Notes under the pieces: generated by a model
What the model was told of the DNA's origin: nothing
The model's database searches: none
Seen by the model: the letters and a program-made list of their open reading frames with translations, nothing else
Translations under genes and position numbers: made by a program
Shown: positions 1 to 64,000 of the stretch, piece by piece
How the letters are laid out: each line of letters starts with the position of its first letter
Numbering within the stretch: the stretch's first letter is position 1
Assembly (NCBI GenBank): GCA_030648205.1
Contig: JAUSIH010000046.1
Span: 1,370-65,369 of the forward strand
Length of the DNA: 64,000 nucleotides
From: Dehalococcoidia bacterium
GTDB lineage: Bacteria > Chloroflexota > Dehalococcoidia > JAUSIH01
Direction: 5' to 3'

Positions 1-844
1 ACGCCTCCGCGTCCAGCTTCACGGGGACGTCTGTCACGATGGTGGTGAGCTTCTTGCCGCGCAGCAGGGTCTCCTTGTTGGCGAGCAGCTTCTCACGCAG
101 CTTGGGCTTCAACTCGTCAATGCGCTGGTAGATGCCCTCAATGCTGCCGAACTGCTGGAGCAGCTCTGCCGCTCTCACTTCCCCTATATCGGGCACGCCG
201 GGTATGTTGTCCGAGTCGTCTCCTTTGAGCGCCTTGAAGTCCGCGATCTGAGCGGGGGAGACGCCGTAGCTCTCCCGCACGCGGGACTCGTCGTAGGTGA
301 CCATCTTGCCGGTGTAGGGCGACCACATGGAGACGCGCGCGTGCGGCCCGACGAGCTGCGTGATGTCCGAGTCGCCCGTCAGGATGATCACATCCAGATT
401 CTGCTCCACGGCCTGCCGGCTGAGCGCGCCCAGCACGTCGTCCGCCTCGAACCCCTCCGCTTCGAAGACGGGGACACCGAATGCCTCCACGATCTGCCGC
501 ACGCGCTGCATCTGCGCGCGTAGCTCGTCCGGCATGGGCGGCCTCTGGGCCTTGTACTCGGCGTAGAGGGCGTCGCGGAAGGTGGGCGTGGGAAGGTCGA
601 ACGCGATGGCCCAGTAGGCGGGGCGCACCTCCTCAAGGGCCTTGAGAAGGGTCTGCGTGAAGCCGTATGTGGCCCCCGTCGGCTCTCCGGTGCGTCGCAC
701 GGACAGCCCCTTGTCCTTCAGGGCGTGGTACGCGCGGTGCACCAGCGCGTGTCCGTCAATGAGCAGCACGACGGGCTGAGCCTTGGACGGGGCCGACTCT
801 CTGGCTGCGGCTTCGGCTTCGGCTTTGTCGCCGGTGGAAGACAT
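1..844 (-). CDS. polA: DNA polymerase I, N-terminal 5'-3' exonuclease domain (partial; the gene continues beyond the window start)
   Basis: Reverse-strand translation from the ATG at 842-844 gives MSSTGDKAEAEAAARE...PVVLLIDGHALVHRAYHAL...GEPTGATYGF...FDLPTPTFRDALYAEYKAQRPPMPDEL, a typical 5'-3' exonuclease N-terminus. The frame stays open to the window edge. Confidence 0.8.
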   Translation of the reverse strand, partial: MSSTGDKAEAEAAARESAPSKAQPVVLLIDGHALVHRAYHALKDKGLSVRRTGEPTGATYGFTQTLLKALEEVRPAYWAIAFDLPTPTFRDALYAEYKAQRPPMPDELRAQMQRVRQIVEAFGVPVFEAEGFEADDVLGALSRQAVEQNLDVIILTGDSDITQLVGPHARVSMWSPYTGKMVTYDESRVRESYGVSPAQIADFKALKGDDSDNIPGVPDIGEVRAAELLQQFGSIEGIYQRIDELKPKLREKLLANKETLLRGKKLTTIVTDVPVKLDAEA

Positions 845-967
845 ATCTGACCTCAATACGCTGTCGCCATTATAGCAGAGGGGCCCGTTGCCGCCGTCCC
901 TCTTGACATGCCGTCCGCGCGGACGTAGTATATCGCTTACCGATATACATCGCTCAGCGAGGTATCA

Positions 968-1390
968 ATGGGCATGAGTGAACGCGCCTACTGGGAGCTT
1001 TTGATCAAGCGGGGCCTGGGGCGGCTGCTGGTGCTGGCCCGCCTCCTGGAAAGCCCGGCGCACGGCTACGCCATCGCCCGTAGCCTGAAGGACATTTACC
1101 CCGGCTGCTGCGAACCGAGCGACGCCATGATTTACCCCACGCTGAAGCAGCTTTACGAGGGCGGCTACGTCGCCTGCGAGGCGCGCTCCACGGAGGGTGG
1201 CCGCCCTCAGAAGCTCTGAACGCTCACTCCGCGGGGCCGGGACGCCCTGCGCGAGGCCGTGGCAGCCTGGAAGGCTATCCTGCCAGACATACAGCGGACT
1301 CTCGAGACGGTCGAACGGACTCTCGATGCTGGCGAACCAACACGCAAACCGGTGGCCGCGTCCTTCCCGCAGGGGAAGGGCCGGGGATAG
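968..1390 (+). CDS. PadR family transcriptional regulator carrying an in-frame TGA at 1217-1219 (possible pseudogene, sequencing error or recoding)
   Basis: The ORF 968-1219 encodes the PadR wHTH region (...YPTLKQLYEGGYVACEARSTEGGRPQKL*). The same frame continues after the TGA as TLTPRGRDALREAVAAWKAILPDIQRTLETVERTL... to the TAG at 1388-1390. This reconstitutes the canonical PadR motif (GRxRKYYxLTxxG) with the stop where a Tyr/Trp is expected. Confidence 0.55.
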
Positions 1391-1398
1391 GAGGAGGC

Positions 1399-2208
1399 AT
1401 GTCTGAGACGACAAATCCGCGGAGAGACGTGAAGGAGGTCGTTCGCGAGCGGTACGGCGCCCTGGCCCGTTCGGCGGCGAGGACCGGCGCCACCATCACG
1501 CTCACGCCGAAGGAGTCGCAAAGTTGCTGCGGCCCAGCGGCGGCCAAGGGCGACATGGTGCGCGTGAAGGGGCTGTACAGCCATGCGGAGACGGAGGGCC
1601 TGCCCGCCGGAGCGCTGGCCGCCTCCGCGGGCTGCGGCAACCCGCTGGCGCTCGCCGAGGTGAGGCCGGGCGAGACGGTGCTGGACCTCGGCTCCGGCGG
1701 CGGGATTGACTGCCTGCTGGCGGCGCGACGCGTCGGCCCGACGGGCAGGGTCATCGGCATTGACATGACGCCGGACATGATCGCGCTGGCGCGGCGTAAC
1801 GCGGCGGAGGTGAAGGCCACCAACGTGGAGTTCAGGCTGGCGGAGATGGAGAAGATGCCCGTGGACAGCGCGTCCGTGGACCTCGTCATCTCCAACTGCG
1901 TTATCAACCTCTCGCCGGACAAGGACGCCGTCTTCGGGGAGGCGTATCGCGCGCTGAAGCCTGGCGGGCGAGTGCTCATTTCTGATATCGTAACCACCGG
2001 CGAGATTCCCGCCGAGGTCCGCGCCAGCCTCGACGAGTGGTCGCACTGCATCGCGGGCGCGCTGCCGAAGGACGATTATCTGGCGAAGATGCGCGCCGCC
2101 GGCTTCCGCGACGTGGTCGTTGTGGACGAAAAGTCGGTCTCCAACCTGACGGGCTGGCGGATGAATCTGGCGAGCATCAAGGTGCGGGCGGTCAAGGCCT
2201 GCGGCTAG
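1399..2208 (+). CDS. arsM: arsenite S-adenosylmethionine methyltransferase (ArsM-like class I SAM-MTase)
   Basis: SD aggagg lies 6 nt upstream. The protein has LDLGSGGGIDC (SAM-binding motif I), conserved Cys pairs (CCGP...; SNCVINLSPDK) and a length typical of ArsM. It sits immediately downstream of the PadR regulator. Confidence 0.8.
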   Translation: MSETTNPRRDVKEVVRERYGALARSAARTGATITLTPKESQSCCGPAAAKGDMVRVKGLYSHAETEGLPAGALAASAGCGNPLALAEVRPGETVLDLGSGGGIDCLLAARRVGPTGRVIGIDMTPDMIALARRNAAEVKATNVEFRLAEMEKMPVDSASVDLVISNCVINLSPDKDAVFGEAYRALKPGGRVLISDIVTTGEIPAEVRASLDEWSHCIAGALPKDDYLAKMRAAGFRDVVVVDEKSVSNLTGWRMNLASIKVRAVKACG

Positions 2209-2465
2209 TGTCTCGTCCCTGAAATCTGTGTACAAATTGTCATTGCGAGGACTCCGGCTTGCCGGAGGACGAAGCAATCTGGAGGGGGGTGTACTCCGCA
2301 ACCAGATTGCCACGCCCCGATTTCGTCGGTGCTCGCAATGACATTAGCAACGAACTTCGGGGACGCCACACAGCGGGCTTGCCCGGAAAGCCGGTTGCTG
2401 CTACCGTGTGGCTGCCGGAACTCCAAGCCCTCCGCGCAGTCGCAGAGGGCGCATAAGGGGGTGTC

Positions 2466-3482
2466 ATGCGTCCTCAGTTCGGCATCGTCTTTACGCCCGC
2501 ACCTCACGCGGACCTTGTGCGCTGGGCCACGCTCGCCGAGGAGGGCGGCTTCGAGCGGCTGGGCATAGCGGACAGCCCGTCGCTGTACCGGGACGCGTAC
2601 GCGCTGATGGCCGTCATCCTGGCCAAAACGACCCGCATCCACGTCGGGCCGCGCGTGACGAACCCCGTGCTCGTCCACCCCGGCGTCATGGCGAGCACGC
2701 TGGCCTCGCTGTCAGAGCTGTCTGGAGGCCGCGTGTACATGGGCATAGGCACGGGCCACAGCGCGCTCCTGAACGTGGGGTTGAAGCCCGCCAGCCTGGG
2801 CACGCTCCGGAGCTTTGTCCTGGCGGTGCGCTCGCTCCTGACCACGGGCGAGGCGGAATGGCAGGGCAAACATGCGCGGATGACCTGGCGGGCGGACCAG
2901 CCCGTGCCCATCTACGTGGCCGCGGGCGGGCCGAAGTCGCTGGAGATGGCGGGCGAGATCGGGGACGGGGTGATCATCGGCAACGGCATGACGCCTGAGG
3001 TCGTCGCGCACGACATGGCGTGCATCGAGCGCGGCGCGCGGACGTCGGGGCGCGCGCTGCGTGACCTGCACTTGCAGTGGCTGATGGCGGCGTGCGTCGC
3101 CGACGACCCGGAGCAGGCCGGCCGCGAGGCGCGGGCGCAGATGTGCTCCAACGCCCACAGCGTGTTCCAGCACGGGATCGAGGGACAGTTCGTGCCCGCG
3201 CCATTGAAAGAGCGCGTCCAGGCGCTCTCGGATGGGTACATGGTCACCGAGCACGCACGCCCGGGGGAGTCCGCGCACAACGCTCAGCTTGTGGACGAGC
3301 TGGGGCTGCGCGAGTACCTGATAGACCGGTTTGGAATCGTCGGCTCGCCGGAGCGGTGCGTGGAGCGCATCAAGGAGTTGCAGCACCGGGGAATCAACGC
3401 GTTCTGGATGAGCGTGCACACCACGGAGAAGGAGAGGGTTATCCGGCTTCTGTCGGAGAAGGTGCTGCCGCACTTCCTGTAG
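2466..3482 (+). CDS. LLM-class (luciferase-like) F420/flavin-dependent oxidoreductase, paralog 1
   Basis: 338-aa TIM-barrel LLM signature (GIADSPSLYRD, GIGTGHSA, GGPKSLEMAGEIGDGVIIG). This is the same family as the genes at 6603-7664 and 14329-15369. Confidence 0.8.
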   Translation: MRPQFGIVFTPAPHADLVRWATLAEEGGFERLGIADSPSLYRDAYALMAVILAKTTRIHVGPRVTNPVLVHPGVMASTLASLSELSGGRVYMGIGTGHSALLNVGLKPASLGTLRSFVLAVRSLLTTGEAEWQGKHARMTWRADQPVPIYVAAGGPKSLEMAGEIGDGVIIGNGMTPEVVAHDMACIERGARTSGRALRDLHLQWLMAACVADDPEQAGREARAQMCSNAHSVFQHGIEGQFVPAPLKERVQALSDGYMVTEHARPGESAHNAQLVDELGLREYLIDRFGIVGSPERCVERIKELQHRGINAFWMSVHTTEKERVIRLLSEKVLPHFL

Positions 3483-3610
3483 TCAGCAGTCCTGCCTGCA
3501 TTGCTTCCGCCGCCACGGCAGGGGTGAACGTTCCAGGACCCTCACCCAGCTTTGCACAGAAAGTGCCGTCTGCACAAAAAGGCAGCAGGCTGAACAAAAA
3601 GTCCAGTCTT

Positions 3611-5308
3611 TCAAATCTTGCTAGGCCAAGTCTCGACAGCAAGTTTTGCTAGGCGATTCTGTCGCTCTTTAATTTCCTTAGCGCCCCAAGATGCGCATTG
3701 GGCTGCCTCAATCGTCAGGGTAAACGTAGAATCTTGAAGTACGGGTCCCTTTTCCTTGTACGGGCTATTCCCGATCATAGAGTTTTTCTTCGCTTGCAAA
3801 ATGACCATATTCCCAAGCCGTTTGTAATAGGCGGCGGCGGTTTCACTATCAATATCCGGCCATTCGTTTCCAGGATGTTCAGGCAGAATATGTTCAAGGT
3901 TGATTGCCTGCTCCTCATCTTGCGGAACCCACTCTGGTTCGGGTTCCTTTTTCAGATATAGTTCCATCGCACGTAGGTAGTACCGCGCCAAGTAGACGTG
4001 GGACACTCTCGCTTCCGAAAAGGCAGTCTCAAAGAGCGCATCTGTAGGAACGACATCTGACATTTTAGCCGCCAGTTCCTTCGCCGTCTTGATTTTCCTG
4101 GTTCCAACATCTTGGGCGCGAAGCGCATAGTTCCGGTCAAGAAGTCCACCACGTCCACCAACAATCAAAAATCGTACTGACCAATAGACAAAGAGTCGGA
4201 ACGCATCCTGTGCCTCTTTAATTGAGAAGTAGCGAGCGACAGCGAACATGAGTGGGCGAATCTGCTCTACGCGAAGGTCACGATTGATGGTAGAAATATG
4301 TTTCCGCGTTCTGGTTCCGTATTGGTTCCATTTGGTATGGTCAGAGTTGTACAACGCGGCGTAGTCATTTGCCGCCTCTGCAACCTCACTGAGAAAAGTA
4401 AGCGCGCGGCTCTGGCTATCCACTGTCTGCCGAACCTTGTCAAAGACCTCTTGGCCTCTAGTTGGACCAGTCTTGGTAATCATGAAATGATGCAAGAATA
4501 TGACTGTAACATCATCTTGCCCTAGCGATTCAAGGACACCCACCATCTTTGCCCAATGCTGTTGAGCCTCATTTATGCGATCCCCTGCGTAACTCAACAG
4601 GTGGTTCTTCAGCAAGTCAGCTTGGGATGCTTTGAGACCACGGTCGTTGAGGGTTTCAAACATCATGAAAGCGTTCAAATGATCGGGTACACGGAGCACG
4701 ATGACTTGCGCTCCGGTGCGCACGAACTTAACCCATTCGAGCAACCGCGTTGTTTTCGCGGAGGGAGTATAAGGGTCCAAAATTTTTTGAATGTGCTTGG
4801 CAGCTATTTCACTCGCCAACTTGATACGCTTGTGGGATTCCTTCATGGGGGCAACCCCTCGTACAGGGTCATCAGGATTCGCCAGAATGAAATTCGAGAA
4901 GAACTCGTTATCGTCAACGTTCAAGCGAAGCTTAGGGACAATTGCCGTAGTGTTGATGTCCGTTGTCTTCAGGAAGTCATTCTCAATTGATTGGGCACGG
5001 GCAGCATCCTTATTCCAGTGGAAGTAGTCCCGAATGGCTGCCAAGAGGATCGTAGATGTCGCAAGTCGTTGTTGACCATCCGAAACCTCTGGAACCTCTC
5101 CCGCTCCCTTAGTTAGAACGATGGTTCCGAGAAAATAGCTGGCCTTGTTGTTAGCTATCGCATTCGCAAAGTCTTGGAGAAGGTCAGTGACATGATCTTC
5201 CTCCCATGAGTACTCTCGCTGGTTCAACGGAACGGCAAGGCGGTTGTGGGCCAAGACCTCTCCAATCCCCTTATACTCAAATCCAATTTCTTCCGTCGTA
5301 ATATGCAT
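3611..5308 (-). CDS. DUF262 (ParB-like nuclease, DGQQR motif) / DUF1524 (His-Me finger) fusion: GmrSD-family type IV (modification-dependent) restriction endonuclease-like defence protein
   Basis: The N-terminal region has NQREYSW and DGQQRL motifs. The C-terminal region has EHILP...GNMVIL, the DUF1524 His-Me finger. The gene sits in a ~2.3-kb segment of clearly lower GC than its flanks. Confidence 0.8.
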   Translation of the reverse strand: MHITTEEIGFEYKGIGEVLAHNRLAVPLNQREYSWEEDHVTDLLQDFANAIANNKASYFLGTIVLTKGAGEVPEVSDGQQRLATSTILLAAIRDYFHWNKDAARAQSIENDFLKTTDINTTAIVPKLRLNVDDNEFFSNFILANPDDPVRGVAPMKESHKRIKLASEIAAKHIQKILDPYTPSAKTTRLLEWVKFVRTGAQVIVLRVPDHLNAFMMFETLNDRGLKASQADLLKNHLLSYAGDRINEAQQHWAKMVGVLESLGQDDVTVIFLHHFMITKTGPTRGQEVFDKVRQTVDSQSRALTFLSEVAEAANDYAALYNSDHTKWNQYGTRTRKHISTINRDLRVEQIRPLMFAVARYFSIKEAQDAFRLFVYWSVRFLIVGGRGGLLDRNYALRAQDVGTRKIKTAKELAAKMSDVVPTDALFETAFSEARVSHVYLARYYLRAMELYLKKEPEPEWVPQDEEQAINLEHILPEHPGNEWPDIDSETAAAYYKRLGNMVILQAKKNSMIGNSPYKEKGPVLQDSTFTLTIEAAQCASWGAKEIKERQNRLAKLAVETWPSKI

Positions 5309-5856
5309 GGTGACCTACCTTCAGCGTTTTAGGAACGCGATGGGAAGGGGGGCTTCCTCTAATTCCCGCACAGCAGTGCGTCGCAGGCGTTCCCTAATCC
5401 ACGTTGCTAAGGGTATTCTGGCGAGAGCAGCAGCCTTCTTGAACGCTTGCCTTTCGGCCTCCTCGAGTCTTATCTAAAGCACTTTGTCGAGGGTTGTCGA
5501 TTTTGGCGGCCTGCCAACTCGTTTGTTCATTGTCCTGTTTGTACTACTAAAAACATTACATGTCAAGCGCAACTATTGAGATATGTGGTTTTTTGTCCGT
5601 ACAATAAGTCCATCAGAAGAAAGCGGCTCGATGGGGAGGAGCGACCATTCAACGAGATTAAAGGCTTGGTCAAGAGTCAGCTCCCTATTTTCCAGAATGG
5701 GGCTGTAGACGGGTATTAGGGCTAACCTCTCCTCAAATTAGGACACGACCTATTTTTGTGCAAAGCTGATACTCCCAGACCCCCGCCAGAGAGGGGCGAA
5801 GCCCTCTCTGGACTCCCTCGCGCCAAGGTACCCCGTGACGAAACACTACGAACGCC

Positions 5857-6558
5857 CTATCCGGTGAACAAGATGCGCTGGCAGTTGGGGCACTGGACGA
5901 TCTCGTCGCCGCGGGCGGCCCTGCGGTAGTCGCTCTCCGGCAGCGAGATGCGGCAGCCCATGCACATGCGGGAGGCGATGCGCGCCACGGCCAGGCCTTG
6001 CCGCAGGGGGCGCACACGCTCGTACAGGGCCAGGGCGGGCGCCGGCGGTTGGGCCGCGGCGGCCTTGCGGCGGGAGGTCAGCCCGGCTATCTCCGTCTGG
6101 AGCCGCGCCTGCTCTGTCCTGAGGCCGTCCTGTTCCACACGCCTCGCGTGCTCCGCGGCCTCCATCTCGGCGGCCCGCGACTTCACGGCTCCCTGGGCCT
6201 GCTCGACGGTGTCCATGAGGGCGAGCAGCTTCCCGTCGGTTCCGCTCCGCTTGGCCTTGAGACGCTCCAGTTCTTCCTCCATGTTCATCAACTCTTTGGG
6301 GCTTTTCACTGAGCCGCCGTAGAGCTTCTTATCAAGCGTCCTGACCTTCTCGTCGGCGTCCTGGATGTCGGCCTCCACGCTGCGCTGCTCGCGTTGAAGG
6401 CGAGTCTGCTCCTCTTTGGCTGTGGCCAAAGCCTGGCGGGCGGCGCGCAGCGCCTCCGTTTCGCCCATCCGGGCCTCGACGGCGACGAGCGCCGCCTTCT
6501 CTCTGTCCAGCGCCAGGTCTATTTCCTGGAGCTGATAAAGCTGCTCCGCAACGGTCAT
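5857..6558 (-). CDS. zinc-ribbon domain protein (COG1579-like coiled-coil protein with a C-terminal C4 zinc ribbon)
   Basis: Long coiled-coil N-terminus followed by CMGCRISLPESDYRRAARGDEIVQCPNCQRILF. Confidence 0.65.
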   Translation of the reverse strand: MTVAEQLYQLQEIDLALDREKAALVAVEARMGETEALRAARQALATAKEEQTRLQREQRSVEADIQDADEKVRTLDKKLYGGSVKSPKELMNMEEELERLKAKRSGTDGKLLALMDTVEQAQGAVKSRAAEMEAAEHARRVEQDGLRTEQARLQTEIAGLTSRRKAAAAQPPAPALALYERVRPLRQGLAVARIASRMCMGCRISLPESDYRRAARGDEIVQCPNCQRILFTG

Positions 6559-6602
6559 GAGTCCATTCCTTTGTGCAGACGTAATCCAGGCGGCCCGACG
6601 TC

Positions 6603-7664
6603 CTATGTGCGGGCGGCCCGGGCGGTGGCCCTGGGCGGCTCCTTGATGTAGGGCAGCACCTTCTCCCCGATGCCCTTGATGAAGCCCAGCGGGTCATGGG
6701 AGTAGATGCCAAAGTGGATCTTCTTGACGCCCATGTTGACCAGGCCCTGTATCTTCTCGATGAAGTACTCGGGCGGGCCGATGATGGTGAAGCGGTCGGC
6801 CAGATAGTCGCGCAGGCCCAACTCGTCCACCAGTTCCGCGTTGCGCCTGTTGGCGCCCAGGCTCTCGTGTTCATGGAAGACGTACTGCTGCTGGAGCTTG
6901 AGGATGCGCGGCTTCACCTCCTCCGGGATCATCTTGTTCTCCAGAGTGAAGCGGAAGGCGTGATTGGCGCTGGCGGCGAGGGTCATGCGGGACTCCAGCA
7001 GGCCGTCCTCGCGCCGATTGCACAGGTTCGCCTTGACGAACCACCAGATGTCCAGGTCCTCCAGCTTGCGCCCGGCCTCCTCCGCGCCCTCCCGGATATG
7101 CCGCAGGGAGTCGGCGACGACCTCCGGCAGAATGCCCGTGCCCACCGCCACGCCGTCGGCGATGCGTCCGGCCAGGCGGAGCGCCTTCGGCCCCTCGCCG
7201 GTGACGTGGATGGGCACCGGGCGCTTGGCCCACGTGAGGCGGCATGTCCGGCCCTGCCACGTGCCCTCGCCCTTGCGGTAGAGGTCCTGCATGCAGCGCA
7301 CGTACTCTTCCAGGACGGCCAGAGTGGAGCCTTTGTACCCCAGGTTATACACGGCGCTGTCGCCCGTGGAGATGGCGAAGTAGGCCCGCCCGCCGGACAG
7401 CTCGTCAATGCTCGCCATGCCGCTGGCGGACACGGCGGGGTGCCGGGTCAGCGGGTTGCTGACGAGCGGCCCGATGAGCACCTTCTTTGTGTTGACCGCC
7501 ATGAGGGTCAGGGCCACGTACAGTTCCCGCGCCAGGGACTGGCTGTCCGCCGCGCCCACGCGGGTGAAGCCGTTGGCCTCCGCCAACTGGGCGCGCTGGA
7601 TGATGATGTCGGGGCTTTGGACGCTGACGCCGTGGGCCATGCAACCGAGCTGGACTGCTGGCAT
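6603..7664 (-). CDS. LLM-class F420/flavin-dependent oxidoreductase, paralog 2
   Basis: 353-aa LLM TIM-barrel signature (GAADSQSLARELYV, AISTGDSAV, GEGPKALRLAGRIADGVAVG). Confidence 0.8.
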   Translation of the reverse strand: MPAVQLGCMAHGVSVQSPDIIIQRAQLAEANGFTRVGAADSQSLARELYVALTLMAVNTKKVLIGPLVSNPLTRHPAVSASGMASIDELSGGRAYFAISTGDSAVYNLGYKGSTLAVLEEYVRCMQDLYRKGEGTWQGRTCRLTWAKRPVPIHVTGEGPKALRLAGRIADGVAVGTGILPEVVADSLRHIREGAEEAGRKLEDLDIWWFVKANLCNRREDGLLESRMTLAASANHAFRFTLENKMIPEEVKPRILKLQQQYVFHEHESLGANRRNAELVDELGLRDYLADRFTIIGPPEYFIEKIQGLVNMGVKKIHFGIYSHDPLGFIKGIGEKVLPYIKEPPRATARAART

Positions 7665-7687
7665 GATGTTCCTCCTTCACACAGTCG

Positions 7688-8590
7688 TTAGGACCGCAGG
7701 CGGGGGTCGAGAATATCCCGCAGCCCGTCGCCCAGCATATTGAAGGCGAAAACCGTCAGGCTGATGGCTATGCCGGGGAAGATGGCGAGCCAGGGGGCCT
7801 GAGTCACGAACTGGCCTCCCTCGCCGGCCAGCATGCTGCCCCAACTGGGGGCCGGAGGCGGAATACCCAGGCCCAGGACGCTCAACGACGCCTCCACCAG
7901 GATGGCGTGGGGGAGCTCGACGCTGGCGATGACGATGAATGGGGCCAGGGTCTGCGGCAGCACGTGGCGGAAGACGATGCGCCAGTCGTCGGCGCCGATG
8001 GCCCGTGCAGCGTCCACAAAGGCCAGGCTGCGTACGGCGATGGTGGCGGCGCGGGCCACGCGCGCTGTGCGCGGTGTCTGCACAATGGCGATGGCGAGGA
8101 TGATGTTCTCAACGCTGGGGCCCAGGGCCGCCACCAGCATGAGGCCCAGGATGAGGGTGGGGAACGCCATCAGCGCGTCCATGATCCGTTGGATGGCCAC
8201 GTCTAGCTTTCCGCCGAAGTAGCCGCTGAGGATGCCGATGATCCCTCCCGCCGTCTGTCCCAGCGCCACCGCCAGAATGCCCACGTACAGAGATATGCGC
8301 GTGCCGTAAATGACGCGGCTCATGACATCGCGTCCCAGGTGGTCGGTGCCCCAGTAGTAGGTCAGGCCGGGAGGGACGAGGCGGGCATCGTAGTGGAGAG
8401 CCAGCGGGTTGTAGGGGGAGATGAGCGAGGCGAAGATGGCGGTCAGCCCCAGCACGACGACGATGGCCGCGCCCGCGGCGGCCAGAGGTTTCGTCCGGGC
8501 GAACCGCCGCGCGAAGGCCGCGGCCTGCCCGGCGCGGGACGGCCTGTAGGCGGGGCTGGCTTGTGTTGTGAATGCCTCTTGCGCTGGCAT
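7688..8590 (-). CDS. ABC transporter permease (peptide/nickel family, DppC/OppC-like)
   Basis: Six predicted TM segments and the EAA-like loop SLAFVDAARAIGADDWRIVFRHVLP. The C-terminus has the GDGLRDILDPRLR motif. Confidence 0.85.
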   Translation of the reverse strand: MPAQEAFTTQASPAYRPSRAGQAAAFARRFARTKPLAAAGAAIVVVLGLTAIFASLISPYNPLALHYDARLVPPGLTYYWGTDHLGRDVMSRVIYGTRISLYVGILAVALGQTAGGIIGILSGYFGGKLDVAIQRIMDALMAFPTLILGLMLVAALGPSVENIILAIAIVQTPRTARVARAATIAVRSLAFVDAARAIGADDWRIVFRHVLPQTLAPFIVIASVELPHAILVEASLSVLGLGIPPPAPSWGSMLAGEGGQFVTQAPWLAIFPGIAISLTVFAFNMLGDGLRDILDPRLRS

Positions 8591-8601
8591 ACGTCACTCC
8601 G

Positions 8602-9564
8602 CTAGCGCAGGTGGACGCGCGGGTCTATGTAGCCGTACAGGATGTCCACGGCCAGGTTTATCACGATGATGATGGCGGCGAACACGACGATGATGTTTTG
8701 GACCAGCGGAAAGTCCTTGGCGGAGATGGCCTGGACAAGCGCCCGGCCAATCCCCGGCACGGAGAATATCTGCTCCATGATGACCGTGCCCCCGAGCAGC
8801 ACGGCGTATTGGAGGCCTACGACGGTGACCACGGGCAGCAGCGCGTTGCGGATGGCGTGCCGCGCCACCACCAATGTCTCGGGCAGGCCCTTGGCCCAGG
8901 CGGTGCGCACGTAGTCCTGCCGGAGCACCTCCAGCATCTGGGAGCGGGTCATGCGGCTGACGGTGGCGGTGAAGTAGTAGGCCAGCGCCAGCACGGGCCA
9001 GATGACTTGCTGGGCGTTGGTCAGCGGGTCCTGGACCAGATCGGCGTAGGCCAGGGGAGGAAGCCAGTGGAACCCGATGGACAGGACCAGGATGACGAGC
9101 GTGCCAGACCAGAAGGTGGGCATGGCCAGTCCGCCGATGCTGATGATCCGCGCGAGATAGTCAATCCACGTGTCCTGCCGGATGGCCGATATCACGCCCA
9201 GGGGAACGGCGACCAGGATAGCTATCAGCATGGTGAAAGTGGCCAGCTCAATAGTCACGGGCAGGCGTTGGGTGATTTCCTCCAGCACAGGCGTGTTGAA
9301 ACGCAGTGACGTGCCCCAGTCCAGACGCACAAGCCCCCACACCCAGTCGAAGTATTGCTTGGGCAGAGGGTCGTTCAGGCCGAGCTGTTTCCGGAGGGCG
9401 TCAATCTGCTCCTGCGGAACGGAGGCCGGGTTGTCGCTCAGGCCGGCCAGGACGATGCGCGCCACGTCTCCGGGCAGGACGCGCATGACCGCGAAGATGA
9501 TGAGGGAGACCAGGACGAGGGTCAAAACTCCGCTCAGGAGGCGTGTAATAACGTATCTATGCAT
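8602..9564 (-). CDS. ABC transporter permease (peptide/nickel family, DppB/OppB-like)
   Basis: The N-terminus is MHRYVITRLLSGVLTLVLVSLIIFAVMRVLPGD. The EAA region is YVRTAWAKGLPE and the C-terminus is YGYIDPRV. Confidence 0.85.
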   Translation of the reverse strand: MHRYVITRLLSGVLTLVLVSLIIFAVMRVLPGDVARIVLAGLSDNPASVPQEQIDALRKQLGLNDPLPKQYFDWVWGLVRLDWGTSLRFNTPVLEEITQRLPVTIELATFTMLIAILVAVPLGVISAIRQDTWIDYLARIISIGGLAMPTFWSGTLVILVLSIGFHWLPPLAYADLVQDPLTNAQQVIWPVLALAYYFTATVSRMTRSQMLEVLRQDYVRTAWAKGLPETLVVARHAIRNALLPVVTVVGLQYAVLLGGTVIMEQIFSVPGIGRALVQAISAKDFPLVQNIIVVFAAIIIVINLAVDILYGYIDPRVHLR

Positions 9565-9716
9565 GGACTAATCACCATCGGACCGCACGTGGAGAGGGGA
9601 GGTCAGAACCTCTCGTCCCCGTGTGCTTTTGTCCAGCAGCCTGTAACGGGCCGGACGGCGTGAGGCTGGAGCTGGCCTGCGCGCGATGTCCTGCACAGGC
9701 CAGTTCCAGAAGCATC

Positions 9717-11456
9717 TTACTTGGCAATCCAGAGGGTATCGTGCTGGAGGTTGTTATAGATGCTGGTCAGCGGCTGGTAGCCCTGGACGCTTGTCCGCAG
9801 AGCGCCCTGGTACGAGCCCCAGGCCAGCACGTTGTTGTACCCGTTGTTGATGAGGAAGTCCTGGATCTCCTTGAGCTTCTTGGAACGGGCCGCGAAGTCC
9901 AGCGCCAGAGCGGCCTGTTCGTTGATCATCTGGTCCAGCTTGGGGTCGTTGGTGGCCGTCGTGTTCTCCGACGGGTCGCCCGTGGAGAAATAGCTACCCA
10001 GGATGACGGACGGGTCCTTCGGGAAGGGGACCTGCCGCATCACCTGGCCCTGGAACTTGCGGTTGAACGCGGCGTCCAGGAACGTGGCGTCGTCCATCGT
10101 CTTGAGTTCGATCTTGACGCCGATCTTAGCCAACTGGTCCTGGACGAAGAGGGCGCTGTCGCGGTAGCCAGGTCCCGGCCTGTAGATGATGCTGAACGAA
10201 AGGTTGGACTGGCCCTCCTGGGCCAGGAGCTTCTTGGCCTCGTCTATGTCCTGCGCCTTGTCCTTGCGGTAGCCCGCGAACTTGCTCAGCTCGTCCACCG
10301 TGTAGCCGCCCAGGTCGGGCGGAATCGCCCCGACAGCCTGACCGGACCCGGCCAGGACGAGCTGGTTGAAGACGTTGCGGTCAACGGCCATATACAGGGC
10401 CTTGCGCACGTTCACGTTATTGAACGGCGCAACCTGAGCGTTCACCGAGAAGAACTCATAGTTCTGGTTGAGGTAGCGGAACGCGCGGGTGCCGGACGTT
10501 TTGTTCAGTTCATCCTGGTCCGTCAGGTTCATATAGACCGGGGCTGCGATATCCGCCTGGCCGGTCTTCATTGCCGCTTTGCCGGACGCCCGGTCGGGAA
10601 CGATGTAGTAGGTGACGCCGTCCACGTAGGGCTTGCCCGGCATGTAGTAGTCCGGGTTGCGCACCCACTCCATGCTCACGTCAGTCCGGTAGGACTTGAA
10701 CTTGAACGGGCCGGTGCCCACCACGTTCGTCCGGAAGTCCTTTTTCGCCTCCATAATCTGGCGGGGCGAGATGAAGGCGCGGCCTCCCGCCAGAGCCGAC
10801 AGGATGGACGGGTCAATCTGCTTCAGCGTCATGACCACGGTGCTGTCGTCGGGCGCCTGAATGCTCTTGACCGAGCCCTTGAGTTGCGTGGACAGTGACG
10901 GGGACTTGTCCTGCAAGAGCGTGAGGCCGTAGGCGGCGTCCTGCGCCGTAAATGGCATGCCGTCATGCCATTTGACGCCCTTGCGTATCTTGAACGTATA
11001 GACCGTTCCGTTTTGGCTAATCGTCCAGCCTTCGGCCAGGTCGCCTATGAGTTCGCCGGCCTTGTCAGGGTTTTCCCGCACCATTGTGCCGTATCCCAGC
11101 GACATGGGCGCGATCGCGGTCATGGACCGGACCATGTAAGGCTCCCATCTTTCAGGGGTGGCCCAGATGAGGGCCTTCAGCGTCCCGCCGCGCTGTATGC
11201 CGGTCGTCGCCGTCGGTATTGGGGTTGGCACGGCGGTCGGCGTGGGCGCGCCGACGGCGGGCCGCGGGGTCGCGGTCGCGGCGGCAGGCGGTGGAGTGGC
11301 GGGCGCCGCGGTGGGCTGCGCTGCGGGAGGAGGCGGCGCGGGCTGCGCGGCGGGGGCGCAACTCGCGGCGAGGAGGGCCACCGCCATTGTGGCCGGGAGC
11401 GCCCATCCCATTCGATGTTTGAGACCGCTGCGGGTGGTCCTGTTTACGAGTTCCAT
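9717..11456 (-). CDS. ABC transporter substrate-binding lipoprotein (family 5, peptide/nickel) with a Pro/Ala/Thr-rich N-terminal linker
   Basis: It has a signal peptide plus lipobox (LLAASCAP) and a PAT-rich low-complexity linker, followed by a ~500-aa SBP_bac_5-like body. It lies upstream of the two permeases on the same strand. Confidence 0.85.
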   Translation of the reverse strand: MELVNRTTRSGLKHRMGWALPATMAVALLAASCAPAAQPAPPPPAAQPTAAPATPPPAAATATPRPAVGAPTPTAVPTPIPTATTGIQRGGTLKALIWATPERWEPYMVRSMTAIAPMSLGYGTMVRENPDKAGELIGDLAEGWTISQNGTVYTFKIRKGVKWHDGMPFTAQDAAYGLTLLQDKSPSLSTQLKGSVKSIQAPDDSTVVMTLKQIDPSILSALAGGRAFISPRQIMEAKKDFRTNVVGTGPFKFKSYRTDVSMEWVRNPDYYMPGKPYVDGVTYYIVPDRASGKAAMKTGQADIAAPVYMNLTDQDELNKTSGTRAFRYLNQNYEFFSVNAQVAPFNNVNVRKALYMAVDRNVFNQLVLAGSGQAVGAIPPDLGGYTVDELSKFAGYRKDKAQDIDEAKKLLAQEGQSNLSFSIIYRPGPGYRDSALFVQDQLAKIGVKIELKTMDDATFLDAAFNRKFQGQVMRQVPFPKDPSVILGSYFSTGDPSENTTATNDPKLDQMINEQAALALDFAARSKKLKEIQDFLINNGYNNVLAWGSYQGALRTSVQGYQPLTSIYNNLQHDTLWIAK

Positions 11457-11562
11457 TGCGTTCCTTTCATGCCCTCAACCAGGTGCGAGGCCAGGGGGCC
11501 TTCAACTAAATGAACAGAGAAGGGTCTGTAAGAAAGGCCCTGGGCCGCTCCTAACGTCTCGC

Positions 11563-12774
11563 TTACGTTATTTTCGTCGGCTTGTCCACGGTGTGCAGCT
11601 TGCGCTCCGGCTCGTTGCCGAAGATAAGGACGTTGGACACCTGCGGAGAGCCGCCCAGGGTGTGGGCGAGTCCACGGGTCACGTTCTTCAGTTGCCGGGG
11701 GCCGCACTTGCCTTGGAGCTGCTTGTAAATCTCGTAGGTCGTGCGCAGGCCCGTGGCGCCGATGGGGTGGCCGAAGGACTTGAGGCCGCCATCGGTGTTA
11801 ATCGGCAGCTCGCCCTCCAGGGTGAACGTGCCCGCCCTGACGTCCTCAGGCGCCTTGCCCCGCGGGGAAAAGCCCAGGTCCTCGTAGATGATCATTTCGG
11901 TGATAGTGAAGCAGTCGTGGACGCTGGCCAGGCTCAGCTCCTTGCGTGGGTTCTTGATGCCCGCCTGTTCGAAGGCCTGCTTGCCGGATTCCACGGTGGC
12001 GCGGACGCTCAGGTAGTCGAACCCGGGGCGCTGCATGGGCAGCATGGCGTCGGCGGAGGCCCCGATGCCCTTGATGTAGACAGGGTCGGCGCGGAAGTTC
12101 TTGGCCAGGTCCGCGCGACAGACGATGGCGGCGGCGGCGCCGTCGGTCACGCCGCAGCAGTCGAAGAGGCCCAGGGGCCAGGAGATGATGGGCGCGTTCA
12201 TGACCTGCTCCTCGGTCACCTCGCGCCGCAGGTGCGCCTTGGGGTGCATGGCGCCGTTGTGGTGGTTCTTGACGGATATCTTCGCCAGGATGCGCTTGCC
12301 CTCCTCGCCGCTCAGACCGTAGTGATGGAAGTAGCGGGTGGCGAGCATGGAGAAGTAGCCGGGCGCCGTCTGGCGGGCCTGATAGACGGGGTGGGTGCCC
12401 CGGCCGACGCCCAGGCCCCCGAAGCCGGTGTCCTTCAGCTTCTCGAAGCCCAGGGCGAGCACTACGTCATAGGCCCCCGCGGCCACGGCGTAGGCGGCGG
12501 CGCGCAGGGCTTCATGCCCCGTGGAGCACCAGTTCTCCACGCGGGTGATGGGGATGTTCGACAGCTTCAGCGGATCGGCGAGGAGCACGCCTGCCTCACC
12601 GCTGCGCAGCGTGCCGACCCAGGCGGCCTGGATATCGCCGGGGTCTATGCCCGCGTCCTCGTAGGCCTCGTAGGCCGCCTCCACTATCATGTCCTCGGGG
12701 CTCTTGTCCCAGAGCTCGCCGAAGGTCGTGCAGCCCATTCCTATGATGGCGACCTTGTCCTTGATGCTCTCCAT
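11563..12774 (-). CDS. thiolase-like protein (SCP-x / archaeal-type acetyl-CoA acetyltransferase family)
   Basis: KVAIIGMGCTTFGE (active-site Cys), HNGAMHPKAHL and GHPIGATG motifs. The start was chosen at MESIKDKVAIIG, which abuts the upstream gene. Confidence 0.8.
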   Translation of the reverse strand: MESIKDKVAIIGMGCTTFGELWDKSPEDMIVEAAYEAYEDAGIDPGDIQAAWVGTLRSGEAGVLLADPLKLSNIPITRVENWCSTGHEALRAAAYAVAAGAYDVVLALGFEKLKDTGFGGLGVGRGTHPVYQARQTAPGYFSMLATRYFHHYGLSGEEGKRILAKISVKNHHNGAMHPKAHLRREVTEEQVMNAPIISWPLGLFDCCGVTDGAAAAIVCRADLAKNFRADPVYIKGIGASADAMLPMQRPGFDYLSVRATVESGKQAFEQAGIKNPRKELSLASVHDCFTITEMIIYEDLGFSPRGKAPEDVRAGTFTLEGELPINTDGGLKSFGHPIGATGLRTTYEIYKQLQGKCGPRQLKNVTRGLAHTLGGSPQVSNVLIFGNEPERKLHTVDKPTKIT

Positions 12775-12776
12775 GG

Positions 12777-14216
12777 TTACTTTCCTCCCTCTCGCTGGGG
12801 GCGGCACTTCCAGAAGTAATTGTGGAATCCAGCGGCCTCATGCATCCGTCGGAAAGTGAACTCCACCGGCTGGCCGATCTTGACCTCCTTGGGGTCCCCG
12901 TCGGTCATCTGGCAGTAGATGCGGCAAGCGCCGACTTCGGACTCCAGGACGGTCTCGATAACAGGCGGGTCCATGCCTCCGGCCAGGTTGTCCAGAGTGT
13001 AGTTAAAGATGGTGGCGCTCTTGTCCGAGAGGCGGACGGTTTCGTAATCGTCCTTTGAGCGGCAGGTGTAGCAGACGCGTTGGATGGGGAAGTGGTGCGT
13101 GCCGCACTTGCGGCAGCGGCTGCCGCGCATGCTTATCCAGGAAAGGCGGTCGCGGTACTCGACGGTGGCGCCGGCGAAGGCGGCGATACGCAGAGGAGGC
13201 TCCGGCTGCAGCTCGGCGATGCCCCGGAACGCCAGGTAGCGTTCGTAGGTGGGCATGGTCCTCTTGACCGCCAGGCTGTCCTTGACGCCGCGCACCCTTT
13301 TTTGGACGCTTGCGATGCCGTCCGTCGCGGTCAGAAGGAACGCGTCCGAGCCGTCGCCGTAGCTGGCGGCCAGGATGCGTGCCCCCGGCTTGGTCTCCTG
13401 AAGGGCGTCCACCAGCACCAGGAGGGCATGGGCGGCGCCCGAGTTGCCGACCACGTCGATAAGCGTTGGGTGAAGCTGTGTCTTGGGGTCCAATCCCAGT
13501 TCGCGTGCAACGCCCTGGACGCTGCGGCTGTCCGGGCTGTACAGGGCCGCCCGCGTGATTGCCTTGGGGTCCTGTTTGCTCTGCTTCAAAAGGGTGCGCG
13601 CGGCGCCCACCATGCTCTGGGTGTACCCGTACGTGACGGCAAAGCGGTCTTCCCATGACTTCACGTACGTGTCGGTGTCCGTCCGCCAGACATCCAGAAT
13701 CTCGTCGGCCAGAGAGACCGCGCCGTCAATGCGGACCGCGCCGTCGTTCGCGGAGACCAGGACCGCGGCGGCGGCGTCGCCGAATAGCTGCTCAAGGTCG
13801 GTCTTCGGATAGCCCATGCGGCTGTCAGAGGCCACTACCAGCACGTTCGTGAGCGCTCCCGCCTTGACCGCGTCCATGGCCGCGAGCAGGGCGGATGTCC
13901 CGGCGCGGAGGCTGTGGCCGAAGTCCGCCGTGCGGACGGTCTTCGGCAAGTCCAGAGCCATGGCAATCAGGGCGGCGGACTGCTTCTCTTTGTACGAGGG
14001 TGTGGTGCTTGCGAAGAAGACGCCGTCCACCTCCTCGCGGGGGATGCCGCGCAGGCAGTCCGTGGCGGCTTCCACAGCCATGGTGAGAGTGTCTTCGTCG
14101 TAGTTAGCGACGCTGCGTTCCCCGCCGAGGGAGCCGCGGCCCCAGGCCTTGGCGATCATATCTCGGGGCATGCGAAGGGTGGGGATGTAGGCCCCGAAGG
14201 ACCGGAGACCAGCCAT
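12777..14216 (-). CDS. HMG-CoA synthase-like / KAS-III-like condensing enzyme fused to a C-terminal DUF35 OB-fold/zinc-ribbon domain
   Basis: N-terminal condensing-enzyme fold (MAGLRSFGAYIP...ASDSRMGYP...GNSGAAHALL). The C-terminal part has CRKCGTHHFPIQRVCYTC plus an OB-fold (DUF35). The start was chosen at MAGLRS with the SD aggagga. Confidence 0.7.
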   Translation of the reverse strand: MAGLRSFGAYIPTLRMPRDMIAKAWGRGSLGGERSVANYDEDTLTMAVEAATDCLRGIPREEVDGVFFASTTPSYKEKQSAALIAMALDLPKTVRTADFGHSLRAGTSALLAAMDAVKAGALTNVLVVASDSRMGYPKTDLEQLFGDAAAAVLVSANDGAVRIDGAVSLADEILDVWRTDTDTYVKSWEDRFAVTYGYTQSMVGAARTLLKQSKQDPKAITRAALYSPDSRSVQGVARELGLDPKTQLHPTLIDVVGNSGAAHALLVLVDALQETKPGARILAASYGDGSDAFLLTATDGIASVQKRVRGVKDSLAVKRTMPTYERYLAFRGIAELQPEPPLRIAAFAGATVEYRDRLSWISMRGSRCRKCGTHHFPIQRVCYTCRSKDDYETVRLSDKSATIFNYTLDNLAGGMDPPVIETVLESEVGACRIYCQMTDGDPKEVKIGQPVEFTFRRMHEAAGFHNYFWKCRPQREGGK

Positions 14217-14328
14217 CACAAGTCCTCCTGGATATAGAATCTGGTTGGCTATAGGCCATGATACACGCCGCAGGAGGGCGAGACAAGGGCCGCGCATGGT
14301 GGCCGCGAACCCCGCCTTGCGGGGCGGG

Positions 14329-15369
14329 CTACCTGGCGACCGCGGGGTTCTTGACGCGCTGGATGACCTTGCCCATGGCCTCCAGGAACTGGGGACGCCG
14401 CGCCACGGCCACCGGGCAGCGGAAGAACATCTGGGTGGCGCCCGCCTTGATGCCGCGCTGTATCTGCTCGACGCACTGGTCCGGCGCGCCGGCCACGGCG
14501 AAACGGTTTGCGAGCCACTCCTTCATGCCGGACTGCTCCACCAGCATGGCGTTGTTGTCCACGCCGGCGCTGATGATATTGTGCTCGTGGGCGGCGTACG
14601 CGCTCTGTATCTTCGTGATGGCCGCGTGGAATTCCTTCGGCACGAACTTGCCCTCCAGGGTGAAGCGGAACCCGTGGTTGACGCTTGAGCAGAGGGAGGC
14701 GCGGATTTCGTTGACGGCGGCCTCGCGGCTCTCATGCACGTTGCCTTTGACCAGCCACCAGATGTCCACGTCCTCTATCCGGCGACCCGCCTCTTTCGCG
14801 CCCGCCGCCACCTGCTCACGGAAGTGATGGACCACCTCCGGCGTGATGCCCGCGCCGATGACGACGCCGTCGGCAATCTTGCCGGCGAGCCGCGCCGTCT
14901 TGGGGCCGTCCGCCGCCAGGTAGATGGGCATTTGCTCCTTGGACCAGGCGACGCGGCCCGTGCTGCTCTGCCATTCGACCGCTTCGCCGCGGAAGAGGGC
15001 GCGCAGGGCGTGCACGTAGCGCTCCATGTCGGCCAGGCTCGCGGGGCGCATCTTGAGGTTCTGCAGGGCGCTGTCGCCGGAGCCGAAGCCGAGCGCGACG
15101 CGGTTCCCGAACATACGCCGCAGGGTGCCCACGGCGCTGACGGTCACCGCGGGGTGCCGCGTCCACGGGTTGGTGACCCAGGGCGCGACCATCTTGCCCT
15201 TGGTGTTCAAAAGGCAGTGGGTCATGAGGACGTACAGCTCGCCGTAGACGGACTGCGAGTCCGGCACGCCAACGAAGTCGAAGGGCTGCTGGTCAATGAT
15301 GCGGACGGTGTGGACGTAGTCCTCCGGTGTGTCCCCCCAGGAGATGATGCCGAACTTCGCGTTTGCCAC
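14329..15369 (-). CDS. LLM-class F420/flavin-dependent oxidoreductase, paralog 3
   Basis: 346-aa LLM signature (GVPDSQSVYGELYV, GFGSGDSAL, ADGPKTARLAGKIADGVVIG). Confidence 0.8.
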   Translation of the reverse strand: MANAKFGIISWGDTPEDYVHTVRIIDQQPFDFVGVPDSQSVYGELYVLMTHCLLNTKGKMVAPWVTNPWTRHPAVTVSAVGTLRRMFGNRVALGFGSGDSALQNLKMRPASLADMERYVHALRALFRGEAVEWQSSTGRVAWSKEQMPIYLAADGPKTARLAGKIADGVVIGAGITPEVVHHFREQVAAGAKEAGRRIEDVDIWWLVKGNVHESREAAVNEIRASLCSSVNHGFRFTLEGKFVPKEFHAAITKIQSAYAAHEHNIISAGVDNNAMLVEQSGMKEWLANRFAVAGAPDQCVEQIQRGIKAGATQMFFRCPVAVARRPQFLEAMGKVIQRVKNPAVAR

Positions 15370-15686
15370 GATGTCCTCCTTGGTGAATGCAGGTTTCGTG
15401 TCTCGGTGTGCGGGCCCGGCCCAGTGTCGCCGAACTGCCTGGCCGCGTCAAGGGCGGGACCGCGAAGACGGGGCCGCCGTAGTTGCGCGAGGGCAACCGT
15501 TCAGCCGCAATCTGCACTCTCCGGAGAAGTCGTGTGGGGAAGACGCTCGCGCCGGCATTAACGCCAAGCCAGTCTGAGGCCTGGGCTGTCTTGCGCGCAG
15601 CGGCCTCCACCACTCCGCGCATGGTGTCCTCCTATCCAAGACGATGCGGTGTTGCGTCCCAGGCTGCCGTGATGGACATCCTTTGT

Positions 15687-16907
15687 TTAATTCCCCCAGC
15701 TCGGATTGTTGTCTTCCTTGGGATTATTGGTGAGGCGTGTCTGGGCGGAACCGTCGGCGTTCATGACGTAAATCTCGTAGTTCCCGTCCCGAATGGAAGT
15801 GAAGACAATCTTGCTCCCGTCCGGGGACCAGGCACAGTAGTCGTCCCGGTTGAAGTTGGGCATGAGTGTGGTCTGGCCAGTGCCGTCTGCGTTCATGACG
15901 CTAACCCCCTCGTTGTTAATGAAGGCAATCTTCCTGCCATCGGGCGACCAGGAGGGCCACGAAGACCCGCTGCGAGTCTGGGTGAGGGCGGTCTGGCTGG
16001 AGCCGTCGGCGTTCATGACGTAAATCTGGGCGTTCCCGCCCCGATCGGAGGTGAAGGCGATTTTGCTCCCGTCCGGGGACCAGGCCGCTTTGTAGTCATT
16101 GGCGCTATTGAAGGTGAGCCTAGTTTGGTTGGAGCCGTCGGCGTTCATCACGTATATCTCGTTGTTGCCGTCACGGTTGGACTGGAAGGCGATCTTGCTG
16201 CCGTTGGGCGACCAGGCTGGGTTGTTGTCATTGGCGCTATTGAAGGTGAGCCTAGTTTGGTTGGAGCCATCGGCGTTCATCACGTACATCTCGTAGTTGC
16301 CTTCACGGTTGGACGCAAACAGAATGCGGCCAGCCAGAGGTGCGGGCGTTGGGGTGGGAGTAACCGTTGGCGTTGGTGTGGTGGTCGGTGTGGGCGTCAT
16401 GGTCGGCGTTGGCGTGACCGTGGGCGTAGCCGTAGGCGTCCACGTTGGCGTCACCGTCGGCGTATAGGTCGGCGTCGGCGTGGGTGTCGGGGTAGGGGTA
16501 AGTGTGGCCGTCGCCGTGGGCGTCAAAGTCGGCGTTGGGGTATAGGTTGGCGTGGGTGTAATGGTCGGGGTTGGCGTGGGCGTAATGGTAGGCGTTGGTG
16601 TTGGAGTATAAGTTGGCGTGGACGTGATGGTTGGAGTAGGCGTCCACGTGGGCGTAACCGTGGGCGTGGACGTTGGCGTCGCTGTCGCCGGCGTAGGGGG
16701 TATCGGCGTCGCTGTGGGTGCAGGCGTGTGTGTGGCTGTGGGCGCTTGTGTTGGCGTGGGCGGAGGCATTAGCGTAAAAGTGGAACTGGGTGTAACGGTG
16801 GGCACTGGCGTCACCGCAGGAGAGAACCGAGATGTCAATACTATCCCGATCAGAGCTACAATGATGCCTACTCCCGCCCAACCTTTCCAACCCAACCAAT
16901 TGGACAA
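15687..16907 (-). CDS. membrane-anchored TolB-like beta-propeller (PD40 repeat) protein with a long Pro-Thr repeat linker
   Basis: N-terminal TM anchor, a ~150-aa PT-rich linker (PTPTxT repeats), then repeated blades of the form [15 protein letters not shown]...[11 protein letters not shown]. Confidence 0.75.
16096..16322. repeat. intragenic duplication: two ~95-bp near-identical copies (3-4 mismatches) 132 bp apart within the beta-propeller coding region
   Basis: tcattggcgctattgaaggtgagcctagtttggttggagcc[g/a]tcggcgttcatcacgta[t/c]atctcg... begins at both 16096 and 16228. The protein shows two identical blade segments [21 protein letters not shown]. Confidence 0.7.
16322..16790. repeat. degenerate short tandem repeats (6-18 nt units, GGCGTxGGxGTx) encoding the Pro-Thr linker
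   Basis: Visible periodic ggcgtgggcgt / ggtgtgggcgt units on the + strand. They correspond to the PTPTxT repeats of the minus-strand protein. Confidence 0.7.
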
Positions 16908-17127
16908 CTGGGACCAGATGCTTTACCTCAAAAGACTGGAGACAGCGTTGTAATTAGACACCCGGTTAACCCACAACGAGCGCGAAGTTATTGTGACCTA
17001 CAAACCTGCGGGGCATTCCATCTTCCCGCCAATTTATCGCCAATGGCCGCTCCATGCTCCCGGTCGCATTACGCCGGCAATCGTTCAGCCGCAATACACA
17101 GCCACCTTGAAGGTTCCGCTCGTGCTG

Positions 17128-17457
17128 TCATTCAGCGCATCCCGTTATGGCGAGCCAACTACCTTCGGGGAGTATATCAGGAAGGCGAGGCTGGAGATAA
17201 GCTCTCCGCAGCTTTATCACCCCATCCCTCGTGGCCTGCACTGCAGCGCCTCCGCCAGGCCTGCCGTGATCCTTCCGGTACCGGAAGGACGAACGATGCG
17301 CGGCCTGGATTGCCTCCGCGCCGGACAGGTCGGCGATTGGGATGGTTGTACGAGTGTGGGTTGATAGATTGATCCAGATCTCGTGGTCGCCTTTCGCTTT
17401 GCGGTCAAGCTCGCACCCCAGCCCTCGCAACCTCCGCGTAAGCTCTCGGTAGTTCAC
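17128..17457 (-). CDS. HicA-family toxin (mRNA interferase) with an atypical C-terminus that reads into a duplicated comM 3' fragment
   Basis: The first 40 aa (MNYRELTRRLRGLGCELDRKAKGDHEIWINLSTHTRTTIP) match the HicA/YcfA-like fold. The following IADLSGAEAIQAAH... is encoded by DNA near-identical to the 3' end of comM (18305-18390). Confidence 0.55.
   Translation of the reverse strand: MNYRELTRRLRGLGCELDRKAKGDHEIWINLSTHTRTTIPIADLSGAEAIQAAHRSSFRYRKDHGRPGGGAAVQATRDGVIKLRRAYLQPRLPDILPEGSWLAITGCAE
17205..17345. repeat. degenerate duplicate of the last ~85 bp of comM (two matching blocks of 41 bp and 26 bp separated by a 54-bp substitution)
   Basis: tcaccccatccctc[gt]ggcctg[c]actgcagcgcctccgcca ... 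gcctccgcgccgga[c]aggtcggc[g]at matches 18308-18390. The alternative frame ends in ...AEALQCRPRGMG*, compared with comM ...AEALQYRPRGMG*. Confidence 0.65.
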
Positions 17458-17717
17458 GCCGCGACAAGCACCTCGCTCGGGATGCCTTTACCGCCCACGT
17501 CAACAGACGTGTCTTCAATCTCCCTGGGAAGGGGGTCCCCTTTGGACTTGTACGACTCGATGAAGGCCGTAGCCACGCTTTGCAAGTTGCCCAGAGCGTC
17601 GGCGGCGGTATCCCCCCACGCGCGGCAGCCGGGGAGTAGGGGGACTTCAGCCAGGTATTTGCCCTCGGTCTCCCTGGTAGGTTCGTGCATTATGATGGGC
17701 AATTTGTACAGCTTCAT
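17454..17717 (-). CDS. HicB-family antitoxin (UPF0150, RNase H-like fold)
   Basis: YLAEVPLLPGCRAWGDTAADALGNLQSVATAFIE matches the HicB N-domain signature. It overlaps hicA by 4 bp. Confidence 0.7.
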   Translation of the reverse strand: MKLYKLPIIMHEPTRETEGKYLAEVPLLPGCRAWGDTAADALGNLQSVATAFIESYKSKGDPLPREIEDTSVDVGGKGIPSEVLVAA

Positions 17718-17724
17718 ACTGGTC

Positions 17725-17943
17725 TCACGCCTCTACAGCAACATACTCAGCCCTGGTGCGTGGCTCGGGTACGGGTAGCTTGTCCTCGATAAGACTTTGC
17801 ACATGGAACTCAATGGCTTCACGCATGTTTCGTAGCACTTCTTTCGGCGTGTCCCCAACCGCCACGCATCCAGGGATATCCGGCGAGTAGGCAGAGTAGT
17901 TTCCGTCTGCCTTCTCAGCAACAATCAAATACCGACGTGTCAT
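17725..17943 (-). CDS. second HicB-like antitoxin paralog (UPF0150)
   Basis: YSAYSPDIPGCVAVGDTPKEVLRNMREAIEFHVQSL; 72 aa. Confidence 0.65.
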   Translation of the reverse strand: MTRRYLIVAEKADGNYSAYSPDIPGCVAVGDTPKEVLRNMREAIEFHVQSLIEDKLPVPEPRTRAEYVAVEA

Positions 17944-18304
17944 TTCTTGTACCCCCTTATCTGCGCCTGTTTGAATATGCTGTGGAGGGTCCCCGACGCC
18001 AAGTCCTTGCCCAGGCTCCCTGGAACGGTAACAAGGCCGGGTATAACAGGGTGTTTGTATTGCCGGTGGCTGCCTCTGGTCCGAGCTAGTACCTACTTGC
18101 GAAAAAGGGCGGTATCATCAACCGCTCGTGGTGAGCTTGTCGAACCATGAGCGGCTCGCCCTTCGACAAGCTCAGGGTGAGCGGGGCTGGGTTCGGCTGT
18201 GTGTACGCTGATTTCTGCAACTAAGTACTAGATACCAGCCATCGGCCTCCAGCATAGCTATGACCTCGCGCACTTTCATTATAGCTTACGAACCATCAGT
18301 CTAT

Positions 18305-19831
18305 TCACCCCATCCCTCTCGGCCTGTACTGCAGCGCCTCCGCCACGTGGACGACACCAATCGCCTCCGCGCCGGAGAGGTCGGCTATCGTCCGCGCCAG
18401 CTTAAGGATGCGGTGGAAGGCCCGCGCCGACAGGTGCAGTTGCTTCATGGCCGCCTGCAGCAGTCCCTTGGTCGGCGTGTCCATCTGGCAGTGCTGGCGC
18501 ACCTCCATCGCCGTCATATCCGCGTTCGCCAGGACGCTCCGCGAGGTGGAGTAGCGCCGCCTCTGGACCTCCCGCGCCGCCTCGACCCGCGCCCGCACCG
18601 TCGCCGAGCCTTCGCCGGAGCGGTCGTCCACCAGCTTCTCGTACTCGACGCGCGGCACCTCGACGAACATGTCTATGCGGTCGAGGAGCGGCCCGCTGAT
18701 GCGCTTCTGGTAGCGCGAGACCAGGCTGGCGGCGCAGGTGCAGGGCTTGAGGGGGTCGCCGTAGTAGCCGCAGGGGCAGGGGTTCATCGCCGCCACCAGC
18801 ATGAAGCTCGCGGGGAACGTGACCGTGCCCTGGGCGCGGCTGATGGTCACCACGCGGTCCTCCATCGGCTGGCGCAGCACCTCCAGCACGTTGTGCCCGA
18901 ACTCCGGCAGCTCGTCCAAGAACAGCACGCCGCGATGGGCCAGGCTGATCTCACCCGGATGGGGCTGCCGTCCGCCGCCGACGAGTCCCGCGTGCGAGAT
19001 GGTGTAGTGCGGCGAGCGGAAGGGGCGCTGCGTCACGAGGGGCGTGTCCGAGGGCAGAAGGCCGCTGACGCTGTAAATTTTGGTGACCTCCAGCGCCTCG
19101 TCCATCGTCATCTTGGGCAGGACGGCGGCAAGGGCGCGCGCAAGGAGGGTCTTGCCACTGCCCGGCGGGCCGCTCATCAGGAGGTTGTGCCCGCCCGCCG
19201 CCGCGATCTCCAGCGCCCGCTTGGCGTGCTCCTGCCCCTTGATGTGCGCCAGGTCCGCTCCGCTCGGCCCGTCGTCCACGGCTGGCGGCGGTCCTTCCGC
19301 GGAAGAATAGGGCGCGATGGACGCCTCTCCCCGAAGGTGCGCCACCAACTCGGTCAGCGCGCCCACGGGCAGAATTGTCAGGTGGTCCACCAGAGATGCC
19401 TCTCTGGCGTCGGATGCGGGGGCGTACACGGTTCGGATGCCCTGCTGGCGGGCCAGCGCCACCATAGGCAGAATGCCTTGTGTATGACGCACGCCGCCGT
19501 CCAGCGACAGCTCACCCAGGAACAGCGTCTCCGTCGCGTCGAACGCCACCTGCCCGGAGCTGAGCAGAATGCCGATGGCGATTGGCAGGTCATAGGCGGG
19601 GCCTTCCTTCTTGAGGTCGGCGGGGGCCAGGTTGACCGTGATGCGCTTGAGGGGGAACTCGCAGCCGGAGTTGCGGATGGCGGCGCGGACGCGCTCCTTG
19701 GCCTCCTGCACCGCCATATCCGGCAGGCCGACGATGGTGAAGCTGGGCAGCCCCGGCGAGATGTCCACCTCCACCTCGACGATGGCGCCGTCCATCCCCA
19801 CGATGGCGCAACTCCGGACCTTTGCAAGCAT
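18305..19831 (-). CDS. comM: YifB/ComM family Mg-chelatase-like AAA+ ATPase
   Basis: N-terminal Lon-like domain, Walker A LLMSGPPGSGKT, the CPCGYYGDPLKPCTC zinc motif and a C-terminal ...RILKLARTIADLSGAEAIGVVHVAEALQYRPRG. Confidence 0.9.
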   Translation of the reverse strand: MLAKVRSCAIVGMDGAIVEVEVDISPGLPSFTIVGLPDMAVQEAKERVRAAIRNSGCEFPLKRITVNLAPADLKKEGPAYDLPIAIGILLSSGQVAFDATETLFLGELSLDGGVRHTQGILPMVALARQQGIRTVYAPASDAREASLVDHLTILPVGALTELVAHLRGEASIAPYSSAEGPPPAVDDGPSGADLAHIKGQEHAKRALEIAAAGGHNLLMSGPPGSGKTLLARALAAVLPKMTMDEALEVTKIYSVSGLLPSDTPLVTQRPFRSPHYTISHAGLVGGGRQPHPGEISLAHRGVLFLDELPEFGHNVLEVLRQPMEDRVVTISRAQGTVTFPASFMLVAAMNPCPCGYYGDPLKPCTCAASLVSRYQKRISGPLLDRIDMFVEVPRVEYEKLVDDRSGEGSATVRARVEAAREVQRRRYSTSRSVLANADMTAMEVRQHCQMDTPTKGLLQAAMKQLHLSARAFHRILKLARTIADLSGAEAIGVVHVAEALQYRPRGMG

Positions 19832-19856
19832 AAGGACTCCAGACGGAAGGATAAGC

Positions 19857-20318
19857 TCAGGCTATCTGGACGACGGCTTCGACCTCGACGGGCGTGTTGT
19901 GGTACAGAGTGTACACGCCCACCGCCGAGCGCGTATGGCGGCCCGCCTCGCCGAACGCCTGGGTGATGAGATCGGAGAACCCGTGCAGGACCGCGGGCGT
20001 ATTGTGGAACCCGGGGGCGCAGTTGATGAAGCCCAGGACCTTGACCCAGCGATGGATTCTGTCCAGGTCGCCCAGGTAGCCCTTGAGCGTGCCCAGCATG
20101 GCGACTCCCGTCAGCCGCGCTGCCTCGTAGCCCTGCTCCAGGGTCAGCTCGCCGCCAACCTTGCCCGTGACCAGCGGCTTGATGTTCGCGTCGAAGGGGC
20201 CGTGGCCGCTGACGTACACCAGCTTGTCCACGGTGACGCACCGCACCCGGTTCGGCGCGTCCTGCCACGCTGAGGGAAGGACGATGCCCATCTCGCGCAA
20301 ACGCTCTTCGACAACCAT
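19857..20318 (-). CDS. ridA: RidA/YjgF/TdcF family reactive-intermediate (enamine/imine) deaminase
   Basis: YVSGHGPF...GELTLEQGYEAARLTGVAMLGTLK...SAVGVYTLYHNTPVEVEAVVQI. The start was chosen at MVVEER. Confidence 0.8.
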   Translation of the reverse strand: MVVEERLREMGIVLPSAWQDAPNRVRCVTVDKLVYVSGHGPFDANIKPLVTGKVGGELTLEQGYEAARLTGVAMLGTLKGYLGDLDRIHRWVKVLGFINCAPGFHNTPAVLHGFSDLITQAFGEAGRHTRSAVGVYTLYHNTPVEVEAVVQIA

Positions 20319-20331
20319 GCGACACACCTCC

Positions 20332-20371
20332 GCGGACTGCGACCCGCCCCATTATAGCCGCGACGCCGCCT
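20332..20371 (-). promoter_or_regulatory. 40-bp direct-repeat copy 1, carrying a perfect TATAAT -10 hexamer on the minus strand ~35 bp upstream of the ridA start
   Basis: cgcggactgcgacccgccccattatagccgcgacgccgcc. Its reverse complement contains ggcTATAATgg. Confidence 0.45.
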
Positions 20372-20446
20372 GATGCAGGACATTGCGGCTGTACCGAGTG
20401 CTAACGGAGCATACTCGTTTAGTTTCCTTTTCTTCCTAACACGCCA

Positions 20447-20677
20447 CTAAGACCTCGGACGTTTGAGGTACAGCTCACAGCGTATTGCTGTGCGAGTTAT
20501 CAAGCTTAGTGTGCCAGTTAGCTCCCATCCTTGCTCGCCCAGGGTATTCAATAAGGGGCCGGGGTTGTACCAGTCACCGCCGGGACCTCTTACTTTTTCG
20601 AACTTCCCCGAACGCCCGTTGCTATCAACCCAATTAGATTCGTAGACCACGATGACCAAGTACTCCCACTTTTGCAT
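20447..20677 (-). CDS. DUF4177-like small protein
   Basis: 76 aa beginning MQKWEYLVIVVYESNW..., typical of DUF4177 (MxKWEYKVV...). The coding region is markedly lower in GC than its flanks. Confidence 0.55.
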   Translation of the reverse strand: MQKWEYLVIVVYESNWVDSNGRSGKFEKVRGPGGDWYNPGPLLNTLGEQGWELTGTLSLITRTAIRCELYLKRPRS

Positions 20678-20713
20678 AGTACTCCTCTCTCGTCACCTAC
20701 CCTTTAGCCAAAG

Positions 20714-20753
20714 CGCGGACTGCGGCCCGCCCCATTATAGCCGCGACGCCGCC
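20714..20753 (-). promoter_or_regulatory. 40-bp direct-repeat copy 2 (1 mismatch to copy 1), carrying a TATAAT box ~58 bp upstream of the DUF4177 gene start
   Basis: cgcggactgcggcccgccccattatagccgcgacgccgcc. Confidence 0.45.
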
Positions 20754-20804
20754 ACTTCTCCATCGGGCGCAGGCGCTATACTCAAGGTGCGGGAAAGGAG
20801 CGCA

Positions 20805-21545
20805 ATGCCGTTCACCACGGATGTCCAGACGATGACCAGAACGGGCATGGAGCGCCTTCTGGACCAGATGGAGGGCCCCGGCCTTGGACGGGTGACACTC
20901 TACCTTCCGCCCGCGTCTCTCCTCGCTATCCGGACGCTGCTCGCCGGGGCGGACCCCGAACTGGCCGACGAGGTGGCGCGCAAGGCCGACGACACGTGGT
21001 CGGGCGCGGCGGTGTTCCTGTCCGCCGACCAGGCGTATATCGTCGCGCCTCCATTCCCCATCCGTGCCGAGAGTCGCAGCGACGGCTGGGACGGCGCGCC
21101 GCTGCGCGCGCTCTTCGCTCGGCGCTATCTCCTGGGCGTGGTGCTCCTGAGGCTGGGGGCGTACGCCGTCGGCGTGCTGGACGGCGACGAGATGGTCGTC
21201 TCCAAGGCGGACACGCGCTACGTGAAGGGCAAGCACCACGCGGGCGGGTGGTCGCAGCAGCGCTTCGCGCGTAGACGTGAGAAGCAGATGCGCGAGCTGT
21301 TTGACGAGGCGTGCGAGGTGGCGCGTGACTGTCTGGCGCCCTACGAGCGGCGGCTGGACTACATATTCCTCGGCGGTGAGAGGTTGACGCTGCTGGCTTT
21401 CCGCAAGCGGTGTCCCTATCTGGAGAGGCTCGCCGAGAAGATAGCGCCGCGCATTCTTGAGGTGGAGCGGCCCAACCGCGGGGCGCTGGAAGGCATCCCC
21501 CGCGAGGTCTGGAAGTGCCGCGTCACCCTGTTCCGGCGGGCGTGA
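20805..21545 (+). CDS. putative Vms1/ANKZF1-like (VLRF1 family) release-factor-fold peptidyl-tRNA hydrolase domain protein; hypothesis, otherwise a conserved hypothetical protein
   Basis: SD aaggag is 7 nt upstream of the ATG at 20805. Basic motif KGKHHAGGWSQQRFARRREKQMRELF (a GxxQ followed by RFxRRRE), which I recall as the VLRF1 catalytic loop. No other recognisable domain. Confidence 0.4.
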   Translation: MPFTTDVQTMTRTGMERLLDQMEGPGLGRVTLYLPPASLLAIRTLLAGADPELADEVARKADDTWSGAAVFLSADQAYIVAPPFPIRAESRSDGWDGAPLRALFARRYLLGVVLLRLGAYAVGVLDGDEMVVSKADTRYVKGKHHAGGWSQQRFARRREKQMRELFDEACEVARDCLAPYERRLDYIFLGGERLTLLAFRKRCPYLERLAEKIAPRILEVERPNRGALEGIPREVWKCRVTLFRRA

Positions 21546-21560
21546 CGGGCGAGGACGCCG

Positions 21561-24500
21561 CTACCTGCGGGAACCGCGCGACTCCACGGGCTCCGGGGCC
21601 TCTCCAAAGTGCCCGGGCGCTGCCCGACCTTGCCCGTGGCCGCGCAGTCGCTCCAGGAATTCATCCATGATGGAGTAGACCACAGGTACGACTATCAGGG
21701 TCAGGATGGTGGACGTGATAAGCCCGCCGATCACGGCCAGGCCCATGGGCTGACGCAACTCCGAGCCCGCGCCAAGGCCGAGCGCCAGAGGCAACATGCC
21801 CATGATCATGGCGGCCGTCGTCATGAGGATGGGCCGGAGCCGGATAGGGCCTGCGGTGAGCAGGGCTTCCCCGCGGGGCATTCCTCGACTTCGCAGCGTG
21901 TTCGTGTAGTCCACGAGCAGGATGGAGTTCTTCGCCACGAGGCCCATGAGCAGGATGATGCCGATCATCGCCATCATGCTGATGGGGAATCCCGCGGCGA
22001 ACAGAAGGCCCAGCGCGCCCACGCCCGCCAGCGGCAGGGCTGCCATGATGACCAGGGGCTGGGTGAAGGAGCCGAACTCGGACGCCAGGATCATGTACAC
22101 GAAGAGGACGGAGAGGCCCAGAGCCATGAGCAGGCTGCTGAACGTTTCGCCGAGCTGCTCTGACTGGCCGAATGGGACAATGCGCACGCCGGCGGGCAGA
22201 GGCATCTCCCGAAGCGCCTGCTGAAGGTCGCTGACGGCCTCGCTCAGCGACTGGCTGCCAAAGTTGGCGGATATGACGACCTGACGCTCGCGGTTTTCCC
22301 TGTCTATGCGGCCGGGGCCTGTGGCCGGCGCGATGGTGGCGACGCTCGCAAGGCGGACCGTGCCGCCCCCGGGAGTGGCGACGGGAATAGCCAGGATGGC
22401 GTCCTCTTGCTGCCTGTCCTGGGCGCGCAACTGGACGGTTATATCTATATCTTCGTCCGGACCGCGGAGCTTGGAGATGGCGTCTCCATTGACCAGCGTA
22501 CGCAGCGTTGTGGCTACGGCGGCCGGGGAGAGGCCCACTTCCGACGCGCGGTCCTGGTCCACCAGCACTCGCAGTTCCGGCTTCCCGAGCCGGAGGCTGG
22601 AGGCGACGTCAGTGAAGCCTCGCCCGTTCTCCTTCAGCCGAGCCATGACGGTGTCGGCAGCGCGGCTCAGGTCGTTCACGTCGCTGCCGCGCAGGGCCAC
22701 CTGGACGACCTTGCTGCCAAATGTGCTCAGACTGCTGGACCCGGCGCCCAGGGACTCCTCCCCCAGCGGAGAGATGTTGGTGCGCGCGTTCGCCAGATCG
22801 GGCCACGTCGCAAACTCCTTGCGGAGGCGGTTCAAAGGCGGGAAGGCGTGGCCGATGCCGGTCGTGACGAAGAAGTTTGCTTTCTCCCCCTCCGTGCTCG
22901 ACGAGCCGCTCGCGAACGCGCCGCCGCCGACAGTGGTGTAGACCACCTTGACCTCGGGTTGCGCCCTGATCACGGACTCCATCTTCCGGGCCACGGTGTC
23001 AGTCTGGGCAAGGGCTGTGCCCGAGGGCAACTCCACGGACACGTAGAAGAAGCCCCTGTCTATCTGCGGCTGGAGCTCGCTGCCCATGAGGGGTATCAGG
23101 ACGATCGCCATGACGAACGACGCGAGTCCGATGCCGAGCACGAGCGGCCGGTGGCCGAGCGCCCAGCGCAGGACGGGCTTGTAGAGGCCTTCGGCTCGGT
23201 CGTACACTCTGCCCCAGGCCGCCAGCAGCGGGGCCTCCCGGCGCTTGCCCTCGATCCGGCGGAAGAAGAACGTGGAGAGCATGGGCGCAAGGGTCAACGC
23301 CTCCAGCAAGGACAGGAGGACGGCCACGGCCACCACCAGCCCGAACTGGTTCAGGAACCGGCCCACCAGGCCCGTGGTCAGGGTGATGGGGAAGAAGACC
23401 GCCACGATGACCAGGGATACCGCTATCACGGCACGGGCTATCTCCGCCGTGCCGAGTTTTGCGGCGGTCCGCGGGTCCTCGCCCTGCTCCATGTGGCGGA
23501 AGATGTTCTCGCGGACGACGATGGCGTCGTCAATGAGGAGGCCGACCACCAGGGAGAGGGCCAGGAGGGTCACCATGTTCAGGGTGAAGCCCATCAGGTA
23601 GATCGCGCCGAAGGTGGCCACGATGACGATGGGGAGGCCGATCACTGTAATCAGTGTGTTGCGCAGGTCTCGGAAGAACAGGAAGACGACAAAGGCGGCG
23701 GCTAGCCCTCCGATAATCAGGCTGCGGTAGAGGTCGTCATTGAAGGTGCGGACGTTCGTGGACTGGTCGAAGACCGAGAAGACGTCCATGTCCGTTCGGT
23801 CTTGCTGAATGCGGGCCATTTCCTTGAGGGCGGCGTCTGCCACACGGACGGTGTTGGTCCCTGACTGTTTGTGGATGGCAAGGCTGACGGCTTCCTGCCC
23901 GTTGATGCGGGTTATACTCCGCGCTTCTTTGACGCCCTCGCGCACATCCGCTATGTCGCCAAGCCGGACGGGAGCGCCCTCGGCGCCGCCTGCCACGACC
24001 AGGGCGCGCAGGTCGTCCACGCTGTGGAACTCGCTGGCGGTCCGCAGCAACAACTCGCGCTGGCCCTGGGTGACGCGCCCGGCGGGCAGGCTCAGGTTGT
24101 TGGCCTGGATGGCGCGGACCACCTGCTCCACGGGGATGTTGTACGCGGCCAGCTTGGTCGCGTACAGGTCGACCAGCACCTGCTTCTCGCGCCCGCCGGA
24201 GATGGTCGCGGCGGCCACGCCGGGCACGCGCTCAAAGCGAGGCTTGATGTCGTCGTCCACCAGCTTTCGGAGGTCCGCCGGATTGCGGCCCTGCCTGTCC
24301 CGGATGCCGACGGTCATGATGGGCAGGGATGCCAGGTCGAACCGCTTGATGACCGGCTCCTGGACGCCATCCGGGAGGCTGCGCCGGACCGTGGCCAGCC
24401 GCTCGCGCACGTCCGCGGAGGCCTGACGCGCGGCGTAGTCCATGTTGAACTCAAGGGTGACCACGGATACGCCTTCCTGGGATGTCGACCGGATGGCCTC

Positions 24501-24725
24501 GATATAGTTCAGGGAGGCGAAGGCGTCCTCAAGCGGCTTGGACACGTCCCGCTCAACGTCCTCGGCGGAGGCGCCCGGGTAAACCGTCTGGACGACGACC
24601 ACGGGGACGGAGATGTCCGGCAGTAGGTCAAGGCCTGTTTGAAAGAAAAACACCGTACCCATGACGAGCACGGTGAGGACGCACATGGTGATGAAAACCG
24701 GCGCGCGTATTGCCAGGTTCCACAT
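21561..24725 (-). CDS. efflux RND transporter permease subunit (HAE1/AcrB family)
   Basis: 1054 aa with 12 TM segments and two large periplasmic loops. AcrB-like motifs include the PFFFRRIEG region and LLMGLVAKNSILLVDY. Confidence 0.9.
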   Translation of the reverse strand: MWNLAIRAPVFITMCVLTVLVMGTVFFFQTGLDLLPDISVPVVVVQTVYPGASAEDVERDVSKPLEDAFASLNYIEAIRSTSQEGVSVVTLEFNMDYAARQASADVRERLATVRRSLPDGVQEPVIKRFDLASLPIMTVGIRDRQGRNPADLRKLVDDDIKPRFERVPGVAAATISGGREKQVLVDLYATKLAAYNIPVEQVVRAIQANNLSLPAGRVTQGQRELLLRTASEFHSVDDLRALVVAGGAEGAPVRLGDIADVREGVKEARSITRINGQEAVSLAIHKQSGTNTVRVADAALKEMARIQQDRTDMDVFSVFDQSTNVRTFNDDLYRSLIIGGLAAAFVVFLFFRDLRNTLITVIGLPIVIVATFGAIYLMGFTLNMVTLLALSLVVGLLIDDAIVVRENIFRHMEQGEDPRTAAKLGTAEIARAVIAVSLVIVAVFFPITLTTGLVGRFLNQFGLVVAVAVLLSLLEALTLAPMLSTFFFRRIEGKRREAPLLAAWGRVYDRAEGLYKPVLRWALGHRPLVLGIGLASFVMAIVLIPLMGSELQPQIDRGFFYVSVELPSGTALAQTDTVARKMESVIRAQPEVKVVYTTVGGGAFASGSSSTEGEKANFFVTTGIGHAFPPLNRLRKEFATWPDLANARTNISPLGEESLGAGSSSLSTFGSKVVQVALRGSDVNDLSRAADTVMARLKENGRGFTDVASSLRLGKPELRVLVDQDRASEVGLSPAAVATTLRTLVNGDAISKLRGPDEDIDITVQLRAQDRQQEDAILAIPVATPGGGTVRLASVATIAPATGPGRIDRENRERQVVISANFGSQSLSEAVSDLQQALREMPLPAGVRIVPFGQSEQLGETFSSLLMALGLSVLFVYMILASEFGSFTQPLVIMAALPLAGVGALGLLFAAGFPISMMAMIGIILLMGLVAKNSILLVDYTNTLRSRGMPRGEALLTAGPIRLRPILMTTAAMIMGMLPLALGLGAGSELRQPMGLAVIGGLITSTILTLIVVPVVYSIMDEFLERLRGHGQGRAAPGHFGEAPEPVESRGSRR

Positions 24726-25161
24726 AGGTTACAGCACTCTTTCGGGGCTGCACCCCGCGTTGCGGCGGACGGTCGCGTGTTGGAGGTCGGTTGTCATAGC
24801 TGTTGCAACGTATCCTGTCCAGTATAGCACAGATAAGGCGCTATCAGCTTGTTAGGGAAATCACGAATGCGCGACGGAGGCGGGGCGCCAGCCTGCCCCA
24901 GGGCGGCGCAGGCCGTATCTGGCGCAGATGCGCCTTGCTTTTGCCCTCTTGACGTAGTAAAATGTCGTTCGAGGTCTCGGAGCAGGCCGATCCCTTGGAA
25001 GGTTCTCCGAATTGTCTAGGCTATATGCTCCTCCTCAGGCCTATTTCGTTGCATCGTCGTCCTAAGGGAAAGAGGCCACGGTTGACGTGCGCAGGCGGTG
25101 CTTCCCTAACAGCGTAGCCTCGTGATTCCTTGCTGGCGTAGGACCAAAGGAGAGTGGTCAT

Positions 25162-25344
25162 ATGTCTGTAGTAAGCCTTCGCGACGGAGAGACTCAAGAG
25201 AGTCTGCTCAAGCGTTTCACCAGCATGATCCAGCGCTCCGGCATCCTGCGCGAGGCGAAACGGAAGCGCTACTTTGTATCCAAGGGTGAGACGGCCCGCG
25301 AGAAGCACCGCCGCGCCGCCCGCCGTCGCCGCCTGCGCGTCTAG
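25162..25344 (+). CDS. rpsU: 30S ribosomal protein S21
   Basis: MSVVSLRDGETQESLLKRFTSMIQRSGILREAKRKRYFVSKGETAREKHRRAARRRRLR: the full-length S21 signature with its basic C-terminal tail. Confidence 0.9.
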   Translation: MSVVSLRDGETQESLLKRFTSMIQRSGILREAKRKRYFVSKGETAREKHRRAARRRRLRV

Positions 25345-25575
25345 CGTCGCCCCGCGCTTGTATCACACGCCTTCTCCCTGATACCCGCGCTCACCCCCGG
25401 AGACGCTTGCCCTGTCGGTGCCTCTCGCGACGGACCAGTAAGCTGGCTTGCTGGCAAAGGTCTGTAAGGTCTCGTTGGCAGGTGTTGCTGACCTCCTCAG
25501 TTGCACTTGTGTTGCCTCGGCCAATCCCGTAGAATCCGCAAGGAAACTCACGTAAACGTCGCATGCGGAGGAGCC

Positions 25576-26376
25576 ATGTCGTTTTCCACAATCCTTCTGG
25601 ACAAAGAGGGCGCGGTCGCCACGCTGACGCTCAACGTGCCGGACAAGCTGAACACCTACTCGCCGGAAATGGCGAAGGACCTGATGGCGGCGTGGACGGA
25701 TGTGAACAACGACCCGCAAGTACGCGTCATGATTCTGACGGGGGCGGGCCGGGCTTTCAGCGCGGGGGCAAACGTCAACCTGTTCCGGGAGGCCGCGGAG
25801 CACCGGCGTAAGACCGGGGAGCGCCGCGCGGTGCAGGACAACTGGTTCCCGGAGCACGGCCCGCAGTTCCTGACCCGCATGGACAAGGTGACGATCGCGG
25901 CTATCAACGGCCCGGCGGTGGGCATCGGCTTCACAATACCGCTCGCCTGCGACATCCGCATCATGGCGGACACGGCGACAACGGGCGCGGTGTTCGGCCG
26001 TGTTGGTCTGGTCCCCGAGTTTGGCAGCACCTACCTGCTGCCGCGCGTCGTCGGCCTGCCCAAGGCGCTGGAGCTTGTCCTCACCGCCAGGATAATCGGC
26101 GCGGCCGAGGCCAAGGAGATTGGCTTGGTGCACAAGGTCGTGCCCGCCGCGCAGTTGATGGACGAGGCCCGCTCCTGGGCGACGACCATCGCCGCGAACG
26201 CCCCCCTGACGCTCAAGCTGGGCAAGCATGGCCTCTACAGGGCGCTGGACGCCACCTTCCAGGAGCAGTGCGATTGGGAGAACATCGCCCAGGACTTCAT
26301 AATGGGCACCGCGGACCACCTGGAGGGCGTGACTGCCTTTCTGGAGAAGCGGGCGCCGCGCTGGACGGGGAAGTAG
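25576..26376 (+). CDS. enoyl-CoA hydratase/isomerase (crotonase superfamily)
   Basis: The start was chosen at MSFSTILLDKEGAVATLTLN. The protein carries ILTGAGRAFSAGANV, the oxyanion-hole motif, and AAINGPAVGIGFTIPLACDIRIMAD. Confidence 0.85.
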   Translation: MSFSTILLDKEGAVATLTLNVPDKLNTYSPEMAKDLMAAWTDVNNDPQVRVMILTGAGRAFSAGANVNLFREAAEHRRKTGERRAVQDNWFPEHGPQFLTRMDKVTIAAINGPAVGIGFTIPLACDIRIMADTATTGAVFGRVGLVPEFGSTYLLPRVVGLPKALELVLTARIIGAAEAKEIGLVHKVVPAAQLMDEARSWATTIAANAPLTLKLGKHGLYRALDATFQEQCDWENIAQDFIMGTADHLEGVTAFLEKRAPRWTGK

Positions 26377-26458
26377 CGGCGTCTTGCGGGCGCGGAGCCG
26401 TCCGGCGGCTTGTGCTATCATGGACGGGTGTAGCCGTCCGCGGCTTCGGGTGTAACGA

Positions 26459-26533
26459 GCGGGGGTAATTCAGTGGTAGAATGCCACCCCTCCAAGGTGG
26501 ACGTCGCGGGTTCGAATCCCGTCCCCCGCTCCA
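26459..26533 (+). tRNA. tRNA-Gly (anticodon UCC)
   Basis: Manual cloverleaf: acceptor stem GCGGGGG/CCCCCGC, D-arm attc-agtggta-gaat, anticodon arm ccacc-cctccaa-ggtgg (anticodon TCC), T-arm gcggg-ttcgaat-cccgt, discriminator U73 and an encoded CCA. G1-C72, C2-G71, G3-C70 and U73 are Gly identity elements. Confidence 0.8.
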
Positions 26534-26703
26534 GCATGCCTGTTGTCAGCTTCGGTCCCGGGTGCGACATGGTTTCAGGCCTCGTCTTCTTGCATCTCTT
26601 ATCGGACGCGAGTTTTGATTGGCAAGGCTTGGATCGTTTCTTGGGATAGCTGCTTGAGACACTCTCTGGTGGGTCGTACGGCGCTTGAGGAGGGTGCACG
26701 AAC

Positions 26704-26946
26704 ATGGTAAAAACCGCAACGACGAAGCCCCAAGCGAAGTTTACGGCGGTGTTCCTGCGTGACGGCAAGTGGTGGATTGGGTACGCGGAGGAGCTGCCGG
26801 GAGCGAACGCCCAGGGCAAGACGCTTGAGGAGGCCCGCGAGAGCCTGCGCGAGGCCGTCGTCCTGATTCTTGAAGCCAACCGCGAGCTGACGCGCCGCGA
26901 GACCCTTGGAAAGGATGTCCTGAGAGAAGAGCTTTCGGTCGCCTAA
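26704..26946 (+). CDS. HicB-family antitoxin (UPF0150)
   Basis: FTAVFLRDGKWWIGYAEELPGANAQGKTLEEARESLREAVVLILE. Confidence 0.7.
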   Translation: MVKTATTKPQAKFTAVFLRDGKWWIGYAEELPGANAQGKTLEEARESLREAVVLILEANRELTRRETLGKDVLREELSVA

Positions 26947-26947
26947 C

Positions 26948-27133
26948 ATGACGCGCCGCGCCTTGCTTCGCCACCTCCACGGGCATGGTTGCGCGCTACT
27001 CCGCGAGGGCAGGAGACACTCCGTCTATTGGAACCAAGGCGCCCGCAGGACATCCACGGTGCCGCGCCATGTGGAGATATCCGAGAAGATGGTGCAGAAG
27101 ATATGCCAGGACTTGGGGATTCCACGGCCATGA
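26948..27133 (+). CDS. HicA-family toxin (YcfA-like mRNA interferase)
   Basis: MTRRALLRHLHGHGCALLREGRRHSVYWNQGARRTSTVPRHVEISEKMVQKICQDLGI matches the PF07927 pattern (GSH..Y, TVP.H, I..DLG). It starts 1 bp after the hicB stop. Confidence 0.7.
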   Translation: MTRRALLRHLHGHGCALLREGRRHSVYWNQGARRTSTVPRHVEISEKMVQKICQDLGIPRP

Positions 27134-27340
27134 GCCGCGCGGGGCGCGGTAAGAGGCGCTGACGCTGGTCTAACCCTTTCGTAAGCCCCCCGCTTGCCCT
27201 TTCTCCCCTCAATCGTCCACAATGGATGCACCGGAGACATCGGAGCACTCACGCCATCCAGGTCTCGGACATCGCCTGCCGCCAGGTCGCGACGCCGCGC
27301 ATGAGCGGCCCGGATTGAGCACGAGCACCAAAGGAGCGCC

Positions 27341-29389
27341 ATGCCGAACCGTCTGGTGAACGAGACAAGCCCTTACCTGCGCCAGCACGCGCATAACCCG
27401 GTGGACTGGTACCCGTGGGGCGAGGAGGCGCTGCAAAAGGCGCGGGCGGAGGACAAGCCCATCCTGCTGAGCATCGGGTACTCCGCGTGCCACTGGTGCC
27501 ACGTGATGGAGCGGGAGTCCTTCGAGGACCCGGCCATCGCGCGCCAGATGAACGAAGGCTTCGTCTCCATCAAGGTGGACAGGGAGGAGCGTCCCGACCT
27601 GGACGCGGTCTATATGCAGGCAGTCCAGGCCATGACCGGCCGGGGCGGCTGGCCGCTCACGGCTTTCCTGACGCCGGACTGCAAGCCCTTCTATGGCGGC
27701 ACCTACTTCCCGCCGGAGGACCGCCACGGCGGCCCCGGCTTCCCGCGCGTGCTGGCGGCGGTGGTCGAGGCCTACCATACGAAGCGGGCCGACCTGACGC
27801 GCGCCGCCGATCAGCTCGTGTCCAAGCTCCGAGAGAGCACGGACGTGCGCACCGACGGCGCGGCGCTTACCGCGGACCTCTCGCAACGGGCCTACAGCAC
27901 CATTTACGCCGGTTTTAATCGGCAGTCGGGCGGCTTCGGCGCGGCACCCAAGTTCCCCCAACCGATGACGCACGAGTTCGTGCTGCGTTCCTGGGCCCGC
28001 ACCCGCGACCCGGAGGCCCTGGAGATGGTGGAGTTCACGCTGGCCGTGATGGCGATGGGCGGCATCTACGACCACCTCGGCGGCGGGTTCCATCGCTACT
28101 CCACGGACGACATTTGGCTGGTCCCGCACTTCGAGAAGATGCTCTACGACAACGCCCTCCTTGCGCGGCTGTACCTGCACGCCTACCAGGCGACGGGCAG
28201 GCCGTTCTATCGGCGCGTCGCTGAGGAGACGCTGGACTACGTGCTGCGCGAGATGACCAGCCCGGAGGGCGGGTTCTATTCCAGCCAGGATGCGGACAGC
28301 GAGGACGTGGAGGGCAAGTTTTACGTCTGGACACCCCGGCAGGTCAGGGACATCCTGGGCAAGGACGGCGACGTCTTTTGCCGCTACTTCGACGTCACGG
28401 AACAGGGCAACTTCGAGGGGCAGAACATCCTGCACGTGCTCACGCCGCCGGACGCGCTGGCGCGGGAGATGGGCGTGCCGGAGGACGAGATGGCCCGCGT
28501 CGTGGGCGAAGGACGTCGCAAGCTGCTGGAGGCCCGCCGGAAGCGCGTGCCCCCAGCCCGCGACGACAAGGTGCTGACCGCGTGGAACGCCATGACTCTT
28601 CGAAGCCTCGCGGAGGCGGCGGCCGTGCTGGGTCGCGACGACTATCGCCGGGCGGCGGTCGCTAACGCCTCTCTCCTCCTGACCGCGCTGCGTCCCCAGG
28701 GCCGCCTGCTGCGCTCGTACAAGGACGGCCAGGCGCGCGGCAAGGGCTACCTGGAGGACTACGCGTGCCTTGTGGACGGGCTGCTCGCCCTCTACGAGGC
28801 CACCTTCGAGCGGCGGTGGTTCGACGAGGCGCGCTCGCTGGCGGACCAGATGCTTGAGCTGTTCTGGGAGCCGGCGCAGGGCGTCTTCTACGACACGGGC
28901 CGCGACCATGAGGCGCTCGTGTTCCGTCCCCGCGACGTCTTCGACAACGCGACGCCTTGCGGCGGGTCGGTGGCCGCGGACGTCCTGCTCCGCCTGGCGA
29001 CGCTGACCGGCGAGGAGAGCTACGCCAGCCGCGCCGTGGCGGCCCTCGACTCCGTGCACGGCCATATGACTCAGTACCCGCTGGGCCTCGGACACTGGCT
29101 CTGCGCGCTCAGCTACCATCTGGCGACGCCCAAAGAGATCGCCATCATCGGCCCGCGCGACCATCCGGCCACCCGCGCCCTGGCGCACGCCGCGCACCGG
29201 CCCTTCGTTCCGCACAAGGTTATCGCCGGGTGCGCCCCGGACGACTCTTCCGCGGAAGGGGATGGCATCCCGCTGCTCAAGGGCAGGGGCATGGTCAACG
29301 GGCGTCCCACGGCCTATGTCTGCGAGCGGAACACCTGTAAGCTCCCCGTCACCGATCCGGATGCGCTGCTCAAGCAGATGGGGGAGTAG
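27341..29389 (+). CDS. thioredoxin-domain protein YyaL-like (DUF255 N-terminal Trx-like domain plus six-hairpin glycosidase-like C-terminal domain)
   Basis: [45 protein letters not shown] is the signature N-terminus of the family; 682 aa. Confidence 0.85.
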
Positions 29390-30124
29390 ATGGAGCGTCC
29401 CGTCCAGTTTGCAAGCGACGGCCTGCGCGTCAGGGGCGACATGCATATTGTCGGCCCCGCTGCTCCGTGGGTGGTCATGTCGCATGGGCTGGAGAGCAGC
29501 AAAGACGGGGACAAGTGGCCCGTGCTGGCGGGCGCGCTCGTCCAGGTGGGCATCAGCGCGCTGCGGTTTAACCATCGCGGCTGCGGCCAGGGCCCACAGG
29601 CCAGCGAGGGTGCGTTCCAGGACACGACGCTGACCGGACGCATCGCCGATTTCCGCGCCGCGCTGGACATGGCGGCCTCAACGGCAGGAGACGGCCCCGA
29701 TCGTATCGGGGCGGTAGGATCCAGCTTCGGCGGGATGGTCGTCGCGGCGGCGCGCGACCCGCGGGTGCGTGTACTGGCCCTGCTGGCGACGCCCGTGGCG
29801 ATACCCGCGCCCGCCGCGCAGGAGATCGTGGACGGCTACCACTACCTCCAGTCGGGCAGCCGCCTCTGCGCGGGGTTCTTCCGGGACGTGGCGCGGTACG
29901 ATATACTGGCGGCGGTGCGGGACTTCCGTGGGCCTGTCCTGGTGGTGCACGGCGACAGGGACGACGTGGTGCCGGTGGAGCATGCGGTGCGTCTGCACGA
30001 CGCCGCTCGCGGCCCGAAGCGGCTTGAGGTCATCCCAGGCGCCGACCACGTCTTCAGTGCGCCGGAGCACCGTGAGCGGGCCGTCGCGCTGTGCGTGGAG
30101 TGGTTCAAGACTCATCTTGCCTGA
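29390..30124 (+). CDS. alpha/beta-fold hydrolase
   Basis: VVMSHGLES...GSSFGGMVV (nucleophile elbow GxSxG)...VVHGDRDDVVP...GADHVF (catalytic His). It abuts the yyaL-like gene. Confidence 0.75.
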   Translation: MERPVQFASDGLRVRGDMHIVGPAAPWVVMSHGLESSKDGDKWPVLAGALVQVGISALRFNHRGCGQGPQASEGAFQDTTLTGRIADFRAALDMAASTAGDGPDRIGAVGSSFGGMVVAAARDPRVRVLALLATPVAIPAPAAQEIVDGYHYLQSGSRLCAGFFRDVARYDILAAVRDFRGPVLVVHGDRDDVVPVEHAVRLHDAARGPKRLEVIPGADHVFSAPEHRERAVALCVEWFKTHLA

Positions 30125-30138
30125 GCAAGGAGACGTCC

Positions 30139-30660
30139 GTGACTCTACAGTCGTTCCTGTCCACGTCCCTGAAGGAGCTGCATCAGTGTCTGGACGACGC
30201 CACCAGAGGGCTGACGTCGGAGCAGCTCCACTGGCGGCCCGGGGGTCGGGTGAACCACATCGGATTCACGCTCTGGCACTACGCACGCACGCAGGACAAC
30301 GTCATCCGATTCGTCGTTCAACGCCGGCCCACCATCTGGATGGAGGGCGGATGGGACAAGCGGTTCGGCCTGGACTCCAAGTCCCAAGGAACGGGCATGA
30401 GCCAGGAGGACGCCTTCAAGCTCCGCATCAACTCGCTCGACGACTTCCGTACGTATATGCGCCAGGTCTTCAAGGAGACCGAGGCCTACGTCGCGAACGT
30501 CCAGGAGGCGGAGCTGGAGCGCATGCTGCTGGTCAAGCCGCTCGGGGAGATGCCTGTGCGACAGGTGCTGGGCAGGCCCGTTGTGACCCACGGCTTCGGC
30601 CACCTGGGGGAGATATACACCATCCGCAGTGCGATGGGCATGCCGGGGAACCCCATCTAG
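30139..30660 (+). CDS. DinB/YfiT-like (DinB_2) four-helix-bundle metal-dependent protein
   Basis: A GTG start at 30139 with the SD aaggagacg avoids overlap with the upstream gene. The protein has HIGFTLWHYARTQD and a C-terminal HGFGHLGEIYTIR, both DinB_2-type His motifs. Confidence 0.65.
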   Translation: MTLQSFLSTSLKELHQCLDDATRGLTSEQLHWRPGGRVNHIGFTLWHYARTQDNVIRFVVQRRPTIWMEGGWDKRFGLDSKSQGTGMSQEDAFKLRINSLDDFRTYMRQVFKETEAYVANVQEAELERMLLVKPLGEMPVRQVLGRPVVTHGFGHLGEIYTIRSAMGMPGNPI

Positions 30661-30768
30661 CGGGGCGCGCCGGGCTGCTCAGACGCTTGACGGAAGTCTG
30701 TTGCCGCGCTAGAGTCTGAAACGTTGGAAGGGACAGCCGTCCGCTTCCACGGGTGAAAGGAGGCTCCT

Positions 30769-31380
30769 ATGGCCGTAGCCACAACCATCCGCATGAAGTC
30801 GCCCGTCGCCAGTGCGCCGGACACCAGGAACCGCCTCGCGCCGCTCGTGGACGACGTGCGCGGCAAGGCAGCCGGTTTCCGCGTCCAGTGGAGCAGCTTC
30901 GACGTGTTCATGAAACGCTTTGAGGAGCTGCTGATGGAGCGCAAGCAGCCGCGGTCCGTCCATATCATGGACCAGAACTGGGAGTCTCCCGCCGTCATCA
31001 AGAAGGGCCTCAAGATGAATTACGCGGACCCGGGCTGGGCCAAAGAGTGGGACGAGTTCGCCAAGAACGCGGACTGGGCGGTGGTTGGGTTGGCGGCCTG
31101 AGGCGGCTGCACCTCGTGGAGTATCCACGACACGGTCGAAGCCCAGAAGCGCGGCATCCCGACTGTGACCATCGTCACCGAGCAGTTCGTCAGCCTCGCC
31201 AAGAGCGTCGCGAAGTCCATGGGCTATCCCGACCTGCCGATGGTGGTCGTCCCGCACCCGTTCGAGACCCTTTCTCACGACACGATCCGCAAGATCGCGG
31301 AAGAGAAGTACGACGAGATTCTCTCCAAGGTGCAGAAGGCCAAGGAAGTGCGCGTGCCCGCCCAGGGCGCGGCCTCGTAG
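30769..31380 (+). CDS. putative selenoprotein with a UxxC redox motif (UGSC-family-like); in-frame TGA at 31099-31101 read as Sec
   Basis: ORFs 30769-31101 and 31165-31380 are in the same frame, joined only by the TGA. The joined product reads ...WAVVGLAA-U-GGCTSWSIHDTVEAQKRGIPTVTIVTEQ.... A hairpin tcgtgga-gta-tccacga begins 13 nt after the TGA. Confidence 0.6.
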
Positions 31381-31390
31381 CTCGAACGTC

Positions 31391-32452
31391 ATGACTACTG
31401 AGTACATCGAGGTCGAAAACGACATAGACAAGGCGTTTCAGGCCGCGTACGAGCAGGGCTGGACGGACGGTCTGCCCGTCATTCCGCCCACGGAGCAGCG
31501 CGTGGCGGCCATGCTGGCGACGGTGGACCGTAAGCCGAGCGACGTCATCGGCCTGCTACCGCCCCGGAACGGGCAGGCTATCGTCGAGAAGGTGGCGGTC
31601 AGCGCGGTCATGGCGGGATGTCTGCCGTCCTATTTCCCCGTGGTGGTGGCGGCCATCGAAGCCGCCGCCGACCCCGCGGTCTATCTGCGCGGCATCAACT
31701 CCACCACGAACCCGGTGGCGCCTTTGCTGATCATCAACGGGCCTATCCGCAAGGAGATTGAGGTCAACTGTAGCTGGAGCGTGATGGGGCCGGGGCCACG
31801 CGCCAACGCCACCATCGGGCGCGCGTTCAGCCTGTGCATGATCAACATCGCGGGGCGCATCCCCGGCGAGGTCACGAAGTCCACGCACGCATCGCCGGGG
31901 CGCTACACGTGGTGCATCGGCGAGTACGAGGAGAAAAGCCCGTGGGAGCCGCTGCACGTGGAGCGCGGCTTCAAGAAGGAGGACAGCACAGTCACGCTGC
32001 TCGCTCCGACGGGCCACATCAACGCGCTGGACATGCTGGGCCAGACCGGCGACGAAATCCTGACCATGATCACGTCGTGCCTCAGCCTGATGGCGAGCAA
32101 CAACTTCTTCAACCGCTACGGCGAGGGCGACATGGGCGTCATCCTCTGCCCGGCGCACGCGGACATCATCAAACGCGACATCGGCGGCAAGCAGAAGGCG
32201 AAGGAAGCGCTGCTGGAGAAGACGAGCCGATGGATTCGGATGGCGGACATTCCGCCGCATCTCAAGGCGGCCGTTGAAGGGCTGAACCCTGGCTCGAAGC
32301 AGATCGAGGGCGAGTTCGCCCGGCTGGCGGCCCGCGCCGACCAGTTCGTGCTGGTGGTCGCGGGCGGCCTCGGCGGGTATCACTCCGTGGCGCTGCCCAC
32401 GTTCGGCGGGCCGCAGACCATCACGTGGGCCATCAAGGCGAAGAAGCGGTAG
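31391..32452 (+). CDS. conserved hypothetical protein (353 aa), probably co-transcribed with the upstream UxxC selenoprotein; its 3' end is duplicated ~1.2 kb downstream
   Basis: The ATG lies 11 bp after the selenoprotein stop. No confident family assignment from sequence. The C-terminal ...ARLAARADQFVLVVAGGLGGYHSVALPTFGGPQTITWAIKAKKR is duplicated at 33492-33638. Confidence 0.55.
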   Translation: MTTEYIEVENDIDKAFQAAYEQGWTDGLPVIPPTEQRVAAMLATVDRKPSDVIGLLPPRNGQAIVEKVAVSAVMAGCLPSYFPVVVAAIEAAADPAVYLRGINSTTNPVAPLLIINGPIRKEIEVNCSWSVMGPGPRANATIGRAFSLCMINIAGRIPGEVTKSTHASPGRYTWCIGEYEEKSPWEPLHVERGFKKEDSTVTLLAPTGHINALDMLGQTGDEILTMITSCLSLMASNNFFNRYGEGDMGVILCPAHADIIKRDIGGKQKAKEALLEKTSRWIRMADIPPHLKAAVEGLNPGSKQIEGEFARLAARADQFVLVVAGGLGGYHSVALPTFGGPQTITWAIKAKKR

Positions 32453-32690
32453 GGCCGTCCGGTCAGAGCGGCCTGACTCCAGAGGCGCCAGCACCAAAAC
32501 GGGGTGGCCCGAACTAGAAGGGGCCACCCCGTTTCTCTTTGACATGGCGGAACGATTGCCTATTGGGAGTCGCCTTGCGGCTTGAGGCCCCTGTGGTGGG
32601 TTCTCTGGACAGCACTCGAACCTGCTACGGCCTGACCTTGTGCCGCAGGCTGAGGCGACTGCTAAACATGAAGTAAGAGCTCACGCACCG
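32302..32690. repeat. direct repeat copy A (~380 bp): the 3' end of gene 31391-32452 plus ~240 bp downstream
   Basis: ggctggcggcccgcgccgaccagttcgtgct...aaggcgaagaagcggtag...ggtcagagcggcctgactccaga[g]gcgccagcaccaaaacgggg... is repeated at 33492-33850 at ~85-90% identity. Confidence 0.7.
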
Positions 32691-32740
32691 TGGCGTTGAT
32701 GCAACGGCCTACCATGTGGTTGCCACGCGCCGACAGCCCT

Positions 32741-33208
32741 CTACGCCAGTTGCAGTCCGAGAAAATACGTTCGGTAGTACCCACGGTCTCTGGTCAGCAG
32801 TCGGTCAGCATGGAGGGTAGCATGGGCACCGATGAGGAAATCGGCCACGACGTGTTGGCGTGGGATGAGATGTGCTCCACACCTCGCGCAGTGAATGTCC
32901 TGTGAAGTTCCACAGGAAGGGCAAACCAGGGAATCTGGCCGCCGGCGCAGGTACTCGCGCCATGCCTTGCCTGCCAGGTAGAGGGCCTCGGTGCCCGAGG
33001 GCTGTAGTCGGATACCGGTATCTTCCAGGAACCGGTCCAGTTCCTCACGAGCGGGGAAATGGGGAGACAGCTCCGCGTAAACGGCTTCGGAGACGACCGT
33101 CGCGCCAGCTCTAAGGGACTCGGTCAGGGCCTGCTCTGAGGCGTCTCCGTGCGGAGCACCAGGGACAAGGACGTCCAGGAGGATGTTCGTGTCCACCGCA
33201 GTGATCAC
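32741..33208 (-). CDS. VapC-family PIN-domain toxin with an inserted CxxC...CxxC zinc-ribbon
   Basis: MITAVDTNILLDVL (PIN acidic residues) and a C-terminal ...DFLIGAHA. The inserted segment is CPSCGTSQDIHCARCG. It overlaps vapB by 4 bp. Confidence 0.7.
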   Translation of the reverse strand: MITAVDTNILLDVLVPGAPHGDASEQALTESLRAGATVVSEAVYAELSPHFPAREELDRFLEDTGIRLQPSGTEALYLAGKAWREYLRRRPDSLVCPSCGTSQDIHCARCGAHLIPRQHVVADFLIGAHATLHADRLLTRDRGYYRTYFLGLQLA

Positions 33209-33444
33209 TGCCCGCGCATCTCCTTGACAAGCTCGTCGGGATCCTGCTCCGTCAGGTTTTTCAGGTAGCCCCTATACTTTTTGAGCGGAGCGGGAGGGAG
33301 GCGCTTCCTGAGGCGGAACACGCCATCTTCCTCCATGAATTCCAGTTTGTCTCCTGGCCGGAGCCCCATGCGCTCGCGGACCTCTTTGGGGATGGTCACC
33401 TGTCCTTTGGTGGTAATCCTCGTCATAGCCATGTCTGCCCTCAC
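33205..33444 (-). CDS. AbrB/MazE/SpoVT-family antitoxin (VapB-like)
   Basis: RITTKGQVTIPKEVRERMGLRPGDKLEFMEEDGVFRLRK matches the swapped-hairpin beta-barrel signature. Confidence 0.7.
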   Translation of the reverse strand: MRADMAMTRITTKGQVTIPKEVRERMGLRPGDKLEFMEEDGVFRLRKRLPPAPLKKYRGYLKNLTEQDPDELVKEMRGQ

Positions 33445-33491
33445 GGTAAGGAATTAATTCCTTACTCTATTGTAAGGGAAGGCGCGCATTG

Positions 33492-33850
33492 ATGCAACTG
33501 GCATCGAGGCTGGCGGCCCGCGCCGACCAGTTCGTGCTCGTGGTCGCGGGCGGCCTCGGCGGGTATCACTCCGTGGCGCTGCCGACGTTCGGCGGGCCGC
33601 AGACCATCACGCGGGTGATCAAGGCGAAGAAGCGGTAGTGCCATCTGGTCAGAGCGGCCTGACTCCAGAGTCGCCAGCACCAAAACGGGGGGCCTATTTA
33701 GCTTAGGCCGCCCCGTTTCTCGTTGCCGTGTCGGAAAGATTGGCTATTGGGAATCGCCTCGCGGCTCGAGTCCCCTGTGGTGGGCGTCAGGGGACAGTGC
33801 TCGAACTTTCTGCAGTCTGAGTTGGCGGCTGGGGGCGGCTGCTGGCTACA
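33492..33850. repeat. direct repeat copy B (~360 bp), a diverged duplicate of 32302-32690 that includes a 3' fragment of gene 31391-32452
   Basis: It encodes ...QLASRLAARADQFVLVVAGGLGGYHSVALPTFGGPQTITRVIKAKKR* in the + frame. It carries a 13-bp deletion relative to copy A and ends 2 bp before the stop of the low-GC gene at 33853. Confidence 0.7.
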
Positions 33851-33852
33851 TC

Positions 33853-35130
33853 CTACGGCACAGGCTTCATTCGGAGTCGGCTGTCGATATTTCTCACACC
33901 GCAGGCAATCTGATCACATAGCCATTCTAGACTCAAGAACTCAGCGAACAATCTGCCAAAGAACCCGCGACTAACTCTGCAGTCCGTTTCCTTCGATCCA
34001 GACATTTGCCAACCAAGATTGCGTAGTCTCAGTACACAATTGTCTTCATCTAGCAGCTCCGCCGATAATCCTAGGGAGTTGAACCGCTCCTCAAGTACCT
34101 TGGTGTCAACGACGATCGCGATAAACAGTTTCCCAAGGTAGAACTCCCACAGTGCGTCCAGATTGTGGATGGACAACGTGAAAGGATAGTAGGCGGAATT
34201 CTGCCATTTGAAATCGTTAACAATTGCCAGCATTGGCTGCCCCTTACACCTCTGTCTGACCGAGGCCATCCAATCCAGTCTGGATTCGCACATCACCACA
34301 TAGAAAAGGCCCTTTTCCACTTCTTCCCAGTTAAGGCCACATTCCTTAGCCCGTCGAATGATACCGTCTAGCCTCTTTCTATGGTTCACCTCTTCGCTAC
34401 ACACGGCGAATCTATTGAACTCGCCGTGTATTCCATATAGGTCGTGTGTCACGTCGGTCTTCAAGTAGTCCACTACTCTCTTGATATTTGCAGACTGCCT
34501 CCTTGCTCTCTGGTTCCTATGCGTTCCTGACTTCACTTCAACAATGGCGAACAGCTTGTCTCCTTGCCCCGCAGTGATGTCGCCATAACGGAGGCAATGA
34601 GTGACGTCATTCAATATGCCAACGCCACCCAGCTTAAATATCTTTTGCAATACACGCCATTCTTTTCGCAAGCCGGCCTTCCCGGATACGAAACCAGATG
34701 CCTCCTTAAAACGCATAGGCTTGATGTCGTACTTGTCGCCATATGTGAACGCGAGGGCGTCTCCGATATCCTTCAGAATATGCAGCACTCGCTTGTACCC
34801 TTCTAGCTTGCTGCTTCGAGCTTTGATAGCGCTCTTGATCTGACGCTGGTGGATTCTGTCTGCGTCCGAACCTGCGTATCCACTCAAGACCGCCTTGGCA
34901 CTCTTGATCTGTAATCTGGTGACGCGTATCTGAGTTTCGACATGCTTGATTCTTTCCAAGAGCGTTCTCTGCAAACTCAGGCATGTTATTCTCGCCGATG
35001 ATGGGTCCGCATTTAGACGATGGACGAGAGCCATCATATCCATCACCGACCGTTTGTAACGACTCACAATTGGGGGCAGAGATGAGACTAAGTCGCGTTC
35101 GCGCCGTCTATCCCCTACTGCTTGGATCAT
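33853..35130 (-). CDS. hypothetical protein (425 aa) with an N-terminal coiled coil and a putative PD-(D/E)xK nuclease motif; encoded in a low-GC (~47%) insertion
   Basis: YGDITAGQGDKLFAIVEVKSG fits the D...(D/E)xK restriction-endonuclease-fold core. Composition (K/I/N-rich) and GC differ sharply from the ~68% GC flanks. The N-terminal start is uncertain (alternative M30). Confidence 0.5.
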   Translation of the reverse strand: MIQAVGDRRRERDLVSSLPPIVSRYKRSVMDMMALVHRLNADPSSARITCLSLQRTLLERIKHVETQIRVTRLQIKSAKAVLSGYAGSDADRIHQRQIKSAIKARSSKLEGYKRVLHILKDIGDALAFTYGDKYDIKPMRFKEASGFVSGKAGLRKEWRVLQKIFKLGGVGILNDVTHCLRYGDITAGQGDKLFAIVEVKSGTHRNQRARRQSANIKRVVDYLKTDVTHDLYGIHGEFNRFAVCSEEVNHRKRLDGIIRRAKECGLNWEEVEKGLFYVVMCESRLDWMASVRQRCKGQPMLAIVNDFKWQNSAYYPFTLSIHNLDALWEFYLGKLFIAIVVDTKVLEERFNSLGLSAELLDEDNCVLRLRNLGWQMSGSKETDCRVSRGFFGRLFAEFLSLEWLCDQIACGVRNIDSRLRMKPVP

Positions 35131-35338
35131 CGTCTCTCTGCCTAGGTGCGGTGTTGCAATAATCCTTCACATTATGGGCGTTGTGATTCTCAACTGCTAC
35201 GACTGCCCTCGGAAGCATCCGCCCCGCGCCAATTCTAGCCCTGCAGAGCCTGCCCCGTCCACCGCCAACGCATGTTAGAGCGCGGTGCCTCACTATCGGT
35301 GTTTCACGCCCGCCCGGACGTCGCGCTGCTCGTCCGCG

Positions 35339-35581
35339 CTAAGGGCCGGAGCGTGGATCGGGCCGTCGCCCGTGGCTTTGGTCAGTCCTTCGATGGCTGC
35401 TACTCAGAATGCCGAGAAGGGGAGAGCCGGTCCCGACCAGGAACCCGAAGTCATACCAGTTGCCGCTTCTGGCGACGCTGTACAGAGGAAACTCGCCCCA
35501 GCCGCCGAAGACGTGGACGATGAGGACGATCCAGGCCGTGAGGCCGTTCCAGAGTCCCCACAGGACGTCTTGCCACCACAT
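35339..35581 (-). CDS. possible small membrane protein (80 aa)
   Basis: MWWQDVLWGLWNGLTAWIVLIVHVFGGW: one hydrophobic helix. It lies downstream of the cytochrome c gene on the same strand. Weak support. Confidence 0.3.
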   Translation of the reverse strand: MWWQDVLWGLWNGLTAWIVLIVHVFGGWGEFPLYSVARSGNWYDFGFLVGTGSPLLGILSSSHRRTDQSHGRRPDPRSGP

Positions 35582-35674
35582 GATGCTCCTCTCCTTCCGA
35601 TGGAATCAGGACATCCACTTCGCCAACTTTGTAGAACCAAACAGCGGGTCTTCGCGTTTGGCGCGCCCGCGCCT

Positions 35675-36112
35675 CTACCGCATCCCGCCGAAGCCCGTGA
35701 CCGTCACGCGCGTCTGGAAGTCGCGCTGGTCGTCCGTCCACAGGGTCTTCAGATAGCCTATGACCTGGCGCACCTCGTTCGGCGAGAGGCCGTCCCGCCA
35801 CGAGGGCATCCCCGCCGCTGTCCCGCGCGTGATGGTGCGGAACAGGTTGTCGTCCGTGTGCTCGTAGGCGTGGCCGGTCGCGTTCAGCGGCGGGCCGATC
35901 AGACCGCGTCCCTCGACGCCGTGGCATATCTGGCAGCGCTCCACGAAAACCAACTGTCCCGCTGAGGGCGCTTCCGGAGCGGAGGGGGCCATCGCCTGGG
36001 CGGGCGCGGCGCAGCCCGACAGCAGGAGCAGGGCGAGGGCCGCGCCCCTTCCACGGAAGGGCCAGGTCGTGGCGCTAGGCCGCCGGGCCGGACTGCACGG
36101 ACGCGGGGACAT
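35675..36112 (-). CDS. c-type cytochrome (class I, single CxxCH) lipoprotein
   Basis: Lipobox LLLSGCAAP and haem-binding CQICHG...GMPSW (distal Met). The start overlaps the upstream rSAM gene by 37 bp, so the true start may be later. Confidence 0.75.
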   Translation of the reverse strand: MSPRPCSPARRPSATTWPFRGRGAALALLLLSGCAAPAQAMAPSAPEAPSAGQLVFVERCQICHGVEGRGLIGPPLNATGHAYEHTDDNLFRTITRGTAAGMPSWRDGLSPNEVRQVIGYLKTLWTDDQRDFQTRVTVTGFGGMR

Positions 36113-37211
36113 AGACGCAGGATGGGTCGGATTCCAGGTAGTCGCCGGTGAGGCCGTAGGCGCGGGCGCGGGAGCCGCCGCAGACGCCGCGGAACTCGCA
36201 GGCGCCGCACCTGCCCTTGAGCAGCACCGGGTTGCGCAGCGCGGTGAAGAGCGCGGAGTGGCGATAGACCTCGGCGACGGGCTGCTCGCGCACGTTGCCC
36301 GCGGAGAGCTGCAGGAACCCGCTGGGATAGATGTCCCCCGTGTGGGAGATGAAGCAGAAGCCCTTGCCGTCGTTGACGCCCTGGTCGCGGGGCGCCCGCC
36401 CCTCGCGGAAGGCGTAGCCCGCGCCGGTCAGCTCCCACTCCACGCCGCCGCTCGGCTGCGCCTGCCGCGTGCGCTGGATGACCACGCGCCGGTAGTGCGG
36501 CGCCGCCGTGGTGCGGACGGCGAAGGAGGCCGTGCGCGAGAGGTCGTAGAGCCAGTTGAAGGTCGCTTCGTGCTCCCGCGCCGTCACCATGTCCGACATC
36601 TGGCCGCGTCCCGTCGGCACCAGGAAGAAGACGCTCCAGACGCGCGCGCCCACGGACGCCACGTGCTCTGCGATGGCCGGCAGGTCGCCGATGTTGTAGC
36701 GGCTGACCGTCGTGCCGACTTGCAGGGGGATGCCCAGCTCCTTGATGCTGTTCAGGACATCCAGGGTGCGCTGAAAAGAGCCGCGCACCCCGCGAAAGGC
36801 GTCGTGCACCTCTGGACGGGAGCCGTCCAGGCTGATGTGCACCATGTCTACGCCCGACTCTCTGGCCCGCGCCAGGTTCTGGGACGTCGCCAGTGCGGTG
36901 GCGCTGGGCGACAGGCCGACGCGCAGGCCCTTGCCGGATGCGTAGCGGATGATATCGAAGACGTCGCGCCGCATCAGGGGGTCGCCGCCGGTGACGATAA
37001 GGATGGGCTTGCCCATCTCCACGATCTGGTCAACGACGCGGAGGGCCTCCTCCGACGACAGCTCGCGCGGGTCGCGCTTGGGCTGGGCCGTGGCGCGGCA
37101 GTGCACGCACGCCAGAGCGCAGGCGCGGGTCACCTCCCACGCCAGTGTGAACGGCGTGACGTTGAAGTCCACGTCGAAGTAGTGGGGGCGTGGCGGAACG
37201 CGGTCAGGCAT
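36075..37211 (-). CDS. radical SAM/SPASM-domain enzyme (AhbC/AhbD/NirJ-like haem-modifying family candidate)
   Basis: CALACVHCRA (CxxxCxxC), GGDPLMRRD and a C-terminal SPASM Cys cluster (CGACEFRGVCGGSRARAY...SCVY). Confidence 0.8.
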   Translation of the reverse strand: MPDRVPPRPHYFDVDFNVTPFTLAWEVTRACALACVHCRATAQPKRDPRELSSEEALRVVDQIVEMGKPILIVTGGDPLMRRDVFDIIRYASGKGLRVGLSPSATALATSQNLARARESGVDMVHISLDGSRPEVHDAFRGVRGSFQRTLDVLNSIKELGIPLQVGTTVSRYNIGDLPAIAEHVASVGARVWSVFFLVPTGRGQMSDMVTAREHEATFNWLYDLSRTASFAVRTTAAPHYRRVVIQRTRQAQPSGGVEWELTGAGYAFREGRAPRDQGVNDGKGFCFISHTGDIYPSGFLQLSAGNVREQPVAEVYRHSALFTALRNPVLLKGRCGACEFRGVCGGSRARAYGLTGDYLESDPSCVYVPASVQSGPAA

Positions 37212-38391
37212 TGGTCGAAGCCCCGGCTGCCTGGACGATACGGTCGGGCGCGATGCCCAACTCGGCGTCCGTCAGGTAGCAGGCGGGGTCCTCCGCCCAC
37301 ATGTCGCCGAAGGTGGACTCGGCGCGCACGCGCAGATTGCCGTTGCAGATGTCGAAGTAGGGGCACGCGCCGCACCGCCCGTGGATGCGCCCCTTGCGGT
37401 GGCGCAGGCCCTGAAGCAACGGGTTGGACGCATCCTCCCAGATCTGGCTGAAGGGCCGCTCTCGGACGTTGCCCAGGGTGAGGTGCCACGAGAACTGGTC
37501 CGGGTGGACGTTGCCCATGTAGTCAATGCAGCCGATGCCTGACCCGGCGCTGTTCCCGCCGTTGCGGCGGAGCAGGGCCAGCACCTCGGCGGCGCGCGTC
37601 GGCTGGTCGCGCAGAAGGCGCAGGTAGAGGTACACGGCGTCCGTGTGGTTGTCCACGGTCAGGAACTCCAGGCCGGGGCGCACGTTGGCCCGCGCGTGCG
37701 CGAAGATGGTGTCCACCGCGTCCCGCGTCTCCTGGTGCGTGAGGTCGTAGTTGACGATGCGCTGCCCGCGCCCGGCGTACGCCAGGTGATAGACACAGCA
37801 GCGGTCCGCCCCTTCGCTCTCGGCGAGGCGCAGGACGGCCTCAAGCTGGTCGTAGTTAAGGCGCGTGAGAGTGAAGCGGACGCCGACGCGGACGCCCGCG
37901 GCGCGCGCGTGGCGCAGCCCCGCCATGGACGCCTGGAACGCGCCCTTGGAGCCGCGGAACTTGTCGTGCGCGCCCTCCAGCCCGTCGAAGCTGATGCCAA
38001 TGTAGCTCAGTCCTGCTCCGGCCAGTTCCCGCGCGGCGTCGGGCGTGAGCAGCGTGCCGTTGGTGGAGAGGACGGGGACCATGCCTTTGCTCGCGGCATG
38101 TCGCACCAGGGACAGCAGGTCAGGGCGCAGGAGCGGCTCGCCGCCGGAGAGGAGGAGCACGGGAGCGCCGTACGCGGCCAGGTCGTTAATGACGCCGAGC
38201 GCCTCGTCCGTGGTCAGTTCGCCGGGGAAAGGACGGTCGGCGGCGCCCGCATAGCAGTGCGCGCAGTGCAGGTTGCAGCGCCGGGTGATGTTCCATACGA
38301 CCACGGGCCGGTGGTGGACACGCTCGCCCGTATAGCGCAGGTGGTCTCCCCGCGCCGGCATGCCGCCGAGGAGACGGGTAACGTTAAGCAT
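37204..38391 (-). CDS. radical SAM/SPASM-domain enzyme, second paralog (AhbC/AhbD/NirJ-like candidate)
   Basis: CNLHCAHCYA, SGGEPLLRPD and a SPASM region (GRCGACPYFDICNGNLRVRA...DPACY). It overlaps the neighbouring rSAM gene by 8 bp. Confidence 0.8.
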   Translation of the reverse strand: MLNVTRLLGGMPARGDHLRYTGERVHHRPVVVWNITRRCNLHCAHCYAGAADRPFPGELTTDEALGVINDLAAYGAPVLLLSGGEPLLRPDLLSLVRHAASKGMVPVLSTNGTLLTPDAARELAGAGLSYIGISFDGLEGAHDKFRGSKGAFQASMAGLRHARAAGVRVGVRFTLTRLNYDQLEAVLRLAESEGADRCCVYHLAYAGRGQRIVNYDLTHQETRDAVDTIFAHARANVRPGLEFLTVDNHTDAVYLYLRLLRDQPTRAAEVLALLRRNGGNSAGSGIGCIDYMGNVHPDQFSWHLTLGNVRERPFSQIWEDASNPLLQGLRHRKGRIHGRCGACPYFDICNGNLRVRAESTFGDMWAEDPACYLTDAELGIAPDRIVQAAGASTNA

Positions 38392-38442
38392 ATTGCCCTC
38401 GTCGACAGGGAGTCGCGGTGGAGTCGGGACGCGCCGAGGGGT

Positions 38443-38682
38443 CTAGAGAGACGCCGTCGGGACCATCCGGCCGGATATTATCTGGAATTCGGAGGTGCGG
38501 CGCGGGTCCAGCAGGACCTTGACCAGCTTCTCCACGTCGTCCCGAACGTAGCGGCGCCGCCCGCCGAGCGTAAGGACGAACGGAAGCCGTCCCTCTCGTG
38601 CCCAGCGTGTGACGGTGTTCGGGGAGACCTCCATCAGCCGGGCTACGTCCGCGCGGGAGAGGAAATGCCGTTTCATCTGCAA
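38443..38682 (-). CDS. helix-turn-helix DNA-binding protein (excisionase/MerR-type HTH_17-like)
   Basis: LSRADVARLMEVSPNTVTRWAREGRLPFVLTLGGRRRYVRDDVEKL. Confidence 0.6.
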   Translation of the reverse strand: MQMKRHFLSRADVARLMEVSPNTVTRWAREGRLPFVLTLGGRRRYVRDDVEKLVKVLLDPRRTSEFQIISGRMVPTASL

Positions 38683-38842
38683 GCCTCCTCAGGTGAATAG
38701 CGCGCGTTTCCGCTGCGCTGTGCAAAGGTACTTACAGAAAGCTTAGAAGGCTGTGAGCGCTCTTGCATGATGCAGGCGCACCATTCGCTGTGGTGTATTT
38801 GCGTCACGCCGGAATTCGGCGGGCGCGCCCAAGGCGCGATGG

Positions 38843-39577
38843 CTAGAGGGGTGGGCTGTCGAGGAGGCGGTTCTGATAGGCGTGAGCGATAGCTTGCGAG
38901 GTGGAGTGGACGCCCATCTTCGCAAGGATGCTTTGGACGTGGTTGCGGACGGTGAAGTGGCTGATCTGGAGCTCTTTGGCGATGTCCTTGGCGCCCAGTC
39001 CGGCCGCCAGGAGCTGCAGGACCTGGTGCTCTCGCGTTGAAAGGGTGGGGTGGGGAGGGGTGGGCGGCGAAGCGTCGGTGGGCTCCTGACTGGGCGTGAG
39101 GGTGATGTGGCCGTCCAGCCGCTTCAGGATGTCGTTCAGGACCTGCTCCGAACGGTGCTGCTCTGTGACGTCGCGGAGGATGTGCACCGTGTACCGTGGC
39201 ACGCCTTTCACGTCAGGGACACCGATGACGCTCACGTTGACCCAGACGTCGTGTCCATCCTTGTGAGCGGTCAGCAGGTCGTAATTCCGCACTTGCTGGC
39301 TCTTGAGGACGGACGCCTTCGCGGAGCAACCGGGGCCGCAGAAGTGGTGGCACGAGTTGTCTCTACCCCCCACAACTTCGTGGCAGTAGCGGCCCACGAC
39401 CTCCTTGGCGGGGTAGCCCAGCAGTTCCTCCGCCGCAGCGTTCCAGAGCACGATAAGCCCGTTTGCGTCCACCGCGAAGGTGGGGTCACCTGCTCCGGCG
39501 AAGGTGTTGAGCACTGACGGATGCGATGAAGGCATCGCTTTCTCCCCTTTGGCGTCAATGCGTTCTTTCGTTCTCAT
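38843..39577 (-). CDS. PAS-sensor LuxR-family transcriptional regulator
   Basis: The start was chosen at MRTKERID with the SD aggagt. It has a PAS core (FAVDANGLIVLWNAAAEELLGYPAKEVVGRYCHEVV) and a C-terminal LuxR HTH (LSTREHQVLQLLAAGLGAKDIAKELQISHFTVRNHVQSILAKMGV). Confidence 0.75.
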   Translation of the reverse strand: MRTKERIDAKGEKAMPSSHPSVLNTFAGAGDPTFAVDANGLIVLWNAAAEELLGYPAKEVVGRYCHEVVGGRDNSCHHFCGPGCSAKASVLKSQQVRNYDLLTAHKDGHDVWVNVSVIGVPDVKGVPRYTVHILRDVTEQHRSEQVLNDILKRLDGHITLTPSQEPTDASPPTPPHPTLSTREHQVLQLLAAGLGAKDIAKELQISHFTVRNHVQSILAKMGVHSTSQAIAHAYQNRLLDSPPL

Positions 39578-39826
39578 GTTACTCCTGTCGCGTGCGTCCT
39601 GCAAGGGGTGAGACGGTGACACCGTCATCAACGGAGGCTGGGTGTGCAAAAGATGGCCTCGGTGACTCCGGTGGAGACGCGCCCTCCTGCGCCGCCGCAG
39701 CGCTCGGCGCATGGCGCAGGACACGAAGGCGGTCGGGGCCGTCCGCGTGCATCAGACGCATCCGGGGCCGTCGAGGAGAAACGCTGGGGGAGCGACCGCT
39801 CGGCTTCGCACTGTATCCGTTCTCTA

Positions 39827-40057
39827 TTACCCGCGGTGCTCGCGGTCGCACCGACCGCACATGAATATCAGGCCGAGGGACAGGGTGTCCACCTGGACGC
39901 GCCCGCAGGTTGGAGTGTTTGTCTCTTTGGACGTGTCCCAGACCATGTGGAAGCCCTTGCCGCAGAAGCGGCATGTGGAGGAGTTCTCGTCCTCCAGAGG
40001 CTCGCCACAGACCGCGCAGTTCTCGCCTATCCTGTCAACTACGTTGCTATCGCTCAT
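39827..40057 (-). CDS. small Cys-rich zinc-ribbon protein (76 aa, 7 Cys)
   Basis: CAVCGEP...CRFCGKGFH...CGR...CGRCDREH: two CxxC...CxxC pairs. Confidence 0.45.
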   Translation of the reverse strand: MSDSNVVDRIGENCAVCGEPLEDENSSTCRFCGKGFHMVWDTSKETNTPTCGRVQVDTLSLGLIFMCGRCDREHRG

Positions 40058-40062
40058 CGGCG

Positions 40063-41349
40063 CTACTCCTCGGACGCCGGCTGCGTCAGCCAGCGGCGCA
40101 CCCGCGCTTCCTCGTCCTCGCGGCTGCGCACCTCTCCGTCCAGCCGCGCGTCCCGTAGGGCTTTGAGCATCTGCCCCATGCGCGGCCCCTGCTTGACGCC
40201 CAGACGCGCCAGGTCGTGCCCGTCCAGCGCGGACTTGACGTAACGCAACTCGGCGAGGTAGCGGCGCAGGCGCTCGCGCGCGGCCTTATTGTCGCACGCG
40301 AAGGCGCAGGTCTGCAGAGCGGCGGGCTGGAAGCGTTCGAGCATGTGGACCACGGCGCTCGCTTGCAGATCAGGCCGCGTCAGGTCGGCGAGCGTCGCCT
40401 TGAGCGGCCCCACGTCCCGCAGCGCCTGGTCCGTGGCGCGGGGAAAGTTCAGGCGCCGCAGGGCGGCGGATGCCTCCTCCGGCGACAGGGTGTACATCAG
40501 CAGGCCCAGGTATATTTCGGGCAGGAGCGCGCCGGGCGGAGCGGCCCGCCGGGCCTGCGCGAACTTCCGCGACAGCCACGGCGCGTCATGCCAGGGCAGG
40601 CCCACGCGTTCAAGCGCGCCTATCTCGGCGAGGCGGGCAAGCCCCCTCTCGGGCGCGTCCTCCCTCAGCAGGAGGTCAAGCTCGTTGCGCACACGGTCGC
40701 CGCTGATGGCGTCCAGATACGCGATGTCGCGGCGCGCCAGGGCCTCCGTTTGCGGCTCCATGCGAAAGCCCAGCCGTTGCTCGTAGCGCACGGAGCGGAA
40801 GATGCGCGTGGCGTCGTCAACAAAGCTCTTGTCGTGGAGCACCCGCACCAGGCCCGCCGCCATGTCCTTTTGCCCGGCGAAGGGGTCCAGCAGGACGCCC
40901 TCGTTCGGAGGCGTGAGGCCCAGCGCGATGGCGTTGATGGTGAAGTCGCGGCGGGCGAGGTCTTGCGCGAGCGTGCCGGGCTGGACGGTGGGCAGCGCGC
41001 CAGGGCGGACGTACTTCTCGGTGCGCGCCGTGGCCAGGTCCAGGGACTGGCCGTGTCCCGTGCCCACGGGGCCGTTATGCATGACCTTGGCCGTGCCGAA
41101 GCGATCGTGCGCCTCCACGCGCCCGCCTGTCTGCTGGGCCACGCGCCGCGCCAGAGATGCGGCGTCGCCTTCCACCACGATGTCCACGTCCACCAGCGGT
41201 CGGCCAAGGAGCAGGTCGCGGACGGCGCCGCCGACCACGTAGAGACGGACGTTCTCCGCCGCGGCGGCGTCGCGGGCGGCGTGCACAAGGGGGCGCAGGT
41301 CGGCGGACAGGGCGCCGTCCAGGCGCGGAAGCAGGTCTCTGACGGCCAT
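40063..41349 (-). CDS. cca: CCA tRNA nucleotidyltransferase / poly(A) polymerase family protein
   Basis: LYVVGGAVRDLLLGRPLVDVDIVV is the Pol-beta-type NTase GG...D.D motif. It is followed by the RDFTINA motif and a C-terminal HD-less head/neck/tail region. Confidence 0.85.
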   Translation of the reverse strand: MAVRDLLPRLDGALSADLRPLVHAARDAAAAENVRLYVVGGAVRDLLLGRPLVDVDIVVEGDAASLARRVAQQTGGRVEAHDRFGTAKVMHNGPVGTGHGQSLDLATARTEKYVRPGALPTVQPGTLAQDLARRDFTINAIALGLTPPNEGVLLDPFAGQKDMAAGLVRVLHDKSFVDDATRIFRSVRYEQRLGFRMEPQTEALARRDIAYLDAISGDRVRNELDLLLREDAPERGLARLAEIGALERVGLPWHDAPWLSRKFAQARRAAPPGALLPEIYLGLLMYTLSPEEASAALRRLNFPRATDQALRDVGPLKATLADLTRPDLQASAVVHMLERFQPAALQTCAFACDNKAARERLRRYLAELRYVKSALDGHDLARLGVKQGPRMGQMLKALRDARLDGEVRSREDEEARVRRWLTQPASEE

Positions 41350-41473
41350 GCAACCTCCGGGCGCAACGTGCGCATTATAGCACAGGCGTAGCTATCCGCA
41401 GCCACTTGAGCCTTATGCACAATTCAGACACGAGGAAGACTGGATGTTGAAAAAAGGGCGCTTTAATTTACAC

Positions 41474-41518
41474 ACACATATCTGCTAGCTAGAGCTTGCA
41501 AAGCTAGCAGATATGTGT
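41474..41518. repeat. perfect 17-bp inverted repeat (acacatatctgctagct / agctagcagatatgtgt) with an 11-bp spacer, in an AT-rich intergenic region
   Basis: The arms at 41474-41490 and 41502-41518 are exact reverse complements, and each arm contains the palindrome GCTAGC. Confidence 0.6.
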
Positions 41519-41651
41519 TATAGTGACAGCGGGAAAGTGGCTATGCCCCTTGCGGGGCATACCTCATATTAACGGCCCCTGGATTCTCAACCAGGGCGTC
41601 GCCTGACCACCGATAGACCAGGGGTGTGTCATTGGACATGCCTCCTTTCCA

Positions 41652-41697
41652 GGCCCTAGAGGACGTCCGCAAAACAGACTCTAGGGCCTCTTTTTTA
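41652..41697 (+). terminator. intrinsic terminator-like hairpin (ggccctagag...ctctagggcc followed by TCTTTTTT), functional in + orientation; it overlaps the stop codon of the minus-strand gene 41695-42243
   Basis: 10-bp GC-rich stem, 16-nt loop and a T6 tract on the + strand. No + strand CDS lies upstream. Confidence 0.4.
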
Positions 41698-42243
41698 TCC
41701 CAAACGGGCCGTCTGCCCCGGTGTTTGGCTAAGATAAGAACGTTGAGCCTCAGCTTTGGAAGTCTTCCTGTGATATTTGTTTCTGGGTAGACCTTCCCAA
41801 AGCTCGTTTCTCGCTCCGGCTCTGAGTGTTCCGACGAGAGAATGCTTAGCGCGAAGCCTGTCTCTGTCATTGTCAATCTCATAAATCCGTTCAACCAGCG
41901 CATTTGCATGCATGACCTCATCGGTCTCGCCCAAGATGGAAGACACGATTTGGGTTAGCGACATGCCTTCCCACTCTGCACGTCTTACCGGCATATCCTT
42001 CGACCTATTTCCAGGTTTTCCAACGCCCCCCTTGGGCGTCAGTTCGTGCAACTGGATCGGCGACAGATTATGAGCTACCAACAGACTATTCAATTGCTGA
42101 ACATACGCCTTGCACTTTTCAAGACGAAGCGTCACCCTTTTAGCTTCGTGAACAAGCTGCGAGTACTCGCGTTGCTTTTCTGCCGCCTGCTGCAGCAAAG
42201 CTTCTTCAAAGGTCGTTTGTCTCTCGCTGCTGTTCTGATTCAT
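41695..42243 (-). CDS. hypothetical protein (182 aa; N-terminal coiled coil) in a low-GC segment
   Basis: An uninterrupted ORF with AT-rich codon usage that contrasts with its flanks. No recognisable catalytic motifs. Confidence 0.45.
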   Translation of the reverse strand: MNQNSSERQTTFEEALLQQAAEKQREYSQLVHEAKRVTLRLEKCKAYVQQLNSLLVAHNLSPIQLHELTPKGGVGKPGNRSKDMPVRRAEWEGMSLTQIVSSILGETDEVMHANALVERIYEIDNDRDRLRAKHSLVGTLRAGARNELWEGLPRNKYHRKTSKAEAQRSYLSQTPGQTARLG

Positions 42244-42379
42244 GACGTTCTCCTATGAGCGGTACACTTGAGAGTATAACAGGTCGATGAAATTAACGCA
42301 AGAGGAAATGTGCGACAGCCATCGCCAGCGAAAAAAAACAGGTATTTCTGAACATGCATATTTGGCATAGTGTTGGTAG

Positions 42380-42600
42380 TGGTAGACGCGGTGGACGGCA
42401 CTAGACGGCACTAGGCAATACTAGACGATGCGAGACAGTGGTAGACAGTGATACACAGTGATGCATGGTGATATACGGTGATACATGGTGATACACGGTG
42501 ATGCATGGTGATGCACGGTAAGGCACCGAGACGCACAGCGGTAGACAGTGCAATAGTCGCGAATCTGGTGAACGGGGTCACGACAGCGGCAATGGCGGGG
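42380..42600. repeat. array of ~20 degenerate 10-bp tandem units (RGTGATRYAY / ctagacggca-like), i.e. helical-period repeats
   Basis: ...agtgatacac agtgatgcat ggtgatatac ggtgatacat ggtgatacac ggtgatgcat ggtgatgcac ggtaaggcac... Confidence 0.6.
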
Positions 42601-42816
42601 AAATCTGCTATGCAGCTTTCTGGGCCAGGCTGGTGAGTGTGTTGCCACTGTTTGCGCATGATGGTGATGGCGGACTAGGGACAGCGAATGTAGGTCTTCC
42701 AATTGCCACGTATGCGGCATGGAGTTCAATTTCCGGTGGCCCCTTCGGGCGAGAAAGTACACTACCCCCTTGCCACGTCTTCTCGCGTCTGCCACAATGC
42801 CTGCAGGAGGATACCT

Positions 42817-43443
42817 ATGTCTGAGACTATCGCGTTCGACGTGTACTGCGACTACACCTGACCCTACGTGCACACGGCGGCCGTCTGGCTCGCCGATGTC
42901 CGGAAGGCGCTGGGCGACCGTTTGGTGGTCACCTGGCGCTACTTCTCGCTGGAGCAGGTGAACAGCCAGGAGGGGCCTGAGTGGAAGCTGTGGGATCAGC
43001 CGGACTCGTACCATAGCAAGGGTCGCCTGGCGTTCCACGCCGCGGAGTCGGCCCGCCGTCAGGGGCCGGACGCCTTTGAGCGTCTGCACATGGGGCTTCT
43101 GAAGGCGAGGCACGAGGATGGCAAGAGCCTGGCGGAGCGCGCGGTGGTGCTGGACGTGGCGCAGCGCGCGGGGCTGGACACGGCCCGCCTGGAGAGAGAC
43201 CTGGGCGACCGCTTGCTGCTGCGACGCCTGGGGGAGGACCACACGCACGCGGTGGAGAAGTACGGCGTCTTTGGTACGCCCACGCTGGTCTTCGCCAACG
43301 GCGGCGCCGCGTACCTGAAACTGCGGCCCGCGCCGCCGGCCCAGGACGCGTTGCGCGTGTTTGAGAACCTTCACCAGTTCATCGCCGGATGGCCCTTCAT
43401 CGTCGAGGTGAAGCGGCCCACGCCGGGCGCACGGCCTCGGTAA
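42817..43443 (+). CDS. DsbA / kappa-GST / HCCA-isomerase-like thioredoxin-fold protein with an in-frame TGA (42859-42861) at the active-site nucleophile position: putative selenoprotein
   Basis: ATG at 42817 with a strong SD aggagg 6 nt upstream. The product reads MSETIAFDVYCDYT-U-PYVHTAAVWLADV..., continuous with ORF 42868-43443. U-P-Y aligns with the C-P-W-C / S-P-Y-S catalytic motif of the family. A hairpin acgg-cgg-ccgt begins 13 nt after the TGA. Confidence 0.6.
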
Positions 43444-43448
43444 GCGGA

Positions 43449-44147
43449 ATGGCAGCATCGCACGACCTGGAGAAACTGGAGCGCGCGTTAGGGGTGGCCT
43501 TCCACGACCGCAGGTTCCTGGACGAGGCGCTTGTGCACCGCTCCTATGTCCACGAGCGGACGGCGCCGCTCTCCTCCAATGAACGTCTTGAGTTTCTGGG
43601 CGACGCTTTTCTGGGCTTCGTGGTCGCGGACGAGTTGATGCGCGCCTTTCCCGGCGTCTCGGAAGGCGACCTGACCCAGCTACGCACGGCGCTGGTGCGC
43701 GGAGAGACGCTGGCGGAGCTGGCCGCGTCGCTCAATCTGGGTGACTTCCTGTACTTGGGACGTGGCGAGGCGCAGGCCGGAGGACGTAAACGGACAACGA
43801 ATCTGGCACGGGTGATGGAGGCGGTGATGGGCGCCGTTCTGGTGGACCAGGGCTACGAGGCGGCGCGAAGCTGGCTCCTCAGGCTTCTGGCGCCCGCCAT
43901 GCAGCGGCTGGCGCGGGAAGGCCCTCCGCGGGACGAGAAGTCCGTCCTCCAGGAGATGGTGCAGGCGCGGGGCATGCCATCGCCGGAGTACCGGGTGGTG
44001 GAGGCCAGCGGGCCTGCCCACAAGCGGACGTTCGATGTGGAGGTGGAGGCGGGCGATGTGCGGGGCAGAGGCGCGGGGCGCAGCAAGCGTGCCGCGGAGC
44101 AGGCGGCCGCCCGGTCGGCGCTGGCGGCGCTGCGGGGGCGTGTCTAG
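43449..44147 (+). CDS. rnc: ribonuclease III
   Basis: ERLEFLGDAFLGFVVADEL (RNase III signature), the catalytic region MEAVMGAVLVDQG and a C-terminal dsRBD (PEYRVVEASGPAHKRTFDVEVEAG...RSKRAAEQAAARSAL). Confidence 0.9.
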   Translation: MAASHDLEKLERALGVAFHDRRFLDEALVHRSYVHERTAPLSSNERLEFLGDAFLGFVVADELMRAFPGVSEGDLTQLRTALVRGETLAELAASLNLGDFLYLGRGEAQAGGRKRTTNLARVMEAVMGAVLVDQGYEAARSWLLRLLAPAMQRLAREGPPRDEKSVLQEMVQARGMPSPEYRVVEASGPAHKRTFDVEVEAGDVRGRGAGRSKRAAEQAAARSALAALRGRV

Positions 44148-44308
44148 GTTGCTCGGCGCTCTCCATGCGTTCCGTGGCGAGGACATTCGCGGGGGACGGA
44201 GAGAGCGCCTCCGAGGCTGGTTTCGAGGCGGGGGGCGCGGGTCAATCGGATCCCCTGCCGCTGGATGTCGCTCCCGCTACGTCGCGTCGGTATAGCTCGT
44301 GCGCAAAG

Positions 44309-45292
44309 TTACACGATCGCCCGGGGCGCTTCGGCAGCCGTGGGCTTCTTCCGGCCCTCTCGAATCGTGTAAACCTGGGCCGCCACCCCCAGCAGGAGGA
44401 CCGCTGCGAAGGTTACGTAGACCTGGGGCGTGAGCTCCAGCAGGTCCTTTTGCTTGTTCATCTGCGTGTGGATGAAGAGGAAGAGCGCCAGCGCAAAGGG
44501 AATCCCCCAGACAAGCAGGTTTCTTCGCATAATCTCCTGGCCGGTGCTCTTGGGCAATGGAAGGAGCTCGGCAAACACGCGCTGCACCGCCATTGCGAAG
44601 GCTACAAGGCACCAGTCCTGAATCCAGGAGGTTAAGCCCTGTGCCGTACGGAAGAATCCCTGCGCCCACTGCTGTTGGCTGACAATGGGCAAGACAAAGG
44701 CCACTCCCCACGCCGCCGTTCCCAGACCGGCGACTGACACCAGACTGACCACGTCGAGAGTCAGTTTCTGCTTCGACGTAGGTCCTTGTTCCGGCATCGC
44801 CAACCCGCCCAGCTTCCCGAGCATCAGTCCGGGAGTGAAAGAAAACAGTCGAGATATCGCGACGGAGACGAAAGCGACGGCTATCTGCCCCGGGTAGAGC
44901 GCGACTTTAGCGGCCATCTTCATTCGTCGCGCGGCGAATGAACGGATCCACGGCTCGTATAAAGCGAAAAAACCGGTGGTCAGGCTGAGAGTCAGGAAAA
45001 TCGTCAGCCCCCCGGGACCGAACAGGCCGGCGCCACTGGATAGGAACGAATAAAGAAGTCCGAAGAGAAACATCATCAGTACCGCGCGGGTGAAACGCGC
45101 ACCGGATATCCAGGATATTGCCCGGCCTTCCAGTCCTCTCCAGCCAGCTACTTGCACCACCGCCCGCGCGACGCGGTCCACGTGACCGACCAGGTGCGTT
45201 TCTCTCTTCTTGACGAAGGTATTGGCAAATCCTGAGAACACGCTGATCAGATATGTTATCAATGCCGCCAGGAACACATTGCTTCCCACCAC
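44309..45292 (-). CDS. polytopic integral membrane protein, function unknown
   Basis: 327 aa with ~8 hydrophobic segments and moderately lower GC. Confidence 0.5.
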   Translation of the reverse strand: MVGSNVFLAALITYLISVFSGFANTFVKKRETHLVGHVDRVARAVVQVAGWRGLEGRAISWISGARFTRAVLMMFLFGLLYSFLSSGAGLFGPGGLTIFLTLSLTTGFFALYEPWIRSFAARRMKMAAKVALYPGQIAVAFVSVAISRLFSFTPGLMLGKLGGLAMPEQGPTSKQKLTLDVVSLVSVAGLGTAAWGVAFVLPIVSQQQWAQGFFRTAQGLTSWIQDWCLVAFAMAVQRVFAELLPLPKSTGQEIMRRNLLVWGIPFALALFLFIHTQMNKQKDLLELTPQVYVTFAAVLLLGVAAQVYTIREGRKKPTAAEAPRAIV

Positions 45293-45424
45293 TTTCCAGT
45301 CCGTGGATACCTCTCGCGGCGTCGGGATAGTCTTGAAATACTCCGTGGTGTGGGGAAGGCTTGGCGGCGCCTCCGCAGGCTGGACGCCGCTGACACCCGT
45401 TTGTTGAGTGACAACGTCTGTTGC

Positions 45425-46642
45425 CTACGTGAAAGTCAGCCGCCCCGGCTCCGAGCTTACGGAAAGAAATGGCGGCGGCGTCTGACTACCGGCGCCCATG
45501 CGTTCAACAAGAGCCTGCGACACTTGGGCTGGGTTCACATCCAGCGGCATACCCCTGATGTCCAGGCGACCGTCCACCGCCGATACGGTTGCCACGACAG
45601 TCAGGTCCCCTGTCTCCACCTTCACGGCATTTCCCGCCAGGATGTGGATTTTCGTGCCGGGTGGGAACGGTGGCGGCAGATTGCTCCCGATATCGCGGTC
45701 CGTCAAGACGAACGTCTTGCTGCCGGGGACCGTTGTTTTGGCTTCGACGGCAGCGGCCGTCTGCGGCTGCGAAGGGCGGGAAGCGAAGGCGCGAAGCTGA
45801 GCAGTATCGCTGCGCTCGCCGACAAGATAGGGTATGTCGCCGGAGCGTACTTCGCGGAAGCCTATCACGCCCACACTGATTGGGCCCGACGCGCCGTCGA
45901 GACGCGGGAGGGTGGCCTCCAGGGAGGACAGGACGTTGAGGACCTCGGACGGCGTGGCCGCGCCAGACGCCAGGGCGGGTATGACCACGCCCTGGCGGGA
46001 AGCGAGTTGTGGGATGATCACGGGGGTCAGCGCGGGTCCGCTGGCGGAGACCATCGCAATACGGACGGTACCCTGGCTCACCTCGACACTCGTCTCTCCG
46101 TCATCGCGCACCGCCATGATGAAACTTGTGCTTCCACCGACGACGATCGTCGTCGGCGCCTTCAGCTCGAAGAGAGAATTCCTGGAAGAGGGTGGAGCGA
46201 CTTTGTTGATAACCTCTCCCCGCAGTACCCTGGCTTTCACAACAACGTTCACTTCGTCCGGAGGAGGGGGCGCCGACCCGCGGACCATCGCCAGCATGCG
46301 GGTGAGAACCGCGGGCTTGTTGAGGGTGCGCGTGGATTCCTCGAGGACCATGTCGACCGGGCCGGTAACGCGACTGACAGTTCCATCGGCGTAAAGGAGG
46401 AAAGCATCACCCCCGGCCGGAACGCGCAGCCTCGCGTCTGGGCTCAGCGATGCCAGACTCCCGACGATTTGCTCCTTCTGACCTCCAGGCGTCAGCACGG
46501 AGGCTTTCCCCTGGACGACTCGAAGTGTGGTGGGCACTTCCTCGCGGCTTTCTGTCGGCAGGAGTCCCCACAAGGCAATAATTCCGAGTACGACCGCGCT
46601 CAGGAGCAGGATGTCCGCCAGAGTTCCGACTACTCGTCGCAT
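45425..46642 (-). CDS. membrane-anchored hypothetical protein (single N-terminal TM; beta-rich, FecR-like extracytoplasmic region)
   Basis: N-terminal LADILLLSAVVLGIIALWGLL is followed by Val/Thr/Ser-rich repeats. The opposite-strand ORF is Arg-rich nonsense. Confidence 0.45.
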   Translation of the reverse strand: MRRVVGTLADILLLSAVVLGIIALWGLLPTESREEVPTTLRVVQGKASVLTPGGQKEQIVGSLASLSPDARLRVPAGGDAFLLYADGTVSRVTGPVDMVLEESTRTLNKPAVLTRMLAMVRGSAPPPPDEVNVVVKARVLRGEVINKVAPPSSRNSLFELKAPTTIVVGGSTSFIMAVRDDGETSVEVSQGTVRIAMVSASGPALTPVIIPQLASRQGVVIPALASGAATPSEVLNVLSSLEATLPRLDGASGPISVGVIGFREVRSGDIPYLVGERSDTAQLRAFASRPSQPQTAAAVEAKTTVPGSKTFVLTDRDIGSNLPPPFPPGTKIHILAGNAVKVETGDLTVVATVSAVDGRLDIRGMPLDVNPAQVSQALVERMGAGSQTPPPFLSVSSEPGRLTFT

Positions 46643-46824
46643 TGCCGCTTTCCTCCGACATAAACCACAAGAACGGGTAGGTCATACCACATCCCGCCGC
46701 GAACGTCAACTTTCGTGGGTTCTCTCGCAACTCATGGTACAGGTGCTCACGAGCGGACACGTCGCGGACCGAGTTGTCTCTCCCTCTTCTTCCGAGAGAG
46801 GGGTGGGGGAATGAGGCGTCCGCG

Positions 46825-47793
46825 CTAAATCCACCGCCTCCACCGGAAGTAGACCGTGATGCCGATGGCTACGACCGCCATGAAGCCCAGCACGCCGAAG
46901 TAGCCGAACGGCCACTCCAACTCCGGCATGTTTCGGAAGTTCATGCCGTAGATACTGGCGATCAGCGTGAGCGGCATGAAAATCGTAGCCACCGTGGACA
47001 GCACCTTCATAACTTCGTTGGAGGTGCTGGTCGCCGCCGACAGGTAAACGGCCAGAGCGCCCTCGGCCAGGCTGACCTGTGACTCGATGGTGCGCGCCGT
47101 GCGGGCCATGAGGTCGTGCACGTCCGCGAAGTACACCCGCGTCTCCGGACGGATGAAGAAGAGCGGTTCACGGGCGAAGCGGAGGAGGACGTCGCGCTGG
47201 GGCGAGGCGACGCGGCGCACGTGCAGGATGCTGCGCTTCACCTGCAGGATGCGCAGCAGGACGCGACGGTTTGGCCTGTCCAGGGCTTCACGTTCCAATA
47301 TGTCCAGTGTCTCCCCTAGCTTGTCCAGCACGGGCGTGTAGTTGCTGGCCATCTTGTCCAGAATGGCGTGAAGCAGGAAATCCAGCCCTTTGCCAAGGCG
47401 TTCCGGCTGTTCCTGGCAGCGCTCCCATGTCTCGGCGATGGAGGGGAGGGGGTCAAGGTGGAAGGTCAGCAGGTAGTTGGCGCCCACGTAGAAGTCCAGC
47501 TCCACGGTCTGGACCTGGTCCGCGGCGCCGTCCATGCGGATGCCATGCACTGCCGCGAAGATGTAACTGTCGTAGTCGTCAATCTTCGGGTACTGCACGA
47601 CGTTGTAGCAGTCCTCGATGGTCAGAGGATGGAACTGGAAGACCTCCTTGAGGATGCTTCCCTCCTCCGTGCTGGGACTGTCCAGGTCAACCCACAGAAG
47701 CCCTCGGCGGCTGGCGACGGCCTCCGCAATCTGCTGGGGCGTCAGGTCCCTGGTCAGCGCTCCTTGCTCGTCTCGGTACATGGAACGGATCAT
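46825..47793 (-). CDS. corA: magnesium/cobalt transporter CorA
   Basis: C-terminal YGMNFRNMPELEWPFGYF (GMN motif) plus two TM helices. The N-terminal cytoplasmic domain is typical of CorA. Confidence 0.9.
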   Translation of the reverse strand: MIRSMYRDEQGALTRDLTPQQIAEAVASRRGLLWVDLDSPSTEEGSILKEVFQFHPLTIEDCYNVVQYPKIDDYDSYIFAAVHGIRMDGAADQVQTVELDFYVGANYLLTFHLDPLPSIAETWERCQEQPERLGKGLDFLLHAILDKMASNYTPVLDKLGETLDILEREALDRPNRRVLLRILQVKRSILHVRRVASPQRDVLLRFAREPLFFIRPETRVYFADVHDLMARTARTIESQVSLAEGALAVYLSAATSTSNEVMKVLSTVATIFMPLTLIASIYGMNFRNMPELEWPFGYFGVLGFMAVVAIGITVYFRWRRWI

Positions 47794-47828
47794 CGTCGCG
47801 CGAACCTCCTGCGTGGCCGTTTCCCCTA

Positions 47829-48860
47829 TTGTACGCGCCTTTCCAAGCGGTGTTTACGCCCTACCTGGGGCCATGCTATGATGACCGTGAACACCTTCCC
47901 AAGGAGTCCGCTCTGTTCAAGCTGTTCCGCCGCTCCGAGAAGACCGAGCAGGGGATCAAAAAGACCCGCGACACGCTCTTTGGGCGTGTGCTGGGCCTGT
48001 TGAAGGGCTCCAGCATTGACGAGACGCTCTGGGACGAGTTGGAGGAGGCCCTGATAGCGGCTGACGTAGGGGCCGCCACGGCGGCGCGGCTCGTCCAGAA
48101 CGTGCGGGAGCGGGTGCGCCGCGAGGGCATCACCACCCCGGAGGGGGTGCGCGGCGCCCTCCAGTCCGAGGTGGTGGCGGCGCTGACCGTGCCGTACAAA
48201 GGCGCGCTGCGGCCCGCCGAGAACGGCGGTCAGGCGGTGCTGCCCAGGCCCCTGGTGGTCCTGGTGGTCGGCGTGAACGGCACAGGCAAAACGACCAGCA
48301 TCGCCAAGCTGGCGCGCTACTTCCATGACCAGGGCAAGTCGTTGGTGCTGGCCGCGGCGGATACGTTCCGCGCCGCCGCCATTGACCAGCTCAAAGTGTG
48401 GGGCGAGCGCGTCGAAGCGCCCGTCATCGCGCACCAGCCGGGCGCCGACCCCGGCGCCGTTGCTTTCGACGCGCTCCAGGCGGCCCGCAATCGCAACGCG
48501 GATGTGCTGCTCATTGATACGGCGGGCCGGTTGCACACCAAGACAAACCTCATGGAGGAGCTGAAGAAGATTCGCCGCGTGCTCGCGCGGCTGGACCCCG
48601 CCGCTCCCCACGAGGTGCTGCTGGTTTTGGATGCCACCACCGGCCAGAACGCGGTGGCGCAGGGGCGCGTGTTCGCCGAGGCGGTAGGTATCACGGGCCT
48701 TGTGCTGACCAAGCTGGACGGCACGGCGAAGGGAGGCGTGGTGATCCCACTTTGCCAGGAGTTGAAGGTGCCCATCCTGTTCATCGGCACGGGGGAGCAG
48801 GCGGACGACTTCGCGCCGTTTCAGCCGGCGGAGTTCGCCGCGGCCCTCTTTGCTCCGTAA
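47829..48860 (+). CDS. ftsY: signal recognition particle receptor FtsY
   Basis: NG domain with LVVGVNGTGKTTSIAKLA (G1), DTFRAAA, DTAGRLH and TKLDGTAKGG. The true start may be the non-canonical codon at 47877-47879 (..aaggagTCCGCT CTG TTC AAG..), which would give the typical M-LFKLFRRSEKTEQGIKKTR N-terminus. Confidence 0.85.
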   Translation: MYAPFQAVFTPYLGPCYDDREHLPKESALFKLFRRSEKTEQGIKKTRDTLFGRVLGLLKGSSIDETLWDELEEALIAADVGAATAARLVQNVRERVRREGITTPEGVRGALQSEVVAALTVPYKGALRPAENGGQAVLPRPLVVLVVGVNGTGKTTSIAKLARYFHDQGKSLVLAAADTFRAAAIDQLKVWGERVEAPVIAHQPGADPGAVAFDALQAARNRNADVLLIDTAGRLHTKTNLMEELKKIRRVLARLDPAAPHEVLLVLDATTGQNAVAQGRVFAEAVGITGLVLTKLDGTAKGGVVIPLCQELKVPILFIGTGEQADDFAPFQPAEFAAALFAP

Positions 48861-48905
48861 CTTGCACACAGGCAGAAGACGCGGCCCGCCAGTGAGCTTT
48901 CCGTC

Positions 48906-51272
48906 GTGACCTCCCTCGCAGTCTGGTGGCTTACCGCCCTGCTCCTGGGGCTTGCCGCCTTTCCGCTCGCCTTCGCCCTGTTCGCCCGCCTGCACGACCG
49001 AGGGTACGGGTTGTCCAAGGCGCTGTCCCTCCTCCTCGTCGGGTACGCGGTGTGGCTGATGGGCTACTCCGGCGTGCCCATGCTCCGTCTCACCATCGTC
49101 CTGATGGTGGGCGTCCTCGTCATGGCGGGCGGCTACGCGGCGTACCGGCAGAGGCGGGAGCTGCGCGCCTTTCTGACCGCCGAGTGGCCGTCGCTCCTGG
49201 CGATGGAGGGAGTCTTCCTCCTGACCTTCGCTCTGTGGGGCGCGGTGCGGTTCTACGATCCGCACATCAGCGGCACCGAGAAGCCCATGGACTTCGGCTT
49301 CATGAACGCGGCGCTCCGCAGCGAGCGCTTCCCGCCCCAGGACATGTGGCTGTCCGGCTTCTCCATCAGCTACTACTACTTCGGCTACGTCATCATGGCG
49401 ATGGTGACGCGGCTGACGGATGTGCCTTCCGCGGAGGGCTACAACCTCGCGCTGGCGCTCATACCGGCGCTGGTGGCCAGTGGGACGTGCGGCATCGTGT
49501 TCAGCCTGGTGCGCGGGAGCGGCGGCAGCCGGCGTCGCGCGATAGCCTTCGGCGCGCTGGGCGTCGTCCTTTTCATATTCATCAGCAACCTGGCCGGGGC
49601 GCTGGAGTTTGTGCGCGCTCGCGGTCTGGGCGCCGTGGAGTTCTGGCGCTGGATCGGCATCAAGGGGCTTGAGGTCCCCGCTGCAACCCCTTTGTGGGCG
49701 CCGCGCGACTTCTGGTGGTGGTGGCGCTCCACGCGGCTGATAGACACCGTGGCGAACGGCCAGAGCCTGGACTACACCATCACCGAGTTCCCGTCCTTCA
49801 GCTTCCTGCTCGGCGACATGCACCCGCACGTGATGGCGTTGCCCTTCGGGCTGCTCGTGGTGGGCCTTGCGCTGAATCTGCTGCGAGGTGGCATTGGACC
49901 CCGATGCATCGGGGCGGGCGAGGCGACGCTCAGTGTGGACGGGCTGGCGCGGCGGCCCTTCGTGCTGCTGGCGATGTGCCTGGCGATCGGCGCGATGGGC
50001 TTTCTGAATAGCTGGGACATGCCGGCTTACGGCGCCGTCTTCGCGATAGCCGCCCTGCTGCACGGCCACCTGCTCCGCGATACGCCGGGTGTGGCGCTGC
50101 CACGCATCATCGGGGGCGTGGCGCTGGTCTTTCTGGGGGCCATCGTCCTGTACCTGCCGTTCTATCTGCACTTCAGCAGCCAGGCGTCCGGCATTCTTCC
50201 TGTGCGCGGCCCGGGCACCCGGCTCCTGCATTACATGCTGTTCTGGGGCGTCCTTCTGTTCTTGGGCGCGAGCCTGCTTGCCCGACGCGCGTGGGAGGCG
50301 TGGCGCGAGAGGCCGGCCCCGTGGCGCGAGCTGCGGCTTTACCTGCTGGCCGCCTTCGGTCTCTTTCTCGTGTGGATTCCCGTGGAGTTCGTGCTGTCCG
50401 TGCTGGACAGCCGCACCAACTCGGGGATATGGGGCGCCATCCTCTCGCGTTTTATCAACGTCCTGCCCATGTCGCTGCTCGTGGCGGCGGGCATCTTCGC
50501 CCTCGTGCCCCGCACGGCGGGGCGGCGGGAGCGGCGCGACGACCTCTTTGCGCTGACGCTGGTCACTCTGGGTTTCGGCCTGACGCTTGTCCCGGAGCTG
50601 TTCTTCCTGAAGGACTTCTTCGGGTCGCGCATGAACACCATGTTCAAGGTGTACTATCAGGCCTGGGCGCTGCTGGCCGTCGGGTCGGCGTACGCGCTCC
50701 ACACGCTGACCGGGCCGCATGGCTTCCGCGGGCCCGCAACGAAATACGTGTGGACGGGCGCCGGCATCCTGCTGCTGGCGGCCAGTCTCTACTACCCGGC
50801 CACGGCCATTCCGGACAAAACGCGCAGCTTCAGCGGCGCGCCTACGCTGGACGGCATCGCCTTCGTCCGCGACCGGCAGCCCGCGGAGTACGAGGCCATC
50901 GCCTGGCTGCAGCGCAACGTCCAGGGCACGCCCGTCATCCTGGAGGCGGTGGGGGATGACTACACCGAGTTCGGACGCATCTCGGGGCGCACCGGCCTGC
51001 CGACTCTTCTGGCCTGGCCCGGCCATGAGCTTCAGTGGCGCGGGTCGGCGGCCCCGCAGACGGGTCGGCGTGAGGCCGTGGATGAGATTTACAAGACGCA
51101 GGACCCGGCGCGGGCGCGGGAGTTGCTGGCGCAATATAACGTGCAGTACGTTTACGTCGGCGCGCCGGAGCGCCGCGTGTACGGAGAAACAGGCCTCGCC
51201 AAGTTCGATACCTTCATGGACCGCGCATGGGAAAAAGACGAGGTGGTCATCTACCGTGCGCGAGGTAGATAG
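48906..51272 (+). CDS. Chlor_Arch_YYY / DUF2298 family large polytopic membrane protein (GT-C-like glycosyltransferase candidate)
   Basis: 788 aa with 20+ TM segments and a literal SISYYYFGY motif, the TIGR03662-type signature restricted to Chloroflexi and Archaea. A large C-terminal extracytoplasmic domain follows. Confidence 0.8.
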   Translation: MTSLAVWWLTALLLGLAAFPLAFALFARLHDRGYGLSKALSLLLVGYAVWLMGYSGVPMLRLTIVLMVGVLVMAGGYAAYRQRRELRAFLTAEWPSLLAMEGVFLLTFALWGAVRFYDPHISGTEKPMDFGFMNAALRSERFPPQDMWLSGFSISYYYFGYVIMAMVTRLTDVPSAEGYNLALALIPALVASGTCGIVFSLVRGSGGSRRRAIAFGALGVVLFIFISNLAGALEFVRARGLGAVEFWRWIGIKGLEVPAATPLWAPRDFWWWWRSTRLIDTVANGQSLDYTITEFPSFSFLLGDMHPHVMALPFGLLVVGLALNLLRGGIGPRCIGAGEATLSVDGLARRPFVLLAMCLAIGAMGFLNSWDMPAYGAVFAIAALLHGHLLRDTPGVALPRIIGGVALVFLGAIVLYLPFYLHFSSQASGILPVRGPGTRLLHYMLFWGVLLFLGASLLARRAWEAWRERPAPWRELRLYLLAAFGLFLVWIPVEFVLSVLDSRTNSGIWGAILSRFINVLPMSLLVAAGIFALVPRTAGRRERRDDLFALTLVTLGFGLTLVPELFFLKDFFGSRMNTMFKVYYQAWALLAVGSAYALHTLTGPHGFRGPATKYVWTGAGILLLAASLYYPATAIPDKTRSFSGAPTLDGIAFVRDRQPAEYEAIAWLQRNVQGTPVILEAVGDDYTEFGRISGRTGLPTLLAWPGHELQWRGSAAPQTGRREAVDEIYKTQDPARARELLAQYNVQYVYVGAPERRVYGETGLAKFDTFMDRAWEKDEVVIYRARGR

Positions 51273-51352
51273 CGCGGTTTGCCCCGATTCTCGGGGCTTT
51301 TCTGATATGATATGCTCGCCATCCTAACGAACCGCATGGTGGTGCGTCCCTC

Positions 51353-53542
51353 ATGGCCAAAATAGTCAGTCGGCCCTTGGAGATAGCCGAACGGGCGCGG
51401 CAGCGTCAGCAAGCGCCGCCTGCGCCCCTGCCCGCCGCGATGCCCCTGCTCCGATGGGAATTGGTCCTGTACGTCGCGTTGCTGGCGGTGGCCGCGGGCA
51501 TGCGCTTTTGGGACCTGGGCAGCCGCGCCTACCACCACGACGAGAGCCTTCACGCCGTCTATAGCTGGTATCTCTACGTGGGCCGGGGCTACGAGCACAA
51601 CCCCATGATGCACGGCCCCTTCCAGTTCATCGCCAACACGCTGGTCTTCACGCTCTTCGGCGCGAGCGACTACACCGGACGTATCTTCTACGCCCTTTTC
51701 GGCACCGCGCTCGTCGGCATGGCCTTCTTCCTGCGGTCCTACCTGGGCCGCGCCGGCGCGTTGTGCGCCGCGGGACTGCTGGCTCTCTCGCCGACGCTGC
51801 TGTACTTCAGCCGGTTCGCGCGCAACGACATTCTGATAGCTGTGTGGACGCTCGGACTGGTCATCTGCATGTGGCGGTACATGGATGAGCGGCGCACGGG
51901 CTACCTGTACGGATTTGCCGCCATCCTTGCCCTGAGCTTCAGCACGCAAGAGAACACGTACCTCCACGCAGTCATGCTGGGGCTGTTCCTGGGGATTGTG
52001 TCGCTGGCGCAGCTTCTGGCGACGGTCCGGCGCGTGGGCGTCGGCGGGCTGGTCCGTATCCACAAGCGCTTCGGCCTCCGGCGGCTGTCGCCCCCCGCGA
52101 CGTTGCTGGTGTTGCTCGTGACGCTGACCCTGCCGTTGTGGGCCGCGGGCGTGAGCGTTCTCCAGAAGCCGTTAGGGCTCGTCCTGGCGAGCGACGCGTT
52201 CAACGTCGGCCCCATCGGTCTTCCCGATGGTCGTGGAGTGGCCGTGGCCCTGGTCGCCACCGGCTTGGCGCTGGTCCTGGGGGCCTACGCGGGCACCCTC
52301 TGGCACAGGCGCCGGTGGTTCATCTGCGCCGGCATCTACTGGGCCATCTTTGTCACACTCTTCAGCACCGTGTTCACCTACCCGACCGGCGTCGCGACGG
52401 GCGTCTGGCAGTCGCTGGGGTACTGGCTGGTGCAGCAGGATGTGGCCCGCGGCGGACAGCCCTGGTACTACTACTTCGTCCTCCTGCCCATCTACGAGTT
52501 CCTGCCTTTCCTCTTCGCGCTGGCGGGGATGGTGTACTACTGGTTCAAGGGAGACGCCTTTAGCTGGTTCCTGACATTCTGGATTATCGTTGCTTTTGCG
52601 CTCTACGCGTGGGCCGCGGAGAAGATGCCCTGGATTTCGGTGCACCTGGCGTTGCCTCTGGCCCTGATGGCGGGCAAGCTCCTGGGCGACGTGGCGGAGC
52701 GCATCCCCTGGCGGCGCGCGGCCTCCACTGGCGCGGCGTGGCTCCTCGTGCTGCTGCCCCTCGCGCTTGTCGCCCTCGGCTCTATCGTCGCAATCCGCCA
52801 GTGGTCCCCCGACCTCAACGTAGTGCTGCGGAACACTCTGCCGTACGTGGCGCTGACTGTCCTGGCGTACCTGGGCTACAGAATCGTCGAGCGGGCGGGC
52901 CGCAAGCTGGCCGGGCAGGTGGTGGTCATAGGGCTGGCGGGCGTGCTCGCGGTCTTTTCTGTGCGGGCGGCGGTCCAGGTCAGCTACAAGAACGGCGACG
53001 TGCCGGTGGAGATGCTGGTGTACACGCAGACGTCGCCGGACGTGCCCAAGCTCATGCGCGACATTGAGCGTGTGGCATGGGCTACGGGCGAGGGCAAGGA
53101 CATGCGCATCACGGTTGACGGCTCGGACGGCTACGTGTGGCCGTGGGCCTGGTACCTGCGCGACTACAAGAATGTGGCCTACCAGGACCTGGCGCCGGGC
53201 GTGGAGCCTCAGGGCAGGGTGGTGCTGGCGAACGCATCCAACGAGTCCCGCATGCAGCCTTACCTGGACAAATTCCGGCGCGGGCAGCGCTACAGCCTCC
53301 GGTGGTGGTTCCCGGAGGACTACCGTGGCCTCACTCCGGAGCGACTGTGGACGGAGTTCGCCGACAAGGACAAGTTCATGGACATGTGGCGCTACTGGAT
53401 GTTCCGCGATTTGAAGAGCAAGCTCGGCTCGGCGGACGCCGTCGCCTACTTCGCCAAAGATGTGCCCGGCCTTGCGCTGGCGCCTTCGGACGCGCCCTCC
53501 GAGCGTGCCTTCGCCCACCTGAACGCGGGCGTCAGTCCGTAG
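51353..53542 (+). CDS. TIGR03663-type membrane protein, the usual partner of Chlor_Arch_YYY (ArnT/PMT-like GT-C glycosyltransferase candidate)
   Basis: 729 aa with the N-terminal RFWDLGSRAYHHDESLHA (the DE motif region of GT-C enzymes) and many TM segments. It lies immediately downstream of the YYY gene. Confidence 0.7.
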   Translation: MAKIVSRPLEIAERARQRQQAPPAPLPAAMPLLRWELVLYVALLAVAAGMRFWDLGSRAYHHDESLHAVYSWYLYVGRGYEHNPMMHGPFQFIANTLVFTLFGASDYTGRIFYALFGTALVGMAFFLRSYLGRAGALCAAGLLALSPTLLYFSRFARNDILIAVWTLGLVICMWRYMDERRTGYLYGFAAILALSFSTQENTYLHAVMLGLFLGIVSLAQLLATVRRVGVGGLVRIHKRFGLRRLSPPATLLVLLVTLTLPLWAAGVSVLQKPLGLVLASDAFNVGPIGLPDGRGVAVALVATGLALVLGAYAGTLWHRRRWFICAGIYWAIFVTLFSTVFTYPTGVATGVWQSLGYWLVQQDVARGGQPWYYYFVLLPIYEFLPFLFALAGMVYYWFKGDAFSWFLTFWIIVAFALYAWAAEKMPWISVHLALPLALMAGKLLGDVAERIPWRRAASTGAAWLLVLLPLALVALGSIVAIRQWSPDLNVVLRNTLPYVALTVLAYLGYRIVERAGRKLAGQVVVIGLAGVLAVFSVRAAVQVSYKNGDVPVEMLVYTQTSPDVPKLMRDIERVAWATGEGKDMRITVDGSDGYVWPWAWYLRDYKNVAYQDLAPGVEPQGRVVLANASNESRMQPYLDKFRRGQRYSLRWWFPEDYRGLTPERLWTEFADKDKFMDMWRYWMFRDLKSKLGSADAVAYFAKDVPGLALAPSDAPSERAFAHLNAGVSP

Positions 53543-53638
53543 GCGCGGCCTGGTGTTGCGCCGCCTTCTCCCGCTCAACTATACTGGGCTGCTGGCCCTG
53601 CCCCGATGGATCGGGGCGGTCTCTAGGGAGTTGGCCTT

Positions 53639-54730
53639 TTGCTGAAGCAGCGTCGTTTCTGGCTCGGCCTGGTGGTCAGCCTCGCCTTCCTCTACCTTTT
53701 CCTCCAACGCGTGGACTTCGCGGCCACAGGCCGGGCGCTGGCCCAGGCCAGCTACATCTATCTCATCCCCGCGGTGGCTGTGTACTTTGGCGCGGTATGG
53801 TTCCGCGCGCTGCGCTGGCGCTTCCTGCTGCAACCGCTGAAAGAAACCTCGACGCGCCGCCTGTACCCCGTAGTGGTCATCGGCTACATGGCGAACAACC
53901 TGCTGCCCGTCCGGCTGGGCGAGCTTGTGCGGGCGTACTTTTTGGGTACGAAGGAGAACATCAGCAAGACGGCGGCCCTAGCGACCATCGCGGTGGAGCG
54001 CGTCTTTGACGGCATCGTGTTGCTGTTCTTCCTGGCGGCCGTAACGCCGTTCATCTCCCTGGGGAGCTTTCTGAACGCCTTCGCCGGTGGAAGTGGGATT
54101 CCGGCGGGATGGTTCGTGGCGCTCCTGGTCGCCCCCTTCGCGGTCGTGCTGACGGCGCTTCTGGTGGTGGCCGCGTCGCCGAAGGTGCGCCAGAAACTGG
54201 TCGGCCTGGCGCGACGGTTGCCCGCGCGCGTGGCGGACCGGGCGGCGGGGCTGGTGGACCTGTTCATCGCGGGGCTGGCGGTCCTCCGCAGCCCGTGGCG
54301 GCTTTTGGGCATCTTTGTCCTGTCGCTGCCGGTCTGGCTGGCGGAGGCGGCCATGTACCTGTTGATTGGGTACTCCTTCGGGCTGGAGGCGTCGCTGGGC
54401 TATCCGCTGGCCCTGGTCGTCTTCCTGCTGGTGACAGCGGCGGCGAACTTGGCGCTCATCGTGCCGTCGTCACAGGGGGGCGTCGGGCCGTTCGAGTGGG
54501 CGACGAAGACCGCTCTGGTCTTCTTCGGCGTGGCGGACGCCTCCGCGACGGCGTACGCCATCGTGCTGCACGCGGCGCTGCTTATCCCGGTCATCGCGAT
54601 GGGCCTTCTGTTCCTGTGGACGGAGAATCTCTCCCTGGCGGATTTAACCCGCGAGCGCCTGACACTCAAAGGCGCGCAGTCTCAGGCGGCCCTTCCACGG
54701 AAAGACGCGCCGGATGAGGTGCAGCCGTGA
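53639..54730 (+). CDS. flippase-like / lysylphosphatidylglycerol-synthase-TM-region (UPF0104) family membrane protein
   Basis: 8 TM segments with RALRWRFLL and a GYMANNLLPVRLGELVRAYFL signature. Confidence 0.75.
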   Translation: MLKQRRFWLGLVVSLAFLYLFLQRVDFAATGRALAQASYIYLIPAVAVYFGAVWFRALRWRFLLQPLKETSTRRLYPVVVIGYMANNLLPVRLGELVRAYFLGTKENISKTAALATIAVERVFDGIVLLFFLAAVTPFISLGSFLNAFAGGSGIPAGWFVALLVAPFAVVLTALLVVAASPKVRQKLVGLARRLPARVADRAAGLVDLFIAGLAVLRSPWRLLGIFVLSLPVWLAEAAMYLLIGYSFGLEASLGYPLALVVFLLVTAAANLALIVPSSQGGVGPFEWATKTALVFFGVADASATAYAIVLHAALLIPVIAMGLLFLWTENLSLADLTRERLTLKGAQSQAALPRKDAPDEVQP

Positions 54731-56112
54731 AGATAGCGGTGATTGGCGGCGGTGTCCTGGGGATGGCTGCCGCGTACGAGCTCCTGAAGCGGGGCCAGCA
54801 GGTGGCCCTGTACGAGCGCGCGCCCGTCCTAGGCGGGCAGGTCCGGACGTTCAACGTGGGCGGCGGGCGTCTGGAGTGCTTCTACCACCACCTCTTCACC
54901 TCCGACGTGGACATGATTGACCTCATCCACGACCTGGGCCTTGGTGATAACCTGACGTGGATTCCCTCCCGTATGGGTTTCTTTCATGGGGGGCGGATAC
55001 ACAACTTCGTAACGCCCATGGACCTGCTGCGGTTCAGCCCCATCAGTATTGTGGACCGCGTGCGGCTGGGGTTGCTCGCTCTCTACCTGGGGCGGTTCTC
55101 CAACTGGGAGAAGCTGGAGGGCATCCCAGCGCAGGAATGGATTAATCGGTACGCGGGCAAGCGCATCTCCGACGTGGTGTGGGGGCCGCTGCTGCGCGGC
55201 AAGTTCGGCGACGCCGCCCGCGAGGTTGGCATGGTGTGGTTCTGGGGCAAGGTGTACCTGCGTTTTTCCTCCCGCAAGGGAGGCCGCGAGACGCTGGGCT
55301 ACCCGCTGGGGAGCTTCGGGACAATTATCGAGGCGCTGGAGCAGCGCATCCGCGCAATGGGCGGAGAGGTCCACGCGCCCGCACAAATCAACCGGATTGT
55401 GGTGGAGGACGGGCGAGCCGTCGGACTTGAGCTGGGCGGCGACGGCGGGCCGACGGTGCGCCGCTTTGACCGGGTGCTCGCCACCGTGCCGTCGTACGTC
55501 TTCCCCCGGCTTGCGCCGGACCTACCCCCGGCCTACCTGGACAAGCTCCAGCGCGTGCGCTACCACACGGCGTTCTGCCTCATCCTTGTCATGAAACGGC
55601 CCCTGAGTCACATCTACTGGCTGAACGTGGCCGACAGGACGATTCCCTTCGTGGCGGCCATTGAGCAGACAAACTTCATCCCGCCGGAGCAGTACGGGGG
55701 CAAGCACATCGTGTACCTGTCCAACTACCTGCCCAAGACGCACCCTCTGTACGCCAAGAACGCGGACGAGATGTTCCAGGAGTTCCTCCCGCACTTGCGG
55801 CGCATCAACCCCCAGTTCGACCCGTCGTGGGTGGAGGAGAAGCACTTGTTCAAGGACGAGGCCGGGCAGCCCATCATCACCACCAATTACCTGAAGCAGA
55901 TTCCGGAGCACAAGACGCCGTTCCGCGACCTGTGGCTCGCCAACACGACGCAGGTGTACCCGGAGGACAGGGGGACCAACTACAGCGTCCGGCTGGCGCG
56001 CAAGGTGGTCATCCTGATGCTGCGCGACGCGGGCCTGGACGTGCCCGCCAAGATGCTCCCCGGCCGGGTGCCGCGCTCCCTCGTGGGCCTGGAGCGGGAG
56101 GGCCTCTCCTGA
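54727..56112 (+). CDS. NAD(P)/FAD-dependent oxidoreductase (amine-oxidase / phytoene-desaturase-like fold)
   Basis: MKIAVIGGGVLGMAAAYEL (GxGxxG Rossmann) ...LYERAPVLGG. It overlaps the upstream gene by 4 bp. Confidence 0.8.
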   Translation: MKIAVIGGGVLGMAAAYELLKRGQQVALYERAPVLGGQVRTFNVGGGRLECFYHHLFTSDVDMIDLIHDLGLGDNLTWIPSRMGFFHGGRIHNFVTPMDLLRFSPISIVDRVRLGLLALYLGRFSNWEKLEGIPAQEWINRYAGKRISDVVWGPLLRGKFGDAAREVGMVWFWGKVYLRFSSRKGGRETLGYPLGSFGTIIEALEQRIRAMGGEVHAPAQINRIVVEDGRAVGLELGGDGGPTVRRFDRVLATVPSYVFPRLAPDLPPAYLDKLQRVRYHTAFCLILVMKRPLSHIYWLNVADRTIPFVAAIEQTNFIPPEQYGGKHIVYLSNYLPKTHPLYAKNADEMFQEFLPHLRRINPQFDPSWVEEKHLFKDEAGQPIITTNYLKQIPEHKTPFRDLWLANTTQVYPEDRGTNYSVRLARKVVILMLRDAGLDVPAKMLPGRVPRSLVGLEREGLS

Positions 56113-57770
<1,658 letters not shown>

Positions 57771-58244
57771 ATGGCGACTGCCCTGGCGGATGTCATCGCC
57801 GCTTTGAAGAAAGAGTCTGAAGTCACCGTCCTCTCCGCCCTCATCGAAGTCCAGGAGCAGCTTCACTACCTGCCGCCCGAGTCCATCCCCGCCGTCGCTG
57901 AGCTGACCGGCCTTTCCGTCAACGACGTGTACACGGTCGCCACGTTCTATACCCACTTCCGCTTCAGTCCACCCGGAGAGCACGTCGTCGAGGCGTGCTG
58001 GGGCCCGTCCTGCCACCTGCGCGGCGCTTCGGAGGTGATGGCCGCCATCGAGAAGGCGGTGGGCGCGACGTTCGACAGCGATACGCCCGACGGCAAGTTC
58101 ACGCTGCGCAGGCTCTCGTGCGCGGGCGCCTGCGGCCACGGGCCGGTGGTCGTGCTGGACCACAAGATGCGCGGCAACATAGGCCCGGCGGACGTGACCG
58201 CCTTTGTTGAGCAGGCACGGAAGTCCGGCGGCGAGCATCATTAG
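57771..58244 (+). CDS. NuoE-like [2Fe-2S] thioredoxin-fold subunit (formate dehydrogenase gamma / HoxE-like)
   Basis: CWGPSCHLRG...CAGACGHGPVVV: the four-Cys 2Fe-2S motif of NuoE/FdsG. Confidence 0.85.
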   Translation: MATALADVIAALKKESEVTVLSALIEVQEQLHYLPPESIPAVAELTGLSVNDVYTVATFYTHFRFSPPGEHVVEACWGPSCHLRGASEVMAAIEKAVGATFDSDTPDGKFTLRRLSCAGACGHGPVVVLDHKMRGNIGPADVTAFVEQARKSGGEHH

Positions 58245-58261
58245 GCGAGGGTGAGGAAGCG

Positions 58262-59992
58262 ATGCCGAGCACATACGATGAGTTGAAGCGACGCGCCCTC
58301 GCCGAAGCGCAGGTAGCGGGCCTGGGCGGCAGGCCCGTCATCACGGTGGGCATGGGCATCTGCGGCGTCTCCGCGGGCGCCCGCGAGGTGTACGCCGCCC
58401 TCCAGGATGAGCTGAAGAAGCAGGGCGTTGACGCCGTGCTGCATCCGGTGGGCTGCGTCGGGTTCTGCTACGCGGAAACGCTGGTGGACATCGCCCGGCC
58501 CGGACAGCCGCGCATATCGTACAAGAACATCACGCCGGAGCGCGTGCCGGAGCTGGTCCGCGACGCCGTCACGGGCGCCAACCTCCGCTCCGACCTGGCC
58601 CTGGGCGCATGGGGCGCATCGCCGTCGCCGGCCATTCCGAACATCCATGAGTTCCCGGAGTGGAAGCACCAGGTCCGCATCGCCACGCGCAACTGCGGCG
58701 TCGTGGACCCGGAGAACACACTGGACTACATCGCACGGGGCGGGTATGCCGCGCTGAACAAGGCGCTGTTCGACATGAAGCCCGACCAGGTCATTGACGA
58801 GGTCATCAAGTCGAACCTGCGTGGTCGCGGCGGCGCGGCCTTCCCGACGGGCCAGAAGTGGAAGTTCCTGGCGGGCTCGCCCGGCCCGGTCAAGTACATC
58901 CTCTGCAACGGGGAAGAGGGCGACGCCGGCGCGTTCAACGACAAGGCGCTGCTGGAGAGCGACCCGAACACCGTGCTTGAGGGAATAATCCTGGCCGGTT
59001 ACGCCACACGGGCCACCAAGGGGTACATCTTCATCCGCTGCGAACACTGGCTCCCCATCCAGCGGGCGCGTCGCGCCATCAAGCAGGCGTATGATCTGGG
59101 TATCCTGGGCAAGAACATCATGGGCTCTGAGTTCAGCTTTGACGCCGCGGTAGCCCAGACGGGGGAGTCCTACGTCTCTGGTGAGGAGACAGCCCTGATG
59201 GAGGCCATCGAGGGCAGGCGCGCCATGCCGCGCCCGCGACCGCCGTTCCCCGCGGCGGTCGGACTTTGGGGCAAGCCCAGCAACATCAACAACGTGAAGA
59301 CATACTCGTATGTGCCAGAGATAGTGGCCAGGGGCGGCGCGTGGTACGCCTCCGTTGGCAGTGAGCGCAGCAAAGGCACGGGCCTGGTCTGCCTCTCCGG
59401 CGATATTCGCAAGCCCGGCCTATATGAGCTGCCCTTCGGTCTGCCGCTGACCGCCGTCATCCGGGACGTCGGCGGAGGCTGTCCGGACGGCAAGAAGGTC
59501 AAGTTTCTCCAGACCGGCGGCCCGCTGGGCGGCTTCCTGCCCGCCTCGCTGATGGAAAAGACGCCCATGGACTTCGATGCCATGAACGCCACGGGCGCCA
59601 TGTTCGGCTCCGGCGGCATCATCGTCGGCAGCGAGGACGCGTGCGTGGTGGATGTGACCAGGGTGCTGACCGAGTTCAACGCGGACGAGTCCTGCGGCAA
59701 GTGTTTCCCGTGCCGCCTGGGCACGCACCACATCAACCAGATCATGAGCCGCATCGCCGAGGGCAAGGGCAGGCCCCAGGATATGCAGACGGCGCTGGGC
59801 CTGGCGCCGAGCCTGGCGGCGTCGCTGTGCGCCCACGGCCAACTGGCCACGAATCCCATACGCACCGCCTATCAATACTTCAAGGATGAGATCGAAGCGC
59901 ACATCAAGGAAAGACGCTGTCCCGCGGGCCGGTGCGCCGCCATGCGGTCCCACGGGTCGGGAGCGCTCGCGGGCGCCGGCAACAAGCGGTAG
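58262..59992 (+). CDS. NuoF-like NAD(H)- and FMN-binding subunit (formate dehydrogenase beta / HoxF-like) with an N-terminal Trx-like extension
   Basis: GRGGAAFPTGQKWKF (FMN site), ILCNGEEGDAGAF (NADH site) and a C-terminal 4Fe-4S motif ESCGKCFPCRLG. Confidence 0.85.
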   Translation: MPSTYDELKRRALAEAQVAGLGGRPVITVGMGICGVSAGAREVYAALQDELKKQGVDAVLHPVGCVGFCYAETLVDIARPGQPRISYKNITPERVPELVRDAVTGANLRSDLALGAWGASPSPAIPNIHEFPEWKHQVRIATRNCGVVDPENTLDYIARGGYAALNKALFDMKPDQVIDEVIKSNLRGRGGAAFPTGQKWKFLAGSPGPVKYILCNGEEGDAGAFNDKALLESDPNTVLEGIILAGYATRATKGYIFIRCEHWLPIQRARRAIKQAYDLGILGKNIMGSEFSFDAAVAQTGESYVSGEETALMEAIEGRRAMPRPRPPFPAAVGLWGKPSNINNVKTYSYVPEIVARGGAWYASVGSERSKGTGLVCLSGDIRKPGLYELPFGLPLTAVIRDVGGGCPDGKKVKFLQTGGPLGGFLPASLMEKTPMDFDAMNATGAMFGSGGIIVGSEDACVVDVTRVLTEFNADESCGKCFPCRLGTHHINQIMSRIAEGKGRPQDMQTALGLAPSLAASLCAHGQLATNPIRTAYQYFKDEIEAHIKERRCPAGRCAAMRSHGSGALAGAGNKR

Positions 59993-60010
59993 AGATAGGA
60001 GACGGCGACC

Positions 60011-62761
60011 ATGACCCAGCAGCAGAGCAAGCTGGTTACCCTCACCGTTGACGGTGTCGAGGTCAAGGTGCCGCCGGGGACCACTATCCTGGAAGCGGCC
60101 AAGCAGGTGGGCATCAACATACCGTACCTGTGCTACCACCCCATGCTCAAGCCCTACGGCGCTTGTCGCATGTGCGTGGTGGAGGTGGAGAAGCAGCGCG
60201 GTCAGCCTGCCTCCTGCACCTCGCCTGTCTCCGAGGGCATGATGGTCAAGACCAACACTCCGGACGTGCAAAAGACGCGCAATGACATCATGGACCTTGT
60301 CCTGTCCGAGCACCCCCACGGCTGTCTCACATGCTGGCGCGTGATTCACTGCGGGCCGGAGGACATCTGCCTGCGCAACGTCAGCGTCATTGATCGGTGC
60401 GTCATCTGCCCCAAGAACTATCGCTGCGAGCTTCAGTTCATGGCCTGGGACTTCAAGGCGAAGGACACGCCCCTGGGCTATCACTACCGCAACATCCCGC
60501 TGTGGAACAAGAATCCCCTCATCGACCACGACATGAACCTGTGCATCGTCTGCGGGCGCTGCGTCCGCGCCTGCAACGAGATAGAGGGCGTGGACGCCAT
60601 CGTCTTCATCCAGCGGGGCGGCAGGACCATCGTGGGCACGTCGCAGGCCGGCAGTCTGGCGGAGTCCGGCTGCACCTTCTGCGGCGCGTGCGTGGACGTC
60701 TGTCCCGTGGGCGCTATCGTGGAGAAGGACAGCAAGTGGGCCGGCCCGGCGCGGCGCACCGCCACGACGATATGTCCGCATTGCCCTGTGGGCTGCCAGC
60801 TCGGCGTGGGCCTGGACAAGGACGGCAAGATCATCCGTGTCATGCCTGACCTGGACGGCCCCGTGAACCGGGGCCACGCCTGCGCTTGGGGGAAGTTCGG
60901 CATCGTGGACTACGTGCACAGCAAAGATCGGCTGACGACTCCGCTTGTCCGCAAGGACGGTCAGCTTGTGCCCGCCACATGGGACGAGGCGCTGGAGGCC
61001 GCGGCCAGGGCCTTCGCCTCCCACACGGGAAGCGAGGTCGGAGTCGTCGCTTCGCCGCGCTCCACCAACGAGGACCTGTTCGTCCTGCAGAAGTGGGCGC
61101 GGGTCGTCGCGCTGACTAACAACATTGACCATACTGACCACATGTTCCTGCCCAGCTCGCCGCAGGGCATCTCCAGGGCCCTCGGCGGCGCGCAGATGAC
61201 GGGGAACTGGCAGGACATTGAGAAAGCAACCTGCCTCCTGGCCGTGGGCGCGGACCTGATGGCGGACCAGCCGGTCATCGGGGCGCGTGTGCGCAAGGCG
61301 GTCCAGCGTGGCCAGAAGCTCATCGTCGTGGACCCGCGCCGCACCGAGTCGGCGCTGCTCTCCACTGTGTGGCTCCGGAACAGGCCCGGCACAGAGGTGG
61401 CCGTCCTGGGCGGCATCATGCGCGTCCTCCTGGACGAGCGCCTGTGGAACGCGGCGTACGTGGAGCAGAGGTGCGAGGACTTCGCTGTCGTGCAGAAGGC
61501 GGTCGCCGCTTTCGACCTGGACACCGTCGAGAAGACAACGGGCGTGCCGAAGGCCCACATTGAGCTGGCGGCGCGCCTGCTGGCGAAAGCCAGCCCTCCG
61601 TGCATCGTCTATTCCGCGCGCACGAATTTGCCCGGTCACGACACGGACATAGCGGCGGCGCTGGCGGACATGGCCCTGCTCACCGGCGCCATCGGCCGGC
61701 CGGGCGGAGGGCTGAACATCATGCGCCGCGAGGCGAACGGACAGGGCGCCACGGACATGGGATGCGTGCCTATCGCCCTGCCCGGCTCCGGGCATCTGGA
61801 CGACGTGGCTGCGCGCACTCCGTTCGAGCGGGTGTGGGGCAAGGCCCTGCCCAGTCAGCCGGGGTTTTTCGTTCGGGATATGCTGGCCGCCGCGCGCCAG
61901 GGTAGCCTGAAGGCCATGCTCGTCGTGGGGAACGGCGACCTGGCGGCCCGCTACGCCGCCTACGGAGCGGAGGAAGCGCTGCGGTCGCTGAAGGCGCTGG
62001 TGGTGGTGGACATGGCGATGACGGATATGGCCCGGCGGGCGGACGTCGTTCTGCCCGCGGCCTCGTTCGCCGAAGCGGACGGCAGCTATACCAACGTGGA
62101 ACGGCGTATCCAGCGGCTGCGCAAGGTCCTGGACGCGCCCGGGCAGGCCAAGCCTGCCTGGTGGATTATCGCCAAGCTGGCGGAGAAGGCCGGCGCTCAG
62201 GGGTTCGACTATCACGCGCCCGTTGATGTGCTGAAGGAGATCACCGGCCTGGTCCCCACCTACGAGGGCGTCACCTACGCGGGCATCGAGCGGGGCGGCC
62301 TCCAGTGGCCGGTCGCCGGAGCGCGACACGCAGGCACACCCATCCTCCATACCGAGACGTTCTCGCGCGGCAAGGGCCGCTTCCAGCCGTTCCAGCACAA
62401 GGCGCCGCAAGCGCCGCTCGCGGACGGACGCCTGACCGTGATGACGGCGCTCATGCGTGAGATTGCGGGCGTGCGGGAGCTGAAGCACAGGAACCTGGCG
62501 GAGGTGCACCCGGAGGACGCCGCGGCCCTTAAGCTTGTGGAAGGGGACCTGGTGGCTGTTCAGACCCCCGCGGGCGTCGTTGAGGCCCATATCAGGGTGA
62601 CGGCCGAGGCGGCCAGAGGCTATGTGATGCTGAGCCTCTCCATGGGCGATGTGGAGCCGCCAGCCATCCTCTCCCAGCCCGTCGGCAACCCTGCCGCGGC
62701 TCTTGCGGATATCGTCGTTGCGCACGTGGCGCTGGAAAAAGCGGCGGCGCCCGTGGTATAA
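60011..62761 (+). CDS. NAD-dependent formate dehydrogenase alpha subunit-like molybdopterin oxidoreductase (NuoG-type N-terminal Fe-S domains plus Mo-bisPGD catalytic domain; Cys-type, not Sec-type)
   Basis: N-terminal 2Fe-2S (CYHPMLKPYGACRMC), 4Fe-4S clusters (CIVCGRCVRAC; CTFCGACVDVCP) and CPHCPVGCQ. The catalytic region RGHACAWGKFG has Cys at the Sec/Cys position, and the MopB and C-terminal molybdopterin-binding domains complete the protein. Confidence 0.85.
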   Translation: MTQQQSKLVTLTVDGVEVKVPPGTTILEAAKQVGINIPYLCYHPMLKPYGACRMCVVEVEKQRGQPASCTSPVSEGMMVKTNTPDVQKTRNDIMDLVLSEHPHGCLTCWRVIHCGPEDICLRNVSVIDRCVICPKNYRCELQFMAWDFKAKDTPLGYHYRNIPLWNKNPLIDHDMNLCIVCGRCVRACNEIEGVDAIVFIQRGGRTIVGTSQAGSLAESGCTFCGACVDVCPVGAIVEKDSKWAGPARRTATTICPHCPVGCQLGVGLDKDGKIIRVMPDLDGPVNRGHACAWGKFGIVDYVHSKDRLTTPLVRKDGQLVPATWDEALEAAARAFASHTGSEVGVVASPRSTNEDLFVLQKWARVVALTNNIDHTDHMFLPSSPQGISRALGGAQMTGNWQDIEKATCLLAVGADLMADQPVIGARVRKAVQRGQKLIVVDPRRTESALLSTVWLRNRPGTEVAVLGGIMRVLLDERLWNAAYVEQRCEDFAVVQKAVAAFDLDTVEKTTGVPKAHIELAARLLAKASPPCIVYSARTNLPGHDTDIAAALADMALLTGAIGRPGGGLNIMRREANGQGATDMGCVPIALPGSGHLDDVAARTPFERVWGKALPSQPGFFVRDMLAAARQGSLKAMLVVGNGDLAARYAAYGAEEALRSLKALVVVDMAMTDMARRADVVLPAASFAEADGSYTNVERRIQRLRKVLDAPGQAKPAWWIIAKLAEKAGAQGFDYHAPVDVLKEITGLVPTYEGVTYAGIERGGLQWPVAGARHAGTPILHTETFSRGKGRFQPFQHKAPQAPLADGRLTVMTALMREIAGVRELKHRNLAEVHPEDAAALKLVEGDLVAVQTPAGVVEAHIRVTAEAARGYVMLSLSMGDVEPPAILSQPVGNPAAALADIVVAHVALEKAAAPVV

Positions 62762-62841
62762 TGAGCCATGATATGAGTGGAGTGAACCACATCTCCGCGC
62801 CTGACAAAGTATCCAGCAGGCCCATTACGACTGCCGGAGGA

Positions 62842-62876
62842 AGGGTAGTTTGACCGCAACCGCGAGGGTGCGGTCG
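62842..62876 (+). terminator. rho-independent terminator downstream of the formate dehydrogenase alpha gene
   Basis: gaccgcaaccgcgagggtgcggtc is a 7-bp stem with a 10-nt loop, followed by gtttcttttgt. Confidence 0.6.
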
Positions 62877-62886
62877 TTTCTTTTGT

Positions 62887-64000
62887 ATGACCACTATAGC
62901 GACTGAGGCGCCCAAGAAGAAAGCACAAATTCGCCTTGTAGCTCCGTGCACACGCGACTGCCCCGCGGGCATTGACATCCCGCGGTACATAGGCTACGTG
63001 CTGCAGGGCCGTTACTCGGAGGCGATGGCTGTCGTACGTGAGCGGATGCCGTTTCCCTCGGTGTGCGCGCACGTCTGCTACCGCCCCTGCGAGACCGGAT
63101 GCCGTCGCAGCAAGCTGGACGAGCCGGTGGCCATTAACGCGCTCAAACGCGTGGCCGCGGACAACGACGTGAAGAAGGTCTGGCGGCGTGACTGGAAGCT
63201 CGCCCCGCCCACGGGCCGGCGCGTTGCCATTGTCGGCTCGGGGCCCGCGGGGCTCACCGCCGCGTACTACCTGTCGAAGGTGAAGGGACACGGCGTCACC
63301 ATCTTCGAGGCGCTGCCGGAGCTGGGCGGGCAACTGCGCATCGGCATACCGGCGTACCGCCTGCCACGCACGCTGTTGGACGAAGAGATCGACATCATCG
63401 TGGAGGCGGGCGTCAAGGTCGTCCGCAACACGCGGCTGGAGCGCCCGACCGACCTGCTGGACATGGGGTTCAACGCCGTGCTCATTGCCTGCGGCACGAT
63501 GAAGCCGAACACGATGGGCATCCCCGGCGAGGACCTGTCGGAGGTCATTGACGGCGTGCGCTTCCTGGCTGACGCCAACTTGGGCCGCCGCACATCCGTC
63601 GGCGCGCGTGTCGCGATCATCGGCGGCGGCAACGTCGCCCTCGACTGCGCGCGGGTGGCGCTGCGCCTGGGTGCCCAACACGCCGTCATCATCTACCGGC
63701 GCACCCGGCAGGAGATGCCCGCGTATGACTTCGAGGTTGAGGAGGCGGTGCGCGAGGGCGTGGACCTGATGTACCTGGCGTCGCCGCAGAAGATTGAGCA
63801 GGTGGGCGGCGCGCTGCGGCTCCATCTCCAGCGGATGCAACTCGGTGAGCCGGACGCGTCGGGCCGTCGCCGCCCCGTGGCCGTCCCGGGTGAGACGTTT
63901 ACCATGGATGTGGACAACGTTCTTGCGGCCATCGGGCAGTCGGCGGACACCGCGCCGTTCGGCCTGGATGTGAACAAGGACGGCACGATCAAGGCGGAAA
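62887..64000 (+). CDS. GltD-like NAD(P)H-dependent FAD/Fe-S oxidoreductase (glutamate synthase small-subunit family), partial at the window end
   Basis: N-terminal Fe-S region (CTRDCPAGIDIPRYI...CAHVCYRPCETGC), then VAIVGSGPAGLTAAYYL (FAD) and VAIIGGGNVALDCA (NAD(P)H). The ORF runs off the window end. Confidence 0.8.
   Translation, partial: MTTIATEAPKKKAQIRLVAPCTRDCPAGIDIPRYIGYVLQGRYSEAMAVVRERMPFPSVCAHVCYRPCETGCRRSKLDEPVAINALKRVAADNDVKKVWRRDWKLAPPTGRRVAIVGSGPAGLTAAYYLSKVKGHGVTIFEALPELGGQLRIGIPAYRLPRTLLDEEIDIIVEAGVKVVRNTRLERPTDLLDMGFNAVLIACGTMKPNTMGIPGEDLSEVIDGVRFLADANLGRRTSVGARVAIIGGGNVALDCARVALRLGAQHAVIIYRRTRQEMPAYDFEVEEAVREGVDLMYLASPQKIEQVGGALRLHLQRMQLGEPDASGRRRPVAVPGETFTMDVDNVLAAIGQSADTAPFGLDVNKDGTIKAE

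Follow-up and report, generated by a model that had tools for sequence, protein, structure and literature searches.

Selenoproteins of the DsbA-like type are well established, as is the SECIS mechanism in bacteria, and the locus described here adds no new category to them. The DsbA-like 'form 1', which carries Sec in a UxxC motif, was reported by Zhang, Fomenko and Gladyshev in 2005 (PMC1088965), and a DsbA-like 'form 2', with the motif DxxUP and the Pfam domain PF01323, is listed in a table of Zhang et al. 2026 (PMC13188914), which cites Peng et al. 2016. DR_2335 of Deinococcus radiodurans (PDB 7DK9) has a single conserved Cys (PMC8945050, PMC6300522), and as of 2022 its function was unreported (PMC8945050). 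A search of the literature for a primary paper on 7DK9/DR2335 found reviews only, which state that its function is unknown.

In the present work a stretch of 64 kb, referred to below as the window, was analysed. We have found that positions 42817 to 43443 encode one 208-residue cytoplasmic protein of DsbA-like fold in which a UGA, codon 15, is most likely read as Sec, a reading to which we assign a probability of about 90%. It is very probably a real selenoprotein gene that has been cut short by gene finders. In a first-pass annotation of the window the protein had been placed in a known selenoprotein family, and DsbA-like selenoproteins have indeed been catalogued since 2005.

Results

The AGGAGG that precedes the gene is separated by 6 nt from an ATG (42817-42819), as read in the sequence, and is kept in the two closest relatives of the window gene (L081 and L083). 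The start chosen by ORF finders is a GTG; the ATG lies 51 nt further upstream, an in-frame TGA stands between the two, and the gene ends with a TAA at 43441-43443. In all of these points (the Shine-Dalgarno sequence and its spacing, the distance between the two starts, and the TGA as the only break between the two pieces) the coordinates agree with the first-pass annotation (Table 1). The N-terminal extension translates as MSETIAFDVYCDYT-U-PYV, and its 14 codons before the TGA encode strand β1 and the D-x-x loop before the active site. Our comparison set consisted of the best 80 related species-level loci (GTDB species representatives, nearly all from Chloroflexota), and the protein sequence encoded by the 14 upstream codons is conserved in every one of them. 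Their diversity is 0.37, 0.35 and 0.53 at codon positions 1, 2 and 3, with the third position varying most, which is the periodicity of coding sequence. Of the 59 Sec sequences examined (the window and 58 loci), 42 have an in-frame start with an SD-like motif 8 to 30 codons upstream, the commonest distance being 14.

Table 1. Positions in the window of the features of the candidate selenoprotein gene
Feature	Position	Strand	Basis
Shine-Dalgarno sequence AGGAGG	42805..42810	+	Read directly; kept in L081 and L083
Full CDS of the probable DsbA-like selenoprotein, 208 codons including Sec15	42817..43443	+	Translation, Pfam match, Cys homologues
14 N-terminal codons MSETIAFDVYCDYT, missed by ORF finders	42817..42858	+	Conservation at the protein level
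UGA codon, most likely Sec (residue 15)	42859..42861	+	Sec/Cys alternation, alignment with Cys24
GTG, codon of Val18, very probably a false start in ORF finders and public records	42868..42870	+	No Shine-Dalgarno sequence
Putative bacterial SECIS hairpin, within the CDS	42872..42899	+	Folding, family comparison

Among the best 80 loci codon 15 is TGA in 59 and TGC or TGT in 21, a Sec share of 74% with at least five switches between Sec and Cys; such recurrence of one in-frame TGA goes well beyond chance. Sec forms are carried, for example, by the complete chromosomes CP070842.1 and OZ252215.1 and by the cultured Thermalbibacter longus CFH 74404 (L022). The first-pass annotation had placed the U at the active-site Cys and proposed an alignment as a check; when this was run, U15 fell exactly on the one Cys that does not vary among full-length Cys homologues, and also on Cys24 of DR2335, the residue that the depositors of that structure mutated to Ser (C24S, 7DKA). 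Neither D12 nor C15 of the D-x-x-C-P motif varies among 53 full-length homologues with Cys. A search for Cys orthologues with the same N-terminus had likewise been suggested as a check, and Cys homologues of this kind were found as full-length proteins of 200-212 aa. The further proposal that the upstream codons restore the canonical N-terminus of the family was upheld in part: these codons do match the Cys homologues, but the motif is (C/U)-P-Y-V without a second Cys, and not CPWC or UxxC. Public homologues are either full-length, with ..D(Y/F)xCPYV.., or truncated, and the public record of the exact window ORF is a truncated form of 191 aa. Homologues starting downstream had been named as one observation that would speak against a selenoprotein; those that are truncated all begin just past the motif, which fits Sec genes that were not recognised.

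Residue 15 is the sole conserved redox residue of the family. At the fourth position of the U-P-Y-V motif nearly all of the best 80 loci have Val or Ala, and just two (L048 and L070) have Cys. An extra Cys at position -4 (C11) is confined, among the same loci, to the clade of the window and one other locus (L026), and Cys11 was rejected as a conserved resolving residue at the level of the family.

The Pfam DSBA profile (PF01323) matches residues 8-162 at 45 bits, with a cut-off of 25.6 bits, and covers profile positions 3-174 of 191; thus the match begins upstream of the TGA. The Rv2466c-like profile PF22234 scores 30.7 bits, just above its cut-off of 27 bits, and the best sequence match in the PDB is DR_2335 (phmmer E = 3.6e-18, residues 7-203). 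The geometry of the fold, a thioredoxin fold into which a helical domain is inserted, was read, as a proxy for the window protein, from the AlphaFold model of a Cys homologue of 57% identity (P0008, pLDDT 96), in which β1 spans residues 5-11, Cys is residue 15 and α1 spans residues 16-35. In this model the Cys, and by its alignment the predicted Sec, caps the N-terminus of helix α1, where the thioredoxin fold has its nucleophile, as the first-pass annotation had held. The best structural match to the model is again DR2335 (TM 0.88, rmsd 2.1 Å). The invariant residues of the family also include His91, His99, Glu46 and Gln47. The CxxC or UxxC pair of a classical DsbA/FrnE dithiol oxidoreductase is lacking, the motif being U-P-Y-V, and a periplasmic signal peptide is absent by inspection: the MSETIAF start runs into β1 without a hydrophobic leader.

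A hairpin conserved in the family begins 11 nt after the UGA and has 11 base pairs and two bulges. Its 5' arm is formed by 42872-42882, its loop GUCU by 42883-42886 and its 3' arm by 42887-42899, with U42890 and A42896 bulged. The apical loop is about 24 nt downstream and contains G25 and U26, as numbered from the U of UGA. The hairpin drawn by the first-pass annotation, ACGG-CGG-CCGT, can be drawn, but the family-conserved one is different, longer and mutually exclusive with it. Folded alone, the conserved hairpin has a free energy of -16.4 kcal/mol (z = -2.5), and 1 of 200 shuffled sequences folds as well; in a context of 70 nt it gives z = +0.5 and is not thermodynamically unusual at this GC content.

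Sec forms were also compared with Cys forms. The five pairs of the core stem are present in 47-55 of the 55 Sec forms and in 10-16 of the 18 Cys forms, a small control set, and the mean stability of the hairpin is -10.8 kcal/mol in Sec forms and -8.2 in Cys forms (Mann-Whitney p = 0.002). Two basal pairs switch among UA, CG, AU and GC, and the observed covariation score was reached by none of 500 shuffles, a control that is not to be read as a probability. The codons that build the stem are unequally distributed as well, with GCA in 41/55 Sec forms and 2/18 Cys forms and CTG in 52/55 and 7/18, respectively; codon 8 is Val in 54/55 Sec forms as compared to 7/18 Cys forms. The hairpin of the window departs from the family consensus in a CTC Leu codon and in the bulged U. 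Since it is identical in L081 and L083, the only two close relatives, there is no covariation evidence inside the window clade. The hairpin overlaps conserved codons, and its conservation therefore partly reflects the peptide; as it is made of helix α1 codons (A-A-V-W-L), RNA and protein both constrain this stretch. An Rfam scan of the whole window and a permissive scan of 42790-42970 gave no SECIS match and chance hits only, a null result that is uninformative, as Rfam appears to hold no model covering bacterial SECIS of this kind.

Essentially all genes of the window were compared with NCBIfam, and none in the 64 kb was selA, selB or selD; ARAGORN found no tRNA-Sec, either in the window or in the regions flanking 51 related loci. 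Another gene of the window (30769-31380) carries a TGA where the UGSC motif has its U, together with a hairpin of its own (loop G23-U24), and matches NCBIfam NF041046 with E = 4e-27 and 95 bits, below the cut-off of 125 bits. The first-pass annotation had also named a genome lacking Sec machinery as a refutation; on this point the evidence is indirect, consisting of this other TGA-containing gene and of the Sec use published for the phylum. Two other genes were considered and rejected as selenoprotein candidates. An arsenite methyltransferase (1399-2208) has a partial match to a Sec-ArsM fusion but ends in TAG without coding continuation, and a gene with a weak 'seleno_TsoB' match (27341-29389) is a Thioredox_DsbH/DUF255 protein and no selenoprotein.

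Discussion

The SECIS of E. coli fdhF carries G23 and U24 in its apical loop. By analogy with this element we infer that the hairpin downstream of the UGA, with its G-U loop, would bind SelB and thereby recruit it with Sec-tRNA(Sec) to a ribosome paused at the UGA, where Sec would be inserted. As Val replaces the resolving Cys in U-P-Y-V, a classical intramolecular Se-S bond is impossible, and with the Sec at the α1 N-cap as its only conserved redox residue the protein most likely follows a monothiol-type (monoselenol) mechanism. The selenolate would attack an electrophile on a substrate, such as a disulfide, mixed disulfide or sulfenate, and the Se-S intermediate would then be resolved by a thiol from outside the protein, that of a low-molecular-weight compound or of a thioredoxin-type reductase. 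Judging from the motif, the invariant Thr-Pro of G-T-P-T probably forms the cis-Pro loop beside Sec.

It is possible, although unlikely, that the family is not form 2 but a separate housekeeping family found throughout Chloroflexota and made up of stand-alone, monoselenol DsbA-like proteins that are the orthologues of DR_2335. The catalogued form 2 may be a different subfamily, either HCCA-isomerase-like or fused; the window protein shares with it the motif and the Pfam domain. If the family were distinct, Sec would be its prevailing and possibly ancestral state, and the needs of SelB binding would constrain the protein sequence beside the active site, in the helix α1 codons. The Cys at -4 of the window clade (C-D-Y-T-U) would then be a new internal resolving thiol, by which a one-residue mechanism would have become an unusual CxxxU selenenylsulfide redox pair in that clade.

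We consider it quite unlikely that the protein is a selenoprotein but no redox catalyst, acting instead as a binder of metals or metalloids through Sec, His91, His99 and acidic residues, or as a redox-sensing adaptor like YjbH. The presence of only one conserved redox residue beside two invariant His and the invariant Glu and Gln would agree with such a role, as would the occurrence of YjbH and the copper-related ScsC among the structural neighbours. The adjoining genes, too, are housekeeping genes without a redox partner. Two types of synteny were seen, one with the CCA-adding enzyme, RNase III and FtsY and the other with CoaE, an ABC-F ATPase and a MutY-like gene, and the neighbourhood was rejected as a clue to function, being housekeeping synteny only. 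Against this role, the modelled position of Sec is the canonical nucleophile position of the fold, the match to YjbH reaches TM 0.66 and below as compared to 0.88 for DR2335, and alternation of Sec with Cys is typical of catalytic redox sites (PMC1794560).

That a near-cognate or suppressor tRNA decodes the UGA as Trp, Cys or Gly, or that the codon is recoded in a context-dependent way unrelated to SelB, seems very unlikely to us. The Sec machinery was not seen in the 64-kb window and no curated SECIS model matches the hairpin, as this alternative would expect. However, the codon alternates specifically with Cys, which is the signature of Sec, and a conserved hairpin with a G-U loop follows the UGA at the canonical distance. 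As TGA terminates 13 other genes of the window, UGA is not reassigned there, and the UGSC-family-like gene described above is a second one in the window with TGA at the position of Sec. Sec decoding is, moreover, documented in Chloroflexota; metagenome-assembled genomes of Dehalococcoidia carry 46-49 selenoprotein genes (PMC13326102), and Sphaerobacter, Thermomicrobium, Nitrolancetus and Dehalogenimonas are positive for the Sec trait (PMC5029168, supplement).

That the TGA is a true stop, with a protein of 191 aa starting at the GTG and the 14 upstream codons being a leader ORF or untranslated, corresponds to the gene call made by ORF finders and in public records, and TGA does serve as an ordinary stop elsewhere in the window. 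This is scarcely tenable, as no SD-like motif was seen upstream of the GTG, whereas a perfect AGGAGG precedes the ATG, and the 14 upstream codons align residue by residue with Cys homologues and have the periodicity of coding sequence. Translation from Val18 would yield a protein without β1 and without the one conserved redox residue of its family, and TAA or TAG was found at codon 15 in none of the best 80 loci. Finally, TGC, the alternative state in Cys forms, is one base away from TGA, but a pseudogene or a sequencing error in which a Cys codon was mutated or misread is effectively refuted by the comparative data. The TGA is shared by 59 species-level genomes that are independent of one another, by two close relatives recovered from other metagenomes and by a separate assembly of the identical sequence; the reading frame before and after it is intact, with strong GC3 and purifying selection; and the RNA hairpin of the Sec forms pairs less completely in Cys forms.

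With Sec at codon 15 as the preferred reading, the gene and dozens of its orthologues stand in the databases as a truncated 'DsbA family protein' of 170-193 aa without β1 and the active site, and function prediction, structure modelling and counts of the Chloroflexota selenoproteome are therefore biased. The protein adds to the evidence for a heavy reliance on selenium of Chloroflexota from groundwater and soil. The link to DR2335 offers a concrete handle on the function of the family, and the fact that this family usually has Sec in place of its single conserved Cys is a strong hint of a catalytic redox nucleophile. Since this type of protein was already catalogued, our result is a correction of annotation and not a discovery.

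Comparison with known systems

Like the SECIS of fdhF, the hairpin of the window lies within the coding sequence about 11 nt after the UGA and has G-U in its apical loop and a bulged U in its stem; its sequence is different, its bulge is on the 3' arm, it has no Rfam match, and its binding of SelB is putative.

Among proteins of similar architecture, kappa-GST and HCCA isomerase (1R4W, 2IMD) have the N-terminus ..Y-D-x-x-S-P-Y.., and their catalytic residue, too, lies at this N-cap. The (C/U)-P-Y-V of the window family appears to resemble this D-x-x-S-P-Y, with Cys or Sec standing where those enzymes have Ser. The catalytic N-cap Ser that defines those enzymes is not found in the window family, which has Sec or Cys there and Ser in 0 of the best 80 loci, and the sequence match is partial and marginal (E = 0.003; TM about 0.65 with a high rmsd). 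In Rv2466c, a mycothiol-dependent reductase from M. tuberculosis, it is the N-terminal Cys that operates together with a low-molecular-weight thiol. This enzyme shares the cytoplasmic DsbA-like fold (TM 0.71-0.76) but carries the dithiol motif CPWC and is about 20% identical, and the link to low-molecular-weight thiols belongs to Rv2466c and is putative at best for the protein described here.

DR_2335 is closer, as its single-Cys D-F-L-C-P-Y-A lies over the D-Y-T-U-P-Y-V of the window and it is also predicted to be cytoplasmic; it differs in having Cys instead of Sec, in an identity of 29% and in insertions in the helical domain. Form 1 selenoproteins have the DsbA-like thioredoxin fold with Sec as the first residue of the tetrad and a bacterial SECIS directly downstream, as does, putatively, the window gene, but they keep a resolving Cys (UxxC) where the window family has Val (U-P-Y-V). 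Form 2, of which MDP6049977.1 is the catalogued exemplar, shares the PF01323 domain and the DxxUP motif, which in the window reads D12-Y-T-U15-P16 with no second Cys after the U; D, C/U and P vary little or not at all in the window family. The window protein, a stand-alone domain of 208 aa, is likened to form 2 by motif and Pfam domain only. In these two features it agrees with form 2 (DxxUP) rather than with the classical UxxC type.

Gene structure and conservation of the TGA codon

The DsbA-like gene most probably encodes selenocysteine (Sec) at its in-frame TGA (candidate Sec15, U15), a reading to which we give a probability of about 0.9. The coordinates read as the first-pass annotation had claimed, with a Shine-Dalgarno (SD) motif before an ATG, the TGA as the sole break, and the GTG start of the mechanical ORF list (191 aa) 51 nt downstream of that ATG. 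No SD-like motif precedes that GTG. In a public assembly the identical ORF is recorded only as the shortened form starting past the TGA, and the gene is mis-annotated in public records.

Coordinates of the DsbA-like gene and of other features of the window
Feature	Position	Strand	Remarks
Shine-Dalgarno AGGAGG	42805-42810	+	6 nt 5' of ATG
DsbA-like gene	42817-43443	+	208 codons
N-terminal sense codons (14)	between ATG 42817 and TGA	+	MSETIAFDVYCDYT
In-frame TGA	42859-42861	+	read in sequence
GTG of ORF list	42868	+	
Window-clade hairpin variant	42872-42899	+	CGGCGGCC-GUCU-GGC(U)CGCCG
Stop TAA	43441-43443	+	frame open from TGA onward
Second gene with in-frame TGA	30769-31380	+	TGA 31099-31101
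Arsenite methyltransferase	1399-2208	+	
LLM-class F420-dependent oxidoreductase-like paralogues (3)	2466-3482, 6603-7664, 14329-15369	+, -, -	span <13 kb
Thioredox_DsbH/DUF255 thioredoxin-domain protein	27341-29389		
DinB/mycothiol-transferase-like gene	30091-30660		
Radical SAM/SPASM genes (2, adjoining)	36075-38391	-	AhbC/AhbD/NirJ type
1.36-kb insertion	~41409-42765		
Perfect 17-nt inverted repeat	41474-41490, 41502-41518		in insertion
182-aa ORF	41695-42243	-	in insertion; no family match
Tandem 10-nt repeats (~13)	42394-42531		in insertion
NuoE-like, NuoF-like, formate-dehydrogenase-alpha/NuoG-like trio	57771-62761	+	157, 576, 916 aa
Glutamate-synthase-small-subunit-like oxidoreductase	62887-63999	+	3' of trio

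With U written as C for family searches, the 208-aa protein matched Pfam DSBA (PF01323) at 45 bits against a cut-off of 25.6 bits, and since the match begins at residue 8 it includes part of the protein upstream of the TGA. The Rv2466c-like family (PF22234) scored marginally above its cut-off, and no NCBIfam model was matched. Among 5.8 billion proteins 422 relatives were found, nearly throughout from Chloroflexota MAGs, and their lengths fall into two groups. The forms of ~200-212 aa cover 95-100% of the query, every one carrying ..(V/I)(Y/F)(Y/F)D(Y/F)x-C-PYV(H/Y)xAAVWL.., and every form of ~170-193 aa starts at the first usable start codon right past the C-PYV motif. Cys homologues with the same N-terminus do exist. 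D12 and C15 never vary among 53 of them that are full-length, and P16 hardly does. The motif in these 53 lacks a second Cys, so the active site reads (C/U)-P-Y-V rather than CxxC. Two Sec loci, L048 (TGA at 10043) and L070 (TGA at 6851), have U-P-Y-C in place of U-P-Y-V, and these few members with a UxxC pair are a bridge between the single-residue and the classical dithiol-type forms.

A DNA-level scan of 185,579 species-representative genomes yielded 455 relatives. The comparison used the top 80 loci, which belong to Thermomicrobiales, Dehalococcoidia, SAR202 and a handful of MAGs labelled otherwise. Among these best 80 of 455 the motif Cys codon is TGA in 59 (Sec forms) and TGC or TGT in 21 (Cys forms); TAA or TAG occurs in none. 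The 14 codons 5' of the TGA are kept as protein in both groups, and in the Sec forms they have coding periodicity, with nucleotide diversities at codon positions 1/2/3 of 0.37/0.35/0.53 upstream and 0.35/0.25/0.56 downstream. Of 59 Sec sequences, 42 have a start codon in frame and preceded by an SD-like motif at 8-30 codons 5' of the TGA, the commonest distance being 14 codons, the same as in the window; the other Sec sequences listed have in-frame upstream starts too. The window's two nearest relatives (89-90% identity, groundwater metagenomes) keep the SD, ATG and TGA, and upstream of the TGA they differ from it mainly at third codon positions. In a neighbour-joining tree of 77 sequences Sec and Cys forms are interleaved, with at least five switches.

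A conserved hairpin downstream of the TGA

It was proposed in the first-pass annotation that a small ACGG/CCGT hairpin follows the TGA. A conserved hairpin is indeed present there, but the ACGG/CCGT one is incompatible with it and is not the conserved form. In Sec forms columns 17-24 (numbered from the U of UGA) pair with 36-29 at a fixed position, around a 4-nt loop, G25-U26-Y-U. Because the hairpin overlaps the codons for the conserved A-A-V-W-L peptide, the control was the set of Cys forms, whose peptide at this place is similar. The five core pairs are formed in 47-55 of 55 Sec and 10-16 of 18 Cys forms, 78% and 59% of all cells are paired, and mean energies are -10.8 and -8.2 kcal/mol (Mann-Whitney p = 0.002), despite the slightly higher GC of the Cys forms. 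GCA at Ala codon 6 (41/55 Sec, 2/18 Cys), CTG at Leu codon 10 (52/55, 7/18) and Val at codon 8, the source of the loop G-U (54/55, 7/18), differ likewise. The two basal pairs of Sec forms switch among UA, CG, AU and GC, with a covariation score matched by 0 of 500 shuffles, a shuffle count that is not a probability.

The variant of the window's clade, identical in all three members, keeps the family's loop position and has a bulged U. Folded alone, it reaches -16.4 kcal/mol (z = -2.5), with z of -2.4 to -3.0 for three other Sec forms and about +0.4 to +0.55 for two Cys forms. The stem begins 11 nt past the UGA, with the apical-loop G-U ~24 nt downstream and the bulged U in the stem, a geometry which we take to be like that of the E. 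coli fdhF SECIS. No Rfam model matched the hairpin.

Probable Sec decoding in the organism

Reassignment of the codon can be dismissed, since TGA terminates 13 window genes. None of tRNA-Sec, selA, selB and selD was found within the 64-kb window. A second gene, broken into two parts by ORF finders, has a strong coding signal on both sides of its TGA. Its product (..VVGLAA-U-GGCTSW..) matches NCBIfam NF041046, 'UGSC family (seleno)protein', at E = 4e-27, although the score of 95 bits does not reach the cut-off of 125 bits. The TGA aligns with the U of the UGSC motif and is followed by a 7-bp hairpin with loop G23-U24-A25. Judged by sequence, it is a candidate second selenoprotein unrelated to the DsbA-like gene. 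Chloroflexota are among the Sec users in published surveys (PMC13326102, PMC5029168): Dehalococcoidia MAGs have 46-49 selenoprotein genes (PMC13326102), and the supplement of PMC5029168 scores the Sec trait as present in Sphaerobacter, Thermomicrobium, Nitrolancetus and Dehalogenimonas. Together with the second TGA gene, this gives indirect support for UGA as Sec in this organism.

The arsenite methyltransferase (PRK11873, E = 3e-93), which partially matches Sec-containing ArsM fusion models of NCBIfam, was rejected as a selenoprotein, as it ends in TAG and coding does not continue. The 916-aa formate-dehydrogenase-alpha-like gene has no in-frame TGA and so looks like a form with Cys, or at least without Sec; elsewhere formate dehydrogenase alpha is the commonest bacterial selenoprotein.

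Genomic surroundings

No redox partner gene was found in the neighbourhood, where housekeeping genes stand in two stable arrangements. The 1.36-kb insertion (~52% GC vs ~63% in its surroundings) stops ~40 nt 5' of the SD; it is missing from the two closest relatives, L081 and L083, in which the flanks are joined directly. Its junctions have CTTG alone in common, and its 182-aa ORF also occurs on L084, a 3.3-kb contig of an independent assembly. Farther away, the F420 paralogues, the DinB-like gene and the DsbH/DUF255 gene suggest F420- and low-molecular-weight-thiol-linked redox chemistry in the organism. The AhbC/AhbD/NirJ type belongs to the biosynthesis of haem d1 or, by the alternative route, of haem; the radical SAM pair lies beside a gene for a small cytochrome c, and the synteny of this block is kept in L081 and L083.

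Fold, proposed mechanism and known selenoproteins

The structural model is of P0008, a Cys homologue 57% identical to the window protein (pLDDT 96, pTM 0.92). In it strand β1 runs from residue 5 to residue 11, residues 12-15 form the D-Y-G-C loop, and helix α1 begins at residue 16, a geometry that makes the Cys/Sec an N-cap nucleophile in a thioredoxin fold that carries a helical insertion. The top match by structure and sequence was DR2335 of Deinococcus radiodurans (PDB 7DK9; C24S mutant 7DKA; TM 0.88, phmmer E = 3.6e-18), with C24 opposite U15; Rv2466c, YjbH, Gram-positive DsbAs, kappa-GST and HCCA isomerase followed. In reviews DR_2335 figures as a DsbA-like protein, cytoplasmic by prediction, that has one conserved Cys and lacks functional data (PMC8945050, PMC6300522). 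Inspection of the window protein showed no signal peptide, and its sole other Cys, C11, is not conserved, pointing to a monoselenol mechanism, for which in its specific form we see about even odds. The selenolate would attack a disulfide, mixed disulfide or sulfenate of the substrate, and the Se-S adduct would then be resolved by an external thiol.

The TGA observation is thus confirmed and its interpretation as a selenoprotein supported. That DsbA-like proteins are a known selenoprotein family also agrees with the literature: the first, with a UxxC motif, came from the Sargasso Sea (PMC1088965), 41 organisms were later counted (PMC5029168), and a 2026 catalogue sets form 1 (UxxC) apart from form 2 (DxxUP) (PMC13188914). 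The window protein lacks the UxxC of form 1 and shares, at the level of the motif, the DxxUP of form 2, and the gene is therefore a new member within a known selenoprotein type. To this type our analysis adds the ubiquity and Sec predominance of the DsbA-like protein in Chloroflexota, the tie to the single-Cys DR2335 family, and a putative SECIS located within the codons of helix α1.
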